From Bdellovibrionales bacterium (lineage in GTDB: Bacteria > Bdellovibrionota > Bdellovibrionia > Bdellovibrionales > UBA1609): DNA of 64,000 nucleotides. The stretch is taken from the NCBI GenBank assembly GCA_020850475.1, contig JADZEO010000113.1:631-64630 (forward strand), given 5' to 3'. Shown one piece after another: positions 1-64,000 of the stretch; within the stretch, counting starts at the first letter, position 1; each line of letters opens with the position of its first letter. Position numbers and translations under genes: made by a program. The notes under the pieces were generated by a model. The model saw nothing but the letters and a program-made list of their open reading frames with translations. It was not told where the DNA came from and searched no databases.

Positions 1-246
1 TCCAGTGTGGCAAACGTCAATCCTTTGGAAAAGGCCACGCTCCTGACTCAAGGTATTGCCTTGGCGATGAACACGACGGCTTACGGTCTGATCATGGCGA
101 TTCCAGCCCTGATTATGTACGGAGTCCTGCAAAATCGCGCCAACCAACTAAGTGACGATCTTAATCAAGGCGCTTTGCGAGTATTTAACTGGTTGAGTTT
201 TACCTACGACGTCATGCCCAACCGCACTCGTCGCGTAAAAGGTTGA
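1..246 (+). CDS. MotA/TolQ/ExbB-family proton-channel subunit (AglR-like), 5'-truncated by the window edge
   Basis: The frame is open from base 1. The C-terminal TM helix GIALAMNTTAYGLIMAIPAL matches the ExbB/TolQ G(I)xxAL.tTa.GL.vAIPa signature. It is followed by two ExbD genes. Confidence 0.85.
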   Translation, partial: SSVANVNPLEKATLLTQGIALAMNTTAYGLIMAIPALIMYGVLQNRANQLSDDLNQGALRVFNWLSFTYDVMPNRTRRVKG

Positions 247-275
247 TTCTGTAGCTGACCTAAAACCAGACGGAG

Positions 276-731
276 ATGAGGAAGATGAGCCGAAACCGCG
301 AAGAAAATTTTGAAATCAATCTGTTGCCTGTGATTTCGATCCTCGCCGTGTGTATCAGCTTTCTGCTGCTGACGGCGGTATGGATTAAGATCGGGTCAAT
401 GGATGTTTCGCAAGCGGTGGGGCCGGTTACGGCGGAACAAAAGCCCAATCCACCGTCCTTACAAATTCGCATGGATCAAGGCGGGCGATTACTTTTGAGC
501 ATCAAAGACACGCCCAAAATGAACAACGCCACTCTCACCATCGACCGCACCACTGACGGCATTGACTGGGACGCCTTTGACCGCGCGGTGATCCGGGCAA
601 CGAGCAAAGTGCCTGAGTTAAAAACGGTCCTCATTTTCCCGTCCGCTGAGTTTCGCTACCGCGATCTCATCAAAATGATGGACGGCATGAAGAAAAAAGG
701 GCTCCCGGATATCGGCATTGCTCCTCTGTAA
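276..731 (+). CDS. ExbD/TolR-family protein (AglS-like)
   Basis: It has a single N-terminal TM (EINLLPVISILAVCISFLLLTAVW) and a periplasmic domain ending in the ExbD-like motif LIFPSAEFRYRDLIKMMD. The usual TM Asp (xPxxD) is Ser here. Confidence 0.8.
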   Translation: MRKMSRNREENFEINLLPVISILAVCISFLLLTAVWIKIGSMDVSQAVGPVTAEQKPNPPSLQIRMDQGGRLLLSIKDTPKMNNATLTIDRTTDGIDWDAFDRAVIRATSKVPELKTVLIFPSAEFRYRDLIKMMDGMKKKGLPDIGIAPL

Positions 732-758
732 AGTGAACTCCCGAGCGAGGTAAAGAAC

Positions 759-1256
759 ATGAAGTTTAGCGCACTAAAAACTGAAATGATGAACTCGCCG
801 ATCAGCAACCAGGCGACGGTACGTCCGCGCAAAAGTATCTTCCGCCGCCCCTTGGTGACCACTCTCATTTTGACTTCCCTCGTTGATGCCTTTTCGATTC
901 TCGTCATCTATCTTTTGGTTAACACCGGTGCCGCCACCGAGCCTCTGGACAGCAAGCAACTCCAACTCCCCTTCGCCTCACAGAGCGAAGTGCTCCAGGC
1001 CGGCCTGGTCATTCGAATTGAAAACAACCGCTATTACCTCAACGACCAAGAGGTGCGCAGCACCATCCTCGGAGATGCTCTGGAGAAAGCCAATTCGGCA
1101 CTCGTAGATAAAGGTGATGAGCGCTCGGGTAAAGCCATCATCGTGGCCGATCAAAATGTAAAATTCGAAGACCTTAATCCCGTAATCACGGCGTGTTCTC
1201 AGACTCAAATCAAGAAAATCAAGTTTGCGGTCTATCCGGAGGAACCCGGCACATGA
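759..1256 (+). CDS. ExbD/TolR-family protein
   Basis: The TM segment LILTSLVDAFSILVIYLL carries the conserved Asp, and the C-terminus has IIVADQNVKFEDL. RBS GAGG lies upstream. Confidence 0.85.
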   Translation: MKFSALKTEMMNSPISNQATVRPRKSIFRRPLVTTLILTSLVDAFSILVIYLLVNTGAATEPLDSKQLQLPFASQSEVLQAGLVIRIENNRYYLNDQEVRSTILGDALEKANSALVDKGDERSGKAIIVADQNVKFEDLNPVITACSQTQIKKIKFAVYPEEPGT

Positions 1257-4252
1257 TGAGACTCCTCCTCACCCTCAGCTTGTTGATTGGGCTCGCCGCC
1301 CAGGCCGCCAAGAAGATGGACTTGGAAACCCATGACTTGGTGATCAATAAGTTAGAAGGAGTGACGGGAAATCTCCAAAATACCGACGCCCAGCAATTGC
1401 CCGTACTGCTCCGACTGGCTGATCTCTACGCTGATCGTGCCCGTCTGCGCGCCATGGCCGAGGCCGAAAAAAGCTGCACCGATGGCTGCCTTGGCAGTCT
1501 TAGCGATCGTCAGCGGGCGTTACAAATCTATCAGCGGGCGTTTCAACAAAGTGACAAAACTCAGCAGGGCCGCCTGCTTTTGCAAATGTCTCACTTGTAT
1601 CAGTCCATCGGCCAAACCGACCAGGCCGCAAAACTGCTCCATCAAATCATCAACGCGGGCGCCGCTCGCTATGGCCGCCAAACCTTGGGTATGGCTTACA
1701 ACACCTTAGGTGAAATCGAATATCGCGACAGCCGATTTACTCAGGCGAAATACTACTTTGGACGGGCCTTTCAGGAACGCTCCATTCCGCGAAGGGGATT
1801 TGCCCTGTATCGCCTGGCTTGGAGTAACTTTAACTTGGGTAACCTTGAGGCCGCGATTGAACAAATGACGACACTGCTGAGCTCACGAGAGCTGCTCAAT
1901 CTCGGTGACGGCGCGACCCCTGAGGGGCACAATTCCTTCAACGAAGACGTGGCTCGCGATTTTGCCACCTTTCTGGCGCGTCGGCCGATGACTGCCGATC
2001 ACATTAACCTTCTGCTCAAGTTAACTCCAGAACCCATTCGCCGCTCCAACTTGTTTTATTTGGCAACCGAGGCCGAGCGTCTGGGACAGAAGTCTTCAGC
2101 GATTTTGATTTGGATGACTTACACCAAAACCGGCAACCTCCAGAATTTGGAGCCTTTGGAAATCCAAATTCGTTTGGCCCAACTCCATTTTGATCTGGGC
2201 CAAAAGAACCAAGCTGTGACTGAATACCAAAAGGCCACGCAAATCTGGAAGACACAGGGTTGCAGCCAAGAAGAAGAATGCAATGAGCTGCGCATTCGGT
2301 TGCGCAACTTTGTTACGACCTGGAATCGCCTGGAAAAGAAAAACCCTTCCCCCCAATTGCTCCAGGTTTATCAATCCTATGGCGACGTGTTTCCCAAGGA
2401 TGTTGAGATGCACTTTTGGGCGGGTCAAATCGGGCAAACCAAACAGCAATTTGAAGATGCGGTTCGTTCTTTCGCCAAGGCCGCCGATCTCGCGCAAGCT
2501 GAACTCAAGTCCGGCAAAAGCCACCTCGATCAACCCACTCTACAAAGACTGCTCGCCGGTTCCTTGCTTGGGGAAGTTGAGGCGGCTGAATCAACTAAAA
2601 AATTGCCGATTAAGATCGCCGCCTACAACCATTACCTCGCACTCCTCCCTCAAGGGGCGCGGGCTGCCGACATCCGCTATCAAATTGCGCACACCCTTTA
2701 CGAAGACGGCCAACACCGTGAGGCAGCCGAACAATTTCGGCGCCTGGCCGTCGATGCCCGGCTGTCCAACCCCAAATTGGGTGAGAAGTCGGCAGACCTT
2801 GCTCTCGACTCTTTGGTTATTCTCAAAGACGACCAAAACCTCGAACGCTGGTCCTTGGAATTTGCCGGATACTACAGCAATCGGCGACTTGAGTACCTGC
2901 GAATCGCCCGCAAATCTTCGATCAATCAGTCGGCCTTGGTCATTAACAATAGTAAATCTTCAAAAACCGACCAAGCCCGCGCGCTCGACCGTTTAAGCAG
3001 CGTCAATCTGGCCGGTGCGAGTGATGCCGAACGAGCTTCGTATTACCGCAATCAAATGATCCTGGCCGTGCGCACCCGCAATTTGGAGAAGGTGCGCGGT
3101 TCTGCCGAACAGCTTCTCAAGATCAAATCGGTGTCAGCCGGCGATCGTGACGAAGCCCTTAAAAATCTCATTTGGGTGGCGGAACTCAATTTGGACTTCG
3201 GCACCGCCTACCGGCTCACGCGCGACGAATTGGCTGCCGGCAAACAAGCACGAAATCATGCCCTTGATCTCCGTTTGGCAATGCTTGCCGAGCTGGCTGG
3301 GCGCGATCCGAACCCTCACTTCTTTCAATATCTAGAGAAGACCAATTCTTTGCAACAAGCCAATCTGGTCCGGATCCAACTGATCCGCCGCAGCCGCCAG
3401 CCCTGGCGGGAACTCGACAAGCACTTGAGCCAACTCAAACGAACTCCCGCCCTCTTAGCGCAAATTGCGCTCGAAGCCCAGGCGCGCCAAAAAAACCTAC
3501 GCCGCTTAGAGCAGATCGTGCGAGTTCCGGGAGTGGAAAACACTCCCTCAGGCCAAGTCATGGCCCGTCAGCTCGCTTATCGCACGTTGGATCAACGTGC
3601 CCAGAGTGTTTCGCGCCATCAACTCGATCGCCGTTCGGATTCGCGCTTACAAAAGAGCATTCGCCAACGGATGACGGCCTTGGCCCAGCTGGAAGCTCTC
3701 GCCGCCGACGCTATCCGCGCTCGTGACTGGACCATGCAGGCTTTGACCCTTAAAGTTCTCGCCACGGAAAATCGCCGGTTCTATCGGGACCTTCTGGCGT
3801 TGCCAGCTCCCAAGGGCCTCAACAAAAAACAGCGGGAAGAATACCAATCGATTTTGGCCCATCAGGCAGATCCCTACATTCGCATGGCTCGTGATTATGA
3901 TGGACGCGTTAATGACCTGTGGAACCAATCGGACGCGGCCGCACGACTGGAACGCGACTTCAAAGATGGTCGCCGCGAGCTCCGTCCCTTGGTACAGAGC
4001 GAGGCGGCCCGCTTGGCCTCGGCCGCACCGACATCAAACCTCGCTGTACGGCTCAAAAAACTCGCTCAGGCTTCGACCCCCAACCCGGATGCTCAGGAAA
4101 TTCGCGAACTCAAGGCCGACCTCCAGCGCGATCCGTTTAATCAAAGTCTGTTATTGGAGCTGAAGTCGCTCGAAGAAAAGCGCGGGTCCGACACCATGGT
4201 CGCCTTCCTTGACTCACGCCTCGAGCAACTCGCGAAGGAGAAGAAACAATGA
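1253..4252 (+). CDS. Large secreted TPR protein, GltD/AgmU-like gliding component (999 aa)
   Basis: The ATG at 1253 follows GGAGG and overlaps the exbD stop (ATGA). The protein has a signal peptide, multiple TPR-like repeats (e.g. ALYRLAWSNFNLGNLEAA, IRYQIAHTLYEDGQHREAA) and sits in an Agl-Glt-type operon. Confidence 0.7.
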   Translation: MMRLLLTLSLLIGLAAQAAKKMDLETHDLVINKLEGVTGNLQNTDAQQLPVLLRLADLYADRARLRAMAEAEKSCTDGCLGSLSDRQRALQIYQRAFQQSDKTQQGRLLLQMSHLYQSIGQTDQAAKLLHQIINAGAARYGRQTLGMAYNTLGEIEYRDSRFTQAKYYFGRAFQERSIPRRGFALYRLAWSNFNLGNLEAAIEQMTTLLSSRELLNLGDGATPEGHNSFNEDVARDFATFLARRPMTADHINLLLKLTPEPIRRSNLFYLATEAERLGQKSSAILIWMTYTKTGNLQNLEPLEIQIRLAQLHFDLGQKNQAVTEYQKATQIWKTQGCSQEEECNELRIRLRNFVTTWNRLEKKNPSPQLLQVYQSYGDVFPKDVEMHFWAGQIGQTKQQFEDAVRSFAKAADLAQAELKSGKSHLDQPTLQRLLAGSLLGEVEAAESTKKLPIKIAAYNHYLALLPQGARAADIRYQIAHTLYEDGQHREAAEQFRRLAVDARLSNPKLGEKSADLALDSLVILKDDQNLERWSLEFAGYYSNRRLEYLRIARKSSINQSALVINNSKSSKTDQARALDRLSSVNLAGASDAERASYYRNQMILAVRTRNLEKVRGSAEQLLKIKSVSAGDRDEALKNLIWVAELNLDFGTAYRLTRDELAAGKQARNHALDLRLAMLAELAGRDPNPHFFQYLEKTNSLQQANLVRIQLIRRSRQPWRELDKHLSQLKRTPALLAQIALEAQARQKNLRRLEQIVRVPGVENTPSGQVMARQLAYRTLDQRAQSVSRHQLDRRSDSRLQKSIRQRMTALAQLEALAADAIRARDWTMQALTLKVLATENRRFYRDLLALPAPKGLNKKQREEYQSILAHQADPYIRMARDYDGRVNDLWNQSDAAARLERDFKDGRRELRPLVQSEAARLASAAPTSNLAVRLKKLAQASTPNPDAQEIRELKADLQRDPFNQSLLLELKSLEEKRGSDTMVAFLDSRLEQLAKEKKQ

Positions 4253-4524
4253 AAACCTTCCTAGGAATTCTTCTGATTCTTTCGGCAGCGATCGCCAGTG
4301 CCAAAGGCAACCGGCCCGTCGCCAAGACCGCCCCCCAGCCGCAAGCTTCGGCCCAGGGGTCATTGAGTACGGATATTACTTTTGATGGTTCAACCGTTCA
4401 CGGCCGATACAACACTGCGGATGAAGCCACGGCCACGGTTGAAGATGAAAAAATGCTCAATCGTTTATTGGGTGTACGTTTAGATTTTAAAGATCGATTG
4501 CAAACCAACTCCGGTCAACGCTAA
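4249..4524 (+). CDS. Small secreted protein, GltF/CglF-like
   Basis: It has a signal peptide and the motif ITFDGSTVHG...RLLGVRLDFKDRL, which resembles the GltF/CglF core. It lies between the TPR gene and the AgmX/PglI gene. Confidence 0.55.
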   Translation: MKTFLGILLILSAAIASAKGNRPVAKTAPQPQASAQGSLSTDITFDGSTVHGRYNTADEATATVEDEKMLNRLLGVRLDFKDRLQTNSGQR

Positions 4525-4547
4525 GCGGACCGAGTGAAGGTGGAGTT

Positions 4548-5783
4548 ATGGGCGAACGACAATTAGTAATTGAAAATCGACTGGGTCAAGTCGTACGAAC
4601 ACTGAACTGGGACAAAGATCCCATTTTCCTGATTCATCGCCACGACACTGGCCGGGTCGAGGTGCTCGACAGCACTCAGGAGCTCGAATCACGCGGGATC
4701 AATTTCGCACTCCTCACTCAGACTTCAGTTGAAGAAATCAAGAAAAATCCTCTGCGCCTCAACAACGGCGCCACTCTGCGCTTTGCGACCAGTATCACCG
4801 AGACCAGTCCCACCTATGATTTGACCAAAGAAGATTCCGGCCAGTTCTACCGCATCATGAAACGAACCGCGATCGGCCAAGGGGCTCTTCTGGCTCTGAT
4901 TCTATTACTCGGTGGAATAGTTCTGCCCTTCTTCAAGACCGAGGAGTTGGTCGTCACGATCAAACCTCGCGAGAAAATTGAAGTGCCTAAGGCCCCTGTC
5001 GCCGTGGTCGAACCGGCTCGGGCAAAGATTCAACGCAAAGTTTTTCCTAAGAACCTCAAGGCCCGTGTGGTCAATCGTCCCGTTAAACGCGTGGTAAAAA
5101 CGGTGACCACCAAACACACCACACGAAAGCCGCTCAAACAAGTCAACACTGGCCGCGCCGTCAATGTCCGCCGCATGGGTGCGCTCGGGGCACTGGGCGG
5201 AACTCCGAGTGGTTTTAAAGGCTCACGTGGTCTCAATTTGAAATCTCCCGCTCCCGGAACCGGAGCCGGTTTCTCCGGGGTTGGTGGTTCCGGCGGTCTC
5301 TATCAACAAGTGGCGACCAGCGGCTTGATCTCAGCTCCCGTGGGCAGTGGCAAAGGTGAAGGCGCGGGTGGCTACGGCACTCGCGGTAAAGGCGGTGGTC
5401 GATCGGGCTACGGCAAAATGACCATGGCCGGCTCTTCGAATGGCTATTCGCAACCGCTTTCTGAGGAAGCACTCATCGAAGGTGGCTTGGACCGCGATCA
5501 AATCGCGGCGGTCATCAATCGCAACCTCGGTCAGGTGATCTACTGTTATGAAAAGGGCTTGCAATCAGAACCTAAGCTGAGCGGGCGCGTGGCCGTGCGT
5601 TTTACCATCGATGGCAATGGTCGGGTGAAAACTGCAGGACTCGCCAACAGCAGCTTGCGTGATGCCAAAGTTGAAGGATGTATTTTAACGAAATTGCGGG
5701 GCTGGGCATTTCCCCAACCCATTGGTCGCGTCAATGTCAAAGTGACATATCCCTTTGTGTTGAAGCGATTGAGTCAAGGATGA
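4548..5783 (+). CDS. AgmX/PglI C-terminal domain (TonB-like) membrane protein, GltG-like
   Basis: It has one TM, a Pro/Lys-rich then Gly-rich linker, and the C-terminal GGLDRDQIAAVI...YCYEKGL...LSGRVAVRFTIDGNGRV...CIL..LRGWAFPQP...YPF typical of AgmX/PglI TonB_C-like domains. Confidence 0.85.
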   Translation: MGERQLVIENRLGQVVRTLNWDKDPIFLIHRHDTGRVEVLDSTQELESRGINFALLTQTSVEEIKKNPLRLNNGATLRFATSITETSPTYDLTKEDSGQFYRIMKRTAIGQGALLALILLLGGIVLPFFKTEELVVTIKPREKIEVPKAPVAVVEPARAKIQRKVFPKNLKARVVNRPVKRVVKTVTTKHTTRKPLKQVNTGRAVNVRRMGALGALGGTPSGFKGSRGLNLKSPAPGTGAGFSGVGGSGGLYQQVATSGLISAPVGSGKGEGAGGYGTRGKGGGRSGYGKMTMAGSSNGYSQPLSEEALIEGGLDRDQIAAVINRNLGQVIYCYEKGLQSEPKLSGRVAVRFTIDGNGRVKTAGLANSSLRDAKVEGCILTKLRGWAFPQPIGRVNVKVTYPFVLKRLSQG

Positions 5784-5800
5784 GTCTAAAGGAGTGTTTT

Positions 5801-6775
5801 ATGGGTCGCCAATTTGGATTAGTGAACTCGATTTTACTGGTAGCTGCACTGGCTGGCTGTAATGGACATGATCCTGGCCGCCGCGACAGTGATCCACTTA
5901 AAGAGTACCCGGACCTCAAGACCTATATTCCGCCCTCACAAGCTCCGGCACCTGTGGCACCAACCGCGGCGCCGCCGCCCCCGCGCACCCAGGTTTTTAA
6001 ATCGCAGCTCTTTGATGTGCGCACCGAGCAAGAGTCTCAAGCCTCGCTGGTCCTTCAATTCGTAGCTGGCGAGCGTTCTCGGCATGTCTTGAAGATGCGC
6101 ACCTTCGTCGACCGAGTCGAAGCCACTCTGAAGGCTCATGATCTGCCCCCCGGCGCTCGATTGACGGAGGCTCCCGATCAAAAGGGCACCTGGATATTGG
6201 ATTGGGCACCGCCCTTTGACCTGGTAGGTCCCCGCCTTTCCGTCTGGGAAGGCCGCTTTCAAATTGAGTATGTTGTTACCAACAAAACTCCGGCCGCTGA
6301 AGCTGCGCTCTTTAAGGGCGAAGATCGCCTCGTACCGGTGATGCTCTTGGTCCGTCGTACTTCCCAGCAGCCGATTTTAACCGTCAACTTTCCCAAAGGC
6401 TCACTCAACGAGACGCAAGCCGTACCCTTTACCGTTGACGTTATGGATCCTGTCGGCGGCACCAAGCGTGCTCCCGATGTTTTCATTACCTGGGAACCCG
6501 AGACCTTGACCGCCGAAAAGAAACTCTTCCCCGGTCACCAAGCCGTGGTTCGAGATCCGCAAAATCTAAAGCCGAAGGTACAACCCAATGGGAGCTGGAG
6601 ATTTTCTTACATCTACAAGCCTTGGATTGTGGCCGAGGAAGCTCGTAAAGCTGGCCTGAAGGACGAAGTGCATGCTGAGTTTGTGGTCATCGCCAATAGC
6701 GCGATTTCGGATCACAGCTCGACCAGTCCAACTCAAGCGGTTCACATTAAGATGAATCAAGGAAGTGGCAAATGA
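5801..6775 (+). CDS. Hypothetical lipoprotein with Ig-like beta-rich domains
   Basis: The ATG at 5801 follows AAGGAG. It has a lipobox LAGC, a Pro-rich linker and beta-strand-rich repeats, and its stop overlaps the next start (ATGA). Confidence 0.65.
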   Translation: MGRQFGLVNSILLVAALAGCNGHDPGRRDSDPLKEYPDLKTYIPPSQAPAPVAPTAAPPPPRTQVFKSQLFDVRTEQESQASLVLQFVAGERSRHVLKMRTFVDRVEATLKAHDLPPGARLTEAPDQKGTWILDWAPPFDLVGPRLSVWEGRFQIEYVVTNKTPAAEAALFKGEDRLVPVMLLVRRTSQQPILTVNFPKGSLNETQAVPFTVDVMDPVGGTKRAPDVFITWEPETLTAEKKLFPGHQAVVRDPQNLKPKVQPNGSWRFSYIYKPWIVAEEARKAGLKDEVHAEFVVIANSAISDHSSTSPTQAVHIKMNQGSGK

Positions 6776-7467
6776 AACTCCTTAAACTTCTCATTTTAGC
6801 GGCCTTCGTGGTTCCCGCCTCACTCAGTCAAGCTGGCGATCTGCAAAACGATCTCGGAAGCCTAGGCGGCAACAAAGACATCTTAAAGCGGGCGCGCGCT
6901 TTGGACCCCAAAAACCGTTTGCAAGTCGTGCAAAATCGCTTGGTCGATCGCAATTTTCGACTCGAACTCGCGGCCCAATATGGCTCCATTGCCGGTGGCG
7001 ATCCCTATTTAAATACCGACAACCTCGGTGCCCAGCTGGAATTTCACATCAATCCTCGCTGGTCCGTGGGGGCTCGATATTATTCATACTCAAATAGCCT
7101 GAGTACCGAAGGTCAACGCCGCGCTGATTCCGCTCGGGCCGGTCGCGAACCGTTTTTTGACAGTGACTCGGCCATTCAATCTTACCTGGGTGTCATCACT
7201 TGGTATCCGATCTACGGTAAACTCAATTTTTTTGATTGGTCCGTCGCCCAATTTGACATCTACGCCCTCGCTGGTGGCGGTCAAATGGAACTGGAGTCGG
7301 GCAACACCGGCACCTACACTTTTGGAGCTGGTATTGGCATTTGGTTGAGCCAACACGTATCGACTCGCTTTGAAGTCCGTTATCAGGGCTACGAAGATCA
7401 AGTGTACAGCGACAAACGCAAACTCGACCTCACGGTGGTTTCGGCGGGCATTGGCTTTTTGTTGTAA
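6772..7467 (+). CDS. Outer-membrane beta-barrel protein, GltA/B/H-like (OmpA-type barrel)
   Basis: It has a signal peptide, alternating amphipathic strands (QFDIYALAGGG, FGAGIGIWL, RFEVRYQGY) and a terminal VSAGIGFLL. Confidence 0.75.
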   Translation: MKLLKLLILAAFVVPASLSQAGDLQNDLGSLGGNKDILKRARALDPKNRLQVVQNRLVDRNFRLELAAQYGSIAGGDPYLNTDNLGAQLEFHINPRWSVGARYYSYSNSLSTEGQRRADSARAGREPFFDSDSAIQSYLGVITWYPIYGKLNFFDWSVAQFDIYALAGGGQMELESGNTGTYTFGAGIGIWLSQHVSTRFEVRYQGYEDQVYSDKRKLDLTVVSAGIGFLL

Positions 7468-7476
7468 GGATGATTT

Positions 7477-8604
7477 ATGACTCTGTCGTGCGTAAAAACT
7501 CAACTTGCGATCAGTCTGATCGCCCTGCTTGGCGGACTCTCATTTACGGCAATGGGCGGAAGCCTGGATAAGGCTCAACAAGCGAGCCAGATGGCCCAAG
7601 AGGCCAAATGGCAAAATCGCCCGATCCTTCACTTCCGCTCTGCCAAAGAGTTTAACCGCTTCGTTACGACCACTCCCCTTCGCCGTGGCCCCATGTCTGA
7701 GTCTGACCTCTGGCTCCGCTGGCAAGCCGCACTTTGGGCGCCCACCTTCGATCAGACCACTCTGGCGTTGAAAATTCTCAATTGGCTCGACGAACAGGTT
7801 CAAACGGTCGTCGACCAGGACCAAATTGATTTGGCTAAGGCCCGCGTCTACTACCAAAAGTCAAATCTCAAACAAGCCGAGAGCCACTACCGAAAAATTC
7901 CCAGCAGCAGCGACTATTGGATCGAGGCCCAAGAAGAGTTGGCGTGGACTTCTTTACGTCTGAATCAGCATCACCAAACCATTGCCTCATTGGCCACGGT
8001 GCTCGCTCCGGTGTTCTCGCAAATCATTCAAGCGGAGCCGTATTTTTTAAAATCACTCACTCATCTGCAGATTTGCGATTACGGGAAGGTTTTTGAGACG
8101 ACTCAACTCTTTAAAGAGAATTTCAAAAGTCGTATCCCGGCCCTGCAGCAACTGGCACAGGCAGGGACCAGCCCGGCGGCGGAAAAGGCCATCGACCAGC
8201 TGATGGTTTCGCCGTTTCGTTTAACCAGCGTGGGACCAGGTGCTTCCCAACTTCCCGTTCAATTTTGGCGGGATCAGATTTTTCAACGCCACATCTTGCA
8301 CTGGCGAACCTCCAAGAGTCCGGGCTTTCGCGCTCAGGCCATAGCTCGTCTTAAGAACCTTGCCGAACGCGATTTACGCGAGATTTCCTCGATCGTGCAG
8401 AAGATGCATATCGTCGAAGCCGAGGTGATTCAGCGTTTGCATATGGATGTCCATTTAACCGACACTCGGGTGCAGCAAGGTCCGCAAAGCAATGACAAGA
8501 ACCAATTGAAATTTCCCTACACCAGCGAAGTGTGGCTCGACGAATTGGACAGTTACCAAGCCCGGGTGAAGGATTGCCCGAGTCTGCGAAAGGCTTCGTT
8601 ATGA
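7477..8604 (+). CDS. TPR protein, GltC-like
   Basis: It has a signal peptide and a TPR segment (ARVYYQKSNLKQAESHYRKIPSSSDYWIEAQEELAW). The C-terminal FPYTSEVWLDELDSY..C resembles the GltC W.DELG.Y tail. Confidence 0.65.
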   Translation: MTLSCVKTQLAISLIALLGGLSFTAMGGSLDKAQQASQMAQEAKWQNRPILHFRSAKEFNRFVTTTPLRRGPMSESDLWLRWQAALWAPTFDQTTLALKILNWLDEQVQTVVDQDQIDLAKARVYYQKSNLKQAESHYRKIPSSSDYWIEAQEELAWTSLRLNQHHQTIASLATVLAPVFSQIIQAEPYFLKSLTHLQICDYGKVFETTQLFKENFKSRIPALQQLAQAGTSPAAEKAIDQLMVSPFRLTSVGPGASQLPVQFWRDQIFQRHILHWRTSKSPGFRAQAIARLKNLAERDLREISSIVQKMHIVEAEVIQRLHMDVHLTDTRVQQGPQSNDKNQLKFPYTSEVWLDELDSYQARVKDCPSLRKASL

Positions 8605-9890
8605 AAACCAGTCAGAAACAAAATCAAACGATTGCTCATTGGGTGACGCGCACCCTCGCCAGTCTTTGTATTTGCACCCTATTGGCCTGCCAAACCGAAG
8701 CCCCGCCCCTGGTGGCGCCTCCGACTCCGCCGCCGCCGCCTCCGCCACCCGAAGTTTATGTGGCCAACCAGGCGGTGGCTGAACCCAGCCAGAACAGTTT
8801 CACCCCAAAACTTGATATCTTGTTTGTCATTGATGATTCCGGCTCCATGGCTCCTCACCAACAGCGCCTGGCGGCCAACATTGCTCGCTTCGTAGAATCG
8901 TTTTCAGTTGAGGACTTTATTGATTTCCACATTGGGGTGGTTTCGACCTGGGACTCAGTTCGATACGGCAGTCTCGTGCCCGAATTTAATTCCAGCGGTG
9001 CTCGCAACTTCGACCCGATTGGCGAACTCAAGGTTCTCAAGGCACCGGCCCAAAGCCCCAGCCTGCTCGAGGGTAAGTCCGAGCGTTTTTTAAGCCGTTC
9101 GTCCTTTGCTGACCGCCGCGACTTTTTGGCCGTCCTCAAAGAAACTCTCCTGATTGGCTACCGCCAATACTGTTGCAGCGAAGCCAAACTCCGTGAGCTT
9201 CGGGCCGAGGCCAAAAAGGCCGGTCGCGAACCCAAGATCGAATACATGGGACCCGAGTTTGAAGAACTTTTTAGCCCCGTGGTCGCGGCTCTCGGTGCAC
9301 CCGAACGCCTCAGCGGCCCTAACCGAGGATTTTTTCGTCCCGGCTCGCAATTGGTTTTGGTGTTCATGACCGATGCCGACGACGGCTCGCCCACCATCTC
9401 GGTCAATTGGTTTCACGAGTATTTACTTGATCTCACGCGCGATCGCTCCGGCGCCAACTTATCGACCTACGGGATCATTCACCCCAGCAAACAGGCCAGC
9501 AGTCCCGCCTGCCCCAAAGACCCCGCCGGCACCGCCGCCAAAGTGGAAGACTTTTTGGCCAAAACCAAGGGTAAGGTCTTTAACATTTGCTCCCAAGACT
9601 ATGGCAATGAACTGGCCAAAATGGGTCGCGAAATCCGCAAAAAAACTCTCGAAAAGTTCACCGTGTACCTCAACCGGATCCCCGAGGAGGGTTCTTTGGT
9701 GGTTCGCTACGGTAACTTGGAACTCAAAGAAGGCGAAGTCCCAGGTTGGATCAAGAACTCGGCGCAAAAAAAGGTCACGGTTCTGGGCCTTGATCAACTG
9801 CCTCACCAGCCGGGGGCTAAAGTGGATATCAAGTTCACCAATGTCGACCCCAATCGCCCCGATCGCAGCCACCGCATCGGCGGACAATGA
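8601..9890 (+). CDS. vWA-domain lipoprotein (CglB/CglD-like adhesin candidate)
   Basis: The ATG at 8601 overlaps the previous stop. It has a lipobox LLAC, a poly-Pro linker, the MIDAS motif DILFVIDDSGSM and a downstream LVFMTDADD. Confidence 0.75.
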   Translation: MKTSQKQNQTIAHWVTRTLASLCICTLLACQTEAPPLVAPPTPPPPPPPPEVYVANQAVAEPSQNSFTPKLDILFVIDDSGSMAPHQQRLAANIARFVESFSVEDFIDFHIGVVSTWDSVRYGSLVPEFNSSGARNFDPIGELKVLKAPAQSPSLLEGKSERFLSRSSFADRRDFLAVLKETLLIGYRQYCCSEAKLRELRAEAKKAGREPKIEYMGPEFEELFSPVVAALGAPERLSGPNRGFFRPGSQLVLVFMTDADDGSPTISVNWFHEYLLDLTRDRSGANLSTYGIIHPSKQASSPACPKDPAGTAAKVEDFLAKTKGKVFNICSQDYGNELAKMGREIRKKTLEKFTVYLNRIPEEGSLVVRYGNLELKEGEVPGWIKNSAQKKVTVLGLDQLPHQPGAKVDIKFTNVDPNRPDRSHRIGGQ

Positions 9891-10043
9891 CGTGAAATTC
9901 TTCCGCACCCGGGAAATCTTGTCTTTGTGGTGCGGACGAACTTTCTGCAATTAATAGAATCTCGTCCCTCAGACTCCTCCGATCATGGCAATAACTTTAC
10001 TGAAATAGGGGTATTTGACCATTTTCCTTTACGGAGGCTTTCC

Positions 10044-10442
10044 ATGACCAAACTCGCTATCGCCCTCATGGGCTTATTGTTTGCTGCCACTTCTCAGGCA
10101 ACCGTTGCTCGCACCGTTCTGACTTGTCACCAGAAAACTATGCGCCCAGGCGCTCCCGTGTACAGCCTGCAGGTAGCTCAAGGTGAAGTTGCCGACACTT
10201 GGCTCTTAAAAGAGCGCACCGCTAACCCGAACGCCCGCCCGGTGAGTATTGTGTTGGGTGGCCAGATTGCGTTTGTTGACCACGCCGACGGCACCTTCAT
10301 CTTTACCGCGAATGATGGTCGTTCCGGCTACACTCACTTTTACGTCAACAAGGCCAAGAAAAAGGCTCTCATCGACATTAACTTGTTCATGAAGCTGAAC
10401 ACCAGTGGTCCCATCACCGACTACGTTTGCGAATTGAACTAA
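10044..10442 (+). CDS. Small secreted hypothetical protein
   Basis: GGAGG RBS precedes the ATG at 10044. It has a signal peptide (MTKLAIALMGLLFAATSQA) and two Cys near the termini of the mature chain. Confidence 0.6.
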   Translation: MTKLAIALMGLLFAATSQATVARTVLTCHQKTMRPGAPVYSLQVAQGEVADTWLLKERTANPNARPVSIVLGGQIAFVDHADGTFIFTANDGRSGYTHFYVNKAKKKALIDINLFMKLNTSGPITDYVCELN

Positions 10443-10500
10443 GGCCTTTTGCTAGGTCTCGTAAGGACTCCCTTTGCGGCCGCCGCTCGAGTCTTCTTGC

Positions 10501-12438
10501 TTAGGCGGCCGGTCTTAGATTCTGCGTAATAAACGGGGTCACACGATTGCGGCCCCGGTTTTTGCTGGTGTACATCGCTTGGTCGGCCGCTTCGATCAAC
10601 TCATCGACCGTGGTCGCATGGTTGGGCAAACACGCATACCCGATACTAATCGTTACATGAAACTCCCGGCCATTATACAAAAACTGATGGCTGTCCACGC
10701 TCTTGCGTAAGCGCTCGGCAATCTCGGCCACCCGGTGGAGGGGTACGCCATTGAGGACCACGCCAAACTCTTCACCACCCACCCGGCATAAGACGTCTTC
10801 GTTTTTGCGCAAAATGCGTTTTAGAATGTAACCAATCTGCTTCAAGATGGCATCGCCGACCAAATGCCCGTGGTTGTCGTTGAACGACTTGAAGTGATCG
10901 ATATCAAACAAGATGAGCGACACGGGAAATTCCTGAGTCGGACCCGCCGCGATCCCTTCCGCCAACTGCTCTTGAAAGTACGCCCGATTGTTGAGCTGAG
11001 TGAGGTTGTCGCGGGTGGTTTCTTCATGCAGGTACTCATTTTCGAGGAGGACCGTTATATTGGAAGCAACCGTCGAGATAAACTGAATGTCTTCCTGGGT
11101 GAGTTTGTAGTCATTATTCATTGAAAACAGCCCGAGCGCCCCAATGACTTTGCTATTCTTTTTGAGCGGAAAGAGCGCGGTCGTGAGGAGGTCATCTTTG
11201 GTGATCATGCCGCCCGTCTCCGGAGTCAGAAAATCGCTAAAGACCACCGGCTGCTTCATTTGTTGGACCCGGGTCAGCAGCGGGTTGACGAGGTTCATCA
11301 CCACCTTGAGATTTTGACGGTCACCATTATCACCATCGACCGGAAAGACTCGGCCCACATGGTTTTTGATTTCGCACTCCACGCTCATATATTGGTATCC
11401 AAACAAGGCCACCATGTCGGCATTAAAGTATTCTTTGAGCTGGCTGAGGGCGATCTCAATAACCGATTGTCCTTGCAGGCGCATCGACATGGCCTGTGAA
11501 ATCTGTAGCAAGATCTTGGTTTCTTGGAGTTTGCGCTCCAGCTGCTCGTTCATGACCGCCATTTTGGCGTTGCGCTCAGCCAGGTCGTCGGTGACGCGTT
11601 GGTTGTCATTGAGCGATTGAACCAGGGATTCTTTCATGCGAGCCAGGGAGTTGCTGAGCTGACCGATCTCGTCCTTGCCGTCACTCGCAATTTTAACTCC
11701 GTACTCCCCTCCCGCCACGCGCAGAGCCAGCTGACTGAGTGACTGCAAGGGTTTAATCACGCGACGAACCACAAAGTAGGTCACGGTGGCAGCCAGACTC
11801 AGTCCCAAGAGAAAAATTAATTTCAACAACCAATCGACACTCTGGATGGACTGCAAGACCCCTTTGGTCTCCTGAAAAAACAAAACCTTAAAGCGATCGT
11901 TGCTTGGCAGTTGAAATACCAAGGTCTCGGCCATCCAAACCTGGTCGTTGGCTTTCACCAAGTGCCGACGTCGATCGTCGGATTTTTCCAGTACTAAGCT
12001 GTATAGGTCATCGCGAGTGTTGGAGGAAGTCGTCGGCCACCGGCCCCATACGAGCTTCCCCGTGTCTGCTTCAAAAACCAGGAGATTAAGTCCCATTTGA
12101 CTCTGCAAATCTCGCAAGTAGTCATTGTGACGAAGCGGGTCTTCATTGCTACTCAGGAATTCCTGAAAGCGCTCAACCGCCACGCCTAAGTCTTTCCCCA
12201 ATATCGATTTTGAATATTGATCGTGGGCCCGATTGACTCCCACGTAGACTGCGACCTGGACACAGATCAACACTTCGGCCAAAAGTAAAAAGATCTTTGA
12301 TTGTAAAGACACATCCCCTCCCACGAACCACTTTTTGGATGCGATCGCCACCCCAACCCACCACGAACCACTTGGTGATGGTTTCATTTTACCGCCATTT
12401 CTTATCGGCAAAAAAAAATTGCGCCACCTCGAATCCAT
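10501..12438 (-). CDS. Membrane-bound diguanylate cyclase (sensor-HAMP-GAF-GGDEF)
   Basis: It has two TMs, a HAMP domain (IKPLQSL...GKDEIGQLSNSLARM), a GAF domain and a GGDEF domain (DNLTQLNNR, LFDIDHFKSFNDNHGHLVGD, RVGGEEF). An alternative start is at 12387. Confidence 0.92.
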   Translation of the reverse strand: MDSRWRNFFLPIRNGGKMKPSPSGSWWVGVAIASKKWFVGGDVSLQSKIFLLLAEVLICVQVAVYVGVNRAHDQYSKSILGKDLGVAVERFQEFLSSNEDPLRHNDYLRDLQSQMGLNLLVFEADTGKLVWGRWPTTSSNTRDDLYSLVLEKSDDRRRHLVKANDQVWMAETLVFQLPSNDRFKVLFFQETKGVLQSIQSVDWLLKLIFLLGLSLAATVTYFVVRRVIKPLQSLSQLALRVAGGEYGVKIASDGKDEIGQLSNSLARMKESLVQSLNDNQRVTDDLAERNAKMAVMNEQLERKLQETKILLQISQAMSMRLQGQSVIEIALSQLKEYFNADMVALFGYQYMSVECEIKNHVGRVFPVDGDNGDRQNLKVVMNLVNPLLTRVQQMKQPVVFSDFLTPETGGMITKDDLLTTALFPLKKNSKVIGALGLFSMNNDYKLTQEDIQFISTVASNITVLLENEYLHEETTRDNLTQLNNRAYFQEQLAEGIAAGPTQEFPVSLILFDIDHFKSFNDNHGHLVGDAILKQIGYILKRILRKNEDVLCRVGGEEFGVVLNGVPLHRVAEIAERLRKSVDSHQFLYNGREFHVTISIGYACLPNHATTVDELIEAADQAMYTSKNRGRNRVTPFITQNLRPAA

Positions 12439-12625
12439 GAGATTTCACAAGTAATTTTGATACTCTGCACAGTTCCAGCGTTTACCAGTTGGGCATTACC
12501 GGAAAGATTCCGTCTCACTTTGAGGCTCATGGCACAGGACTTGTAATTCACGGGTCGCGACTCCAGGAGATGGTGTCACGTCGACTCCGTCAGAAGAACG
12601 ACAATTAATTAGAGGGGGAATTTAC

Positions 12626-13111
12626 ATGAACAAGTGGTTACTTTTTGTCTTATCCGCACTGGTGCTGGTGTCATCTGCACCCGTCAGTCACGCACTCAAC
12701 GGTCGGGACATCATTAGTATTATTGATCTCATCGGCAACAATGATCGCGAGCGCCCGCGCCCGCCACGTTACCCTGGTCCCGGTGATCGTCCTTATCCAC
12801 CTCGCTATGGCGTCACTTGCTCGGCTCAAGATAACGGTTGGGAAGAACATTGGCGTGGCCACGACAGTTGCTTTAGTTGTTTGCGCGAGCACGGAAATTG
12901 TACCGAGACCTGCAGTCAATCCTTTCACGTCTGCACCGCGGAAGGTGACGATGGACACGGTCGTCGTTACACCACTGATGGCTCGGGTGAAACCGAGTGG
13001 GAAGCGCGCGACAACGCCCAACGCAATTGCCAGTGGGATCGACTCTACGGTTGCCGCATCGTTCGCTGTGATCGCCAAGAAGAAGTCATCTCTCGTCGCA
13101 GTTGTCGGTAA
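12626..13111 (+). CDS. Secreted cysteine-rich protein (10 Cys)
   Basis: GAGGGGG RBS, signal peptide, an Arg/Pro-rich linker and two Cys-rich modules. An intrinsic terminator follows. Confidence 0.7.
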   Translation: MNKWLLFVLSALVLVSSAPVSHALNGRDIISIIDLIGNNDRERPRPPRYPGPGDRPYPPRYGVTCSAQDNGWEEHWRGHDSCFSCLREHGNCTETCSQSFHVCTAEGDDGHGRRYTTDGSGETEWEARDNAQRNCQWDRLYGCRIVRCDRQEEVISRRSCR

Positions 13112-13178
13112 GCGAGGAACTGACTCACTCGCCGCGAACATTTCGATATTGTGATCCAACAACACATCCTCAGGATCC

Positions 13179-13212
13179 GGTGGCCTTCGTCGTGAAGGCC
13201 ACCATTTTTTTT
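13179..13212 (+). terminator. Rho-independent terminator
   Basis: GGTGGCCTTC-gtcgt-GAAGGCCACC, a perfect 10-bp stem, followed by A and a T8 tract. Confidence 0.85.
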
Positions 13213-13454
13213 GAACGGCGATGGGACATATCCACCCAAGATCTTCAGAAACCCCCCACGCGTATGTCTCCAAAGCCAAAATCTCCCTCCCGGGAGTGAA
13301 ATCTGAAACAGCACATTCCAATCACTTAACGGCTTGCGTTTAATGCAGTCGCGCAAAGACGTGATGCCAACAAAAGTCTGGCTTCCACGCATCAAGCCTT
13401 TGTATATACTTGAGTTGTTCATTTATCGAAACATTAACATCTATGAGGAGTCCT

Positions 13455-13604
13455 ATGAGTACCAATCAAGAGGTTCCGTTGGGCCAGCGTCTATGTGACA
13501 GCCCATTTCTCCTGCTCATCGCAGGTATTGTCGTTATGTTCGCGTTTTACACAATTTGGGGATTGATCGAAGTGCTCAACCTCCCCCAAGCCACCTTGCC
13601 TTAA
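13455..13604 (+). CDS. Single-TM small subunit of the heme-copper enzyme (subunit IIa/CbaD-like position)
   Basis: GAGGAG RBS precedes the ATG at 13455. The 49-aa product has one TM (PFLLLIAGIVVMFAFYTIWGL) and is the first gene before subunits II and I. Confidence 0.65.
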   Translation: MSTNQEVPLGQRLCDSPFLLLIAGIVVMFAFYTIWGLIEVLNLPQATLP

Positions 13605-13632
13605 GGTGTGAGATACAGAAAGGATTGCAACT

Positions 13633-14181
13633 ATGTCTGACAATTCCATGCATTCTGGCATTGTCTCTCCAAAGGGAATCTGGTGGGTACCTGCCGCTCC
13701 TCAAGAGAGAAAATGGGTCATCGTCGCCTTCATTTGGTGTATGATTTTGTTTGCGATGATGCCTTTGTGGCACTTGCGCGGGGGACAAAACCCGTCAGGT
13801 ATTCGTGCGAAAGTATCAGCCGCCGATTACGAAGCGCGGGTGAATCGCTTTATTGAAGAACATAAAGTGGGCGAAGACAAAGGTGTGCCGATTGTAGCAC
13901 CGCCTCCCGGCAGCGATGTTTATCTGCTCGGCCGGATGTGGTCTTGGTCTCCCATTTTAAAACTTAAAAAAGATACCGAATACACTCTGCACTTGTCGTC
14001 TGTGGACCTCAATCACGGCTTTTCTCTCTATCCGGTGAACATCAACTTCCAAGTGGTTCCTGGCTATGATTACGGCCTGAAGGTCACGCCGAGCAAAGCG
14101 GGTGAATTTAGTATTATCTGCAACGAGTTTTGCGGCATTGGCCACCACTTGATGGTGGGCAAAGTCATCGTCGAAGAGTAA
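13633..14181 (+). CDS. Heme-copper oxidoreductase subunit II (CuA), eNOR-type
   Basis: One TM plus a cupredoxin domain with the CuA ligands NHG and CNEFCGIGHHLM. Confidence 0.9.
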   Translation: MSDNSMHSGIVSPKGIWWVPAAPQERKWVIVAFIWCMILFAMMPLWHLRGGQNPSGIRAKVSAADYEARVNRFIEEHKVGEDKGVPIVAPPPGSDVYLLGRMWSWSPILKLKKDTEYTLHLSSVDLNHGFSLYPVNINFQVVPGYDYGLKVTPSKAGEFSIICNEFCGIGHHLMVGKVIVEE

Positions 14182-14193
14182 GAGGGGTAAAAC

Positions 14194-15921
14194 ATGAATT
14201 CCATTTCAAATCTTGCAGCTAAGTTTCGCACTTGCCCCGTCACTGGTCTTAAGGTCGATCGCACTGCCGAAAACCTGATCAAGGTAAATGCGGTGGTCGC
14301 GGTGGTGTGCCTTCTGCTGGGCGCGGTGGCAGCGCTTCTGATTGTATTAACTCGATGGCAAGCAGTGCACCTGCTACCGGCTGAGTGGTACTATCGCTTG
14401 TTGACCAGTCACGGTCTCAATATGCTTATTTTCTTTATTATTTTCTTCGAGATGGCGGTCCTTTATTTTGCCGGCCCCGTCTTGCTCAACTGCCGATTAC
14501 CCGCCCCTAAGCTGGGATGGGTGAACTTCGGGTTGATGGTCATCGGTATGATCATGGTGAATACGATGGTGTACACCGGCAAAGCCGATGTGACCTTCAC
14601 CAGCTATCCGCCGTTGATGGCCGATCCCATGTACTATCTCGGCATTATCTTGTTTGCCGTGGGTGCCCTCTTGGTGACCTTTCAATTCATGGCAACGCTC
14701 GTCGTGGCCAAGAAAGAAAAAACCTATGAGGGGTCGATCCCGCTGGTGGTGTTTGGCGCTCTTACGGCCAACATCATTGCGATCATCACTCTTCTGCACG
14801 GTGCCCTCATCTTCATCCCCGCCTTCCTCTGGTCGTTGGGTTTGATGAACATGGATCCCCAAATTTACCGCTTGGTATTCTGGGGTCTGGGTCACTCGTC
14901 ACAGCAGATCAACGTCGCAGCCCACGTGGCCATTTGGTACCTCCTCGCTGGTCTGACCTGCGGTGGCGTGGTGCTAAGTGAAAAAGTCAGTCGCGCAGCT
15001 TATGTGCTCTACATTCTGTTTATTTCCATGGCCTCAGCCCACCACTTACTCGTGGATCCTGGGTTTGGTCCGGCTTGGAAAGTGTGGAACACCTCTTACG
15101 CCATGTATCTGGCGGTTCTCGCATCCATGATCCACGGTTTTACGGTTCCGGCCGGCGTGGAGATGGGCCTGCGTTTACGCGGTTACACCAACGGCTTGTT
15201 TGAGTGGCTGAGAAAAGCTCCCTGGGGTGACCCCGGCTTTTCTGGAATGGCCTTGTCGGTTGTGATCTTCGGATTCATGGGTGGAATTACCGGTGTCACC
15301 ATCGGTACCGAGCAGATTAACATCATCGCTCACAATACCCTGCGGATTCCTGGTCACTTCCATGTGACGGTGGTCGGCGGCACGGCACTCGCCTTCATGG
15401 CAGTGACTTATTACGTTCTGCCACTCATTTTCCAAAAGCGCGTGGCGTTTTGGGGCTTGGCGAAGCTTCAGCCTTATCTCTTCGGGATCGGAATTTCGAT
15501 CATGGGGATGGGGATGATCTTCCAAGGGATCTTCGGAGTTCCGCGCCGTCACTGGGATATTACCTTCTCAGGAGCATTGTTCCCCGTTGAGTTTCACCCA
15601 GCGGTGACGTTCTTCCAAGCCGTCATGGGCATCGGCGGGATTATTGCCTTCACCGGAGCCTTGGCGTTTATTTTGATCGCCGTGGTCACGGTATTTTTTG
15701 GCAAAACGGTCACCGAAGCCGATCTTAAGAGTGGCGCTTCTGGACTTCCGCAAGGTGTCTTAAAGCTTCCACCTCAGGTTCACACTGGTGCTCACGTGGT
15801 GAAAGCTCACGAAACGGGCGCACGTGGTACCGTGGTCCTGGTCGGAATCTTCTTTGTTTGCTTTGTGCTTTACTACTTCACCAACTGGAAGATTTTGAGC
15901 TTCCTATGGAAGGTCGGTTAA
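14194..15921 (+). CDS. Heme-copper oxidoreductase subunit I, probable eNOR-family nitric oxide reductase
   Basis: All six His ligands are present (SHG, GH234, AHH, GHFH). The cross-link Tyr position is Gln (H234-S-S-Q-Q238), and an extra Glu323 occurs in HGFTVPAGVE. Confidence 0.8.
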   Translation: MNSISNLAAKFRTCPVTGLKVDRTAENLIKVNAVVAVVCLLLGAVAALLIVLTRWQAVHLLPAEWYYRLLTSHGLNMLIFFIIFFEMAVLYFAGPVLLNCRLPAPKLGWVNFGLMVIGMIMVNTMVYTGKADVTFTSYPPLMADPMYYLGIILFAVGALLVTFQFMATLVVAKKEKTYEGSIPLVVFGALTANIIAIITLLHGALIFIPAFLWSLGLMNMDPQIYRLVFWGLGHSSQQINVAAHVAIWYLLAGLTCGGVVLSEKVSRAAYVLYILFISMASAHHLLVDPGFGPAWKVWNTSYAMYLAVLASMIHGFTVPAGVEMGLRLRGYTNGLFEWLRKAPWGDPGFSGMALSVVIFGFMGGITGVTIGTEQINIIAHNTLRIPGHFHVTVVGGTALAFMAVTYYVLPLIFQKRVAFWGLAKLQPYLFGIGISIMGMGMIFQGIFGVPRRHWDITFSGALFPVEFHPAVTFFQAVMGIGGIIAFTGALAFILIAVVTVFFGKTVTEADLKSGASGLPQGVLKLPPQVHTGAHVVKAHETGARGTVVLVGIFFVCFVLYYFTNWKILSFLWKVG

Positions 15922-15927
15922 GCAAGA

Positions 15928-16851
15928 ATGCGGAAGTCGGCGCTCATCGCCATTTTGGTTTGGTTGGGGGCCACACTGTTTTGGTGGGCCTTCGCCTTCG
16001 CGCCGACTTCAGCTGAGACCCCCGGATGGTTTGAGGCAGCTCGCGTGGCATGCTTTGGACGCATGCCCAATGGGCTGCCCGAACCCTACGGCTGGTTAAA
16101 TCTCGTGCTCAGTCCTATCACTCTCGCCATTACTATTCTCTTTATTTGGAGCCCCCAGGAACTCAAAGAAACTTTTAAGTCGCTAGCCAGTCGTCGCGCC
16201 GGTCAGGCCTTTTTGGTTTGCACGCTGGGCGTGGTTTCAGCTCTCAGTGTTTGGGTCGGACAAAGTGTTCACAAAGCCATTCAAATCGAAATGGTTGACT
16301 TTAGTGCTCCTGATCCCAAGGCTGAGTTACCCGAAGACTACCCACGGCTTAACCGGGTACTTCCGGCGTTTTCTCTTGTCGATCAAACTGGCAACACCAT
16401 CACCGAGAAGTCTTTTTTAGGCCGACCCGTGGTACTGACATTTGCCTTTGCTCACTGTGCGACCGTCTGCCCGGTCATCATCCATCAGGTCCTTCAAGGA
16501 ATTAAGGCCGAAGATGGTGCTGAATTTTTAATCATCACTCTCGATCCCTGGCGAGACACTCCCGGGTCTTTGCCTTCAATCGCCAAAGAGTGGGAGCTTC
16601 CCGAGTTTGCCCATGTGCTCTCTCATCAAAATCCCAAAATTGTGTCAGAGCTTTTTCCCTTATTCGACATGCCAGCCACTCGTGACGATAAAACGGGTGA
16701 CATCACTCACCCAGCCTTGGTATTCGTCATAGATCCGCAAGGACAATGGATCTATACGTTTAACAATCCTCATCCCAGTTGGTTGTCTGAGGCAATTCGT
16801 CGAGTGAGTCTAAAACATGCAGGAATACAAAAGCCTCTACGATATCAGTGA
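15928..16851 (+). CDS. SCO/SenC copper chaperone with N-terminal membrane domain
   Basis: The thioredoxin-fold C-terminus has FAHCATVCP (CxxxC), ITLDPWRD and a distal His (ITHP). The N-terminus has three TMs. Confidence 0.85.
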   Translation: MRKSALIAILVWLGATLFWWAFAFAPTSAETPGWFEAARVACFGRMPNGLPEPYGWLNLVLSPITLAITILFIWSPQELKETFKSLASRRAGQAFLVCTLGVVSALSVWVGQSVHKAIQIEMVDFSAPDPKAELPEDYPRLNRVLPAFSLVDQTGNTITEKSFLGRPVVLTFAFAHCATVCPVIIHQVLQGIKAEDGAEFLIITLDPWRDTPGSLPSIAKEWELPEFAHVLSHQNPKIVSELFPLFDMPATRDDKTGDITHPALVFVIDPQGQWIYTFNNPHPSWLSEAIRRVSLKHAGIQKPLRYQ

Positions 16852-18859
16852 ACTTCCTTTTATTACTCGCCCGCTAAAAAAACTGCTCACCATCATCGAT
16901 CGCTTCCTCGATCGGGTTTACACCTCTCGCTACAATCCGCTCTATCGCAGCGGCACTCTCGCAGTTTTTTGTTTGTTCGCCGCCATGGGGACTGGACTTT
17001 ACTTGATCTTTTTTTACCGCATCGGCACTCCCTACGAGTCGATCGTCGATATTCAAGCCCAAACCTGGGGAGCCAAATGGATGCGGGCCATGCATCGCTG
17101 GGTTTCAGACGCCGCCGTGGTCGCTCTCGTCTTTCATATTTTGCGGCTGCTCATCCAAGGTAAAACTTGGGGCCAGCGCACGCTGGCGTGGCTCACGGGA
17201 GTTTTCCTCACCATCTTGATGTTTATCTCCGCCTGGACAGGCTACGTGATGGTGTGGGACGAACACGGTCTCGCCGTCGCCAAGATGGGGGCCAAGATTT
17301 TGGACCTCATGATGATCTTTCCCGAAAGTTTTGAACGCTCTTTTACCGGCTTAAAGCCGGTGCCGCCCTCCTTCTTTTTTATGAATCTCTTTGCCCATGT
17401 GGCGGTTCCTCTTGGCATGATCATGGTTTTGTGGCTCCACACTTTTAAGCTCGCCCGCGCCAAGTGGCTCCCGGAAAAGCATCTCACCTATTGGCTCACC
17501 GCCACTTTTGTTTTGTTCTCGATTTTTGTGCCGGCTCCGCTCATGGATGGTGCGGACACGCTCGCCATTCCTGGAGGCTATCCCACCGATTTTTTCTATA
17601 ACGCCTGGATGCCCTTTTTGGAATGGTACTCCCCTCAGATGGTGCTGGGACTTTCCGCACTCATCACCATTTTCTTGTCGTCCTTTCCCTGGTGGTGGCG
17701 GCCGAAGGGGCATCGGCAGCGCTTGGCTGTCGCCGCTGGCGTTGATGTCAAGCGCTGCGAAGGATGCTCACAGTGCTACAGTGACTGCCCCTTTGACGCA
17801 ATCACCATGGAAGCACGCAACGTCCCGGGTGAGCCCGCTCTTTACTCCTCGGTAAATCCTGAGTTGTGTGTGAGTTGCGGAATTTGTATTGCGTCGTGCT
17901 CTTCATTGGCGATCGGGCCTTCAGAAAACACCGCTCGCGACATGATTCGCAAATTCAAAACTTTTAGTGACAGTCAGGATCGCTCGGCATTTAAGGGCGT
18001 GTTGTTTGTCTGTAAACACGGCGACCTTTCTTCGGTTGCCGCGCGCCAAGCCCATGCCCGCAAGTGGCTTCACTATGACGTCGACTGCACGGGCTCACTG
18101 CACTCCGCCTTGCTGACCTATGGAGCCAAAACCTATGGCCGCGTCGGCATTGCGGGTTGCCCCGAAAATAATTGCGTGTTCCGCGAAGGACCGGATTGGC
18201 TCAAAGAGCGCTGGCAACGTAAGCGCGGACCACCCCTACCCTTAAACATTCCTCAAGATGACGTTTTTCTGTTTAATGGCTCTCAGCCCGAAACCAAACC
18301 CCTGTGGGATTGGATGGACGGGAAACCCTTAAGCCCGCCCAGCCGTTTTCAGCAGGCCACACAATGGGCTTCAGGAATTGTCGCCACCGCGGCACTGCTC
18401 AGTTTTGTCGCTTGGGGCAGTCAGATTCGCTGGAACGAGGACCCCTCTCATGGAGCCCTCCGCCTTGGCTGGCGACTCCCAGGTCAAAAAATTGAAGAGT
18501 GCCGCGATCTCACCCAAGAAGAACTCAACCAACAATTGGCGCACATGCGCCGCCCTCGTGAATGCAAGGTCACCTACATCAACTACCGTTTGCGACTGCA
18601 AATCGGTGACGATGTCGTCGTCGACCAATTGGTCTTACCACCCGGGCTCAAACACGACCGTCCTCTGGACGTCAGTTTTGATCGCGAGCTCACTCCGGGA
18701 GAGTATCAGATCAAAGTCGCGTTCATTCCTGAAGATAATGACAACGCTCCGCGCTTCGAATTCGAAGGTCCAATTCAAGTGATCGAAGGTCGAGTGGTCC
18801 TCATTGCGCTGAGTGAAGCGGAACGTCGCCTTAAGGTTGTGACCTCTACACTCAAATAA
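16817..18859 (+). CDS. Cytochrome b / 2x[4Fe-4S] ferredoxin / MvhD(FlpD)-like fusion protein
   Basis: The cytochrome b6-like N-terminus has four heme His (MHRW, VFHILR, FAHV, WLHT). It continues with CEGCSQCYSDCP and CVSCGICIASC, then MvhD-like Cys spacing (VCKH, DCTGS, AGCPENNCVFREG), a TM and a C-terminal domain. Confidence 0.8.
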   Translation: MQEYKSLYDISELPFITRPLKKLLTIIDRFLDRVYTSRYNPLYRSGTLAVFCLFAAMGTGLYLIFFYRIGTPYESIVDIQAQTWGAKWMRAMHRWVSDAAVVALVFHILRLLIQGKTWGQRTLAWLTGVFLTILMFISAWTGYVMVWDEHGLAVAKMGAKILDLMMIFPESFERSFTGLKPVPPSFFFMNLFAHVAVPLGMIMVLWLHTFKLARAKWLPEKHLTYWLTATFVLFSIFVPAPLMDGADTLAIPGGYPTDFFYNAWMPFLEWYSPQMVLGLSALITIFLSSFPWWWRPKGHRQRLAVAAGVDVKRCEGCSQCYSDCPFDAITMEARNVPGEPALYSSVNPELCVSCGICIASCSSLAIGPSENTARDMIRKFKTFSDSQDRSAFKGVLFVCKHGDLSSVAARQAHARKWLHYDVDCTGSLHSALLTYGAKTYGRVGIAGCPENNCVFREGPDWLKERWQRKRGPPLPLNIPQDDVFLFNGSQPETKPLWDWMDGKPLSPPSRFQQATQWASGIVATAALLSFVAWGSQIRWNEDPSHGALRLGWRLPGQKIEECRDLTQEELNQQLAHMRRPRECKVTYINYRLRLQIGDDVVVDQLVLPPGLKHDRPLDVSFDRELTPGEYQIKVAFIPEDNDNAPRFEFEGPIQVIEGRVVLIALSEAERRLKVVTSTLK

Positions 18860-19097
18860 TTCCTCCTCGCTCTGGCATTTCGTCGGAGCGAGAATTCACT
18901 CTGCAGAATGTCGAATTTCCCTTGAGAAGGATTGTCCCGTGGTGCCAATTTGGGTTCGGGCGCAAACGTCCCATCCACCTGGATTCATTAGCTAAATCAA
19001 AATTCCTGCGCTTTCAATATCCTTGCATCTACCTGGGGATCACCCTACAATCTGAGGACTTAAATTAAATGCTTAATCATTGTTTTTCGAATCGTGA

Positions 19098-21089
<1,992 letters not shown>

Positions 21090-21153
21090 AATTGAATGGG
21101 GGGTACACCCACCAGACAGCGACCTCGTTGGGGGTCGCTGGTATTGACAGATT

Positions 21154-21187
21154 AATAAAACCCCCTCTAGTAGGGGGTTTTATTTTT
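21154..21187. terminator. Bidirectional intrinsic terminator between nirS and the FNT gene
   Basis: AATAAAACCCCCT-ctagt-AGGGGGTTTTATT, flanked by A and T tracts, between convergent genes. Confidence 0.85.
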
Positions 21188-21974
21188 TGGCCTCAGTGCT
21201 GGTAACTTCACCGCGCGAGATCCACCAATAAGCCGCACCCATAAAAAGAAAGCCGCTAAAGATATTTCCGAGCGTGACCGGAATCAGGTTGTGAGCAACT
21301 CCGGCCCACGAAACCGTTTCACTGGGAACCACCATGGCGGCGAGAGTGAGCAAAGTCATATTGGCAACACTGTGTTCGTAGCCTGAACCGATAAAGCCAA
21401 ACAAACACCAAAAGATCATGATGAGTTTTCCAGACTCTGTTTTGAGGCGATAGCAACTCCACACCGCGAGGACGACCAACCAGTTACACAAAATACCTCG
21501 CAAGAATAGTTTCCAAAAACTTAACCCCATTTTCTTAGTCGCCACCACCGAAAGAAAATGAAGACCCGCCTCGTTTGAAAAAATCCCGGCTTCCGACACC
21601 ATCCAAGCCAAGAGCAAGGATCCTAAAAAGTTCCCGAGGTAATTGACGGCAAACAACTTGCCAACGGTTTGCCAAGAAATTGCGCCCTTCAGTGCTCCCA
21701 CCGGTAAAACCATGGTGTTGCCGGTAAAGAGATCTGAGCCCGCGAGAATCACCAAACTCAGGGCGATACCAAAACTGGTACCCATCACCAGGGGCACTAA
21801 AGGGGAATTTGCTTCATAAAGAGGGGCGCCGAGTACAAAAATCAGAATAATACCCAAACCGACGTAAGCCCCAGCCATCGCCGCATGCAGGAGATATCCC
21901 GATAGGTTTTTTTTAAAAAGTCCCGCTTTGGATCGAGCTGACTCCGCAACGCTGTCTATGACGCCTTGATATAT
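21180..21974 (-). CDS. Formate/nitrite transporter (FNT family, nitrite-channel NirC type); start probably ATA at 21974
   Basis: Motifs are AMAGAYVG, GSDLFTGNTM, NYLGNFLG, RGILCNWLVVLA, GYEHSVANM and VTLGNIFSG. No in-frame ATG lies near the expected N-terminus; the alternative is TTG at 22049. Confidence 0.88.
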   Translation of the reverse strand: MYQGVIDSVAESARSKAGLFKKNLSGYLLHAAMAGAYVGLGIILIFVLGAPLYEANSPLVPLVMGTSFGIALSLVILAGSDLFTGNTMVLPVGALKGAISWQTVGKLFAVNYLGNFLGSLLLAWMVSEAGIFSNEAGLHFLSVVATKKMGLSFWKLFLRGILCNWLVVLAVWSCYRLKTESGKLIMIFWCLFGFIGSGYEHSVANMTLLTLAAMVVPSETVSWAGVAHNLIPVTLGNIFSGFLFMGAAYWWISRGEVTSTEAKK

Positions 21975-22074
21975 AGAATAGCCCCATGTGTTGTTCTGTT
22001 TGCCTGTGCATATCAAGTTTGAGACAAATAGTAAAAAGACAATGAGCAAAATGTCTCAATTAGAAAGGCGCACC

Positions 22075-23088
22075 ATGCGAAAGATGATGCTTATTTGGAC
22101 GGTGTTTAGTCAGTTGGTCTCAATCGCCGCTTTTGCAGATGTATCAGACGGACAAAAACTCTTTCAACAGCGTTGTATCTCCTGTCACACCGTCGGAAAA
22201 GGCAAGGGCGTTGGCCCTGACCTTCAAGGCGTTACCCAGCGACGGGAACAGGCTTGGTTACACCGTTGGATCCGCGAGCCCGATAAAATGCTCGCAGAAA
22301 ATGATCCGACGGCAACAGCACTCTTAAAAGAGTACAACCAAGTCCCAATGCCCAACATGGCAATCACCCCTGAGCAAGCCGATCAAATTCTGGCTTACCT
22401 GGCGAATCCAACCGCAGAAGCCGCTGCTTCTGGCGATGCCAATACCGCAGCCGGAACTACGAGTGAGGCTACCTCCCCGGGGGGAAGCAGTCAAGCGCAT
22501 GATCAAGCTCCAACTTTTGCGACGAGGGGTCGAACTCAAAACATCGCCTTCTTCTCGTTTTTGTTTATCGCGCTGGTCATTGTTCTGGTGTTCTTTTGGG
22601 TGGGTAGCACAACTTCGAATCCTCAAACCATCGATATGAAAGCCGCTTACAAGTTACGCAAAGTGTTTTTCATTTCGGGATCATTCGTTGCGATGGGGAT
22701 CTTGGCCATCACCATGTCCAAGACACCTTATGCTGATGCCCTCACCACTCCCGACAATGTGATCTATGCCACTGCCATGCAGTTTAGCTTCACTTTCTCG
22801 AATGAGCCAGTGAGCAGCGCGCAAGAGCTCTCAACGGTATCGCCCATCAGCTCGCTTGAAATTCCACGAGACACTTTGGTTGAATTTCGGGTCACCAGTC
22901 TCGACGCCACTCATGGCTTTGCCATTTACAATCAACAAGGCGTGGTCTTTGCCCAAACTCAAGCTATGCCGGGGTACACCAATCGACTGCGGGTGCGTTT
23001 TTCTGAACCTGGTGTCTACCCGGTGCTTTGTTTGGAATATTGCGGGGCCGCTCATCACATGATGCGTACCTCACTCGTCGTAAAATGA
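22075..23088 (+). CDS. Heme-copper oxidoreductase subunit II with an N-terminal fused cytochrome c (sNOR-type)
   Basis: GAAAGG RBS precedes the ATG at 22075. The order is signal peptide, CISCH...MPNM cytochrome c, Ala/Ser/Thr linker, two TMs, then CuA ligands THG and CLEYCGAAHHMM. Confidence 0.85.
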   Translation: MRKMMLIWTVFSQLVSIAAFADVSDGQKLFQQRCISCHTVGKGKGVGPDLQGVTQRREQAWLHRWIREPDKMLAENDPTATALLKEYNQVPMPNMAITPEQADQILAYLANPTAEAAASGDANTAAGTTSEATSPGGSSQAHDQAPTFATRGRTQNIAFFSFLFIALVIVLVFFWVGSTTSNPQTIDMKAAYKLRKVFFISGSFVAMGILAITMSKTPYADALTTPDNVIYATAMQFSFTFSNEPVSSAQELSTVSPISSLEIPRDTLVEFRVTSLDATHGFAIYNQQGVVFAQTQAMPGYTNRLRVRFSEPGVYPVLCLEYCGAAHHMMRTSLVVK

Positions 23089-23107
23089 ACGGAAAGGTTT
23101 AAGAAAA

Positions 23108-24523
23108 ATGGATTTAGCAAAAAAGAATACCCTCGCCTGGATTGCAATTACACTCATTCTGTTCCCCATCCTTTTGTTACTCGGAATTCTCATGCGGACC
23201 GTACAGGCCAATGGGCTTAGTGCGGCTCAGGAGTGGTTTTACCCCTTTATGACTCTTCACGGAGTCGGCATGGTTGGTGTTTGGTATGTGGGTGCGATGG
23301 CTTGTGCCGAACGCATTATCGCCAAGTACACCAAACCCAGTGCCGCGATTTCAACCTTTGCAATTGTGGGCACCACTATCGGCGTGGTGCTGCTGTTGGT
23401 TTGCGTGCTCATTGGCAAGTTTGCGGCAGGTTGGTACTTCCTTTACCCACTCCCCTTCAAGGGTAACTGGCCGGTTTGGGCAGCGACTACCTTTTTACTT
23501 TCAATCACGGTTCTCGGTGCCACTTGGCTCATTTGGAGCTTAGATCTTTTGCGCGCGATCGCACAAAAGTACTCCATCTCCAAAGCTCTGGGTTGGCACT
23601 ACATCGGAGGCGCCACCGAACCTGATGTACCTCCGGCAATTATCATTTCAACTGTCAGCCTTCTCGCCTGTGTCGCCTGTCTTTTGGCCGGCGTCACCGT
23701 GCTCGTGCTCTTTGACGCCGAACTCATCGCAGGAGTCCGCAATGACGCCTTGTTGGTGAAGAACTTGACCTTCTTTTTTGGTCACGTCCTGGTGAACTTG
23801 AGTCTCTATTTGGGTGTGGCAGTCATTTACGATGTTCTCCCTCAATATTGTGATCGTCCGTGGAAAGCGAATAAGATTGTCGCGATTTCTTGGAATAGCG
23901 TACTCGCGATTGTTTTTATGGCTTACTTCCATCACCTCTATATGGACTTTGTGCAGCCGACGACCTTTCAATATCTGGGACAAATCGCATCTTACATGAG
24001 TTCACTTCCCGCCGCTGTGGTCACGATCTTTGGCGCCTTGGCACTGGTGTTCCATGCTAAGATGCGCTGGACTCTTACCTCCGCCTTGTTTTACTTAGCT
24101 CTCATGGGCTGGGCGATCGGCGGCGTTGGTGCAGTCATCGACTCCACGATTGCCGTAAACTCAAAGTTTCACAACACCCTTTGGGTGCCAGCTCACTTTC
24201 ACACCTATATGTTAGAAGGCCTGGTACTGATGGTGCTTGGCTACTACTATCATTTCGTTCAAGAGAACGCGAAACTCCCCGAGAGCTGGGGCTTTCATAA
24301 AGTCATCTTGAGTATGATTGTCGTCGGCGGCTACGGCTTTCTGATGATGTTTTATATCTCAGGTGCGAATTCAGTCCCTCGACGTTTCGCGACCTACCCT
24401 GCAGAAGTAGCACACGGTGCCTCTTACTCGGGTTTCGCGGCGGTTTTTGCCACCGTGTTTTTCATGGGTTTACTTCTTTATGCCATCGAGACTGGAAAGC
24501 GCTGGCTGAATGTTCGCGGTTAA
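23108..24523 (+). CDS. Heme-copper oxidoreductase subunit I, probable sNOR-family nitric oxide reductase
   Basis: His ligands are TLHG, GH226, FHH and AHFH. The cross-link Tyr position is Asn (H226-V-L-V-N230). It also has HHLYMDF and HNTLWVPAHFH and is a compact 471 aa. Confidence 0.75.
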   Translation: MDLAKKNTLAWIAITLILFPILLLLGILMRTVQANGLSAAQEWFYPFMTLHGVGMVGVWYVGAMACAERIIAKYTKPSAAISTFAIVGTTIGVVLLLVCVLIGKFAAGWYFLYPLPFKGNWPVWAATTFLLSITVLGATWLIWSLDLLRAIAQKYSISKALGWHYIGGATEPDVPPAIIISTVSLLACVACLLAGVTVLVLFDAELIAGVRNDALLVKNLTFFFGHVLVNLSLYLGVAVIYDVLPQYCDRPWKANKIVAISWNSVLAIVFMAYFHHLYMDFVQPTTFQYLGQIASYMSSLPAAVVTIFGALALVFHAKMRWTLTSALFYLALMGWAIGGVGAVIDSTIAVNSKFHNTLWVPAHFHTYMLEGLVLMVLGYYYHFVQENAKLPESWGFHKVILSMIVVGGYGFLMMFYISGANSVPRRFATYPAEVAHGASYSGFAAVFATVFFMGLLLYAIETGKRWLNVRG

Positions 24524-25274
24524 ACGCCTCGTAGGTATCTTGCTGCCGTGGTTGTTGGCGATACCGACAACTGCGGCGATCGCCGATGAGATTATGCGGA
24601 CCGAGGCCAAAGGCCTTTACAAATCACTTCCTGACATTCCCGTACAAATCGCCAATGGACAAACCCAACCCCTCTCCTCTTTCTGGAAAGACAAGCCGGT
24701 TCTGCTTACACTTTTTTATCGCCGGTGCAGTGGCTCTTGTAGTCCATTCTTGATGAATCTTAAGTCAGCTGTGGAAGACTCCGGCGGACTCGGTGATTTT
24801 TATCAAGTTGTCGCTTTAAGTTTTGACCCGCGTGACACCCTTGAAGACCTCCAACAGTCCGCTGCCACTTTTAAGTTGGACCAATCGCCCGACTGGCACT
24901 TTGCTGTGGCCGATGCCGCAAGTATTGCCAAGATTGCCGACACCATTGGTTTTTGGTTTAAAAAGATCCCGACCGACCAAGAGCAGTTTGATCACCCCTC
25001 GATGATTGCCGCCATTCGCGATGGCAAGATTGTCCGAGTCCTAGTCGGTACTGAAATTCCTCATGCGCGGATGCGCGATCTCATCTACGAAGTCAAAGGG
25101 GTGTTCGTGCCCTTTTTGGCAGTGCCCGGCAAAGACACGATTTTTCGCTGTTTTAAAATTGATCCCAAGACTGGCACTCTTCGTCTTGACTGGGGAATCC
25201 TAATTCTTATGGCCCCCGCCCTACTCGCCGCCTTGATCGGCTATTTTATATTCCGACGCAAGCCCGCGCCGTAA
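24510..25274 (+). CDS. SCO/SenC copper chaperone (C-terminally anchored)
   Basis: RCSGSCSP (CxxxC), LSFDPRD and FDHP, with a C-terminal TM. It overlaps the subunit I stop. Confidence 0.85.
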   Translation: MFAVKRLVGILLPWLLAIPTTAAIADEIMRTEAKGLYKSLPDIPVQIANGQTQPLSSFWKDKPVLLTLFYRRCSGSCSPFLMNLKSAVEDSGGLGDFYQVVALSFDPRDTLEDLQQSAATFKLDQSPDWHFAVADAASIAKIADTIGFWFKKIPTDQEQFDHPSMIAAIRDGKIVRVLVGTEIPHARMRDLIYEVKGVFVPFLAVPGKDTIFRCFKIDPKTGTLRLDWGILILMAPALLAALIGYFIFRRKPAP

Positions 25275-25307
25275 AAAACCCCTTCGTTAATTGCGAAGGG
25301 GTTTTTT
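25273..25307. terminator. Bidirectional intrinsic terminator
   Basis: AAAAAACCCCTTCG-ttaattg-CGAAGGGGTTTTTT between convergent genes. Confidence 0.9.
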
Positions 25308-25310
25308 ATT

Positions 25311-26522
25311 TCAATCACCGACAACGGTCACGCGTAGCTGAGTCAAGGTTCCGTATTTCGCGCCAAAGATCATGGGTGTTTCGGGATTTGCCGACTCAAA
25401 CCAAAACTCTTCAACCCCTGAATGCCCGAGGAGGAGGAGGACAATCCCGGCAGCGAAGTTCGAATGCGAATCCGTATTGATTTCTTCAAATACGTAGCGA
25501 TGCATACCGGTAAAGGGCCAGATCGGGCGATTCGGATCCAAGCTTCCATGAGCTGGTCCCTTGAGTCGCAAGTGCACCGTATAACATTTACCGCTTTGAC
25601 GAAACACCAGGAAGTTGTTGTTAGGGAAGTACGCACTTCCGGCCGCCATTATCCCAACGAGCTTTTTTAGTCCCGCCAGACTCCGCTCTGAAACCAAGTA
25701 GCCCGCATCGCAGAGATAGCGAGTGGCGATTTTCTCAGTCATGCCCTCCGGCATATGACTGGTACGATTAAATAAAATGTGTACACAGTTGGCGATCTTG
25801 TCTGTCGAGGTGAGAGGCTCATTCTGGTAGTCTTCATTCCAGAGGCGAATGAGAGCTTCGTGCATAAAAAAAGCCACACGATCGCGTATGGGAAGCTGGG
25901 CATAAAAATGACGATCCACTACCACATTGCCACTTGCACGTTCTTGCAAGGCCAAACGAACCACCTTGCCTCGGAGATTCCAAGGTAACACCACTACCCC
26001 TCGGTCATTGACCTCTGGGATAGGGCCCGACACCAAGTAAAACGTCAGCCGTCCGAGGGCCCCGAGAATTGCTCTGGCGATTGTTGTCGGTCGGGCGTCT
26101 GGTCCAGCTGGAACAAACGATGAAACCGTAAGCCCAATATGTTTGCGCATTTCTTGATCCAACAGCTGGGTCAGTCCTTCGAGCTCGGGATCAAAAATCT
26201 CAGAGCGTGGTTCGCGCACTAAATCGAGAAAGCGCACCGCCCCGTTGGGGCCTACGACCACATCACCACCATTGCCGCGTTCATTGCCCAGTTGTTTGCC
26301 GTCTCCCGACTCGCTCCCGTCCCGGCGCTCGCCTTCTGAAAGAGGGGCTCCAACTTTGAGGATTTCGCCCGTCTGTCGCATGAGACGCATCGGTTTGGCC
26401 GGAGCTTTGGTGATGGGCGCCTGGGGGCGAGCTTCTTTTGCCAATGCCAATGAACTCATGCTCACCAGCGCCATCACCATCAAACTTTGGGGTAATGCAA
26501 ATTTAATTATGTTGTGTTTCAT
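25311..26522 (-). CDS. Secreted hypothetical protein with GNERGNGGD motif (paralog 2)
   Basis: AAGGAG RBS precedes the ATG at 26522. It has a signal peptide and long stretches near-identical to 26565-27803. Confidence 0.75.
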   Translation of the reverse strand: MKHNIIKFALPQSLMVMALVSMSSLALAKEARPQAPITKAPAKPMRLMRQTGEILKVGAPLSEGERRDGSESGDGKQLGNERGNGGDVVVGPNGAVRFLDLVREPRSEIFDPELEGLTQLLDQEMRKHIGLTVSSFVPAGPDARPTTIARAILGALGRLTFYLVSGPIPEVNDRGVVVLPWNLRGKVVRLALQERASGNVVVDRHFYAQLPIRDRVAFFMHEALIRLWNEDYQNEPLTSTDKIANCVHILFNRTSHMPEGMTEKIATRYLCDAGYLVSERSLAGLKKLVGIMAAGSAYFPNNNFLVFRQSGKCYTVHLRLKGPAHGSLDPNRPIWPFTGMHRYVFEEINTDSHSNFAAGIVLLLLGHSGVEEFWFESANPETPMIFGAKYGTLTQLRVTVVGD

Positions 26523-26564
26523 TTCAAACTCCTTCATTTCTCTTTCAATTTGGTGAACGGACAA

Positions 26565-27803
26565 TCAATAGCCAATTACTGTAAATCGGAATTGCGACAA
26601 TTCCTTCAGGTCAGCCATGATCAATGGTGTTTCGGGGTTGTCAGACTGAAAACTGAGCTCATCGATGCTGTAACCACTGCTTGCACCGCCGGTTTTCTCA
26701 AAGCGCAACATGACATAAGCATAGTATTCCACTCCGTCCTTACCGATCTCTCTAAACTCGTAATTGTAAAGTCTCACTGAATCGCGCCCTCTCCTCGAAA
26801 CCCAGCTGCCGGTAAGTGGTCCATCGATACGAAGAAGGGCGGAAAAACATCGACCGCTCTGTCTAAAGACAATGACGTTCTTGTTGGGAAAGTAGGCATG
26901 ACCAGGAGTCAAATATCCGCTTGACCTCTTCCATGGAGCTGCTTCTCTATCAATTCGGTCAGAAATCAAATAGCCCACGTCGCATAAATACCGGGCGACC
27001 GTTTTTGCCGACAGTCCTTCTGGCATATGATCGGTCCGATTGAACAGCACATTTACAAAACTTGCGATCTTCTCCGTGGATGCCAACTCGGAGTTGGTAG
27101 AATCTTCGTTGAACAATCGAATCAATGTCTCATGCATCATGAATGCGACGCGATCGCGAAGCGGCAGCTTTTCGTAGAGCCCGCGATCAACCACAACATT
27201 CCCCGTCTGGCGATCCTGCAAAGCGAGACGCACGATCACACCATTCAAATTCCAGGGCAGCAAAACAACTCCTCGATCAAGCACCTCTGGGATAGGGCCT
27301 GGAACCAGATAAAACGTCAGTCGATCGAGCGCACTCCTGATCGCATGCGCAACGGATGAACTGCTAATTGGTAAGTCGGGGGATGGCGAAAGAAACGTGG
27401 CCGCCCTGAGCCCAATATGCCGACTCATTTCCTGAGTCAAACCCACCGTCAGACCTTCCACATCAGGGTCCAGAATTTCCGCCCTCGGTTCACGCACGAG
27501 GTCCAAAAAACGCACGGAGCCAGTGGGTCCGACGAAGGCATCTCCACCATTACCTCGCTCGTTGCCCATGACCATTCTAGCATTACCTCTATGGGATTGA
27601 TCGCTGACTGATCTTGCCTGCCCAGACCCAATCGCCTGCGCCCCATCCTTTGGGAGTTCGATGGGTACGACTACCTTGTCTGGCTTTCCTTTCAGTCCTT
27701 TACTCGCAGCACCTGGCTCAGCCTGGATCGATATAGGCAAAATCAAAAAGGCCCAGAAGAACACGGATCGAATGGTGAATGGTGTTTTTGATAATGGCGT
27801 CAT
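26565..27803 (-). CDS. Secreted hypothetical protein with GNERGNGGD motif (paralog 1)
   Basis: AAGGAG RBS and a signal peptide ending IQA-E. The start overlaps the regulator stop, and it is a paralog of 25311-26522. Confidence 0.75.
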   Translation of the reverse strand: MTPLSKTPFTIRSVFFWAFLILPISIQAEPGAASKGLKGKPDKVVVPIELPKDGAQAIGSGQARSVSDQSHRGNARMVMGNERGNGGDAFVGPTGSVRFLDLVREPRAEILDPDVEGLTVGLTQEMSRHIGLRAATFLSPSPDLPISSSSVAHAIRSALDRLTFYLVPGPIPEVLDRGVVLLPWNLNGVIVRLALQDRQTGNVVVDRGLYEKLPLRDRVAFMMHETLIRLFNEDSTNSELASTEKIASFVNVLFNRTDHMPEGLSAKTVARYLCDVGYLISDRIDREAAPWKRSSGYLTPGHAYFPNKNVIVFRQSGRCFSALLRIDGPLTGSWVSRRGRDSVRLYNYEFREIGKDGVEYYAYVMLRFEKTGGASSGYSIDELSFQSDNPETPLIMADLKELSQFRFTVIGY

Positions 27804-28666
27804 GATTCTCTCCTTGTACGGACTTTCTTTATTGGCCGTGTGACGGGCACCAGTTGGATATTTAAATTGTAAACTTCGGTTCTATCGTCGGTTTCAAGCA
27901 AGGCCCCGAGGCGACGGCGAAACTCCCGGATCAGTTCTTTGGCCTGCGGAATTTTTTTAAGATCAATCGCCATGGTAATTGAAGTTATGTCCCGCAATTC
28001 CACCGGCACCTCGGCCAGAGAATTGATGGCTTGTTCTAAACTTTGTTGGTGCGAGCGGCGTAGTGCACTCGAGGAAATGTCCGACGGGGTCGCCAAATCA
28101 CGATGAGTGGGCGTCCAATTTTTATCGGAACGTTGAATGAGTCCCAGTCGATCGAGTCGCTCAATTGCGCTCGTGGCTTGAATAGTGGAAATCCCCAGGC
28201 GCTTGGCAATCCACGAGATGCGCGGCTGAAAGTCAGCCACTTCCATTAAACTTAAAATCGCAAAGTGATACCAATCAGCGACCACGCGGAACTGATCAAG
28301 AGAGAGTTGTTCAAAATCAAGGGGCGAGGAAGACTGCCCGTCGCCCGCTCCCGAAGGACGATCGACTCCTGGCACCAAATCCTTCTGTGCTGAAACTGTG
28401 TTTCGGCCTGGGCGCATGGCTTGTCTTTCAAGAGTGAGTCGCTCCAGGAGTTGGCGCCTTTGGCGAGGGTCAAGTGCCAAGCGCTCTGCCAGGCGGGAAA
28501 CGAGAGCGACCGTCATAGGGCGCTTTTGATTGAGGATCTCAGAGAGCCGCCCGGGCGGAATCTCCAGGAGCTGGGCAAAGGCCCGCAGCGAAAAGGCCGG
28601 ATTGCGCTCGCGCCGGCGATTGAATTCTTCCTGAAGCCAGAGTCTGGCAGTGGATGGGTTCTTCAT
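27800..28666 (-). CDS. TIGR02147/DUF4423-type HTH regulator-like protein
   Basis: The N-terminus is NPAFSLRAFAQLLEIPPGRLSEILNQKR, followed by WYHFAILSLM and a C-terminal RDITSITMAID...VYNLNIQLVP. This family is expanded in Bdellovibrionota and Fibrobacter. Confidence 0.88.
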   Translation of the reverse strand: MKNPSTARLWLQEEFNRRRERNPAFSLRAFAQLLEIPPGRLSEILNQKRPMTVALVSRLAERLALDPRQRRQLLERLTLERQAMRPGRNTVSAQKDLVPGVDRPSGAGDGQSSSPLDFEQLSLDQFRVVADWYHFAILSLMEVADFQPRISWIAKRLGISTIQATSAIERLDRLGLIQRSDKNWTPTHRDLATPSDISSSALRRSHQQSLEQAINSLAEVPVELRDITSITMAIDLKKIPQAKELIREFRRRLGALLETDDRTEVYNLNIQLVPVTRPIKKVRTRRES

Positions 28667-28887
28667 AGGCCTATGACTTAATGCATTATTCCCTCTGTCG
28701 CAAGTCTTTTGGGAACAAACTGATCCCAAACGGCCCGGGAACGGGTAAAAATTTCATCACCCCGAGCGAGCTCAAAACGAGTTTCTGATGATTTCATAAA
28801 TAATTGATTTTATTAGATAATTTATTTCAAAAAGGGGGCGCAACTAAAGTCCCCATGAAGGGTTATCTATAGAGATGGGGGTGTCAC

Positions 28888-30045
28888 ATGAGTTCAGCAA
28901 CGCGCTGGTTGATCGTACTGGGTCTGTTTGGACTTACGCTTGCCCAAAATGCCTGCGATAACGGCGCGTTTACCGCCCTCCCCTGGGAGACGGCTATCAG
29001 TGGTAACTCCCAATCGCTTCCGCCCGAGCCTCCACCGGAGCCAACCCCAGTGGCCTGCCCCGCCGACACGGAGGAGCTCGAAAGGCAAATGACGGCCACC
29101 CTCGACTCGGTCGCGGGTGGATATGAATTTACCTATCAAATGGAGCGCGCCGATGGCCGCGTCTACACCTATAATCACGGCGACTCATCGCCCGATAAGG
29201 TGTACGAGTCGGCTTCCACTTCCAAGATGATCACGGCGATGATTATTTTACGACTCGTCGATCAAGGAGTCCTTCACCTGAGCGACCAACCACAGGACTA
29301 CCTCGAAGACTGGCCCATTGCCGAATCCGATTCCCTCCGCTCGATGACTCTTGAGCACTTACTCAGTTTTCGCTCGGGCTTAACCAGAGAACCCTCATGT
29401 GTAAATTCACCGACGTCCACTCTTGAAGAGTGCGCTTACAAAATCGCCACCACCAACGCCGGCAATTTGAAAGTTCCCGGTAGCGAGTTTTACTACTCCG
29501 GCACTCATATGCAAATCGCCGGACTCATGGCCATCAAAGCCAGCCACCAAAATTCGTGGCAAGAGGTGTTTGCGGATTTTCAAACATCGACAGGTTTGTT
29601 CCCGACAGGTCGGTATGATCTGCCGTCCGCCCAAAATCCGCGCCTGGCCGGAGGAATGCACTGGACCGGTCGTGAGTATTTGGATTTTTTGCGCCAACTC
29701 AAAGCCCATCGTCTATTGTCGCCAGAGCTGATGAACGAGTACTTAAGGGACCACACCGCCTCGCCTGTTACGATCGGCAATTCGCCAGCTCTTAAAGGGA
29801 TCGGCGAAGACTGGCATTATGGACTCGGCTATTGGCATGAATGCCAAAGTGCCAGCTTTGATTGCGCCCCTGCCGAGCGCCTCTCGAGCCCCGGAGCCTT
29901 TGGTGCTTATCCGTTCTGGGATTTGAAATTTAATTATATTGGAATGCTCTCCATCCAAACCGCCCTCGGTGGTTTCCGCGCCGGGGTGGTCGATCTCGAG
30001 CGTTCCATCCGCGCACCTGCCACCCGTTGGGCCAGTTGCAACTAA
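28888..30045 (+). CDS. Serine hydrolase, beta-lactamase class C/PBP-like family (probable lipoprotein)
   Basis: SxxK (SASTSK), LLSFRSG, FYYSG and a C-terminal SPGAFG. The signal peptide ends in QNAC. Confidence 0.85.
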   Translation: MSSATRWLIVLGLFGLTLAQNACDNGAFTALPWETAISGNSQSLPPEPPPEPTPVACPADTEELERQMTATLDSVAGGYEFTYQMERADGRVYTYNHGDSSPDKVYESASTSKMITAMIILRLVDQGVLHLSDQPQDYLEDWPIAESDSLRSMTLEHLLSFRSGLTREPSCVNSPTSTLEECAYKIATTNAGNLKVPGSEFYYSGTHMQIAGLMAIKASHQNSWQEVFADFQTSTGLFPTGRYDLPSAQNPRLAGGMHWTGREYLDFLRQLKAHRLLSPELMNEYLRDHTASPVTIGNSPALKGIGEDWHYGLGYWHECQSASFDCAPAERLSSPGAFGAYPFWDLKFNYIGMLSIQTALGGFRAGVVDLERSIRAPATRWASCN

Positions 30046-30066
30046 TGCGTGGAATCTGCTCCTCGC

Positions 30067-30594
30067 TTAAGGCTTCTGCTCTCGACAGATCCGCTCAGTG
30101 AATTCGAAAATCGCGTCAAAATCCTCCGGATCGATTTCGAGATACTCACTGTATTCTGCCGCGGTCAGGATGTACATCCAGAGTTGCTGGATAAACGGAT
30201 CGGGAGTGCTCAGATTCATTGACTCACCAGGACCCGCATCCTTCCACTCTCGCTTTAGGAGCTGGGCCTGATTCGAGTTGCTTTCGTCACAAGTAAAGGT
30301 TCCAAAATCGAAATCCATCGCCTCCCAGGAACTGAGCTCTAAAACCACTCGTTCAGGCAGTTGAGTTCCTTTGTAGCCAAAGCAAATTCCCATTCTATTA
30401 CCCGAGGGCAAACGATTCGTGATGCGAAGCTCGCGCCGAACTTCCGAGGGCCCAAGATCGACTACTTCAGGGCCCGCAAAAAAACTCAAAACATACTCTG
30501 TGTCTTCAATAACAAGTTTTTGGCACACCATCACCGGCACCGCAGCATGAGCGAAATTGGGCACCAGCCAAAGTAATAAGAGTATAAATCGCAT
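30067..30594 (-). CDS. Secreted hypothetical protein
   Basis: GAGGTG RBS and signal peptide MRFILLLLWLVPNFAHA; four Cys. Confidence 0.6.
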   Translation of the reverse strand: MRFILLLLWLVPNFAHAAVPVMVCQKLVIEDTEYVLSFFAGPEVVDLGPSEVRRELRITNRLPSGNRMGICFGYKGTQLPERVVLELSSWEAMDFDFGTFTCDESNSNQAQLLKREWKDAGPGESMNLSTPDPFIQQLWMYILTAAEYSEYLEIDPEDFDAIFEFTERICREQKP

Positions 30595-30739
30595 GATTTT
30601 TCACCTCACGAAGTACTTGGTTTAAAATCAGCCTACCGTCGCACCATTTGAGGTTCAATAGGTTTTCTCATTGGCACTCGCCGACCTTGCTGGCGAGATC
30701 GCTCTTTAGAACCGATTCCTCAAGGTCAATTAACGATAT

Positions 30740-32038
30740 TCATCGAAATAAAATGGCGCGATACATGCTTACGGCCATCTTTACCCGGGCATCAAAATAA
30801 GCGTCGCCACTTGAGCCGGTGCGAGCATAACGTTCGACGAGAGCCACATTTTCGGCAAGCGCCGCATTGGTGTTGGAGGCAAGAGGAATATTGGTGGCGA
30901 GCGCGGGTTTGGGATCAGGCATCGACGGCAAACCAAAGTCGGCTGGCGCGAAGGTGGCTTCAATCAGACTTCCTTCTTTACTGTAGGAAATCTTGGTCGG
31001 TCGGGCCAGCGATGGGGCCAGCGAACCCTCGACCGTCTTAAAAGTCACCACCACATTTTTGAATCCGACTCGCTCGCCAATTTCGATCATCTTTTCATTA
31101 AAATTATGATGGAAGGCCGAGCCAATAAAAAAATCAGCCCGAAAGGGCGAGACATATTTTTCGAGGGTTGCAAGGCCTGGCCGCTTGACCATTTGGCGAC
31201 GCAACTCAACCCAACGATCAAGTGCAGGCGCCACCTCGGCTTGTCGCAAGTACCAACCGCTGGGCGACGGTTCTTCTGCGAGATCAAGATTGGAGCCCAA
31301 AAATCGTCCGCCCAAGGCTTCGGCAAGATCCAAAAGATTGTGTCCGCGCTTAGGACCAGGATTTCTTCCGCAGACCGCCACCACTCGAAAACCCATCGAG
31401 CCCAATTCTTTCATTATTAGCGGAGTAATGATGTGAGAGCGTTCCACCCCATCAAAGGGTTCGGCCAGCTGAATGATGGGCGCACCTGGTGGCGTCGGCT
31501 CACAAAATTCCGGCGGGAAATGCGCTTCAAGCGCTGACAAAATTCCTGCATACTCGTCGGGGTTGGCGTAGCGCACCCGCATAATAGTCGCCGTCAAGGT
31601 GCGCAGGCCGTCGCCCGCAGTCGGGACTGGATCAGTCCCCGGAGCAAACCAAAAGTCACCCAGCTCGCGCGCCTCGGCGTAAGACAAAATCTTTCCGCCC
31701 AAAAGTTGCCGAGCAAGCTCCACAATTCGAGGATTAACCCCCTCGGAAAAATACTTCAAGAGAGAGGACTCACTCGCCAGGGCGTCAGAGCCGGAGTCGG
31801 CGCCAGAGGCGACGTCGGCCGAGGGGCCGAGTAAGGCAGCAAAAGCGCGCTCTTCGGGGGCAACGCCCTTCATCCACAGCCCGCCAAAAAAAGCTCCTAA
31901 GGTGGGTTTCGGCGGAGGATTGATCCTCGCGTCGGACAAAATACGCTCAATCAACTCGACGGGACAGGTCTCACTGCCCTTTTTGCCTGTGCCAACGTAA
32001 TCCAGTCCCTCGACAATTGAGTGAGTCCTCAATTCCAC
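30740..32038 (-). CDS. Anthranilate phosphoribosyltransferase-like (glycosyltransferase family 3, YbiB/TrpD2-like) protein
   Basis: The N-terminal helical bundle has VGTGKKGS and GAFFGGLWMKG, followed by EPFDG, the RxxxxKRPxxATLEK segment and GSAFH. The start overlaps the nirJ stop by 10 nt. Confidence 0.7.
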   Translation of the reverse strand: MELRTHSIVEGLDYVGTGKKGSETCPVELIERILSDARINPPPKPTLGAFFGGLWMKGVAPEERAFAALLGPSADVASGADSGSDALASESSLLKYFSEGVNPRIVELARQLLGGKILSYAEARELGDFWFAPGTDPVPTAGDGLRTLTATIMRVRYANPDEYAGILSALEAHFPPEFCEPTPPGAPIIQLAEPFDGVERSHIITPLIMKELGSMGFRVVAVCGRNPGPKRGHNLLDLAEALGGRFLGSNLDLAEEPSPSGWYLRQAEVAPALDRWVELRRQMVKRPGLATLEKYVSPFRADFFIGSAFHHNFNEKMIEIGERVGFKNVVVTFKTVEGSLAPSLARPTKISYSKEGSLIEATFAPADFGLPSMPDPKPALATNIPLASNTNAALAENVALVERYARTGSSGDAYFDARVKMAVSMYRAILFR

Positions 32039-33219
32039 CCGAGATCTCCTTTGAGTTCCGCCTCCACACTCGCGGGTTTGAGTTTAATCTCCTGATCTGA
32101 GAGATAACAGCCGGGATCTTCTGCCCAAAAGTTACCAGTGGTCTGGTAGGCACGCACGCGGGCATTGCCGTTACAAATCTGAAATTCTCCACAACGCCCG
32201 CAACGCCCTTCCAGGGGGCGAACGGTGCCGCCTTTAAGACCCTTCATCAAGGGATCGCTCAAGTCCTGCCAAATTTCCGAAAATTTGCGCTCGCGCACAT
32301 TGCCCAAGTGATAATCCCACCAAAAGGAATCAGGATGGACGTTGCCCAAGTTATCAATGTTGGCAATGCCAACCCCGGTTGAGTTACCGCCCCACTCTTC
32401 AAGTTTGCCGCGAATGTGATCGGCCTTATCGGGAAAATGACGTTGCACCCAAGTTAAGAAAAAGACTCCATCGGCATCGTTGTTGCCGGTCACAAACTCC
32501 CGACCCGTATCCTCGACGACGTTGCGCCAAGCCTCGGCAAAAAGCTTCTCCATGGCTTCACGAGTGGCCCCATGCTGAGCGTCTTTTTCCCGGTTGACCC
32601 GCCCGCGGCCAGAGTAATTTAGGTGGGACATGTAAAACTTGTCGAGCTTCTCGGTGCGCATAAAATCAAGTAAAGCATCGAGATCCTGCTTATTCTGCTC
32701 AGTGAGAGTGAAACGCAAACCCACCTTGAGTCCGTGGTCGCGGCAGAGGCGAATTCCCTTGAGCGAGTCCGCGAAAGCACCCTTTTTGCCGCGGAAAAAA
32801 TCATGGACCTCGCCAATCCCATCCAGACTAATCCCAACATAGTCGTAGCCCGATTCCACAATGACTCCGATATTTTCCTCAGTAATCAGAGTGCCGTTGG
32901 TGGAGAGACCGACGTAAAAGCCCAGCTCCTTGGCACGCCGAGAAAGCGCAAAGATATCGGGACGCAAAAGTGGCTCACCGCCCGACAAGATCAAAACCGG
33001 CACGCGAAACTGCCGCAAATCTTCCATCACCGCCAGGGCCTCTTCAGTGGTGAGCTCACCCTTAAAATCACGGTCGGCGGAATTGGTGTAGCAGTGCTGG
33101 CAGAGTAAATTACAGCGACGGATCAAATTCCAAATCACCACCGGCCCCGGTGGCCGACGGCGGGGACGCACCGGCGTGGGATTTTGCAACTCGCGCAGCA
33201 AATGTGTCATGCGAAACAT
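32029..33219 (-). CDS. nirJ: Heme d1 biosynthesis radical SAM protein NirJ
   Basis: PPGPVVIWNLIRRCNLLCQHCY, LSGGEPLLRPD, WGGNSTGVGIANID and a C-terminal SPASM region (CGRC..F.IC.GN.RVRA....W.EDPGCY). Confidence 0.95.
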   Translation of the reverse strand: MFRMTHLLRELQNPTPVRPRRRPPGPVVIWNLIRRCNLLCQHCYTNSADRDFKGELTTEEALAVMEDLRQFRVPVLILSGGEPLLRPDIFALSRRAKELGFYVGLSTNGTLITEENIGVIVESGYDYVGISLDGIGEVHDFFRGKKGAFADSLKGIRLCRDHGLKVGLRFTLTEQNKQDLDALLDFMRTEKLDKFYMSHLNYSGRGRVNREKDAQHGATREAMEKLFAEAWRNVVEDTGREFVTGNNDADGVFFLTWVQRHFPDKADHIRGKLEEWGGNSTGVGIANIDNLGNVHPDSFWWDYHLGNVRERKFSEIWQDLSDPLMKGLKGGTVRPLEGRCGRCGEFQICNGNARVRAYQTTGNFWAEDPGCYLSDQEIKLKPASVEAELKGDLGWN

Positions 33220-33224
33220 ACTCG

Positions 33225-33728
33225 TTACCCTTCCCGTACCAAACGAAATCCTGTTTTCTTTAAAATCTTACGGCTAAACAAAACATCCGAAGACCGCACG
33301 TGACCTGCGAGCACCTGACGAATTTCTTCGACCTGCGCCAGCGCCTCGTCCCGGGTTTTGGCGTGAACCATCGCAAAAAGATTGTATGGCCATACCCCTG
33401 AGTGGCGCGGGCGCAAATAACAATGACTGACAAACGGTAAAGCTCCGACCCGAGTTCCCAGCTCTTCGGCGAGTTCATCGGGCACATCCCACACAGTCAT
33501 GCCATTGGCGCGATAGCCGAGCCGATAATGATTGGGGACCGCAGCGATTCGGCGAACTGCACCTGAGTCCAGCCAGCGTTGAAGGCGCACTTTGACTTCT
33601 TCGACCGGCAATCCTAATTGCTCGGCCACCGCATGATAGGGCTTGGCAACGAGTGGAAGGCCTTGCTGGGTGGCTTCAATCAAGCGCAAGTCGAGATCAT
33701 CGAGGAAAACCTCCGTCGGATCAGTCAC
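33225..33728 (-). CDS. nirH: Siroheme decarboxylase subunit NirH
   Basis: Lrp/AsnC-like fold with QGLPLVAKPY, PNHYRLGY..NGMTVW, VSHCYLRPR, WPYNLFAMVH and ILKKTG. The GTG start overlaps the upstream stop. Confidence 0.9.
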   Translation of the reverse strand: MTDPTEVFLDDLDLRLIEATQQGLPLVAKPYHAVAEQLGLPVEEVKVRLQRWLDSGAVRRIAAVPNHYRLGYRANGMTVWDVPDELAEELGTRVGALPFVSHCYLRPRHSGVWPYNLFAMVHAKTRDEALAQVEEIRQVLAGHVRSSDVLFSRKILKKTGFRLVREG

Positions 33729-35241
33729 CGCTGACCTCCAACTGCAAATTCAAGTAGAACTCTTTGAGCTTAGGCATCGAATAGGGTTTTAAACCCGTGG
33801 CTTGTTCGATTTTGTTCAAGACCTCGGCCAGCTGCGAAGCCGGTAACGCCGCGACGACCATCCACATATTCAAACGGTGTTCACGCTCGTAGTTGTGAGC
33901 CACTTCGGGAAAACGATTGACCAGGTCCACGACTTCTTCCCAGCGATCCCGGGGAACTTCCATTGCCAATAAGCTAAAAGTTCCGCCCAACTTTTCGATG
34001 TTGTACATGGGACCAAAGCGCGTGAGCAAACCTTCAGCGCGCAGCTCAGTCAATCGCTGGCAAACTGCCTCTTCCGTCATCCCCAGCCGAGTCGCCAAAT
34101 CAAAAAACGGCCGGTCAATCACCGCTAAACCTTTTTGCAATTCTTGAATGAGTACGGTGTCGACCGCCTTTGAGTCGGGTGAAGTTGTCGCTTGAGGCGC
34201 AGAGGCCGCGGACGCTGGCATCTCTGCCGATGGCGGTCGGGTTGCCAAATACCGCGAGCCCCGTTGCTTAAACGCCCGGGTCGAAAACAACACTCGCTGC
34301 GAAAGTCCGGTCAAATTGAACTCGCTTACCAGCGACTCGACTTGCAACAACACTTCCGATCGGGAGCGGCCGTGAATCATGCAATACAAATTGTAGGGCC
34401 ACTCTGGCGACGTCTGCCGCTCGTAACAAAGGGTCACAAATGGTTGACGTGCCAGGGCTCGACCCAATTCGCGGGTGCGTGCCAAGGGACACTGCCACAC
34501 AACCATCGCATTGGCTTGATAGCCCAACGGACGATGACGGACGATCACTCCCATCCGACGGATCACCCCGCGAGTCAAAAGGCCCTGCAAAATGACACTC
34601 ACTTCTTCAGCTGTGATCCCCAGCTCGTCAGCCCAGCGATCGAAGGGGCGCGAGTTCAAAGGTAAACCTGGCTCAAGGCGTTCGCACAAAGCTCGTTCAA
34701 CTGCTGACAACTCGGCCGGGCCTTGGGCCACACCTTCAACAAACGTCACTGACTCACCAGCGGGTCCCGAGAGATCAAAGCCTAAGTCGATGCGATACTC
34801 GTAAACCAAGCGGCAGTCGACGACTGGGTTCCCTGCCCGCTCGCCAATGGCGAGTAATATTTCCTGAAGGCGAGCTTCGCTGGGCGCGGTCACCACAAAC
34901 CAAAGATTGAGTTCGCCTTCACGTTCGTAGTTGTGATTGACTTCCTCGAAGGAATTAATAAAACCCGCGACTTTTTCCACCTGCGCGGGGGAGACCCGCA
35001 CCGCAGCCAGTGTGCTGGGGCCCAAGGCCTGAGGGCGAAACACAGCACCCAAGCGGGTGACAACGCCTTGCTCGGACCACTCTTTTAACTGACTGATGAT
35101 TTGGGCTTCCGGGAGATGGAGCTCGCGACCCAAATCAAAAAACGGAGTGACCGACAGTGGAAATTCCCGTTGAAAATCATTGAGCAAACGCCACTGGGGA
35201 GTTCCTCGTTGGGGCCAGCTGAATTCTCTTTGGATTTCCAT
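33721..35241 (-). CDS. nirDLG: Siroheme decarboxylase NirD-NirL-NirG triple fusion
   Basis: The ATG is at 35241. Three tandem AsnC-like units follow: LLNDFQREFPL..VNHNYERE (D), GLPLNSRPF..VTLCYER..WPYNLYCMIHG (L) and TRFGPMY..EVAHNYERE (G). Confidence 0.88.
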   Translation of the reverse strand: MEIQREFSWPQRGTPQWRLLNDFQREFPLSVTPFFDLGRELHLPEAQIISQLKEWSEQGVVTRLGAVFRPQALGPSTLAAVRVSPAQVEKVAGFINSFEEVNHNYEREGELNLWFVVTAPSEARLQEILLAIGERAGNPVVDCRLVYEYRIDLGFDLSGPAGESVTFVEGVAQGPAELSAVERALCERLEPGLPLNSRPFDRWADELGITAEEVSVILQGLLTRGVIRRMGVIVRHRPLGYQANAMVVWQCPLARTRELGRALARQPFVTLCYERQTSPEWPYNLYCMIHGRSRSEVLLQVESLVSEFNLTGLSQRVLFSTRAFKQRGSRYLATRPPSAEMPASAASAPQATTSPDSKAVDTVLIQELQKGLAVIDRPFFDLATRLGMTEEAVCQRLTELRAEGLLTRFGPMYNIEKLGGTFSLLAMEVPRDRWEEVVDLVNRFPEVAHNYEREHRLNMWMVVAALPASQLAEVLNKIEQATGLKPYSMPKLKEFYLNLQLEVSGD

Positions 35242-35278
35242 GACCTCATGTGTATAACGAATGCCTGGAGTTTGAAAT

Positions 35279-35929
35279 ATGTTTTTTCCCGTCTTTATCC
35301 CTGTGCAAAATCGCCCCGTTTTGTTGGTGGGTGCCGGCCCCGTGGCGCTCGGGAAGGCGCAAAAACTCCTGCCTTTTAAGCCGCAACTGCGAGTCATTGC
35401 TCGGCAGGCCCTGCCTCAATTTAGTGACTGGGCAGCTCAAGGCCACTTGACGCTCGAACTCAGGGAATTTCGCTTTGAGGATTTAAGTGGGATTGAGATG
35501 GTCATTATGGCCGTCGACGACCTGGAACTGCAACGCCAGGTTTTTGAGTATTGCCAAGCTCAGCGGATTTTATGCAATTGCGTGGATGTCCCGGAGTACT
35601 GTTCGTGGATTTTTCCCGCACTGGTTCAGCGAAAAAATCTGGTGATTGCGATTTCCACCGGCGGTAAGGCCCCCTTTTTGGCTTCGACCCTTCGCCAATG
35701 GATTGAGCAAACCCTCCCGGTCGAGTTCGACGAGATCATCCACCAGGTGGAAAGTTTTCGTCGGTCGGCCGAGGTCGCCCAACTCAAGACGGCCGCCGAA
35801 CGAGGTCAAAAAGTGATCGAATTCGCGAAAAAACTTTTGACTGGAATCAAGCTTCAGCCGAAGAGCTTTGGCCCGCAGGAAAACTCAAGTTCCGAGGTGT
35901 CTCCGCCGTCAGTTCCCGCACCGGAGTAA
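35279..35929 (+). CDS. Precorrin-2 dehydrogenase/sirohydrochlorin ferrochelatase (SirC/Met8/CysG N-terminal domain)
   Basis: FPVF, the Rossmann motif LLVGAGPVALGK, CNCVDVP and IAISTGGKAPFLA. Confidence 0.88.
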   Translation: MFFPVFIPVQNRPVLLVGAGPVALGKAQKLLPFKPQLRVIARQALPQFSDWAAQGHLTLELREFRFEDLSGIEMVIMAVDDLELQRQVFEYCQAQRILCNCVDVPEYCSWIFPALVQRKNLVIAISTGGKAPFLASTLRQWIEQTLPVEFDEIIHQVESFRRSAEVAQLKTAAERGQKVIEFAKKLLTGIKLQPKSFGPQENSSSEVSPPSVPAPE

Positions 35930-36689
35930 ATCCACTCGAGTGGTGCTCCTCAGAAACAAACCAATTAAACTGCTGATGAAAACGGGCCACTTCACCGATC
36001 ACCATCACGCTGGGTGAGGACACCGCCGGAGGGTTGGTCGCCAGCTCATTGAGGTTCGTCAAAACCACCTTTTGCTCGCCCAAAGTGGCCTCCTGAATAA
36101 AAGCCACCGGCATTTCTTCCGGCCGACCCAAACTCATGAGCTCGCGGGCAATTGATTGACGATTCTTAACTCCCATCAGGACCACCAAGGTATCAACTTT
36201 GGCAAAGGCGCTCCAATCGACATACTCGGATTTTTCAGTCGCTTCGTGGCCGGTGACGACGGCAAAGGAGGCCGCCAACTGCCGATGGGTGACGGGAATT
36301 CCGGCATAGGCAGGCGCCGCCAAGGCCGAACTCACACCCGGCACCACTTCAAAGGCAATGCCGGCATCGACCAAACTCTGCAGCTCTTCCCCTCCCCGAC
36401 CAAACACAAAGGGATCGCCACCTTTAAGGCGCACCACTCGGAGGGGCTGCAAACCATAGTGCACCAACAAATCGTTGATTTGCTCCTGCGGAACCGGGTG
36501 ACTTCCGCAGCGCTTACCAACGGGCACCAGTTGGCAATCAGGACGGACCATTTTCAAGAGTTCGGCATTGACCAAATGATCGTAAAGCAAAACGTCGGCC
36601 TCGCGAAGTAAGCGCGCTGCCTTGAGTGTCAACAATTCGGGGTCGCCCGGTCCGGCACCCACCAAATAAACCCGTCCCTGCCTCGTCAT
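35847..36689 (-). CDS. nirE: Uroporphyrinogen-III C-methyltransferase (NirE/CobA)
   Basis: VYLVGAGPGDPELLTLKA, LYDHLV, VRLKGGDPFVFGRGGEE, VPGVSSA and GIPVTHR; located within the nir cluster. Confidence 0.93.
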   Translation of the reverse strand: MTRQGRVYLVGAGPGDPELLTLKAARLLREADVLLYDHLVNAELLKMVRPDCQLVPVGKRCGSHPVPQEQINDLLVHYGLQPLRVVRLKGGDPFVFGRGGEELQSLVDAGIAFEVVPGVSSALAAPAYAGIPVTHRQLAASFAVVTGHEATEKSEYVDWSAFAKVDTLVVLMGVKNRQSIARELMSLGRPEEMPVAFIQEATLGEQKVVLTNLNELATNPPAVSSPSVMVIGEVARFHQQFNWFVSEEHHSSGFTPVRELTAETPRNLSFPAGQSSSAEA

Positions 36690-36862
36690 AGGAACCCAAT
36701 TTACTCACCAGCGCGGCCAAGGCAATTCCTAGATTTGCTGAGAGACATTTTGACTCATCGTATATAGTAAAACCCTAGCCCCAAGGCTCCGACCGGGTGA
36801 GGGCTTGATCTGGGCCTCATTCGCCATTAATCTCGCGGGCCTTATGAAAGTGAGCCTCGCTC

Positions 36863-37234
36863 ATGACAGTCGCTAAAATGACAATCCTTATTGCCCCGCT
36901 TTTCGCTTCGCTGGTCGCGGCCATCACGACCCTAAGCCCCTTGCCCTTCTCCGCCGTGGCCCTCGCTAAGGACGGGTCGCTTGAGCCCGCTCGTCAAAAG
37001 GAGATTCTTTATCTTTTGCGCCAAGACTGCGGCTCCTGTCATGGAATGACTCTTAAAGGGGGCCTTGGGTCGTCGCTGCTGCCGGAAGTTTTAAAAGACA
37101 AACCCTCGGCCTTTTTAGTTGAAACCATTCGCGAAGGGCGCCAGGGAACCGCCATGCCGCCTTGGAAGCAGTTCCTCACCCAACAAGAAACGGAATGGCT
37201 GGTTGAAACACTTAAGACTGGAGTGAAAGAATGA
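36863..37234 (+). CDS. nirC: Cytochrome c55X NirC
   Basis: Signal peptide, LLRQDCGSCHGMTLKGGLG and GTAMPPW; immediately upstream of nirF. Confidence 0.92.
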   Translation: MTVAKMTILIAPLFASLVAAITTLSPLPFSAVALAKDGSLEPARQKEILYLLRQDCGSCHGMTLKGGLGSSLLPEVLKDKPSAFLVETIREGRQGTAMPPWKQFLTQQETEWLVETLKTGVKE

Positions 37235-38397
37235 ACCCGCGCTTTTTTGGTTTGCCCCTGATGGGACTCTTTATTTTCTGTTCTTGCACGACTCTGCGGG
37301 GAACCGGTGATTTAGGGCTGATCATTGAGCGCGCCGATGGCCGGGTGGCGATTTTAGAAACCAGCAGGCCCCAACTGCTCGGCTCCATTCCTGGTCTCGG
37401 TGATCTCTCCCATGCCTCAGCCGTTTATTCGCGCGATGGTCGCTTTGCCTTTATCTTTGGTCGGGATGGGGGCCTCACCAAGGTGGATCTCCTCACTCGC
37501 AAAATCGTCAAGCGCGTGTTGCAAGCGGGTAACTCCATCGGCGGCGCAATTTCTCGAGATGGATCGATGGTTGCCGTATCAAATTATGAACCCGGCGGCA
37601 TTAAAGTTTTCGCGAGCGACGATTTGACCCAGATTGCCGACATCGCGGCCAAGGGACCTACGGGCACACCATCGAAAGTGGTGGGACTCATGGATGCCGG
37701 CGGCCAGCGTTTTATCTTCAGCCTCTTTGATGGCGGAGAAACCTGGATTGCCGATGTAGCCAACCCACAAGACATCAAAATCCAAAAGTTCAAGGCAGGT
37801 TTACAGCCCTACGATGCGCTGCTGACAAGTGATGGCCGCTATTACATTACCGGGCTGTTTGGTGAAGACGGTTTGGCTCTTCTTGACCTTTGGTATCCCG
37901 AAAAAGGCATGAACAAAATCTTGTCAGGCTACGGACAGGGCAAAGAAAAGCTTCCCGTTTACAAAATGCCCCACCTCCAAGGTTGGGCCGCCGCCGGCGA
38001 ATACTTCTTTCTACCGGCGATTGGCGCCAAAGAACTGTTGGTCATGAAGCGCGACCAATGGACCATCCACCAGCGCATCCCCCTCGTCGGGCAACCAATC
38101 ATGGCCATGGCGAGCCCCGATGGCCAACAAGTTTGGGTGAACTTTGCCTTTCCCGACAACCAAAATCTCCAGGTGATTGATGTCAAAAATCTCCAAGTCG
38201 CCAAAAACCTGCAACCCGGCAAGGGTGTGCTGCACATGGAGTTTACTCCACGCGGAGATCAACTGTGGCTCTCCGTTCGCGACGAAGACCGCGTCGAAGT
38301 GTGGGACCCACAACAGTTTAAAAAACTCACCGAGATGAAAGTTCTAAAACCGAGCGGGATCTTTATGTCCGCCCGCGCTCACCGCATTGGGTTGTAA
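37231..38397 (+). CDS. nirF: Heme d1 biosynthesis protein NirF (lipoprotein)
   Basis: Lipobox FCSC, RGTGDLGLIIER, GLGDLSHAS, GRDGGLTKVD, YKMPHLQGW, VLHMEFTPRG and PSGIF..RAHRIGL. Confidence 0.95.
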   Translation: MNPRFFGLPLMGLFIFCSCTTLRGTGDLGLIIERADGRVAILETSRPQLLGSIPGLGDLSHASAVYSRDGRFAFIFGRDGGLTKVDLLTRKIVKRVLQAGNSIGGAISRDGSMVAVSNYEPGGIKVFASDDLTQIADIAAKGPTGTPSKVVGLMDAGGQRFIFSLFDGGETWIADVANPQDIKIQKFKAGLQPYDALLTSDGRYYITGLFGEDGLALLDLWYPEKGMNKILSGYGQGKEKLPVYKMPHLQGWAAAGEYFFLPAIGAKELLVMKRDQWTIHQRIPLVGQPIMAMASPDGQQVWVNFAFPDNQNLQVIDVKNLQVAKNLQPGKGVLHMEFTPRGDQLWLSVRDEDRVEVWDPQQFKKLTEMKVLKPSGIFMSARAHRIGL

Positions 38398-38400
38398 CCA

Positions 38401-40071
38401 ATGATGATGGCCGATCGATCTCCCACCCCACTGATGCTGTTGCTTCTTCTACTCCTCCTACCCTTGAGCGGGTGCACCTCGCCCACGCTGCAATCTCAAT
38501 CTGGGAGCGACGAGAAGACACCGCCCTCGTCAGCCGCCACCGCGACGGGAGCCGCCGGTGCGGGTTCCTCTGCCATCCCCGCTGAACACCTCCAGCTTTA
38601 TGTTACCCACTGTGCCAGTTGCCACGGCGAAAATCGTCTGGGTGGGATCGGGCCCGCGCTTTTGCCTGTGAGCTTGGGGCGACTGGCCCCCGAAAAGGCG
38701 AACCAAATTATCACCAACGGCAGCCCCGCGACCCAAATGCCGGCCTTTAAGGACCAACTCACGGTCGAGCAAATGAGCGCCCTCACCAAACTGATTTTTC
38801 AGCCCCCGCCTGTTGAGCCGACTTGGAATGAGAGGGAAATCCAAGCGTCGCGCCAAGTGACGAGCGGTTGGAAGGAGTGGCCCGCGCGCCCGGTTTTTAA
38901 AGCCGATCCCTTGAATATCTTTATGGTGGTTGAGTCCGGCGATCATCACATCACGGTTCTGGATGGTGATCGTTTGAAACCCCTGCTGCGGTTTCCGACC
39001 CGCTTTGCTTTGCACGGTGGAGTGAAGTACTCACCCGACGGGCGCTACGCCTACTTTGCTTCTCGCGACGGGTGGATCTCGGCCTTTGACATTTACAATC
39101 TAAAAATGGTGGCGGAAGTCCGCGTGGGTTTGAATAATCGCAATATCGCCGTTTCCGCTGATGGTCGCTATGTCGCCGCGGGCAATTACTTGCCCCACAC
39201 TTTGGTCATTCTTAAAGCACCTGAGCTCGAACCCCTTAAGGTAATCAAAGCTGAGACCGTCAAACAAGAATCCTCACGAGTGAGCGCAGTTTACACCGCT
39301 CCTCCGCGGGAAAGTTTCATCGTGGCCCTAAAGGATGTTCCCGAGCTCTGGGAGATCAGCACTCGCGACGATGCCGTTGCGCCCTACACGGGACTCGTGC
39401 ACGACTTTCGCTCTGAATCCGGTGAAGAGCTCCCCCGTGAGCGTGTGCCCTTTCCCATTCGGCGCATTCGGCTCGAAAGCCCGGTTGATGATTTCTTTTT
39501 TGACCAAAAATATGACCACTTAATTGGTTCCTCCCGCGGTGGGCAAGCGTGGGTGGTTAATCTTATCGTCGGTCGCCCGATTAAGCAGATTCCCTTGTCG
39601 GGAATGCCCCACCTCGGCGCTGGCATCTCTTGGCTCTACAAGGGTCACCGAATCATGGCAGCCCCCAATCTGCAAGAGAACAAAATCACGATTCTCGACA
39701 CCAACTCTTGGGAAATGCTCCGCGATCTCCCCACGCAAGGTCCCGGTTTTTTTCTTCGCTCGCATGAAAAGTCACCCTACGCCTGGGCAGATGTGTTTAG
39801 TGGACCCAACAAAGACTTGATGCATTTGATCGACAAACGGACACTCAAGATCGCTAAGACCCTTAAGCCCGTACCAGGAAAAGTGTCAGGTCACGTTGAG
39901 TTCGATCGCTATGGCAAATATGCGCTGTTAAGTATTTGGGAAGACCCGGGCGAATTGCTAGTTTACGATGCTCACACTCTTAAGATCGTCAAACGCCTCC
40001 CCATGCGCAAACCCTCTGGAAAATACAACGTCTTCAACAAAACCCGTCTCTCCGAGGGCACTTCGCACTGA
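38401..40071 (+). CDS. nirN: Dihydro-heme d1 dehydrogenase NirN
   Basis: Lipobox-like LSGC, CASCHGENRLGGIGPALLP, RFALHGG, MPHLGAG, GPGFFLRSHE, HVEFDRYG and PSGKYNV. Confidence 0.93.
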   Translation: MMMADRSPTPLMLLLLLLLLPLSGCTSPTLQSQSGSDEKTPPSSAATATGAAGAGSSAIPAEHLQLYVTHCASCHGENRLGGIGPALLPVSLGRLAPEKANQIITNGSPATQMPAFKDQLTVEQMSALTKLIFQPPPVEPTWNEREIQASRQVTSGWKEWPARPVFKADPLNIFMVVESGDHHITVLDGDRLKPLLRFPTRFALHGGVKYSPDGRYAYFASRDGWISAFDIYNLKMVAEVRVGLNNRNIAVSADGRYVAAGNYLPHTLVILKAPELEPLKVIKAETVKQESSRVSAVYTAPPRESFIVALKDVPELWEISTRDDAVAPYTGLVHDFRSESGEELPRERVPFPIRRIRLESPVDDFFFDQKYDHLIGSSRGGQAWVVNLIVGRPIKQIPLSGMPHLGAGISWLYKGHRIMAAPNLQENKITILDTNSWEMLRDLPTQGPGFFLRSHEKSPYAWADVFSGPNKDLMHLIDKRTLKIAKTLKPVPGKVSGHVEFDRYGKYALLSIWEDPGELLVYDAHTLKIVKRLPMRKPSGKYNVFNKTRLSEGTSH

Positions 40072-40120
40072 GCGGTTGCCTTCGAAGGCACCATCAGCAG
40101 CTAGGTCGCTGCCGAGAATA

Positions 40121-40501
40121 TTAGGAATTCATTGCGCCCGCGTTTAGGTCCAGGATGAGCTGAGTGAGCACTTGGTTAATGCGAAAGGGTTTATAAAAAA
40201 CGCCGTTCACGGACCACTCCCAAGCCTCTTCGGGGCGAATGTCTGAGGTTGTTGTCAGGTACACCGGCAGTTGGGGATAGCGACTGCGAAACTGCAGTAA
40301 GGCCTGGAGAGTTGGACCGTCCACAATGGCTGCATGGTCGATCACCACCGCGTCGGGAAGCACTTCTTCCAAGGCGGCCAGAAGTGCTGCAAGGGTTGCA
40401 AAACCCTGCACCTGGACCCCATAGGATTCAAAGGCGGCACGATAGGCTTCGTTGAGTTCGGCGATGGGCTCGACAATAAATAAATTCTTAAATTGACCCA
40501 T
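40121..40501 (-). CDS. Single-domain response regulator (receiver only)
   Basis: GGAGG RBS precedes the ATG at 40501. It has LFIVEP, the phospho-Asp in PDAVVID, a conserved Thr (YLTT) and YKP. Confidence 0.78.
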   Translation of the reverse strand: MGQFKNLFIVEPIAELNEAYRAAFESYGVQVQGFATLAALLAALEEVLPDAVVIDHAAIVDGPTLQALLQFRSRYPQLPVYLTTTSDIRPEEAWEWSVNGVFYKPFRINQVLTQLILDLNAGAMNS

Positions 40502-40609
40502 AATCGGCCTCCAATCCACACTACCATTTCAGCTCAAAATGGGGATTTCGGCGTCCAGGCCAATTTTGCCAGCCCTCATGAGAGTTCGAATTGCTTAAGG
40601 ACTCAGTAA

Positions 40610-41569
40610 ATGGAATTTGAGAAGCAATATGAAGCGTCACAGCTTTGCATTTTCAAGTGGATGATTCCTCTCATCTCGGCACTCGCCTCACTCCAGATAG
40701 GGGTGATGTGGATCTCAGAAAACTACATTTGGCCGGTTTTTTGGGCGAATCTTTACCTCCTTACGGCCCATCTCATCGCCCTGTTTTTTTGCTCTAGGGG
40801 GCAAATCCAAGTGGTGAGTTTTCTTTTTAAGTTTTCGCTCGGCTCGGCCTTTCTCACCGTTGCCACTTTCTTTCCCAATCCGCTGCTCTTGCGCTGGGTT
40901 CCTGTGGTGTTCATGGTTTTTTCGCTCTTTGCTTCTCGCCAGTCTTTTTTTGCCTACGGGCTGGTCGGCTCTTTGGCGGTCAATCTCGGATTGATTTTAA
41001 CTCGACTCCTGCATGGCACGCCGTGGACAGACCTTGGCCTGCAACGGGAAGTTGAAGTCGCCGCCGCGTTTCTTGGCCCCTGGGTGGCGTTTGCCTTTGG
41101 CTCGATCATTGTTTGGCAGCGAGAGGCTCTGATTCAGGCTCTCGCCAACAAAATGATTACAGCTAAATATGAGTACTCGACTTTGTCAGCCGAGCAGATC
41201 ACGCAAATTGCGACGAATGCCATCAGTTTTTTTGAAAGCTCCAAGGATTATCTGGACCCCAATTTTAAATTGAGCCGCCTCGCCCAAGCCCTGGCGATTC
41301 CGAAACATCACTTAAGCCAAGTGCTGAGTCTCGGACTGCAACGCAGTTTTTATGATTTGCTCAATCAGTATCGTATTAAGGAAGTCGTCAAACGCCTTAA
41401 TGATCAAAGCTTCGACCACCAAACAATAATTGAGATTGCTTACGGCGTGGGTTTTAATTCCAAATCAACCTTTAATGCCGCTTTTAAGAAGCACATGGGG
41501 ACGACCCCTTCGGCCTATCGCGAGGGACTCCCCCGAAGTGCGGGATCCCAGGCTTATCCATCGATGTAA
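40610..41569 (+). CDS. Membrane-anchored AraC-family transcriptional regulator
   Basis: About six N-terminal TMs, then YLDPNFKLSRLAQALAIPKHHLSQ...FYDLLNQYRI...IAYGVGFNSKSTFNAAFKKHMGTTPSAYR. Confidence 0.9.
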   Translation: MEFEKQYEASQLCIFKWMIPLISALASLQIGVMWISENYIWPVFWANLYLLTAHLIALFFCSRGQIQVVSFLFKFSLGSAFLTVATFFPNPLLLRWVPVVFMVFSLFASRQSFFAYGLVGSLAVNLGLILTRLLHGTPWTDLGLQREVEVAAAFLGPWVAFAFGSIIVWQREALIQALANKMITAKYEYSTLSAEQITQIATNAISFFESSKDYLDPNFKLSRLAQALAIPKHHLSQVLSLGLQRSFYDLLNQYRIKEVVKRLNDQSFDHQTIIEIAYGVGFNSKSTFNAAFKKHMGTTPSAYREGLPRSAGSQAYPSM

Positions 41570-41578
41570 GGCGAACAA

Positions 41579-42523
41579 CTACTTTCTGTTCTCTAGCGAC
41601 TTTCTGAGAATCTGAAACTTCCCATCCCCATCTTCGCAATACATCGAGTGAATCTTGCCTTTGAATTGTCGAATCTGGTCGACTTCGCGTTTCACTTCTT
41701 CGGCACTTCCATTGTTCGGATTCAGACAACTCGCCGATAGAGCATACACCAAATGATTCTTGCGCCCTGGTACCACCATCGTCGTCGAAGTCCGGCTGGA
41801 ATATGCGTTGTCCGCATAGCCACAAGAGGCTTTCCCTTGCACCTCAGTTAGCAAAATCGTGCCGTCGTCCATTCGACTCGAAGAATTGTATGCCATGCTT
41901 ACTCTCTCACCGGTCAACGGCGAGGTCATAATCTGTACGGTCCAAAAGGGATTTCCATTGGCCGGATCACTCGCGCCCGTCACCGCCCAGTTGGCCAAAT
42001 ATTCGAGCCGTTCTTGCTCTTGTCGTGTCGTCGGCACTGGACTTTGAACACAATTACTAGGATTCACAAGGCGCGCGGCAAAGTCGGCGAACATGGTGTT
42101 ATCGTGAGGCAACATATCAGAGATTGTACTGCGCCGAGCGGCCTCCTCGGCACTGATGCCGTCGGTGAGAATCATCCAGCGGCGCAATATGCAAAACTCG
42201 GCTTGCCCGTTACCCTTTGGCACATCTTTAAACTCGTGGATGCAAAGTGGACCAATTTCAGTGGGCACCCGCGCTGATTTCATTTGCCGAGTGGAATTCC
42301 AATAGGCCAGTCGAACACCAGCTAACTCTTCGGCAAAAAAATCTGGGGCTAAGGCCGGACGTAGGTTTTTTGCCCCCAAAGACTTTTCAATTGATTTCAT
42401 GAAAGGCTCAAGGTGAGTTCCGCCTTCTGCCGCATGGCCGGTCGGGCCCGTTACCAACAGCGCCGTGACCAGCGCCAATCCGCAGGAAATCCCCCAAGAA
42501 CTCGATTTAGATAAATAATTCAT
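41579..42523 (-). CDS. Secreted hypothetical protein (6 Cys in mature chain)
   Basis: GGAG RBS and a signal peptide ending GHA-A; no motif recognised. Confidence 0.6.
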   Translation of the reverse strand: MNYLSKSSSWGISCGLALVTALLVTGPTGHAAEGGTHLEPFMKSIEKSLGAKNLRPALAPDFFAEELAGVRLAYWNSTRQMKSARVPTEIGPLCIHEFKDVPKGNGQAEFCILRRWMILTDGISAEEAARRSTISDMLPHDNTMFADFAARLVNPSNCVQSPVPTTRQEQERLEYLANWAVTGASDPANGNPFWTVQIMTSPLTGERVSMAYNSSSRMDDGTILLTEVQGKASCGYADNAYSSRTSTTMVVPGRKNHLVYALSASCLNPNNGSAEEVKREVDQIRQFKGKIHSMYCEDGDGKFQILRKSLENRK

Positions 42524-42699
42524 ACCACGCTCCTCCAGTGCCCCTTACAACGAACGAACAATTCTACCCAAAAGCGTAGAGTTGCAGCGCCCATGCCGAG
42601 GCCCATTCACACTACTAACGACCTCCTCCCTTATCGTGTGAAGTATTGTGAAGCTCAGTGCCACTCTAAGGCACAATTCGGTACTCGCAAAGGGGACTT

Positions 42700-42734
42700 A
42701 AAAATTATTCCTGTTCATAGGGGTGACAGGAAAT
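42700..42734 (-). terminator. Possible intrinsic terminator of the four-gene envelope operon
   Basis: On the minus strand, TTCCTGT-N11-ACAGGAA is followed by TAATTTTT, about 30 nt after the stop at 42766. Confidence 0.4.
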
Positions 42735-42765
42735 CTTTCCACAGAGTCATCGCCCGCGGGCTCGC

Positions 42766-45700
42766 CTACTGGGCGGGGGTGGGGGCGAAGGCGGGGCAGG
42801 AAGAATTCTGCAGGTAGCAGGACTCCGTGCGCCGGTGAAATCGTTTTAGCGACACTTCAAAGTCGGCCAAAATGTTAGGCGTGAGCCAAGGATCGGAGAT
42901 CGATTCCCGCACACTGATGTCGATGCGTGGCTGGTCTTCGGCGGGTAACTTTCGATACTCGTCAAAACGACGCTGCAAAGCCGCTTTAAACACGCCCAGG
43001 GACTGTTGCTCCCACTGAATCCAAGCCGTAATGTTGCGATCCAAACCGCGATCCAAGTCTGCATTAAATGGGATCAAGAGCTTTCCGCGGATGGCGTTGG
43101 ATCTCGAGGTGTAATACTCCTCGCCTAAATTAATAAAGCCATCGCGCTTGGGCATTACCGCCCTGGCCATGCCCACGGCGGCAGGATCAATGAGCTCAGG
43201 ATCGCGCAGGTGTTTCATGAGGTCGTAGGTGTAGCCTAACAGCGGTTCAGTCATGAGTCGCGCGGGCAAATCAAACAATCCCCATGTATCGCGAATCCGA
43301 TGGCGGATGAGACTGTAAGACACAAAGCGATTCATAAAATAAAGTGGCTCAAACTTTTCCTTCATCCGCACCTGTCCAAAGAGCATGCGTTCGACCGGGC
43401 TAATTCGCATTATTTTCATTAAGTCGAATTGTTCGTCGATCAGCTCTTCGGCCTTAATGGCAAATCGTTGATCGATAATGCCAGGCTCAAGGCGAAACAA
43501 ACTGGTCAAGCTCACCTGTCGAGCTTCCCAACGAATCACGCGTCCCGTGGGATAAGAAAACCAAACCAAGTAAGGGTCTTTGCCTGCAAACAGCAGCTTC
43601 ATTGCCTCAGCGACAAACTCATCTTCGGTCTTGGTATAGGGTATTGAATGACCCCGCGACTCTTTAATGACCCCAACGTCCAGATCCAGCGAATCGCCCA
43701 TTTCGACCCGAACATGCGGCGCAATGGGCGCAACTTGACCCGCTTCAGTCGTTAGGCCTACACCGAGGTAGCGGGCCATGCGAATCCACAAGTCAATTTG
43801 GTTATATCGATAACCGTCGCCATCGATTTGGTCATGCCCCGCAAAGTTGTCAGGCAAGCCCTTTAAGACATACTTCTCCTTGATCGCCGCTACTTCTTCG
43901 GGCTTGAGATTCCCCTGGCGAAGTTTCGTCATATCACGGTAGACCTGCCGGAGATAAGCTTGCTCCGTCTCCACCATCTTTTGCTGAACTTCGTAGTCCC
44001 GGAGCATCGATTTGGCAAAACAACGACCGATTTCTTGATGGCGAGTCAAGGCCTCTTCGACATAAGACTTACGCAACTGGCGGATTTCCTGAAGAAGGTC
44101 GTCGGTCTTAGTCGTCTTCTTCGCGATGTCAGCGTCGTTCAGTTGGTGAGCGCGCTTCAGGTAACTCACGTAGGAGGTCTTCATCGCCTCGGCCATTCGC
44201 ACAAACTGAGCCATGTCCACACGAACTTTTTCCACCGACTCAGCAAACTCACCATCAATGTAATTCAAACCCTGAGTCATTTCGGTGAGCCCGCCCGGAC
44301 TGGAGGCCGAGCGGCTACTCAGGTCTGAAATGTTCGTAAAAGCCGTTTCAATCGTCGCCCCATAATAGGGTGACTGCCGGACTTCACGCAGGTAGTAGCT
44401 CCACACTTCGGGTCGGTGGCCGTTGAATTCAGAGCACATCCGTTTCCATGTCTGGTAAATGGGGCTTTGGTTAAAACGCAAGGTCCGCTGGTGCATGTTA
44501 TCGCGAATGAATTTAACTTGATTTTCGCTCATCCGGCGAACGGCGTCGGCAATAAAAAAGTCCGGGTCGATGCCCATCACTCCGAAAAGGTTGGTGCGCA
44601 CGGCAAAGTCAAAGGCATAAAAGAGTTCGATCACATTCAAGGGAACTTCGTCGTCCGAGTACTGAAACAATGGCGGAATTTCTCCCCGGTACAGGAGAGT
44701 CATCAAGAGGGCCGAATCAAAGGCTCGGCTCGAAAAAGGAAAACGCATTTCAAACTTTTTTTGCGACAGAATATGAAACAAAATCATCATGTGAGGATAA
44801 ACGGCCGAGTACTTCACCGTCTTTTCCAAGTTATTGAAGGCTGAACGGACTTCTTTCGTCATTTCGTCATCGCCCACGGGAGTGCGCAGGGCCAGAACCG
44901 CAAACTTCTGCAATGGTTCAAAGCGGGAGCGCAACTCACCCCACACTTGCTTAACCACCGCACTTTTGCGCAAGGCATGCCACAACAATCCATCAGTTGC
45001 GACATTGGACTCAAACAGCTCGTCCTTGGCCAATTGGGTCGAGCGAAACAGAGCGAAGATAAACTGAATTCGTGCGTAGTCCATAATCATCGCCTTCAGT
45101 CGCTCTCGCTCCCGTCGGGTGCCAAAAAAGATCTGAGCCCCTTGATCCGCGGTTAGCTCACCATAAAAAACCCGATCAACTAAAAAGAAATACTCATCAC
45201 GGCCATCGACGTACTTCACTCCGACGGCTTGCGGATAAAAAAGTTTTTGTTCGCGCAGCCGTCGCTGGCGATCAGAAAAACTCCCGGCCACCGTCTGAGA
45301 ATCGGTGATCATCCGGGCCACCTGAGGATTGATGGCTCCCTGGGGATCGTAGATCAAGTGGGTCTTGGCCATCATCGCAAACAGCGCGTTACGGGAACTC
45401 TCACTCAGTTTGTCGCCTTCCCCAAAAATAAAGGTCCACGCTTTCAGCTGCTCGAGGAACTTTCGCTCTTCTGCGGCTGGCAGGTCTGCCTTCTTCAAAC
45501 TCAAAATGACGGTTTCCACCACTGACGACAAGAGCGCCTTGGCCTCGGGAGTTTGGGCCTGTTTTTTTCCTTCTTCGAATCGCAGAACGAACATTTCAAG
45601 TAATTCACGATCAAAGGCTTCATTTTTTAAGTGCAAAACAAAATAGAGGCGTCGATAGAATTCGGCCGCGGCAGGCGCATTCTTGGCCGCCAATTTCATA

Positions 45701-46167
45701 ATCTGCGCCGAACTCGGAACCAGTCCAAAATAGGCCAGCCCCGGACAGCTGTCCGCTATCTTCTCGCAGTCCAGACTCACGGCGCGGACATACCTTTCAA
45801 GGTAGGGCAAAGTTGCTTTGGCGCGCTCGCCACCCTGCTGCCACTCACGCTGCAAAGCTTGGTTAAAAACGGTCAATTCCTCGCGCACGGTCCGCACGGT
45901 CAAAGATTCCTGGGCCCGCACTCGGGCGGGACTTAAAACAATTTCTGATAGGGGACGCAAAATCTCGCGCTCCGGTTGAGTCGACTGGGAGGCTTGTTGC
46001 TGAAGGGCGCGAACCTCAGGTGTCACCACCTCGGTGAGGTCGGGACGAGTCGCGGAGTCCTGGACCGTCGGCCGCTGGTCGGCGGCATGCTGGTGAATGG
46101 GCTTACCCTTTTCCGTGCAGGAGAAGAGTGAGGCCGCAATCATAAAAATTCCCGCTATCCGTCGCAT
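42766..46167 (-). CDS. Very large alpha-helical lipoprotein (1133 aa), paralog of 47077-50682
   Basis: Lipobox SLFSC; shares motifs with the 1201-aa protein; no known domain recognised. Confidence 0.75.
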   Translation of the reverse strand: MRRIAGIFMIAASLFSCTEKGKPIHQHAADQRPTVQDSATRPDLTEVVTPEVRALQQQASQSTQPEREILRPLSEIVLSPARVRAQESLTVRTVREELTVFNQALQREWQQGGERAKATLPYLERYVRAVSLDCEKIADSCPGLAYFGLVPSSAQIMKLAAKNAPAAAEFYRRLYFVLHLKNEAFDRELLEMFVLRFEEGKKQAQTPEAKALLSSVVETVILSLKKADLPAAEERKFLEQLKAWTFIFGEGDKLSESSRNALFAMMAKTHLIYDPQGAINPQVARMITDSQTVAGSFSDRQRRLREQKLFYPQAVGVKYVDGRDEYFFLVDRVFYGELTADQGAQIFFGTRRERERLKAMIMDYARIQFIFALFRSTQLAKDELFESNVATDGLLWHALRKSAVVKQVWGELRSRFEPLQKFAVLALRTPVGDDEMTKEVRSAFNNLEKTVKYSAVYPHMMILFHILSQKKFEMRFPFSSRAFDSALLMTLLYRGEIPPLFQYSDDEVPLNVIELFYAFDFAVRTNLFGVMGIDPDFFIADAVRRMSENQVKFIRDNMHQRTLRFNQSPIYQTWKRMCSEFNGHRPEVWSYYLREVRQSPYYGATIETAFTNISDLSSRSASSPGGLTEMTQGLNYIDGEFAESVEKVRVDMAQFVRMAEAMKTSYVSYLKRAHQLNDADIAKKTTKTDDLLQEIRQLRKSYVEEALTRHQEIGRCFAKSMLRDYEVQQKMVETEQAYLRQVYRDMTKLRQGNLKPEEVAAIKEKYVLKGLPDNFAGHDQIDGDGYRYNQIDLWIRMARYLGVGLTTEAGQVAPIAPHVRVEMGDSLDLDVGVIKESRGHSIPYTKTEDEFVAEAMKLLFAGKDPYLVWFSYPTGRVIRWEARQVSLTSLFRLEPGIIDQRFAIKAEELIDEQFDLMKIMRISPVERMLFGQVRMKEKFEPLYFMNRFVSYSLIRHRIRDTWGLFDLPARLMTEPLLGYTYDLMKHLRDPELIDPAAVGMARAVMPKRDGFINLGEEYYTSRSNAIRGKLLIPFNADLDRGLDRNITAWIQWEQQSLGVFKAALQRRFDEYRKLPAEDQPRIDISVRESISDPWLTPNILADFEVSLKRFHRRTESCYLQNSSCPAFAPTPAQ

Positions 46168-46176
46168 TTCACTTCC

Positions 46177-47055
46177 TCAAAAAGTATAAGATGCTGTTAA
46201 GCGCACCAATCGCCGATACTGATCAAGATACCAGAAGTCGACGATGCCTTCGTCTGTAAAGCCGCCATTTTCATAGGTCAATGCCGCTGACCAATCACCC
46301 CAGCTGTAGGAAACTCCGTACTTGTTAAGATGAGAGTATCCGACATAGTCATCCAAATAGCGGGTGGCCTTAATCACAAAGGTGTAGGCCAAGCGCAGCT
46401 CTTTGTAGAACTTAAAGGTGTTACTAAACGCATAGGTGTAAAAGTAATTCGGGTTCGCCGTTTTGTCGGCACTGTACTCAAAGGTATTTAACATCCCGGA
46501 AACCGAAATCATGTGACCCATCATGTAACCGATGTTCGAAAAAGCCAATCCCACCCCGGTTCCTGCACTCAAAATTCCTTTGTAGCCCTCGCGCCGACTG
46601 GCTTCGTCCAGCAGCGCCTCACCGCCGGCAAAGGCTTTCCACGAACTCATTCCCCAAAACATCTGTTTGTAAGTCACCGTGGCCCCAAGGCTGGGGCTCA
46701 GGGTCTCATCATAGGATTGTTTTTGATCCTTATAGATTTGGCCACCGACGGTATTGGCCCCAACCGAAAGACTTCCTGAGACATTCCATTCGGGAGTCAA
46801 TTCGTAAGACAATCCTCCGCTCACCGCGTGAGTGTAGGCGCGGGGCGTGCGGTTGTCTGCATAGTCGGTGGACACTCCATAGCTCACAGTGGCCGAGAGA
46901 GGATTTTCCTCCTCGCCCTTCTTCACGCGAGTGGAATGAGGGGGCTTAAGCTCCGGAGGTCGGGCCAAAGCCCCGACCGGCACCAAAAGCGCCGCCAGCA
47001 AAAGGGCAGCACCCCTTCGCGGTGAGATCAGCTTGTTAAATCCACGTCTCTTCAC
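46177..47055 (-). CDS. Outer-membrane beta-barrel protein
   Basis: Signal peptide, Tyr/Ser/Gly-rich alternating strands and a C-terminal BAM-type signature VRLTASYTF. Confidence 0.7.
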   Translation of the reverse strand: MKRRGFNKLISPRRGAALLLAALLVPVGALARPPELKPPHSTRVKKGEEENPLSATVSYGVSTDYADNRTPRAYTHAVSGGLSYELTPEWNVSGSLSVGANTVGGQIYKDQKQSYDETLSPSLGATVTYKQMFWGMSSWKAFAGGEALLDEASRREGYKGILSAGTGVGLAFSNIGYMMGHMISVSGMLNTFEYSADKTANPNYFYTYAFSNTFKFYKELRLAYTFVIKATRYLDDYVGYSHLNKYGVSYSWGDWSAALTYENGGFTDEGIVDFWYLDQYRRLVRLTASYTF

Positions 47056-47076
47056 AATTGCGCCTTATTCACTTTC

Positions 47077-50000
47077 TCATCGTCCACTTGGAGGGCGAGT
47101 GCCGTAGAAGTTGCCTGTGCGTTGAACAAAATTATCCCAGCGGATGCGCAAATCTTCGATGGTTTGCCGGTCGACCATAGGAGGAACACCCGATTCCAGC
47201 CAGTACACCGGTTGTCCATCTTGTAGATAAAATGGCAATTTCAATCGAGGGCTCAAATCTTCAACGCGCTTGGTGCCGTCTTCGGCTTCTTTCATCGTCA
47301 CAAACAACTGGTTGATGCGGTTCAAAACGCGGTGAGCACGACTCCCATAACGCTGCCGAATTGCTTCTTTCACTTCAGGCCAAGGTTCAAACAGGAACAC
47401 ACCAAGATTGTTAATAGTCTGGGCGAACTCCAAGGCTTCCTGCATCGGGCCGGCCTGATCCAGTTTGATCTTAGCATCGGACACCGTGCTCTTCATCAAA
47501 CTGAAGAACAAGGGCTGCCGGGTGTAGGAGTCCTTCTCAAACAGAAGTTCTTCGAAGTAGGCCTTGCCCTTTTTACCATCGACTCCAAACTCGCGGGCGT
47601 TCTGGACGTCAAATTCATCTAAGGACAAGCTCGCCACGGCCCGAATGTAGGCGTCAATTAAGTCTCGAGCCGAAACTTCTAAAACCTCTGATTCACAAGG
47701 TTGAGTCCGGCAGTCCTCTTTGGGAACGCGCACCGGGCCCATCAAAAAGTACTCGCGCAAGGTGGCCAGATAGGCGGATAGGTCGGTTTCGGAGGTCACT
47801 TGCCCGTGCCACTGGACAAAGGAGTTGGTCTTGCCATTGAGCAAGGTCATGCCTTGTTTGATGAACTCCTCTTTGCTGTCACGGAGGTAGACTTCGGCAT
47901 CCTGCGCGGTTTCCACGATGGGATCGCGCTCCAATCCCGGAGGCGAAAACACACTGACGCGACGTTGCCGTTGCAAGCGCGCGAGATCTTGCCCATACAC
48001 GGTCTTTTCGCGGTCTGTCGGCTGCATAAAGATGTCCGCCTCAACCCGTGCCTTCATCCGCATCAAGAGGTCAAACTTCGACATTCGATAAGTGCGTCCA
48101 TCTAAACGGTCAAAGCGATAGCCACTGCCCTCTTTGCGAAAGTAGCCCGTATTGATCTCGTTGACCTTCTGGCCTAAGGCCGCCTCATCTTGAATCTTAC
48201 TGAGGGGCTCCATCAAATCATAGATCTTGCCAAGATGTGCGCGTTCTTCTTCGTAGAGGCGATTCATGCGTCGCTGCTCAATTTCCTTAAGATCCATCAA
48301 GCAATCGAAGTACCGCTTGTGGTGGCGAATGTAGAGCTTGGCCAGCGACCGTTTGAGATCCTCAAGAGTGCCCAAGTGAGCCCGGACCGTTTTGAGGTCG
48401 GGGTGAGCATCGCCTTTGGCCTTAATCTGGCCGGTGCGCAAGAGGTCCGCCTCGATGATATCGACCATCGCATGCACATAAGTGATGCGATCGTCGATCT
48501 CATTGCGAATCATCTCTGCCGCGGTTGAGGATTGCCCCAACAAATTACCCAACTCTAAGTTGACGCTATTGGCGCCCGCACCACTATAGGTGTAGCGATC
48601 AAGCTCTAAGAGACTAATTTGCACCTTTGGCGGCAAACCGGCGCCGGGACGGAAGGTTTCATAAGCGCACAAGGTATCCACGTTGGCAAATCCCGGATGG
48701 CCAATGGTCGCACGTTCATACTCCAGGATCTTGTCTCCCAATTGACGAATGTTTTCGTCCAAATACTTGGTGAAGATCAGGTCAAAGAATTTACTTCGGT
48801 TGGTTCCTTCGCCCTTGTCATCTTTGGCGACGAAGGTTTGTAGCGTATTGGTGCTCAACATGTAGTGGAGAGCATAAAGGATCATTTCTCGACTCAGTAA
48901 GACCGGATCATTACCAAAGCGAAACCATACGCTCTGAATTCCACCGTCAAAAAAGACATCTAAAATAGTATCCGCGGGAATTTCAAAGGCCGCTCCCCAC
49001 CAAGTGCGGACGGTAATCTTGCCCTTCATTTTGGCCAAATAGTACGTCATCACCATCATGTTTGGGTAAACCGAGAGATAGTGGACGTTACGATTGACTG
49101 ACTTTAAGAGCCGCGTGGTCTCGTTGTACTCTTCTGACAAGAGGTTGCGCCCCTTAAAGTAACTACCTAAGAACTTATCGAGCATCTCGATGCGGTTTTG
49201 AATCTTGAGCCAACGCCCAGAGATATCGCGCGACTTGAGGATGGCCTCTTGAAAGATCTCGTCACTGCCAATCGAATCGGAGTGATAGATCGAACTCATA
49301 AAGCGATTGGTCTCAACAATCATGTAGGCCAAATACACCTTGACGTAGGTCTGGATAATCGCCGGCAACTGTTTGAGAGCGCGCTCTTGGTTGGTGTTGT
49401 CGAGAACCATTTTAACTTCAGAAGATTCCAGATGCTCGCGGAACAATCGATCAATAATAAAGAAGTACTCGTTAAAAAACTCAGGATTGCCGCCGTTTTT
49501 GCGACGGCCCTCGTCTTGCTCGAGCTTCTTAAGAACGTCTTCAATTCGCAGATTCTTAAACACCTGCTCATTGCCGTCCTTTTTGATGTCGCGGATAATT
49601 TGACTAAACGAGAGACCAAAATCATCACCCTTTTCCTGAGCCTCAGCGATGGCAACTTTAACCGAGTCGTTGAGCTTGGTGCGTGCCGCGTCTTCATAGA
49701 GGCAACACTGAGCTGCCATCTCGAACATAATCCGTGTTCCATAGCGAAAGAGATCCGCCTGTTTGTTGGAGTAAACCCAAGGATTAAAATTTTCGACAAA
49801 GGCCCTAAACTCAGGATCCGAAAAACTCTTGGGCTTGTACTGCGCAATCAGGGTCTCAAAAATACCCCCATGCACCTCGCTCAGGTAACCCGTCATCAGG
49901 CTGGTGGGCTCCGCCCGTCCCCGTCCGCCCGCTTGGGGCTGACGTCGCCAATAATCCATCAAAAACGCATAGAGCCGAGAATATTTTAAATACGCAAAGG

Positions 50001-50682
50001 CATAGTCGTCGTCCTTGGTTCGATTGGCCTTGCTGGCTCGATGAGCCATGGCCAATAAGCGATAACGATCCTCGACGAGAGTACGGCAGGTTTCACTCGT
50101 CTCAACACAGCTTCGTGGCGACTGAGACTTTTTGAGTTCTGCCTCAATTGCGCTGTCACTGTCACCGGCGATTAAAACCAGAATCGGCGCAGTCCGATTG
50201 TCCTGAAAGACTTCTTCGGCCATGCAATCGCGTCGCAAATCTCGGCTACAGCCAGAAAACAAAGTGTTCACATAGTCACGCTTGAGCTTGGCCAAATCTT
50301 GAGCACTCACATAAGCTGGCTTCTCTCGTAAAATCGTCAGCAAAGCATGGTTGAAGACTGTGACCATTTGACTGAGGCGCGTGGTCCGATAAGCCGGGTT
50401 TTCAGTGTAATTGGCGTTCAAAACAATTCGCGAAAGGGGCTTCACGATCTCAGTCCACATTCCGGCCTTTGACTTCTCCGGATGACGCAGGATTTGGTAG
50501 GCCCGATCAATATCAAAGCTATTAAACTCCTGCGAAGACGCCGCCACCTCCGCCGGGGCCGCCGTGGGCGTCCACTCCCGTTTGGGCTCATGCTCATAGC
50601 GCGGCTTCGCTTTTGGCGAACAGCTCTGAAGAGCCAAGAAGGAGATCAGGGTCGCAATAACGAGTAAAGTGTATTTCTTCAT
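47077..50682 (-). CDS. Very large alpha-helical lipoprotein (1201 aa), paralog of 42766-46167
   Basis: Lipobox LQSC and GGAG RBS; 10 nt downstream of the metalloprotease stop. Confidence 0.75.
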   Translation of the reverse strand: MKKYTLLVIATLISFLALQSCSPKAKPRYEHEPKREWTPTAAPAEVAASSQEFNSFDIDRAYQILRHPEKSKAGMWTEIVKPLSRIVLNANYTENPAYRTTRLSQMVTVFNHALLTILREKPAYVSAQDLAKLKRDYVNTLFSGCSRDLRRDCMAEEVFQDNRTAPILVLIAGDSDSAIEAELKKSQSPRSCVETSETCRTLVEDRYRLLAMAHRASKANRTKDDDYAFAYLKYSRLYAFLMDYWRRQPQAGGRGRAEPTSLMTGYLSEVHGGIFETLIAQYKPKSFSDPEFRAFVENFNPWVYSNKQADLFRYGTRIMFEMAAQCCLYEDAARTKLNDSVKVAIAEAQEKGDDFGLSFSQIIRDIKKDGNEQVFKNLRIEDVLKKLEQDEGRRKNGGNPEFFNEYFFIIDRLFREHLESSEVKMVLDNTNQERALKQLPAIIQTYVKVYLAYMIVETNRFMSSIYHSDSIGSDEIFQEAILKSRDISGRWLKIQNRIEMLDKFLGSYFKGRNLLSEEYNETTRLLKSVNRNVHYLSVYPNMMVMTYYLAKMKGKITVRTWWGAAFEIPADTILDVFFDGGIQSVWFRFGNDPVLLSREMILYALHYMLSTNTLQTFVAKDDKGEGTNRSKFFDLIFTKYLDENIRQLGDKILEYERATIGHPGFANVDTLCAYETFRPGAGLPPKVQISLLELDRYTYSGAGANSVNLELGNLLGQSSTAAEMIRNEIDDRITYVHAMVDIIEADLLRTGQIKAKGDAHPDLKTVRAHLGTLEDLKRSLAKLYIRHHKRYFDCLMDLKEIEQRRMNRLYEEERAHLGKIYDLMEPLSKIQDEAALGQKVNEINTGYFRKEGSGYRFDRLDGRTYRMSKFDLLMRMKARVEADIFMQPTDREKTVYGQDLARLQRQRRVSVFSPPGLERDPIVETAQDAEVYLRDSKEEFIKQGMTLLNGKTNSFVQWHGQVTSETDLSAYLATLREYFLMGPVRVPKEDCRTQPCESEVLEVSARDLIDAYIRAVASLSLDEFDVQNAREFGVDGKKGKAYFEELLFEKDSYTRQPLFFSLMKSTVSDAKIKLDQAGPMQEALEFAQTINNLGVFLFEPWPEVKEAIRQRYGSRAHRVLNRINQLFVTMKEAEDGTKRVEDLSPRLKLPFYLQDGQPVYWLESGVPPMVDRQTIEDLRIRWDNFVQRTGNFYGTRPPSGR

Positions 50683-50692
50683 TGAGCGCTCC

Positions 50693-53600
50693 CTATTTTA
50701 CCAAGAACTCTTCAGCAATTCGCAGCCAGTATCCATTGACGACAGCTGCCGCCGATAGAATCTGACCCGTTCCTCGTGTTGATTCATCACAAATCGCCTG
50801 CATCGTCCGGCCCGAGAAGTTGGGCGGAATCTTGCCGGAGACTTTGGTCTCGTACTTGCCAAACTCGGTACGGATCGAATCGTAGAACTGGCCAAGTTTC
50901 TCTTTGTTGGTTTCTTCCGCAAGTCCAGGCGGAATGTAAAAGCCTTTAAAGTCTGGGTTGCCGTTGTCAAAGTAGCTCGCAAGCCCGCTGCCGTTAAAAC
51001 CATCGACACAAGTATCGGTGATCGAGTCATGTAGCTCCCGAAGTGAAAACTTAACACTGTCTTCAAGCAATAGGTCGCCCACTTCAAAGTCATAATCCAC
51101 TTTATAGGCAATGACATAGGAACTCGTCCCGCTCCAAAACTTCATTTTGGTGATCGGATAGAGGAACATCCCGTTGGCGCGTACAAAAATGTTACCTTGA
51201 GGCAAAATAAAGACGTCGCGCGCCGTTGAACTCTTGTCGGTAAAAAAGTCGTAGACCGTGGCCGTGAACTTTTTGTAGTGGTCGGCCGCTGTGCCCGAGT
51301 TGGCATCGGGCTGGGTGGCGGAAATAATCACTGCCACCAGACTTAAGTTGAATTCGTTCTGCTGATTGAGCGTCTCATTGTAAGCTCGAGGGAGCTTGGC
51401 CGAGTCGTTACTGTAGTAACGTTGCCAGGGCACCATCCAACCTGTCGCCAGCACCGAGCGTCCCATTGAGGTCATGTTGTCGCGTCCGGTTGCCGCAAAA
51501 CGCAAGTTGTATTTAACCGCATCGGCTACCAGCTTGGTGTACTCGCGTGGATAAAGCGTACGGTAAAGGAACTTGTTCTCGTGGTAATCATAAAAAGGAT
51601 TCCAAGCAAACCCACCCCAGAACAGCAGGTAAGGATTGGCCGTGGTCAAGGTAAAGAGCGAAGACATCTTGAGAGGCAAGTTACTTAACTGATACCAGGA
51701 ACCAAAAATGTGGCCCCAGTTGCGACTTGAGTCACCGACCAAATAGCCTCCGCTGATATAGCGAGCGCTGTGATCGATTTTGGAAAAGTCTCCTTCTGGG
51801 AGATTGACAAAGAATTTAAATTCACGAAGCGCCAGGTTATTGGCGCGACACAAATCCACCATCTCTGGATCCTTAAAAATCTCTCGCAGAGTGCTGCTCG
51901 TCACTTGGCTGCCGTCGGTGGGATTGTCCTTTTGGCAAGCTTGGGCAAATTCAAACAGCGCATCTTGATCCATGCGCAGTTGGTCCCATAAAGCCTTGAG
52001 CTGCTCATCGCTTCGCAACTTTCGGCGCATTTCATCGTAAAACAGTCTCACCCGCGAGAAAGTACTAAGAGAAACCCACCACAAGCGGTTTTCCGCTGAC
52101 CACTCATCCGCCCCTCCACCTACAAGAGAGTAGAGACTGGCCACTAAGTTGTCGGAGATTCCCTCAAAATACGAAGCGACGATATCCTCGGCCTTACTGC
52201 CGCGGTCCCAGCGATTGCAGAATGGATCTGCGGCAAGGGAAGCTTCATAGTCGTTACACGCCGGGAAATAGGCCACCGGCAAACGGCTTTCGACCGTGCC
52301 ATCGGCTTTTTTGACCTCGGTGAAGCTGCGGATTTTGCCGTTCGCCGGAAGTGCGGCAAAGCGGAACTCGTCCTTAGCCTGATGATAGAGCGGGTATTCA
52401 CCTTTATATAGATATCGCAAAACCAACTCGTCGTGGATCATGGGGTGGAGGTCTTGCGCCGGCAAAATCATTTCGGTGCGGCCGTTGCGATATCCCATCA
52501 CCGACGACATATTAGTAAAGCCGGCTTTGCGAGTGGCCCTTTCACTGAGGGCTTTGACGTATCGAGACGGCACGGTCCCCTCTTTGGGCACAATGTTCTC
52601 TTTAAACTGGTGGCCCATTCCTAACATGTGACCCACTTCGTGCAGAGCCAAGTCTTTTACTACTGACTCGAGCATCTCCGGATAGCTCCGAACCGAACGG
52701 GCTTCGCTTTGGTTCCACGCGCCCACCATGTTTTCGATCGTACGTCCTTCTTCGACAAAGAAGGCTGATGCCGTGGGAGTGAAGTGAGCAAGTAAGTCTG
52801 CGCGCTTGGCGCGATTACTTTCACCAATGATGCCCTTGATTTTCTTACGGTCATCCGTTCGGAAGAAGTTCTCGATCGACTGAGCCTGGCTCTGGCGCTG
52901 ATACCCGAACTGGTTCAAAATACTCTTCTGCGAAAAGTACTGGGCATTGCCCTCAATTTCTGCCTGGGCTGTTTTAACCGCATCGGCAGCAATCCGACCC
53001 AAGTCGCTTCGGTTTTCCTGCATTTTTGCTAAATGAAATTTCAGCCCTTCAATTTCGCGCTGCAAGTTGATCTTTTCTTCATTCGAGCGTGGGGCCAGGC
53101 GACTCAAGCGCGTGATCTCTTGATTAATTTGCTCCAAGTGATTTTGCGAGAGTCCGCTCACCATGGTGGGTTTGACCGCCAAATTAACCGCCTGCAATCC
53201 CGGAATGTCCGGCAGGCGTTGCGGAATCGGCGGAGTGCCCATCCCTAGAGGAAACTGTTTGGTCAAATTCTCCACTTCCATCGACGACGATGAAGAAGTG
53301 GGCGCATAAGCATTAATGTACTTTTCGAGCATTCCACCGTAGAGAGTGACTCCACCCCAAATGATTTTACCGTTTCGGACGTCGGCATGAGCCATGCCGA
53401 TTCCAAGCGGAGAATACATTGAAATGGCCTTGTCACTGATCCAAGTGATCGAGGGATAGCGAAGGTCAAAGGGGTGTTTAAAGTTGGCCACCACTGGTTC
53501 AAAGACCTTGAAGCCCTTAGCCACGGCACCCACATCCTGAAAAGTCTTGTTCCACTCTTCAACGACGCCGATGATCGTCTTCTCGTGCTCCTTGGGAACA

Positions 53601-54442
53601 CCATTGAGATAGAGCTTCTGCGTTTTGCGCACATCCCAGTGAGCCACATACAAATCGGGCTCGACACCTTCGATTCGTTTACCCATGACGTGCAGAATGT
53701 TGAGGTACTTGGCATTTTCTTGATGGTACGGAACTCGTTTAAAGGAGGGGTCGTGATCAAACTTAAGGAAATTAACTCGGATCTTGGCCTGCATCTCGCC
53801 GCCCCACCAACCCGCACTCACGGTGTTGATGGAAAAACCTAAGAAATTATTCTTGTGATCCCATTCGATGTCTTCAGTCGAGGTCACCCGGTGAGGGCCA
53901 TCCCACAAAAAGTCGTGGATCTCAATTCCCGAGAGATTCAAGCTGATCATCGGGCGTGCAGTCCAGTGCGAGCGACTGGTGTTTTCGATCCACTCGTTGG
54001 TTTCGCGGCCGTAAGAGTCTTTGTTTTTCTCAAAGTAAAAGTGTTTGGTGATGGGGATTTTCAGCGCCTCTTGCCAGCGCGAACGATCATCAGGAAAACT
54101 GGGATGAATCACTTTTCCGACCAAGTAGTTCTCGGTGACCTCGAACTCAATGTTACAGTGCATGGCTTCGTTCACCATGAGGGTGATGTACTTGCCCACC
54201 CAACCGCGACCCATCTCTGGAGCCCATGCACAGAGGAAGGTTTTGGGCTTACCACTGGCATCAACGAAAAAGCTTTTCTCGATGCGCTCTTCGGAAGGGG
54301 GCGGAGTTTCTGCCGCACGCTCTTTAAACATTTTGCCGTTAAGTAATCCGCGACCGGAGCAACTACTGACCACCAGAAGCAGCACCAGGTTCACCCACAA
54401 TTTGAGAATTCCAACTGGTCTTTGAGAAGTGCGGTATGACAC
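50693..54442 (-). CDS. Zinc-dependent metalloprotease lipoprotein (metzincin, EcxA/DUF4953-like)
   Basis: AAGGAG RBS precedes the GTG at 54442. It has a lipobox VSSC, HEVGHMLGMGH (52610-52642) and a Met-turn SSVMGY. Confidence 0.85.
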   Translation of the reverse strand: MSYRTSQRPVGILKLWVNLVLLLVVSSCSGRGLLNGKMFKERAAETPPPSEERIEKSFFVDASGKPKTFLCAWAPEMGRGWVGKYITLMVNEAMHCNIEFEVTENYLVGKVIHPSFPDDRSRWQEALKIPITKHFYFEKNKDSYGRETNEWIENTSRSHWTARPMISLNLSGIEIHDFLWDGPHRVTSTEDIEWDHKNNFLGFSINTVSAGWWGGEMQAKIRVNFLKFDHDPSFKRVPYHQENAKYLNILHVMGKRIEGVEPDLYVAHWDVRKTQKLYLNGVPKEHEKTIIGVVEEWNKTFQDVGAVAKGFKVFEPVVANFKHPFDLRYPSITWISDKAISMYSPLGIGMAHADVRNGKIIWGGVTLYGGMLEKYINAYAPTSSSSSMEVENLTKQFPLGMGTPPIPQRLPDIPGLQAVNLAVKPTMVSGLSQNHLEQINQEITRLSRLAPRSNEEKINLQREIEGLKFHLAKMQENRSDLGRIAADAVKTAQAEIEGNAQYFSQKSILNQFGYQRQSQAQSIENFFRTDDRKKIKGIIGESNRAKRADLLAHFTPTASAFFVEEGRTIENMVGAWNQSEARSVRSYPEMLESVVKDLALHEVGHMLGMGHQFKENIVPKEGTVPSRYVKALSERATRKAGFTNMSSVMGYRNGRTEMILPAQDLHPMIHDELVLRYLYKGEYPLYHQAKDEFRFAALPANGKIRSFTEVKKADGTVESRLPVAYFPACNDYEASLAADPFCNRWDRGSKAEDIVASYFEGISDNLVASLYSLVGGGADEWSAENRLWWVSLSTFSRVRLFYDEMRRKLRSDEQLKALWDQLRMDQDALFEFAQACQKDNPTDGSQVTSSTLREIFKDPEMVDLCRANNLALREFKFFVNLPEGDFSKIDHSARYISGGYLVGDSSRNWGHIFGSWYQLSNLPLKMSSLFTLTTANPYLLFWGGFAWNPFYDYHENKFLYRTLYPREYTKLVADAVKYNLRFAATGRDNMTSMGRSVLATGWMVPWQRYYSNDSAKLPRAYNETLNQQNEFNLSLVAVIISATQPDANSGTAADHYKKFTATVYDFFTDKSSTARDVFILPQGNIFVRANGMFLYPITKMKFWSGTSSYVIAYKVDYDFEVGDLLLEDSVKFSLRELHDSITDTCVDGFNGSGLASYFDNGNPDFKGFYIPPGLAEETNKEKLGQFYDSIRTEFGKYETKVSGKIPPNFSGRTMQAICDESTRGTGQILSAAAVVNGYWLRIAEEFLVK

Positions 54443-54788
54443 GTGAACTCCTTCCCCGAGGGGAGACAATCCAATTAATGAGCGGTAACTAGGCCACTTA
54501 ATGCACAGAATAAGCCACGCTACCCACCACTTGATGGCTAGTTAACTATTTGAATTTAAAGCGTTTTGAATTATTTATAGGTAGTATAAGAGAAATTGAT
54601 GGATTCGGCCTGATCAGGCCCTTTTCATTATGACCAAAAATGCGGGCCCAATTTTGTCGCTCGTCATCACAGAGTCGGCACAATCGATGCAATTTCAAGC
54701 CTGCAGTTGATGAACAACAAGCCAGGCCTGCGGTTAATTGCAGACCACCAAAGACTGGCGGAAATTATGTCCCACCATGGAGGTTAAA

Positions 54789-55277
54789 ATGTCCATTCTC
54801 ACTCGAAAAACACCGACACCATCACCAACAACTTCCGACCCTTTTTCCCAATTCCAAGAGGAGATGAATCGCCTGATGGAAAACTTCTGGGGCCGTAACC
54901 ATTGGCTGACTCTCCCCGAGTCTTCTTCGACTTTGGCGACCTGGGCTCCCAAGGTGGACGTGAGTGAAACCGAAAAGGAATACAAAGTTCGCGCTGAAAT
55001 TCCCGGCGTGGATCAAGATCATGTCGAAGTGAATTTTCAAGACAACACTTTATATTTAAAGGGCGAGAGAAAATTTCAGGAGGAAGAGAAGCAAGAAAAC
55101 TTCCACCGCATCGAGCGTAGCTATGGGCGCTTTCAGCGCACCATCCCCTTCGCGACTCGCATCAACGAGGAAAAAATCTCCGCTCATTTTGACCGCGGAA
55201 TCTTGACCGTGTCTTTGGCGAAGGCCGATGAGGTCGTCAAAGGATCACGCAAGATTAACGTCAGCACAAAGCAATAG
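54789..55277 (+). CDS. Small heat-shock protein (Hsp20/alpha-crystallin)
   Basis: GGAGG RBS, then WAPKVDVSETEKEY.VRAEIPGV, HRIERSYGRFQRTIPF and FDRGILTV. Confidence 0.95.
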   Translation: MSILTRKTPTPSPTTSDPFSQFQEEMNRLMENFWGRNHWLTLPESSSTLATWAPKVDVSETEKEYKVRAEIPGVDQDHVEVNFQDNTLYLKGERKFQEEEKQENFHRIERSYGRFQRTIPFATRINEEKISAHFDRGILTVSLAKADEVVKGSRKINVSTKQ

Positions 55278-55285
55278 TCCTGTCC

Positions 55286-55324
55286 GCCCTGCCCTCTTAA
55301 GACCTCAAGGGGGTGGGGCTTTTT
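55286..55324 (+). terminator. Intrinsic terminator after hsp20
   Basis: GCCCTGCCCTCT-loop-AGGGGGTGGGGC (with G-U pairs) followed by T5. Confidence 0.6.
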
Positions 55325-55362
55325 ACTGCCAGCGCAAATACCAAAGTGCCCCGACGGCCGCT

Positions 55363-56817
55363 TTAGGGGTGAAACTCCGGCAAGAAACGTCGAATTCTCT
55401 GTTGCGGGCGGGGCCCGCGGGGGTACCAGATGACATCGTCCCAACTGTCAAGCAAAGCGCGCAAACGGAGCAAACGATCGCGTCTTACCAGGGCATTATT
55501 AGCACCGCCCATTGACTCCCATTCCCCGTTCACGCCATAGACAATCTCTCCCCGCTCATTGGTGGTAATCCCAAAGCGCGCAGGATCGCTCCACATTGGG
55601 GTGTTTTCGGGAATGGCGCAGGTTTCGCCCGTGTTGATGATAGAGATAAAGGCTCGACATTCGGTGAGGAAATCCAAGGTCTCCTGAAATTCCTTTTCTC
55701 CTTCATTGGGAAAACCCACGACGATGTTGAGATGGACTTCGATCCCCGCAAAATAGGTGTCACGAATCACCTGCTTTGCGACATCCACTTGCGTGTGCTT
55801 TTCCATTAAATCCATCACGGCCTGTGACCCCGTCTCAAGTCCGAAGGACAAATAAGAACAGCCCGACTGCCGCATGGACTTGAGCAGTTCAGGAGTCATC
55901 CGCCGGTCAATGCGGGCGTATCCGCCCCAGGTGAGCCGAAGACCCTCATCAACGATTTTTTTCGCCAACTCGCCTAGCACGCGAAAGTTTCCGTTTACCA
56001 GCGAATCCGCAACCAGGTAGTGGCTGGGCCGTCCCTGCGCCATGTTTTGAGCCATTTCGCGAACAATATGATCGGCTTCGCGAAAGCGAAACTTATTCCA
56101 ATAGCGAGTTTCAGAACAAAAAGTACATTTGGCCACGCAACCGCGGCTCATCATGATCGGCAAGGACTGTTCTCGATACTGTGCAAAATCAAAATCGTTA
56201 AAGTAGGGAAGCGGCAGTTCATTAAGATGAATATTGTCTCGCGCCCGCTCTTGCTTGACCTGGCCGTCAGTGCCGCGATGGAGAGTGCCGAGACAACCTT
56301 CTAGATCACTCTGCCGACTCAACCGCTCCACGGCCTCAAGACCTGAGAGCTCGCCCTCACCCACGACGACGGCATCGACTGCGCCTCGTTCAAAATCGCG
56401 CCCGCGACGGACATTCCAAGGACTCGCTCCCGGTCCACCGTAGATGACCGGCAACTCAGGTCGTTGGGCCTTGAGTTGCAACGCCATCACCCGACCGCAG
56501 TGAATCGAAGTGTCATACAAAGAAAAGCCCACAAGCTCTGGGCCCCAGGCCAAGACCTCTTGCACCAGAGAAGGAATTTTAGGGGCCAGGTGTGGGAGAG
56601 TTAGGCGCTCAAATTCTTCTTCGTTCGCCCAAGCTCTAAAGTTGGAATAGGACCACATATCATCAGGGAGATGACGAAACATATTCCACAAGCGAATATT
56701 GAAATCGAAAACCTTCACCTCATGCCCGGCGGCCTTATAGGCGCCCGCCATACTGGCCACACCTAAGGGTGCGGTGAGCGTCGACCAGGCTGGGGCAACA
56801 ATCAGTGCAATTCTCAT
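55363..56817 (-). CDS. B12-binding domain radical SAM protein
   Basis: The N-terminal B12-binding region has PLGVASMAG, VGFS and YGGPG, followed by SRGCVAKCTFC, LSFGLETGSQ and IVGFPNE. Confidence 0.9.
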   Translation of the reverse strand: MRIALIVAPAWSTLTAPLGVASMAGAYKAAGHEVKVFDFNIRLWNMFRHLPDDMWSYSNFRAWANEEEFERLTLPHLAPKIPSLVQEVLAWGPELVGFSLYDTSIHCGRVMALQLKAQRPELPVIYGGPGASPWNVRRGRDFERGAVDAVVVGEGELSGLEAVERLSRQSDLEGCLGTLHRGTDGQVKQERARDNIHLNELPLPYFNDFDFAQYREQSLPIMMSRGCVAKCTFCSETRYWNKFRFREADHIVREMAQNMAQGRPSHYLVADSLVNGNFRVLGELAKKIVDEGLRLTWGGYARIDRRMTPELLKSMRQSGCSYLSFGLETGSQAVMDLMEKHTQVDVAKQVIRDTYFAGIEVHLNIVVGFPNEGEKEFQETLDFLTECRAFISIINTGETCAIPENTPMWSDPARFGITTNERGEIVYGVNGEWESMGGANNALVRRDRLLRLRALLDSWDDVIWYPRGPRPQQRIRRFLPEFHP

Positions 56818-56891
56818 AAAATAAGCACACACTAAGCAAGCCCACGGGTCAACAAACTTCCCCTCAAAGGGAGTTGCAAAGGATTCGGGAG

Positions 56892-57191
56892 TTAGGATTT
56901 TTTCTTAAACAGCGCTTCCGCCGCATTTTTTAACTGGTCGCGAGTGGGACCGGTGCCACCGTCGCCGGTGGAAGGCTGATAGTAGTCACAAAAATTCGAG
57001 CGGTCCTTTTCGCGCACCACATCGGCCGAGGTTTCCTTACATTCATTGTAGACTTTAGGATCATAAAAGCGGCAGTTGCGACAGCAATGGGAATCTTCCC
57101 CGCAATTCTGGCACTCATCCCGAATCCCAACGGAGTCAGAAAATTCCGTTTCAACTCCGCACTTAAAACACTTGAGCTTAAACACTGCCAT
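56892..57191 (-). CDS. Small Cys-rich (zinc-ribbon-like) protein
   Basis: CFKC, CQNC, HCCRNC..YD, EC and NFCDYY give 9 Cys in 99 aa; last gene of the glpX run. Confidence 0.7.
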   Translation of the reverse strand: MAVFKLKCFKCGVETEFSDSVGIRDECQNCGEDSHCCRNCRFYDPKVYNECKETSADVVREKDRSNFCDYYQPSTGDGGTGPTRDQLKNAAEALFKKKS

Positions 57192-57208
57192 ATATGACGA
57201 GCCGCCGG

Positions 57209-58171
57209 TTACCAGAGTGGCTTAATACTAAAATCGTGGCGCGCTTCAATGATGCGCGTGGTTCCCGTGGCTGATCTCATAACGATCGACTGAGTCGAGG
57301 CTCGCTTCTCCGGCAAAAACCGCACACCTTGCAGTAAGGGCCCGTCCGTAACTCCCGTCGCACAAAACATCACATCGCCTTGTGCCAGTTCGTCGCGAGA
57401 GTAGGCCTTGTGGAGGTCTTTGACTCCCATCTTTGACGCTCGCTCCTTCTCTTTCTCATTGCGAAAGGCCAAACGACCCTGAAAATCCCCGCCCATGCAC
57501 TTGAGCGCGGCAGCGGTGATGACCCCTTCCGGCGCCCCTCCAATTCCGAGCAACAAATCCATTCCCGAGTCGGGCCAACATGGGGCAATTCCGGCCGAGA
57601 CGTCGCCGTCGCCGATCAAACGAATGCGTGCGCCGGTCTTGCGCACTTCGGTAATCAGGGCCTCATGGCGAGGGCGATCCAGAATCACAACGGTCATATC
57701 TTCGAGTGATTTTTTAAGTGCTTCAGCCACCCGGTGAACGTTTTCCGTGGCGCTCAGTTTGATGTCGATCACTCCAAATGCCGCCGGTCCGCAGGCGATT
57801 TTGTCCATGTAGGTATCCGGCGCATGCAAAAACTTCCCCTGTTGGGCAATGGCAATCACCGAGATCGCCCCCACTCCCCCTTTAGCGCAGATCGTGGTGC
57901 CCTCTAGAGGATCTAAGGCAATATCGACTTTGGGTGCATCGGGTCCCTTGCGGCCCACTTTTTCACCGATGTAAAGCATCGGGGCTTCGTCTCGTTCGCC
58001 TTCACCAATGACGACCGTACCGTCGATGTTCACCGAATCAAAAGCCCGGCGCATCGAATCCACCGCCGCCTGGTCGGCTGCCTTTTCATTGCCGCGGCCC
58101 ATGTGGCGCGCACTCGCCAAAGCTGCAAATTCCGTGATCCTTACAAACTCGAGGGCCAGGTTTCGATCCAT
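57209..58171 (-). CDS. glpX: Class II fructose-1,6-bisphosphatase
   Basis: MDRNLALEFVRITE, VIGEGERDEAPMLYIGE, DPLEGT, GDGDVS, GGAPEGV and FCATGVTDG. Confidence 0.96.
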   Translation of the reverse strand: MDRNLALEFVRITEFAALASARHMGRGNEKAADQAAVDSMRRAFDSVNIDGTVVIGEGERDEAPMLYIGEKVGRKGPDAPKVDIALDPLEGTTICAKGGVGAISVIAIAQQGKFLHAPDTYMDKIACGPAAFGVIDIKLSATENVHRVAEALKKSLEDMTVVILDRPRHEALITEVRKTGARIRLIGDGDVSAGIAPCWPDSGMDLLLGIGGAPEGVITAAALKCMGGDFQGRLAFRNEKEKERASKMGVKDLHKAYSRDELAQGDVMFCATGVTDGPLLQGVRFLPEKRASTQSIVMRSATGTTRIIEARHDFSIKPLW

Positions 58172-58572
58172 GGTTCTCTCTCCAACTGTTGAGTAATTTC
58201 CGCCTTCATTCGCACCGGTTTAATTTGCGGGTCCACCGGCACCAGCAGCGTTTCACCGGTCGCCAGCAGGCTTGTTTGTGCGGCATTATAAATGGCATAC
58301 CGAAAGCGGATTTTCAATCTTTCCCGCCGCGCGACCACCGCAATCTTCATCTCGTCATCAAAACGCGGACCCCGATGATGCTCCACTCGCGACTCCAACA
58401 CCGCAAAACAAAGAGGGGCGTAGGGGTAATGCTCGCCAATCAGTCCCCGGTCTCGCAACCATGCGACCCGAGCCTCTTCGAAGTAATGCAAGTAATTGGC
58501 GTGATGAACCACACCCATGGCATCAGTATCGACAAAATTCACCCGCCGCGAGTAGATGTAAACCCCATCCAT
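58141..58572 (-). CDS. Acyl-CoA thioesterase (YbgC/4HBT hot-dog family)
   Basis: RVNFVDTDAMGVVHHANYLHYFEEAR; its 3' end overlaps the glpX start by 31 nt. Confidence 0.9.
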   Translation of the reverse strand: MDGVYIYSRRVNFVDTDAMGVVHHANYLHYFEEARVAWLRDRGLIGEHYPYAPLCFAVLESRVEHHRGPRFDDEMKIAVVARRERLKIRFRYAIYNAAQTSLLATGETLLVPVDPQIKPVRMKAEITQQLEREPWIETWPSSL

Positions 58573-59342
58573 CAGCGCTCTGCTCCTTGACTGCTGAGCT
58601 CTTCGACCAGGGCCTGAAGAGGGGCTTTGACCTCGCCCACATGACTTAACAAATTCATGGTTCGAAGCACCAAGGGCGAGCCTCGGCTCACCGAAGCCCA
58701 GTCGGCACCGAGCTCATCGACTCCGCCATAGTCCCGTTGCAAATCCCACTCGGGGGAGCGTTTGCCACAACTCAATGATCCATACTCGTAAACGAGGGTT
58801 TGGTCGTCAATCTCCACCACCGCTCGTTCCACCCGTTGCGTGGCCTGGCCTCGCTCATCCCGTTCCATCCACAAGTACAAATTGGTATCCTTGGGGCCAT
58901 GAAACCAATAATCAAAGGTCATCGCCTCGCTGAAAAACTGCGGATGAATGGGGGTCAATGAGGCGCCCACGAGTTTGTCGACGAGAAACCGGCCAAAGGC
59001 GGAGCGAGTTTCGGGCGTCACCTTGGTCCACCGAACGCCCGTCATTTGTTCGCGCACCCAAATGATTTCGGCATCCACCGGAACCGCCGGTTGGTCACCC
59101 AACTGAATATGGAGATGGTGAATTTCACCCGCCTTTAAAGCCGCTTTTTTGGGCACTCGTAGCGCGGCTCCGGAATAGCTCATATCAAAGACTTCGGTGG
59201 TCGATTCATTGGGCCACAAAATCCGAGCCCCCAAAATCTCCCGCAGACTTCCTTGTTGAAAATCAAAATAAAGGCGCGGGCACTGACGTCGCTCCTGGGG
59301 GGAGAGTTGACTGTCATCGAAACTGGTTTTGGTTTTGGCCAT
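58572..59342 (-). CDS. PilZ-domain protein
   Basis: QERRQCPR (RxxxR) and DMSYSG (DxSxxG), followed by a C-terminal extension. Confidence 0.8.
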   Translation of the reverse strand: MAKTKTSFDDSQLSPQERRQCPRLYFDFQQGSLREILGARILWPNESTTEVFDMSYSGAALRVPKKAALKAGEIHHLHIQLGDQPAVPVDAEIIWVREQMTGVRWTKVTPETRSAFGRFLVDKLVGASLTPIHPQFFSEAMTFDYWFHGPKDTNLYLWMERDERGQATQRVERAVVEIDDQTLVYEYGSLSCGKRSPEWDLQRDYGGVDELGADWASVSRGSPLVLRTMNLLSHVGEVKAPLQALVEELSSQGAER

Positions 59343-59354
59343 GGCCCCTCTGCC

Positions 59355-60203
59355 CTATTGCCCCCCGGGGGCTCCCGGCCCCGGCACCAGCCGTGGCGGA
59401 TTTTGATTCTTTTCCCATAGCGTTTCGATATTGTCGCGCAAAGCTTCGGCAATTTTTTGTAGTACGATCTCCAGCCCAAACTCGACAAAAAACTGCGGAA
59501 TCGGAAGTTTCTCGTAATCGTAAAAGGCTGTCATGGAGATTTCCGCCCCCCGACGCTCAATGTCTTCAAGTCGCACCACTCCCCTCATTCCCTTCATGGT
59601 CCCGCCAATAACATGAAAAAGAATTTGGTGTTGAGTCTGGCCATTAGTGAACGCGATCTGCATCAGCATTCGGGCGTGATACTTAAAGGCTGCGACGTGC
59701 AGAAACAACTGGCTCTTACTCTCTGTGAAAGTGGCTTCTTTGACGTATTCACTTAAATCTTTCAGTCGATGAAACTCGCGCACCCGATCAAAGGCAAACC
59801 GGGCCGAGGCTTTGAGGTTGCCAGCTCCGCTCATCCGCAACCGATTAAGGGGATGGGTGGCGTTTTTTTCCTCCGCCACTACCGAAACCAACACCGCCCG
59901 CCCTTGGGTGAGGCGGTCGACCGCCTTAGGTTTAGTTCTCCACCAAGGAGTTTTTTCGACCCAAACGTTAGGAAATCCTAAGGGTGCAATATCAATCCAT
60001 TCCGGCCCCGGAGGTGGCATGGTCACGACAGAATGCTTTGCGTTAGAGGCCGCTGGGAGGGAACCCGTCGCGGTTTTTGCTGCATCCGCCTGGCTCACAG
60101 AGGAAGGCCCGATCAAAAGGGCGCACCCGGTAGCAAAAATAAATTCCCTGATATGACTCCTCACTTGTCCCTCTTTGGCGGAAACTCTATAAGACTTTAG
60201 CAA
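59355..60203 (-). CDS. Exported START/SRPBCC-like hypothetical protein
   Basis: Signal-like N-terminus and a helix-grip-like C-terminal half (FHVIGGTMKGMRG, LEIVLQKIAEALR). An alternative GTG start is at 60164. Confidence 0.5.
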   Translation of the reverse strand: MLKSYRVSAKEGQVRSHIREFIFATGCALLIGPSSVSQADAAKTATGSLPAASNAKHSVVTMPPPGPEWIDIAPLGFPNVWVEKTPWWRTKPKAVDRLTQGRAVLVSVVAEEKNATHPLNRLRMSGAGNLKASARFAFDRVREFHRLKDLSEYVKEATFTESKSQLFLHVAAFKYHARMLMQIAFTNGQTQHQILFHVIGGTMKGMRGVVRLEDIERRGAEISMTAFYDYEKLPIPQFFVEFGLEIVLQKIAEALRDNIETLWEKNQNPPRLVPGPGAPGGQ

Positions 60204-60224
60204 AACGAGTAAAGGGGCGCATCA

Positions 60225-60788
60225 ATGAATTCCTCGGCGGAATGGAAAAAACAACTGCCCATGGCGGCAACCTATACCCGTATTGGACTCACGCCTTTTA
60301 TCGTTGCCACTTTCTACTTTAAAGCCACCTGGATGGGTTGGGTCGCCGCGGCCTTGTTTATTGTTGCCTCGATTACCGATTGGTTGGATGGATATTGGGC
60401 CCGCAAGTTCGGCGCCGAATCGGTCATGGGTAAGTTTATGGACCCCATAGCCGACAAATTGTTGGTCCTCGGTGCGCTCATTATGCTGCTCGATGTGGGC
60501 CGGGTCGACCCGCTCATGGTGCTGATTTTTCTTTCTCGCGACATTTACATTGGCGGACTGCGCTCGGTGGCGGCCGCCAATAACGTCATCATTGCCGCCA
60601 AACCTTTTGGTAAAGTAAAGACGGCTCTGCAAATGGTGGCAATCCCACTGCTGCTCATCAACACTTCTCCATTCGGCCTTCCCGCCTTAGAAATTGGCTA
60701 CTGGGCCCTCTGGGTCAGCGTCTTCCTAAGTTTGGGATCAGCTGTTCAGTACAGCCTCGGATACTTCAAAGGACGCTCCGCAACTTAG
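60225..60788 (+). CDS. pgsA: CDP-diacylglycerol--glycerol-3-phosphate 3-phosphatidyltransferase
   Basis: ASITDWLDGYWARK...GKFMDPIADKLLV is the CDP-alcohol phosphotransferase motif; also GKVKTALQM. Confidence 0.95.
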   Translation: MNSSAEWKKQLPMAATYTRIGLTPFIVATFYFKATWMGWVAAALFIVASITDWLDGYWARKFGAESVMGKFMDPIADKLLVLGALIMLLDVGRVDPLMVLIFLSRDIYIGGLRSVAAANNVIIAAKPFGKVKTALQMVAIPLLLINTSPFGLPALEIGYWALWVSVFLSLGSAVQYSLGYFKGRSAT

Positions 60789-60813
60789 GACGAAAAAGTC
60801 GTTCAGCAAAATC

Positions 60814-62079
60814 GTGACAAGAGGCCCAATCCCACATAGGATTTTGCCACACATGGATTGGCTCAAAGCAACCTTTTGGGAAATAAAACAATCAAGCGCA
60901 CTCAAGTGGTTCGGGTTTTTGCTCGGGCTTTCGCATTTGCTCACTTTTTTTACTTGGGCCAGTACCGGACACCCACCGCTCGGATATTATGCTGACTCCG
61001 CTCCTCTTTGTTGGAGCTTTTTTGAAGACTGCGCGAGCCTGAGGGTCCTTTCTTTGGGCCAGATGACCCTTGTTTACTATACCTACCCGGTGCTTGCCGC
61101 CATCGCGACCATTATGTTCGTGTCCAACCGACTTTATGGCGTCGGCTGGTTCTTTTTGACCCTGGCATTCTTTTTTAAGTCGCTGCTTTATTTTAACGAC
61201 GCTCGTCTCAGTCACAACGCCCATTACCTCCTCTTTTTGGCTCATGCGGTTTTTTTGTTCGCGCCACAGAAGAAGTCGATCCTCAAGTATTTGCTGGTTT
61301 CGTTTTTTGTCGCTTCCGGAATTCTCAAGCTCAACACCGAATGGATGTCGGGCGTTTGGCTCACTCAGCACACGGGTTTTCATCCCAAGTTTGCTGAATG
61401 GGTGGCGGCCTTAACCGCCCTTGCAGAGTTGATCTTGCCGTGGATGCTGGTCTCGCGAAAATCCCAAAATATCGTCGTGGGCTTTCTCGGACTTCTGGGG
61501 TTATCGATTGGCTATTGGTTTATTTCGGATTCCATTGGTCCGGCCGTTCAAGTGCTCTTTGTGCTATTTTATCCGTTTTATTATTTTGAGCAGCGGCGAA
61601 ATGAAATGGAGTACCTGTACCAGAGCTACATTCGACCCGCAGCCAGCCAGGCCTGGCTTCCGATCGTCATTCTCGCCTTCTGGACTCTGCAGGCCCTACC
61701 GTTTGCCAAACATGTCAACCCGGCCATGGCGAGCGTGAGTCAAAACCTGGCCCTGGAAGGCCATCCCACCCATCAAGATTGTCAGCAAACCACGTTCGCC
61801 ATTTTTGCCAATGAAGTCCGTGAAGTGGATTTGGGCGATCCTAAAGGTCGACCCGAGCGTTTGCAGTGTGATCCGTTTATGCGGTTTTTGGATGTCAAAA
61901 ATTTGTGCCGCAAGCTCGCTGAAGAGTCTGGCTTCCAAAACGTCGCCAGCTCCTTTTCACTTCGCACCCTGAATGACAAGGACTATCGGCGCATTTTTGA
62001 GTCGGACGACTTATGTAACAAGAAAGTGAACTATCGCAATTTGGAGCAAGTGGGATGGAATCGGACAAAAGCCGATTGA
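60814..62079 (+). CDS. HTTM-like / vitamin K-dependent carboxylase-like membrane protein
   Basis: About eight TMs with P.CWSFF.DC, SHNAHY, FFVASGILKLNTEWMSG, and a C-terminal periplasmic CDP..C region. An alternative start is at 60853. Confidence 0.55.
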   Translation: MTRGPIPHRILPHMDWLKATFWEIKQSSALKWFGFLLGLSHLLTFFTWASTGHPPLGYYADSAPLCWSFFEDCASLRVLSLGQMTLVYYTYPVLAAIATIMFVSNRLYGVGWFFLTLAFFFKSLLYFNDARLSHNAHYLLFLAHAVFLFAPQKKSILKYLLVSFFVASGILKLNTEWMSGVWLTQHTGFHPKFAEWVAALTALAELILPWMLVSRKSQNIVVGFLGLLGLSIGYWFISDSIGPAVQVLFVLFYPFYYFEQRRNEMEYLYQSYIRPAASQAWLPIVILAFWTLQALPFAKHVNPAMASVSQNLALEGHPTHQDCQQTTFAIFANEVREVDLGDPKGRPERLQCDPFMRFLDVKNLCRKLAEESGFQNVASSFSLRTLNDKDYRRIFESDDLCNKKVNYRNLEQVGWNRTKAD

Positions 62080-63506
62080 GTTGGCTGAGTAAGCCGCTCT
62101 TCTTTATTTATTTGATGGGTTGTTTGTTCTTTGTATTTAAGAACAATCCCTATCTCTATTCCACCGAAACACTCAAAAGCATGTTTCACAAAAAGCAAAG
62201 CGATGAGATTCATCCGGTCCCTCAAGTCAAAGTTGGTGATCTTAAAGCCGGTGACCTGACGAGCGCTTTTGTTTGGCGGATGAACCAAAATCGCTCGGCG
62301 TTTTACAATCCCGCTACCACTTTTAATTATAAGTACGAAAAAATTTGGTCCCGTCACCTGTTGCTCGACGGAGACGCGATTTTCAAGTCCAGCCTCTGGG
62401 TTTTTGACGAGAGCGGTTACTATTTGTATGGGTCCGGAGCCGCGTTGGCCGCCACGGATACCTCGGGACTGCTCCGCTGGAAACTAAAGTTGAGTGATCC
62501 CAATTCTACCTTTGCGGCGCAGCCGCTGATCACGAAAACCCGAGTCTTTGCCTTAACGACGGATGGCCGGCTGTTCGCGATCGACAAAGACCATGGCCGG
62601 GTCCTCTGGACCGTACGAGCTGGAGTCGGATCACGTGGTTCCCCAGTTCTGGTTGGCCAACGCGTCCTCTTTTTTGCCACTGAGGAAACCGCGGACCTCA
62701 ATAAGGTCAACAAACTCTTTGCTGCGTATGCCGAGACGGGAAACATCGAACGACTCGGAACTGATGATGTCGGCCCGATCACCAATTATCCGCCTACAAT
62801 TAACGAGGAACTCAAAAGCCTTTATGTCGCCAGCGAAGCGGGCAACTTATTCGCTTTTAATTACGAAACCGGAAAACTCCTGTTTAAGACCTCGACTTCG
62901 GATAAAATTCTTTCAGCCGTCGTCCTTGCCGACAAAAAGGCGATCTTCTCCACCATGGACGGGAAGCTCGTTGCCGTCGATGCCAAAACCGGGACGCTCG
63001 CGTGGGAAACTGATCTCGAGTCGCCTTCCGACAGCACTCCCACCTTTATTCCTGATTATAATTACTTGGCCGTCATGACCAACAACGGCTACTTACAGAC
63101 CATCGATATTAAAACGGGGGAACGAAAGTGGAAGTTTCTCACTCACAACTCGTCCTCTCACCACAACACCGTCGCCATTCGCTTGAAGGGTCGCTGGATC
63201 GAAGAACACTCGATGAAGTGGCAGTACAAGGGCTGGGTGATTGTGGCACCTTGTGGTGACAATCGCCTGTGTATTTACAACCCCGAGAGAGGACAAATTG
63301 TCGACCGGATGAGTTTGGAAGGGCGTTTGGCCTCGGAGATCATGATTTCCGGTACTGACTTTGTGGTTTCCATCACGACTAAAGACAAAGACTCGGGCGA
63401 GGAAGTCATGCAGTTGATTTTACTCGGCGAAAAAAGACCGGGGTCGGACAAAACAACCCCGCCACCCAGCAGTGGGGTCCCTCCTGGTACCCCGGGCTCC
63501 TCATAA
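62055..63506 (+). CDS. PQQ-binding-like beta-propeller protein (BamB-like)
   Basis: An N-terminal TM followed by repeated AxDxxTGxxxW units (AIDKDHGRVLW, AVDAKTGTLAW, TIDIKTGERKW). Confidence 0.82.
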   Translation: MESDKSRLSWLSKPLFFIYLMGCLFFVFKNNPYLYSTETLKSMFHKKQSDEIHPVPQVKVGDLKAGDLTSAFVWRMNQNRSAFYNPATTFNYKYEKIWSRHLLLDGDAIFKSSLWVFDESGYYLYGSGAALAATDTSGLLRWKLKLSDPNSTFAAQPLITKTRVFALTTDGRLFAIDKDHGRVLWTVRAGVGSRGSPVLVGQRVLFFATEETADLNKVNKLFAAYAETGNIERLGTDDVGPITNYPPTINEELKSLYVASEAGNLFAFNYETGKLLFKTSTSDKILSAVVLADKKAIFSTMDGKLVAVDAKTGTLAWETDLESPSDSTPTFIPDYNYLAVMTNNGYLQTIDIKTGERKWKFLTHNSSSHHNTVAIRLKGRWIEEHSMKWQYKGWVIVAPCGDNRLCIYNPERGQIVDRMSLEGRLASEIMISGTDFVVSITTKDKDSGEEVMQLILLGEKRPGSDKTTPPPSSGVPPGTPGSS

Positions 63507-63555
63507 AAACGCAGAAAACTCTGCAATCTCGAGCAGTTAATTTTGTTTTAGGTGA

Positions 63556-63586
63556 TTGACAAGCCTCTGGTTGTCCGAGTAAAAAT
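63556..63586 (+). promoter_or_regulatory. Possible sigma70 promoter of tRNA-Gly
   Basis: A perfect -35 TTGACA at 63556-63561 and an imperfect -10 (TAAAAAT, 63580-63586), 20 nt before the tRNA. Confidence 0.45.
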
Positions 63587-63605
63587 GAGCTTCTCTTGTC
63601 TAAAC

Positions 63606-63681
63606 GCGGGAATAGCTCAGTTGATAGAGCGTCGCCTTGCCAAGGCGAAGGTCGCGGGTTTGAGTCCCGTTTCCCGCTCCA
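63606..63681 (+). tRNA. tRNA-Gly (anticodon GCC)
   Basis: 76-nt cloverleaf: acceptor GCGGGAA/TTCCCGC, anticodon stem TCGCC/GGCGA, GCC at positions 34-36, U73 discriminator and encoded CCA. Confidence 0.97.
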
Positions 63682-63841
63682 ATTCACAAGTCGATGAAGT
63701 AGCGAAAACGTAAAAAACCAAGAAGTCTTAAATACCTAAAAACACTGAAGGTCCATTTTAGATTCTTGAACCCATGCCCCCCTGAGCCCCCTTGGGAATC
63801 CCTGGTTCCCTGCCATTACCCTGCCACCGCAGTTTTCTTCC

Positions 63842-63890
63842 GGAAAAATTTCCCAAAGTTCAAATTTTTTGAATCTCGGGAAAAATTTCC
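63842..63890. promoter_or_regulatory. Palindromic operator-like array
   Basis: GGAAAAATTTCC at 63842-63853 and 63879-63890 flank the inverted repeat TTCAAA-ttt-TTTGAA, about 50 nt upstream of an HTH gene. Confidence 0.5.
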
Positions 63891-63937
63891 TCCGCTTCAA
63901 ATTTCAAAGCCTAAACGCAGAGAAAGAGAGGCGAATT

Positions 63938-64000
63938 ATGGAGAGGCTGAAACACCCGGGACTTGTCCTTCGGCACTTGCGAAAGACACAAGGACTATCC
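63938..64000 (+). CDS. XRE/HigA-like HTH protein, 3'-truncated by the window edge
   Basis: GAGG RBS, then MERLKHPGLVLRHLRKTQGLS. HPG..L..LR...GLS is the usual start of XRE/HigA HTH domains. Only 21 codons are visible. Confidence 0.55.
   Translation, partial: MERLKHPGLVLRHLRKTQGLS

What the first reader, a model, noticed from the sequence alone, without database searches (positions are those of the whole stretch)
42766..54442. Uncharacterised 11.7-kb outer-envelope operon: metzincin lipoprotein, two giant paralogous lipoproteins and a beta-barrel
Seen: four co-directional genes with gaps of 10, 21 and 9 nt, each with an SD. Three have lipoboxes (VSSC, LQSC, LFSC) and one has a barrel C-terminal signature (ASYTF). 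The first has an intact HEVGHMLGMGH plus Met-turn. About 3,900 residues are encoded, and only the protease motif is recognisable. Inference: a multi-subunit outer-membrane machine in which the barrel exports or anchors a protease and a heterodimeric helical scaffold, plausibly for prey attack, prey-protein digestion or peptide capture. I know no described system with this composition.
Basis: partly seen in the sequence, partly recalled or inferred. Interest (0 to 1): 0.8.

Follow-up and report, generated by a model that had tools for sequence, protein, structure and literature searches.

The report
Orphan outer-membrane zinc-protease lipoprotein cassette
An uncultured wastewater relative of the predatory bacterium Bdellovibrio carries a conserved, transcribed four-gene operon for a lipid-anchored zinc protease, two giant all-helical sister lipoproteins and a small outer-membrane barrel; it matches no described system and its function is only inferred.

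Summary
Four minus-strand genes lie 10, 21 and 9 nt apart:
- A: 1249 aa, lipobox VSSC, HEVGHMLGMGH plus a Met-turn.
- B: 1201 aa, lipobox LQSC.
- C: 292 aa, signal peptide, about 12 amphipathic strands, C-terminal ASYTF.
- D: 1133 aa, lipobox LFSC.

B and D are ancient paralogues (20% identity, E 2e-22). The order A-B-(C)-D is kept in every carrier examined. That covers 14 of 61 related genomes, 22 of 401 Bdellovibrionota genomes and 25 further public loci, all from uncultured bacteria. Wastewater metatranscriptome contigs span all three gene junctions.

AlphaFold2 models of A and B are confident (pLDDT 87). Neither matches a solved structure. A resembles only a 'zinc-dependent metalloprotease' of the DUF4953 type.

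New here: the same genome has three more modules in which a DUF4953 lipoprotein metzincin sits beside a C-family barrel (4 of 4). The barrel is therefore the protease's partner, and B and D are a lineage-specific addition. B and D also share a conserved His(-Glu) motif about 10 residues after the lipid cysteine, in a disordered tether.

Best reading (0.45): an outer-membrane, probably surface-facing, protease complex docked on a dedicated barrel. The complex, its location and its substrate are all untested.

The parts
50693..54442 (-). Gene A: 1249-aa lipoprotein metzincin. From the N-terminus it has a soluble beta-barrel domain, a split catalytic domain with a long helical-hairpin insert, and a C-terminal alpha/beta region of about 600 aa.
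   Evidence: ORF and start. 144 homologues, all 'hypothetical'. Invariant zinc motif and Met-turn. AF2 model pLDDT 87.5, pTM 0.84. Foldseek hit to a 'zinc-dependent metalloprotease' (E 9.6e-9). Orthologues pass the Pfam DUF4953 cut-off.
52610..52642 (-). Zinc-binding motif HEVGHMLGMGH (residues 601-611). The Met-turn SVMGY follows at residues 647-651 (52490-52504).
54359..54361 (-). Lipidation cysteine of A (Cys28, lipobox VSSC). It is followed by a conserved tether motif, (A/T)-E-T-P-x-P ... K-S-F-F.
47077..50682 (-). Gene B: 1201-aa lipoprotein, almost entirely alpha-helical, from a new family.
   Evidence: AF2 model pLDDT 87.4, pTM 0.75. Foldseek finds only generic alpha-solenoids at TM about 0.1. 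The family has 435 clusters at 50% identity among 1.84 billion.
50587..50592 (-). Conserved His31-Glu32 of B, 10-11 residues after the lipid Cys21 (50620-50622), in a low-confidence (disordered) tether.
   Evidence: H10 and E11 of mature B are at least 90% conserved. Listing of 26 B sequences. pLDDT is below 50 over model residues 1-14.
46177..47055 (-). Gene C: 292-aa outer-membrane beta-barrel with a signal peptide, about 12 amphipathic strands and a C-terminal ASYTF.
   Evidence: Weak generic OMP Pfam hits in 8 of 52 family members. No PDB relative by sequence profile.
42766..46167 (-). Gene D: 1133-aa lipoprotein, an ancient paralogue of B.
   Evidence: BLASTP B against D: E 2e-22, 20% identity over 723 aa. 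Columns shared by B and D: lipid Cys, tether His, two Cys pairs and a few structural residues.
46087..46089 (-). Conserved tether His27 of D, 10 residues after the lipid Cys17 (46117-46119).
54502..54517 (-). Possible sigma-54-type -24/-12 element TGGCTTATTCTGTGCA, 75 nt upstream of the start of A. This is tentative.
   Evidence: Only 4 of 22 loci have such an element (1.6 expected by shuffling), so support is weak.

Best explanation
The four genes are one operon for an outer-membrane-associated protease module of Bdellovibrionota.

Components:
- A is a catalytically intact, lipid-anchored metzincin, a far outlier of the DUF4953 'zinc-dependent metalloprotease' group.
- C is a barrel of about 12 strands. 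Its family always accompanies lipoprotein metzincins of this type, so it is the protease's dedicated membrane partner, either a docking site or a passage for the lipoprotein's N-terminal tether.
- B and D are ancient paralogues of a new lipoprotein family of about 1150 residues that is all-alpha and has conserved cysteine pairs. They have no catalytic signature and most likely act as a paired scaffold or adaptor that holds or gates the protease or its substrates.
- Short conserved motifs in the disordered tethers just after the lipid cysteines are the likely docking elements. In B and D the motif is His(-Glu) at about +10; in A it is E-T-P-x-P.

I place the assembly on the outer face of the outer membrane, where it would digest external (prey or environmental) protein.

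Shown: operon structure, co-conservation, conserved active site, lipoboxes, barrel features, fold class, and transcripts in situ.

Inferred: physical complex, orientation, substrate, and the role of the tether motifs.
For: - Tight spacing and coupling. Gaps here are 10, 21 and 9 nt. In relatives the gene ends overlap by 1-13 nt.
- Conserved order. A-B-C-D or A-B-D is kept in all 14 carrier genomes among 61 relatives, in 20 further distinct loci with C between B and D, and in 5 with B directly followed by D.
- Zinc motif and Met-turn are invariant in 69 sequences.
- Lipoboxes are conserved in the A, B and D families. B and D have two conserved Cys pairs, which fits an oxidising compartment.
- Barrel-metzincin pairing is 4 of 4 in this genome. 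It recurs in other MAGs.
- Tether motifs are conserved although the tether is predicted disordered.
- Metatranscriptome contigs span the A/B, B/C and C/D junctions.
- Established knowledge: gene-linked barrel-lipoprotein pairs such as Slam with its substrates, SusC/SusD, MtrB/MtrC and LptD/LptE mostly place the lipoprotein at the surface or inside the barrel.
Against: - There is no direct evidence of protein-protein contact.
- Orientation (surface or periplasm) is not indicated by the sequence.
- In one lineage three A-B-D cassettes lack an internal barrel. The nearest cassette-type barrel lies 70 kb away, so the barrel is not needed in cis.
- Distribution is patchy, in about 5% of sampled Bdellovibrionota genomes, so it is not a core predation function.
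- RNA-run contigs are shallow and could include residual DNA.
- No cultured carrier was found.
Confidence: 0.45

Rival explanations
1. C is a transient translocon rather than a stable anchor. It would be a small barrel that flips or threads the giant lipoproteins A, B and D to the cell surface by recognising their conserved tether motifs. This would be a functional analogue of Slam/T11SS built from unrelated parts.
For: - The tether motifs sit at a fixed distance from the lipid cysteine in B and D and are also conserved in A.
- Each metzincin lipoprotein module in this genome has its own barrel.
- In one MAG a single unlinked cassette-type barrel coexists with three A-B-D cassettes. That suits a shared catalyst better than a 1:1 anchor.
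Against: - C has no DUF560, TPR or Omp85 features.
- A 12-strand lumen cannot pass folded proteins of about 1200 residues, so export would have to be co-folding or depend on BAM.
- There are no experimental data.
Confidence: 0.2
2. The module faces the periplasm and serves envelope maintenance. A would be an outer-membrane-tethered periplasmic protease. B and D would be helical adaptor lipoproteins, as NlpI is for Prc or the TPR domain is for BepA. C would be a substrate, a regulator or a membrane landmark.
For: - By the E. coli +2 rule, lipoproteins with Ser or Thr at +2 (A: CS, B: CS, D: CT) default to the inner leaflet of the outer membrane (together with established knowledge).
- All-alpha solenoid lipoproteins are typical adaptors.
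- An S41 tail-specific protease gene lies next to one paralogous module.
Against: - Periplasm-facing lipoproteins do not normally need a dedicated, gene-linked barrel, yet the pairing here is 4 of 4.
- The cassette is patchily distributed, which is unlike a housekeeping envelope function.
Confidence: 0.2
3. There is no complex. The four are co-regulated but independently acting envelope proteins, kept adjacent by common regulation.
For: No interaction evidence exists. The barrel can be unlinked from the cassette.
Against: - Gene order is kept down to 22-40% identity across families of the order and into two other families of the phylum.
- Overlapping stop and start codons are typical of stoichiometric partners.
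- B and D always occur as a pair.
Confidence: 0.1

Closest known systems
DUF4953 / PF16313 'Met-zincin' proteins, annotated by NCBI as 'zinc-dependent metalloprotease'. From memory and earlier scan notes, InterPro calls the domain 'EcxA zinc-binding domain'.
   Same: - The HExxHxxGxxH zinc site and Met-turn are present.
- Orthologues of A (P0007, P0118, P0106) and the paralogous proteases next to barrels pass the Pfam cut-off.
- The A model matches a predicted 'zinc-dependent metalloprotease' structure at E 9.6e-9 over 411 columns.
   Different: - The window protein itself scores 16.2 bits against a cut-off of 24.2, and only profile positions 7-32 of 316 match.
- A is 1249 aa and has a helical hairpin of about 130 residues inserted in the catalytic domain, plus about 600 extra C-terminal residues.
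- No member of the family has a published function that I could find.
Slam / type 11 secretion: a DUF560 barrel with neighbouring surface-lipoprotein substrates
   Same: A dedicated outer-membrane barrel gene lies next to lipoprotein genes. Lipoprotein N-terminal regions may carry recognition information.
   Different: C has no DUF560 domain and no periplasmic TPR domain. It has about 12 strands rather than 14 and shows no sequence relation. The cargo here would be 4-5 times larger.
NlpI-Prc and BepA: helical-repeat lipoprotein or adaptor plus an envelope protease
   Same: A helical scaffold lipoprotein is associated with a protease at the outer membrane.
   Different: The protease classes are unrelated (S41, M48) and there is no dedicated barrel. 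B and D are about 4 times larger than NlpI and are not detectable TPR proteins.
Treponema denticola dentilisin (PrcB-PrcA-PrtP), an operon-encoded lipoprotein protease complex at the outer membrane
   Same: An operon encodes a lipidated protease together with accessory lipoproteins that form an outer-membrane complex. This comparison rests on knowledge, not on a test here.
   Different: Dentilisin has a subtilisin-type catalytic subunit, and there is no homology to A, B or D. Its barrel partner (Msp) is not in the operon.
SusCD / RagAB utilisomes
   Same: Surface lipoproteins sit on an outer-membrane barrel for capture and processing of macromolecules.
   Different: C has about 12 strands and no Plug or TonB-dependent receptor domains, so it cannot be a TonB-dependent importer.
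FapF-type 12-stranded secretion barrels (a lead from earlier scan notes on relatives)
   Same: The strand number is similar (about 12) and the barrel is small.
   Different: There is no sequence-profile match to any PDB chain.

Membership tests
Metzincin clan of zinc endopeptidases | Extended zinc motif HExxHxxGxxH/D | tested here: met
   HEVGHMLGMGH at residues 601-611. H, E, G, H, G and H are invariant in 69 sequences.
Metzincin clan of zinc endopeptidases | Conserved Met-turn downstream of the zinc site | tested here: met
   SVMGY at residues 647-651. M and Y are invariant and G is at least 90% conserved.
Metzincin clan of zinc endopeptidases | Metzincin catalytic fold (five-stranded sheet, active-site helix, C-terminal helix) | tested here: inconclusive
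   The AF2 model has strands 264-318 and the active-site helix 537-556, separated by a helical insert. Foldseek found no PDB hit at E <= 0.001. In the viral library it hit a zinc-dependent metalloprotease (E 9.6e-9) and an M10 domain (probability 0.93).
Pfam PF16313 (DUF4953, Met-zincin) | Score at or above the gathering threshold of 24.2 bits | tested here: not met
   The window protein scores 16.2 bits, and only over the zinc site. Orthologues score 26-31 bits and neighbouring paralogues 35-50 bits. A is therefore a divergent relative, not a formal member.
Bacterial lipoproteins (A, B, D) | Signal peptide ending in a lipobox with an invariant Cys | tested here: met
   VSS|C, LQS|C and LFS|C. 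The Cys is conserved in 96-100% of B and D sequences and in the A orthologues. Acylation itself cannot be tested here.
Outer-membrane beta-barrel proteins (C) | Signal peptide, an even number of amphipathic strands, C-terminal aromatic beta-signal | tested here: met
   The signal peptide ends at ALA|RP. Periodicity analysis plus manual reading gives about 12 strands. The terminal F is at least 90% conserved. Family members give weak OMP_b-brl, YaiO, Autotransporter and MipA hits.
Slam / T11SS | DUF560 14-stranded barrel with an N-terminal TPR domain | tested here: not met
   No DUF560 or TPR hit in C or in 52 family members at E <= 1.
SusCD-like / TonB-dependent systems | 22-stranded TonB-dependent receptor with a plug domain | tested here: not met
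   C has 292 aa and no Plug or TonB_dep_Rec hit. No such gene lies in the operon.
FapF-like secretion barrels | 12-stranded barrel with a plug helix and an N-terminal coiled coil | not tested
   There is no sequence-profile match to PDB.

The most novel reading that the evidence does not exclude
The C-family barrels may be a previously unrecognised class of dedicated lipoprotein-partner barrels. Each would recognise a short conserved motif in the disordered tether just after the lipid cysteine: His-Glu at +10/+11 in B and D, and E-T-P-x-P in A. The barrel would then thread or dock very large lipoproteins at the cell surface. In that case the A-B-C-D cassette is a new kind of surface protein machine, with a protease and a two-paralogue alpha-solenoid cage, specific to predatory Bdellovibrionota. 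It would be unrelated to Slam, to Bacteroidota lipoprotein export signals and to LptDE.
Probability: 0.25. Interest if true: 0.85.

Novelty: new variant of a known kind. Interest (0 to 1): 0.62.

Why it matters
- The cassette takes 11.7 kb here, and three smaller barrel-metzincin modules sit in the same 3.9-Mb genome. That is a large investment in envelope proteins that no database can name.
- B/D, C and the C-terminal half of A define families with confident predicted folds but no solved or described relatives.
- If the barrel is a dedicated partner for giant lipoproteins, that bears on an open question: how diderm bacteria outside Neisseria and Bacteroidota place lipoproteins on their surface.
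- If the complex acts on prey, it is a new candidate for the attack or feeding apparatus of predatory bacteria that are common in wastewater plants.
- The strict barrel-protease pairing gives a simple two-gene system to test first.

Tried and rejected
- Pfam and NCBIfam on all four proteins gave nothing over cut-off.
- PDB sequence-profile searches with alignments of A, B and C gave nothing meaningful.
- Foldseek against PDB: A hit only avidin-like or 8-strand barrels on its N-terminal domain, at E > 0.06. B hit only generic HEAT/ARM solenoids at TM about 0.1.
- hhalign of the A profile against the B profile showed they are unrelated.
- I asked whether the X703 and X801 lipoproteins of the paralogous modules are B/D relatives. 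An HMM search found no signal.
- I looked for a catalytic signature in B and D. None is shared; the DRLFR.H motif of B is not kept in D.
- A sigma-54 promoter conserved across loci is not significant: 4 of 22 loci against 1.6 expected.
- The downstream 314-aa secreted ORF (41579-42523) is not part of the module. It has no Pfam hit and different genes follow D in relatives.
- The flanking genes (HSP20, B12-radical SAM, AraC, nir genes) are unrelated.
- Literature searches on DUF4953, Bdellovibrio plus metzincin, Pseudobdellovibrionaceae, and surface lipoprotein plus barrel plus metalloprotease found no description of this system.
- A first crude strand-periodicity script failed. A second found 9 segments that resolve to about 12 strands only with manual reading.
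- No cultured carrier was found among the named cluster members.
Full report
**What is in the sequence.**
Four minus-strand ORFs fill 42766-54442:
- A: 54442..50693, 1249 aa from the GTG that follows GGAAGGAG.
- B: 50682..47077, 1201 aa.
- C: 47055..46177, 292 aa.
- D: 46167..42766, 1133 aa.

The gaps are 10, 21 and 9 nt. SD-like sequences precede A, B and D; the one before C is weak. A, B and D begin with signal peptides ending in the lipoboxes VSS|C28, LQS|C21 and LFS|C17. C has an ordinary signal peptide and ends in ASYTF. A carries HEVGHMLGMGH at residues 601-611 and SVMGY at 647-651. G+C content matches the surroundings.

**Recognisability.**
Pfam and NCBIfam give nothing above cut-off for any of the four. 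A has only zinc-site hits: DUF4953 at 16.2 bits against a cut-off of 24.2, plus M10 and reprolysin fragments. HMM profiles of the A, B and C families find no relative among 177,635 PDB sequences. All database homologues are 'hypothetical protein' from uncultured Bdellovibrionales or Pseudobdellovibrionaceae.

**Paralogy.**
B and D align over 723 residues at 20% identity, E 2e-22. A is unrelated to both. In a joint alignment of 26 B and 23 D sequences, only 14 columns are at least 80% conserved in both groups. These are the lipid Cys, a His about 10 residues later, two Cys pairs (B C145/C153 and C672/C794) and a few structural residues. There is no catalytic signature. A profile of B finds 435 clusters at 50% identity among 1.84 billion proteins. 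Apart from evident fragments, the best 150 listed are about 1050-1575 aa and match over most of the profile, so this is a small, monolithic family.

**Co-conservation.**
- Among 61 related genomes, B occurs in 14 and strong A matches in 16. Two of those 16 are fragmentary assemblies. C occurs in 13.
- In every carrier the hits lie in the order A-B-(C)-D on one strand.
- Identity falls from 79/74/77% for A/B/C in the same genus to about 40/29/24% in other families of the order. D is the most divergent.
- In an even sample of 401 Bdellovibrionota genomes, the B/D family is in 22 genomes (15 of 204 genera). Twenty are in the same order and 2 in other families. In 19 of the 22 two matches were found.
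- An HMM census of 34 public loci shows C between B and D in 20 distinct loci plus the window. B is followed directly by D in 5.
- Gene ends in relatives overlap by 1-13 nt.
- Flanking genes differ from locus to locus, so the unit is exactly these genes.

**Structure.**
- A: AlphaFold2 on residues 51-1249 with 69 sequences gives pLDDT 87.5 and pTM 0.84. The model has an N-terminal soluble beta-barrel domain and the metzincin sheet. A three-helix insert of about 90 residues follows, then the active-site helix with HEVGH and about 600 residues of further alpha/beta domains.
- A against PDB: Foldseek finds no hit at E <= 0.001.
- A against predicted viral structures: one clear match, a 1072-aa 'zinc-dependent metalloprotease' from a giant-virus metagenome bin (E 9.6e-9, 411 columns), and a weaker M10 domain match. 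With the Pfam hits of orthologues and paralogues, this places A as a far outlier of the DUF4953-type metzincins.
- B: mature B with 42 sequences gives pLDDT 87.4 and pTM 0.75. It is almost all helix with a few small hairpins. Foldseek returns only generic alpha-solenoids (Cand1, condensin, exportins) at TM about 0.1. That indicates a fold class, not a relative.
- C: shows about 12 amphipathic strands. Eight of 52 family members weakly hit the generic OMP_b-brl model.

**The barrel belongs with the protease.**
Public loci showed extra divergent pairs of a 276-322-aa barrel and a 1146-1553-aa DUF4953 lipoprotein next to the cassette. I therefore searched the window's own genome. It has three more DUF4953 metzincin lipoproteins, and each lies beside a C-family barrel:
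- contig C111: barrel (281 aa) then protease (1377 aa)
- contig C166: X703, then protease (1029 aa), then barrel (357 aa)
- contig C107: X801, then protease (1054 aa), then barrel (317 aa)

All three proteases carry HExxHxxGxxH and a lipobox. X703 and X801 are lipoproteins paralogous to each other (E 1e-58). They are not detectably related to B or D. The pairing of metzincin and barrel is thus 4 of 4 in this genome. The accessory lipoproteins vary between modules: none, X, or B plus D.

Conversely, one MAG has three A-B-D cassettes without an internal barrel. It encodes three C-family barrels elsewhere. One is of the cassette type and lies 70 kb from a cassette. At least one, and probably both, of the others lie next to DUF4953-like lipoprotein proteases.

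**Tether motifs.**
In B the consensus after the lipid Cys is C-x(8-10)-[HN]-E. In D it is C-x(8-10)-H-[E/D/...]. The His is at least 81% conserved in both families, although this stretch is predicted disordered, with pLDDT below 50. A orthologues share (A/T)-E-T-P-x-P and then K-S-F-F at the start of the first domain. Conserved linear motifs at a fixed distance from the membrane anchor suggest a binding partner at the membrane. The barrel is the obvious candidate, but this is inference.

**Expression and habitat.**
The stretch is present in about 20 wastewater, activated-sludge and bioreactor metagenomes. It is also in four wastewater metatranscriptome runs from one study. Contigs from those RNA runs span each junction:
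- B/C junction: 46699-47355, 46840-47261 and 46794-47214, with no mismatches.
- A/B junction: 50585-50942, 50560-51081 and 50333-50920, about 3-4% divergent, so from a sister strain.
- C/D junction: 45936-46196.

Pieces of up to 2 kb lie inside A, and almost nothing covers the intergenic region upstream of A. This fits one polycistronic transcript expressed in situ. Depth is low and residual DNA cannot be excluded.

**Mechanism.**
I commit, at 0.45, to an outer-membrane protease complex. A is the enzyme. C is its dedicated barrel partner, either a docking site or a passage for tethers. B and D form a paired helical scaffold or adaptor. The assembly probably faces outward. The outward orientation rests on what is known of gene-linked barrel-lipoprotein pairs (Slam with its substrates, SusCD, MtrB/C, LptD/E), which mostly put the lipoprotein at the surface or in the barrel.

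The rivals are:
- a transient Slam-like translocon role for C (0.2)
- a periplasm-facing maintenance protease with adaptor lipoproteins, like NlpI-Prc or BepA (0.2)
- co-regulated but independent proteins (0.1)

A role in predation is plausible from the lineage. It is untested, and the patchy distribution argues against a core role.

**Comparison and novelty.**
Only the catalytic core of A belongs to a known clan, the metzincins, for which both motif features are met. A itself fails the DUF4953 gathering threshold. C fails the defining features of Slam and of TonB-dependent receptors. The FapF-like fold suggested by earlier scan notes could not be tested here. B and D have no known relatives. 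I found no paper that describes the cassette or the simpler barrel-metzincin pair.

I rate it a new variant of a known kind: outer-membrane lipoprotein protease assemblies built around a catalogued but unstudied metzincin family. Three of the four parts are new protein families. There is a 0.25 chance that it represents a new lipoprotein-display principle.

Earlier notes of this scan report the same cassette in at least five other genomes with similar conclusions. They are not independent evidence.
- the 4-of-4 pairing in one genome
- the B/D-shared tether His and Cys pairs
- the unlinked barrel in the A-B-D lineage
- the structural link of A to 'zinc-dependent metalloprotease'
- the metatranscriptome support

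Noticed in passing
G000 contigs C111 (L047 1048-6039), C166 (L048 145-6432), C107 (L049 355-6936): The same genome has three further modules, each pairing a DUF4953 lipoprotein metzincin with a C-family barrel. Two of them also have an upstream 703- or 801-aa lipoprotein. These two are paralogues of each other (E 1e-58), have no Pfam hit and are unrelated to B or D. They form another orphan accessory family.
   Followed up: partly
window 54502-54517 (-): A sigma-54-like -24/-12 element, TGGCTTATTCTGTGCA, lies 75 nt upstream of the start of A. Similar elements sit 54-59 nt upstream in two other loci, but overall only 4 of 22 loci have one (1.6 expected by shuffling).
   Followed up: partly
window 41579-42523 (-): A 314-aa secreted protein with 7 cysteines and no Pfam hit lies 243 nt downstream of D on the same strand. 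It is represented in the RNA runs but is not conserved next to the cassette in relatives.
   Followed up: partly
window 54738-55277 (+): An HSP20 gene is divergent from the operon and is followed by a strong terminator hairpin at 55286-55319. In one metatranscriptome (X28) its contig depth is 40.9, against 2-6 for the operon.
   Followed up: no
L053 (G428:C11:221000-240000), 7519-10385 (-): In the MAG with three barrel-less A-B-D cassettes, a 404-aa cassette-type barrel stands alone. It is followed by a 506-aa lipoprotein (LLIVAC|GPG) of unknown family, about 70 kb from one cassette on the same contig.
   Followed up: partly
L047 6283-8277 (+): An S41 tail-specific protease gene lies divergently next to the barrel-metzincin pair on contig C111.
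   Followed up: no
window 47700-48200 and 50330-51100: Metatranscriptome contigs show two sequence types: one identical to the window and one 3-5% divergent, mostly at third codon positions. At least two strains carrying the cassette therefore coexist in the same plant.
   Followed up: no
cluster of P0110: A 75-aa fragment labelled Salmonella enterica (WP_426472232.1) clusters at 90% identity or more with a Bdellovibrionales A-family protein. It is almost certainly contamination in that assembly.
   Followed up: no
C family alignment A3/A4 (window C residues about 63-76 and 147-160): Two loops of the barrel carry conserved motifs: D-[LM]-x(4-6)-P-R-x-Y-x-H after strand 1, and P-[TS]-S-x-x-S-[QR]-x-E-G after strand 5. 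Both would lie on the same (extracellular or lumen) side if the termini are periplasmic.
   Followed up: no
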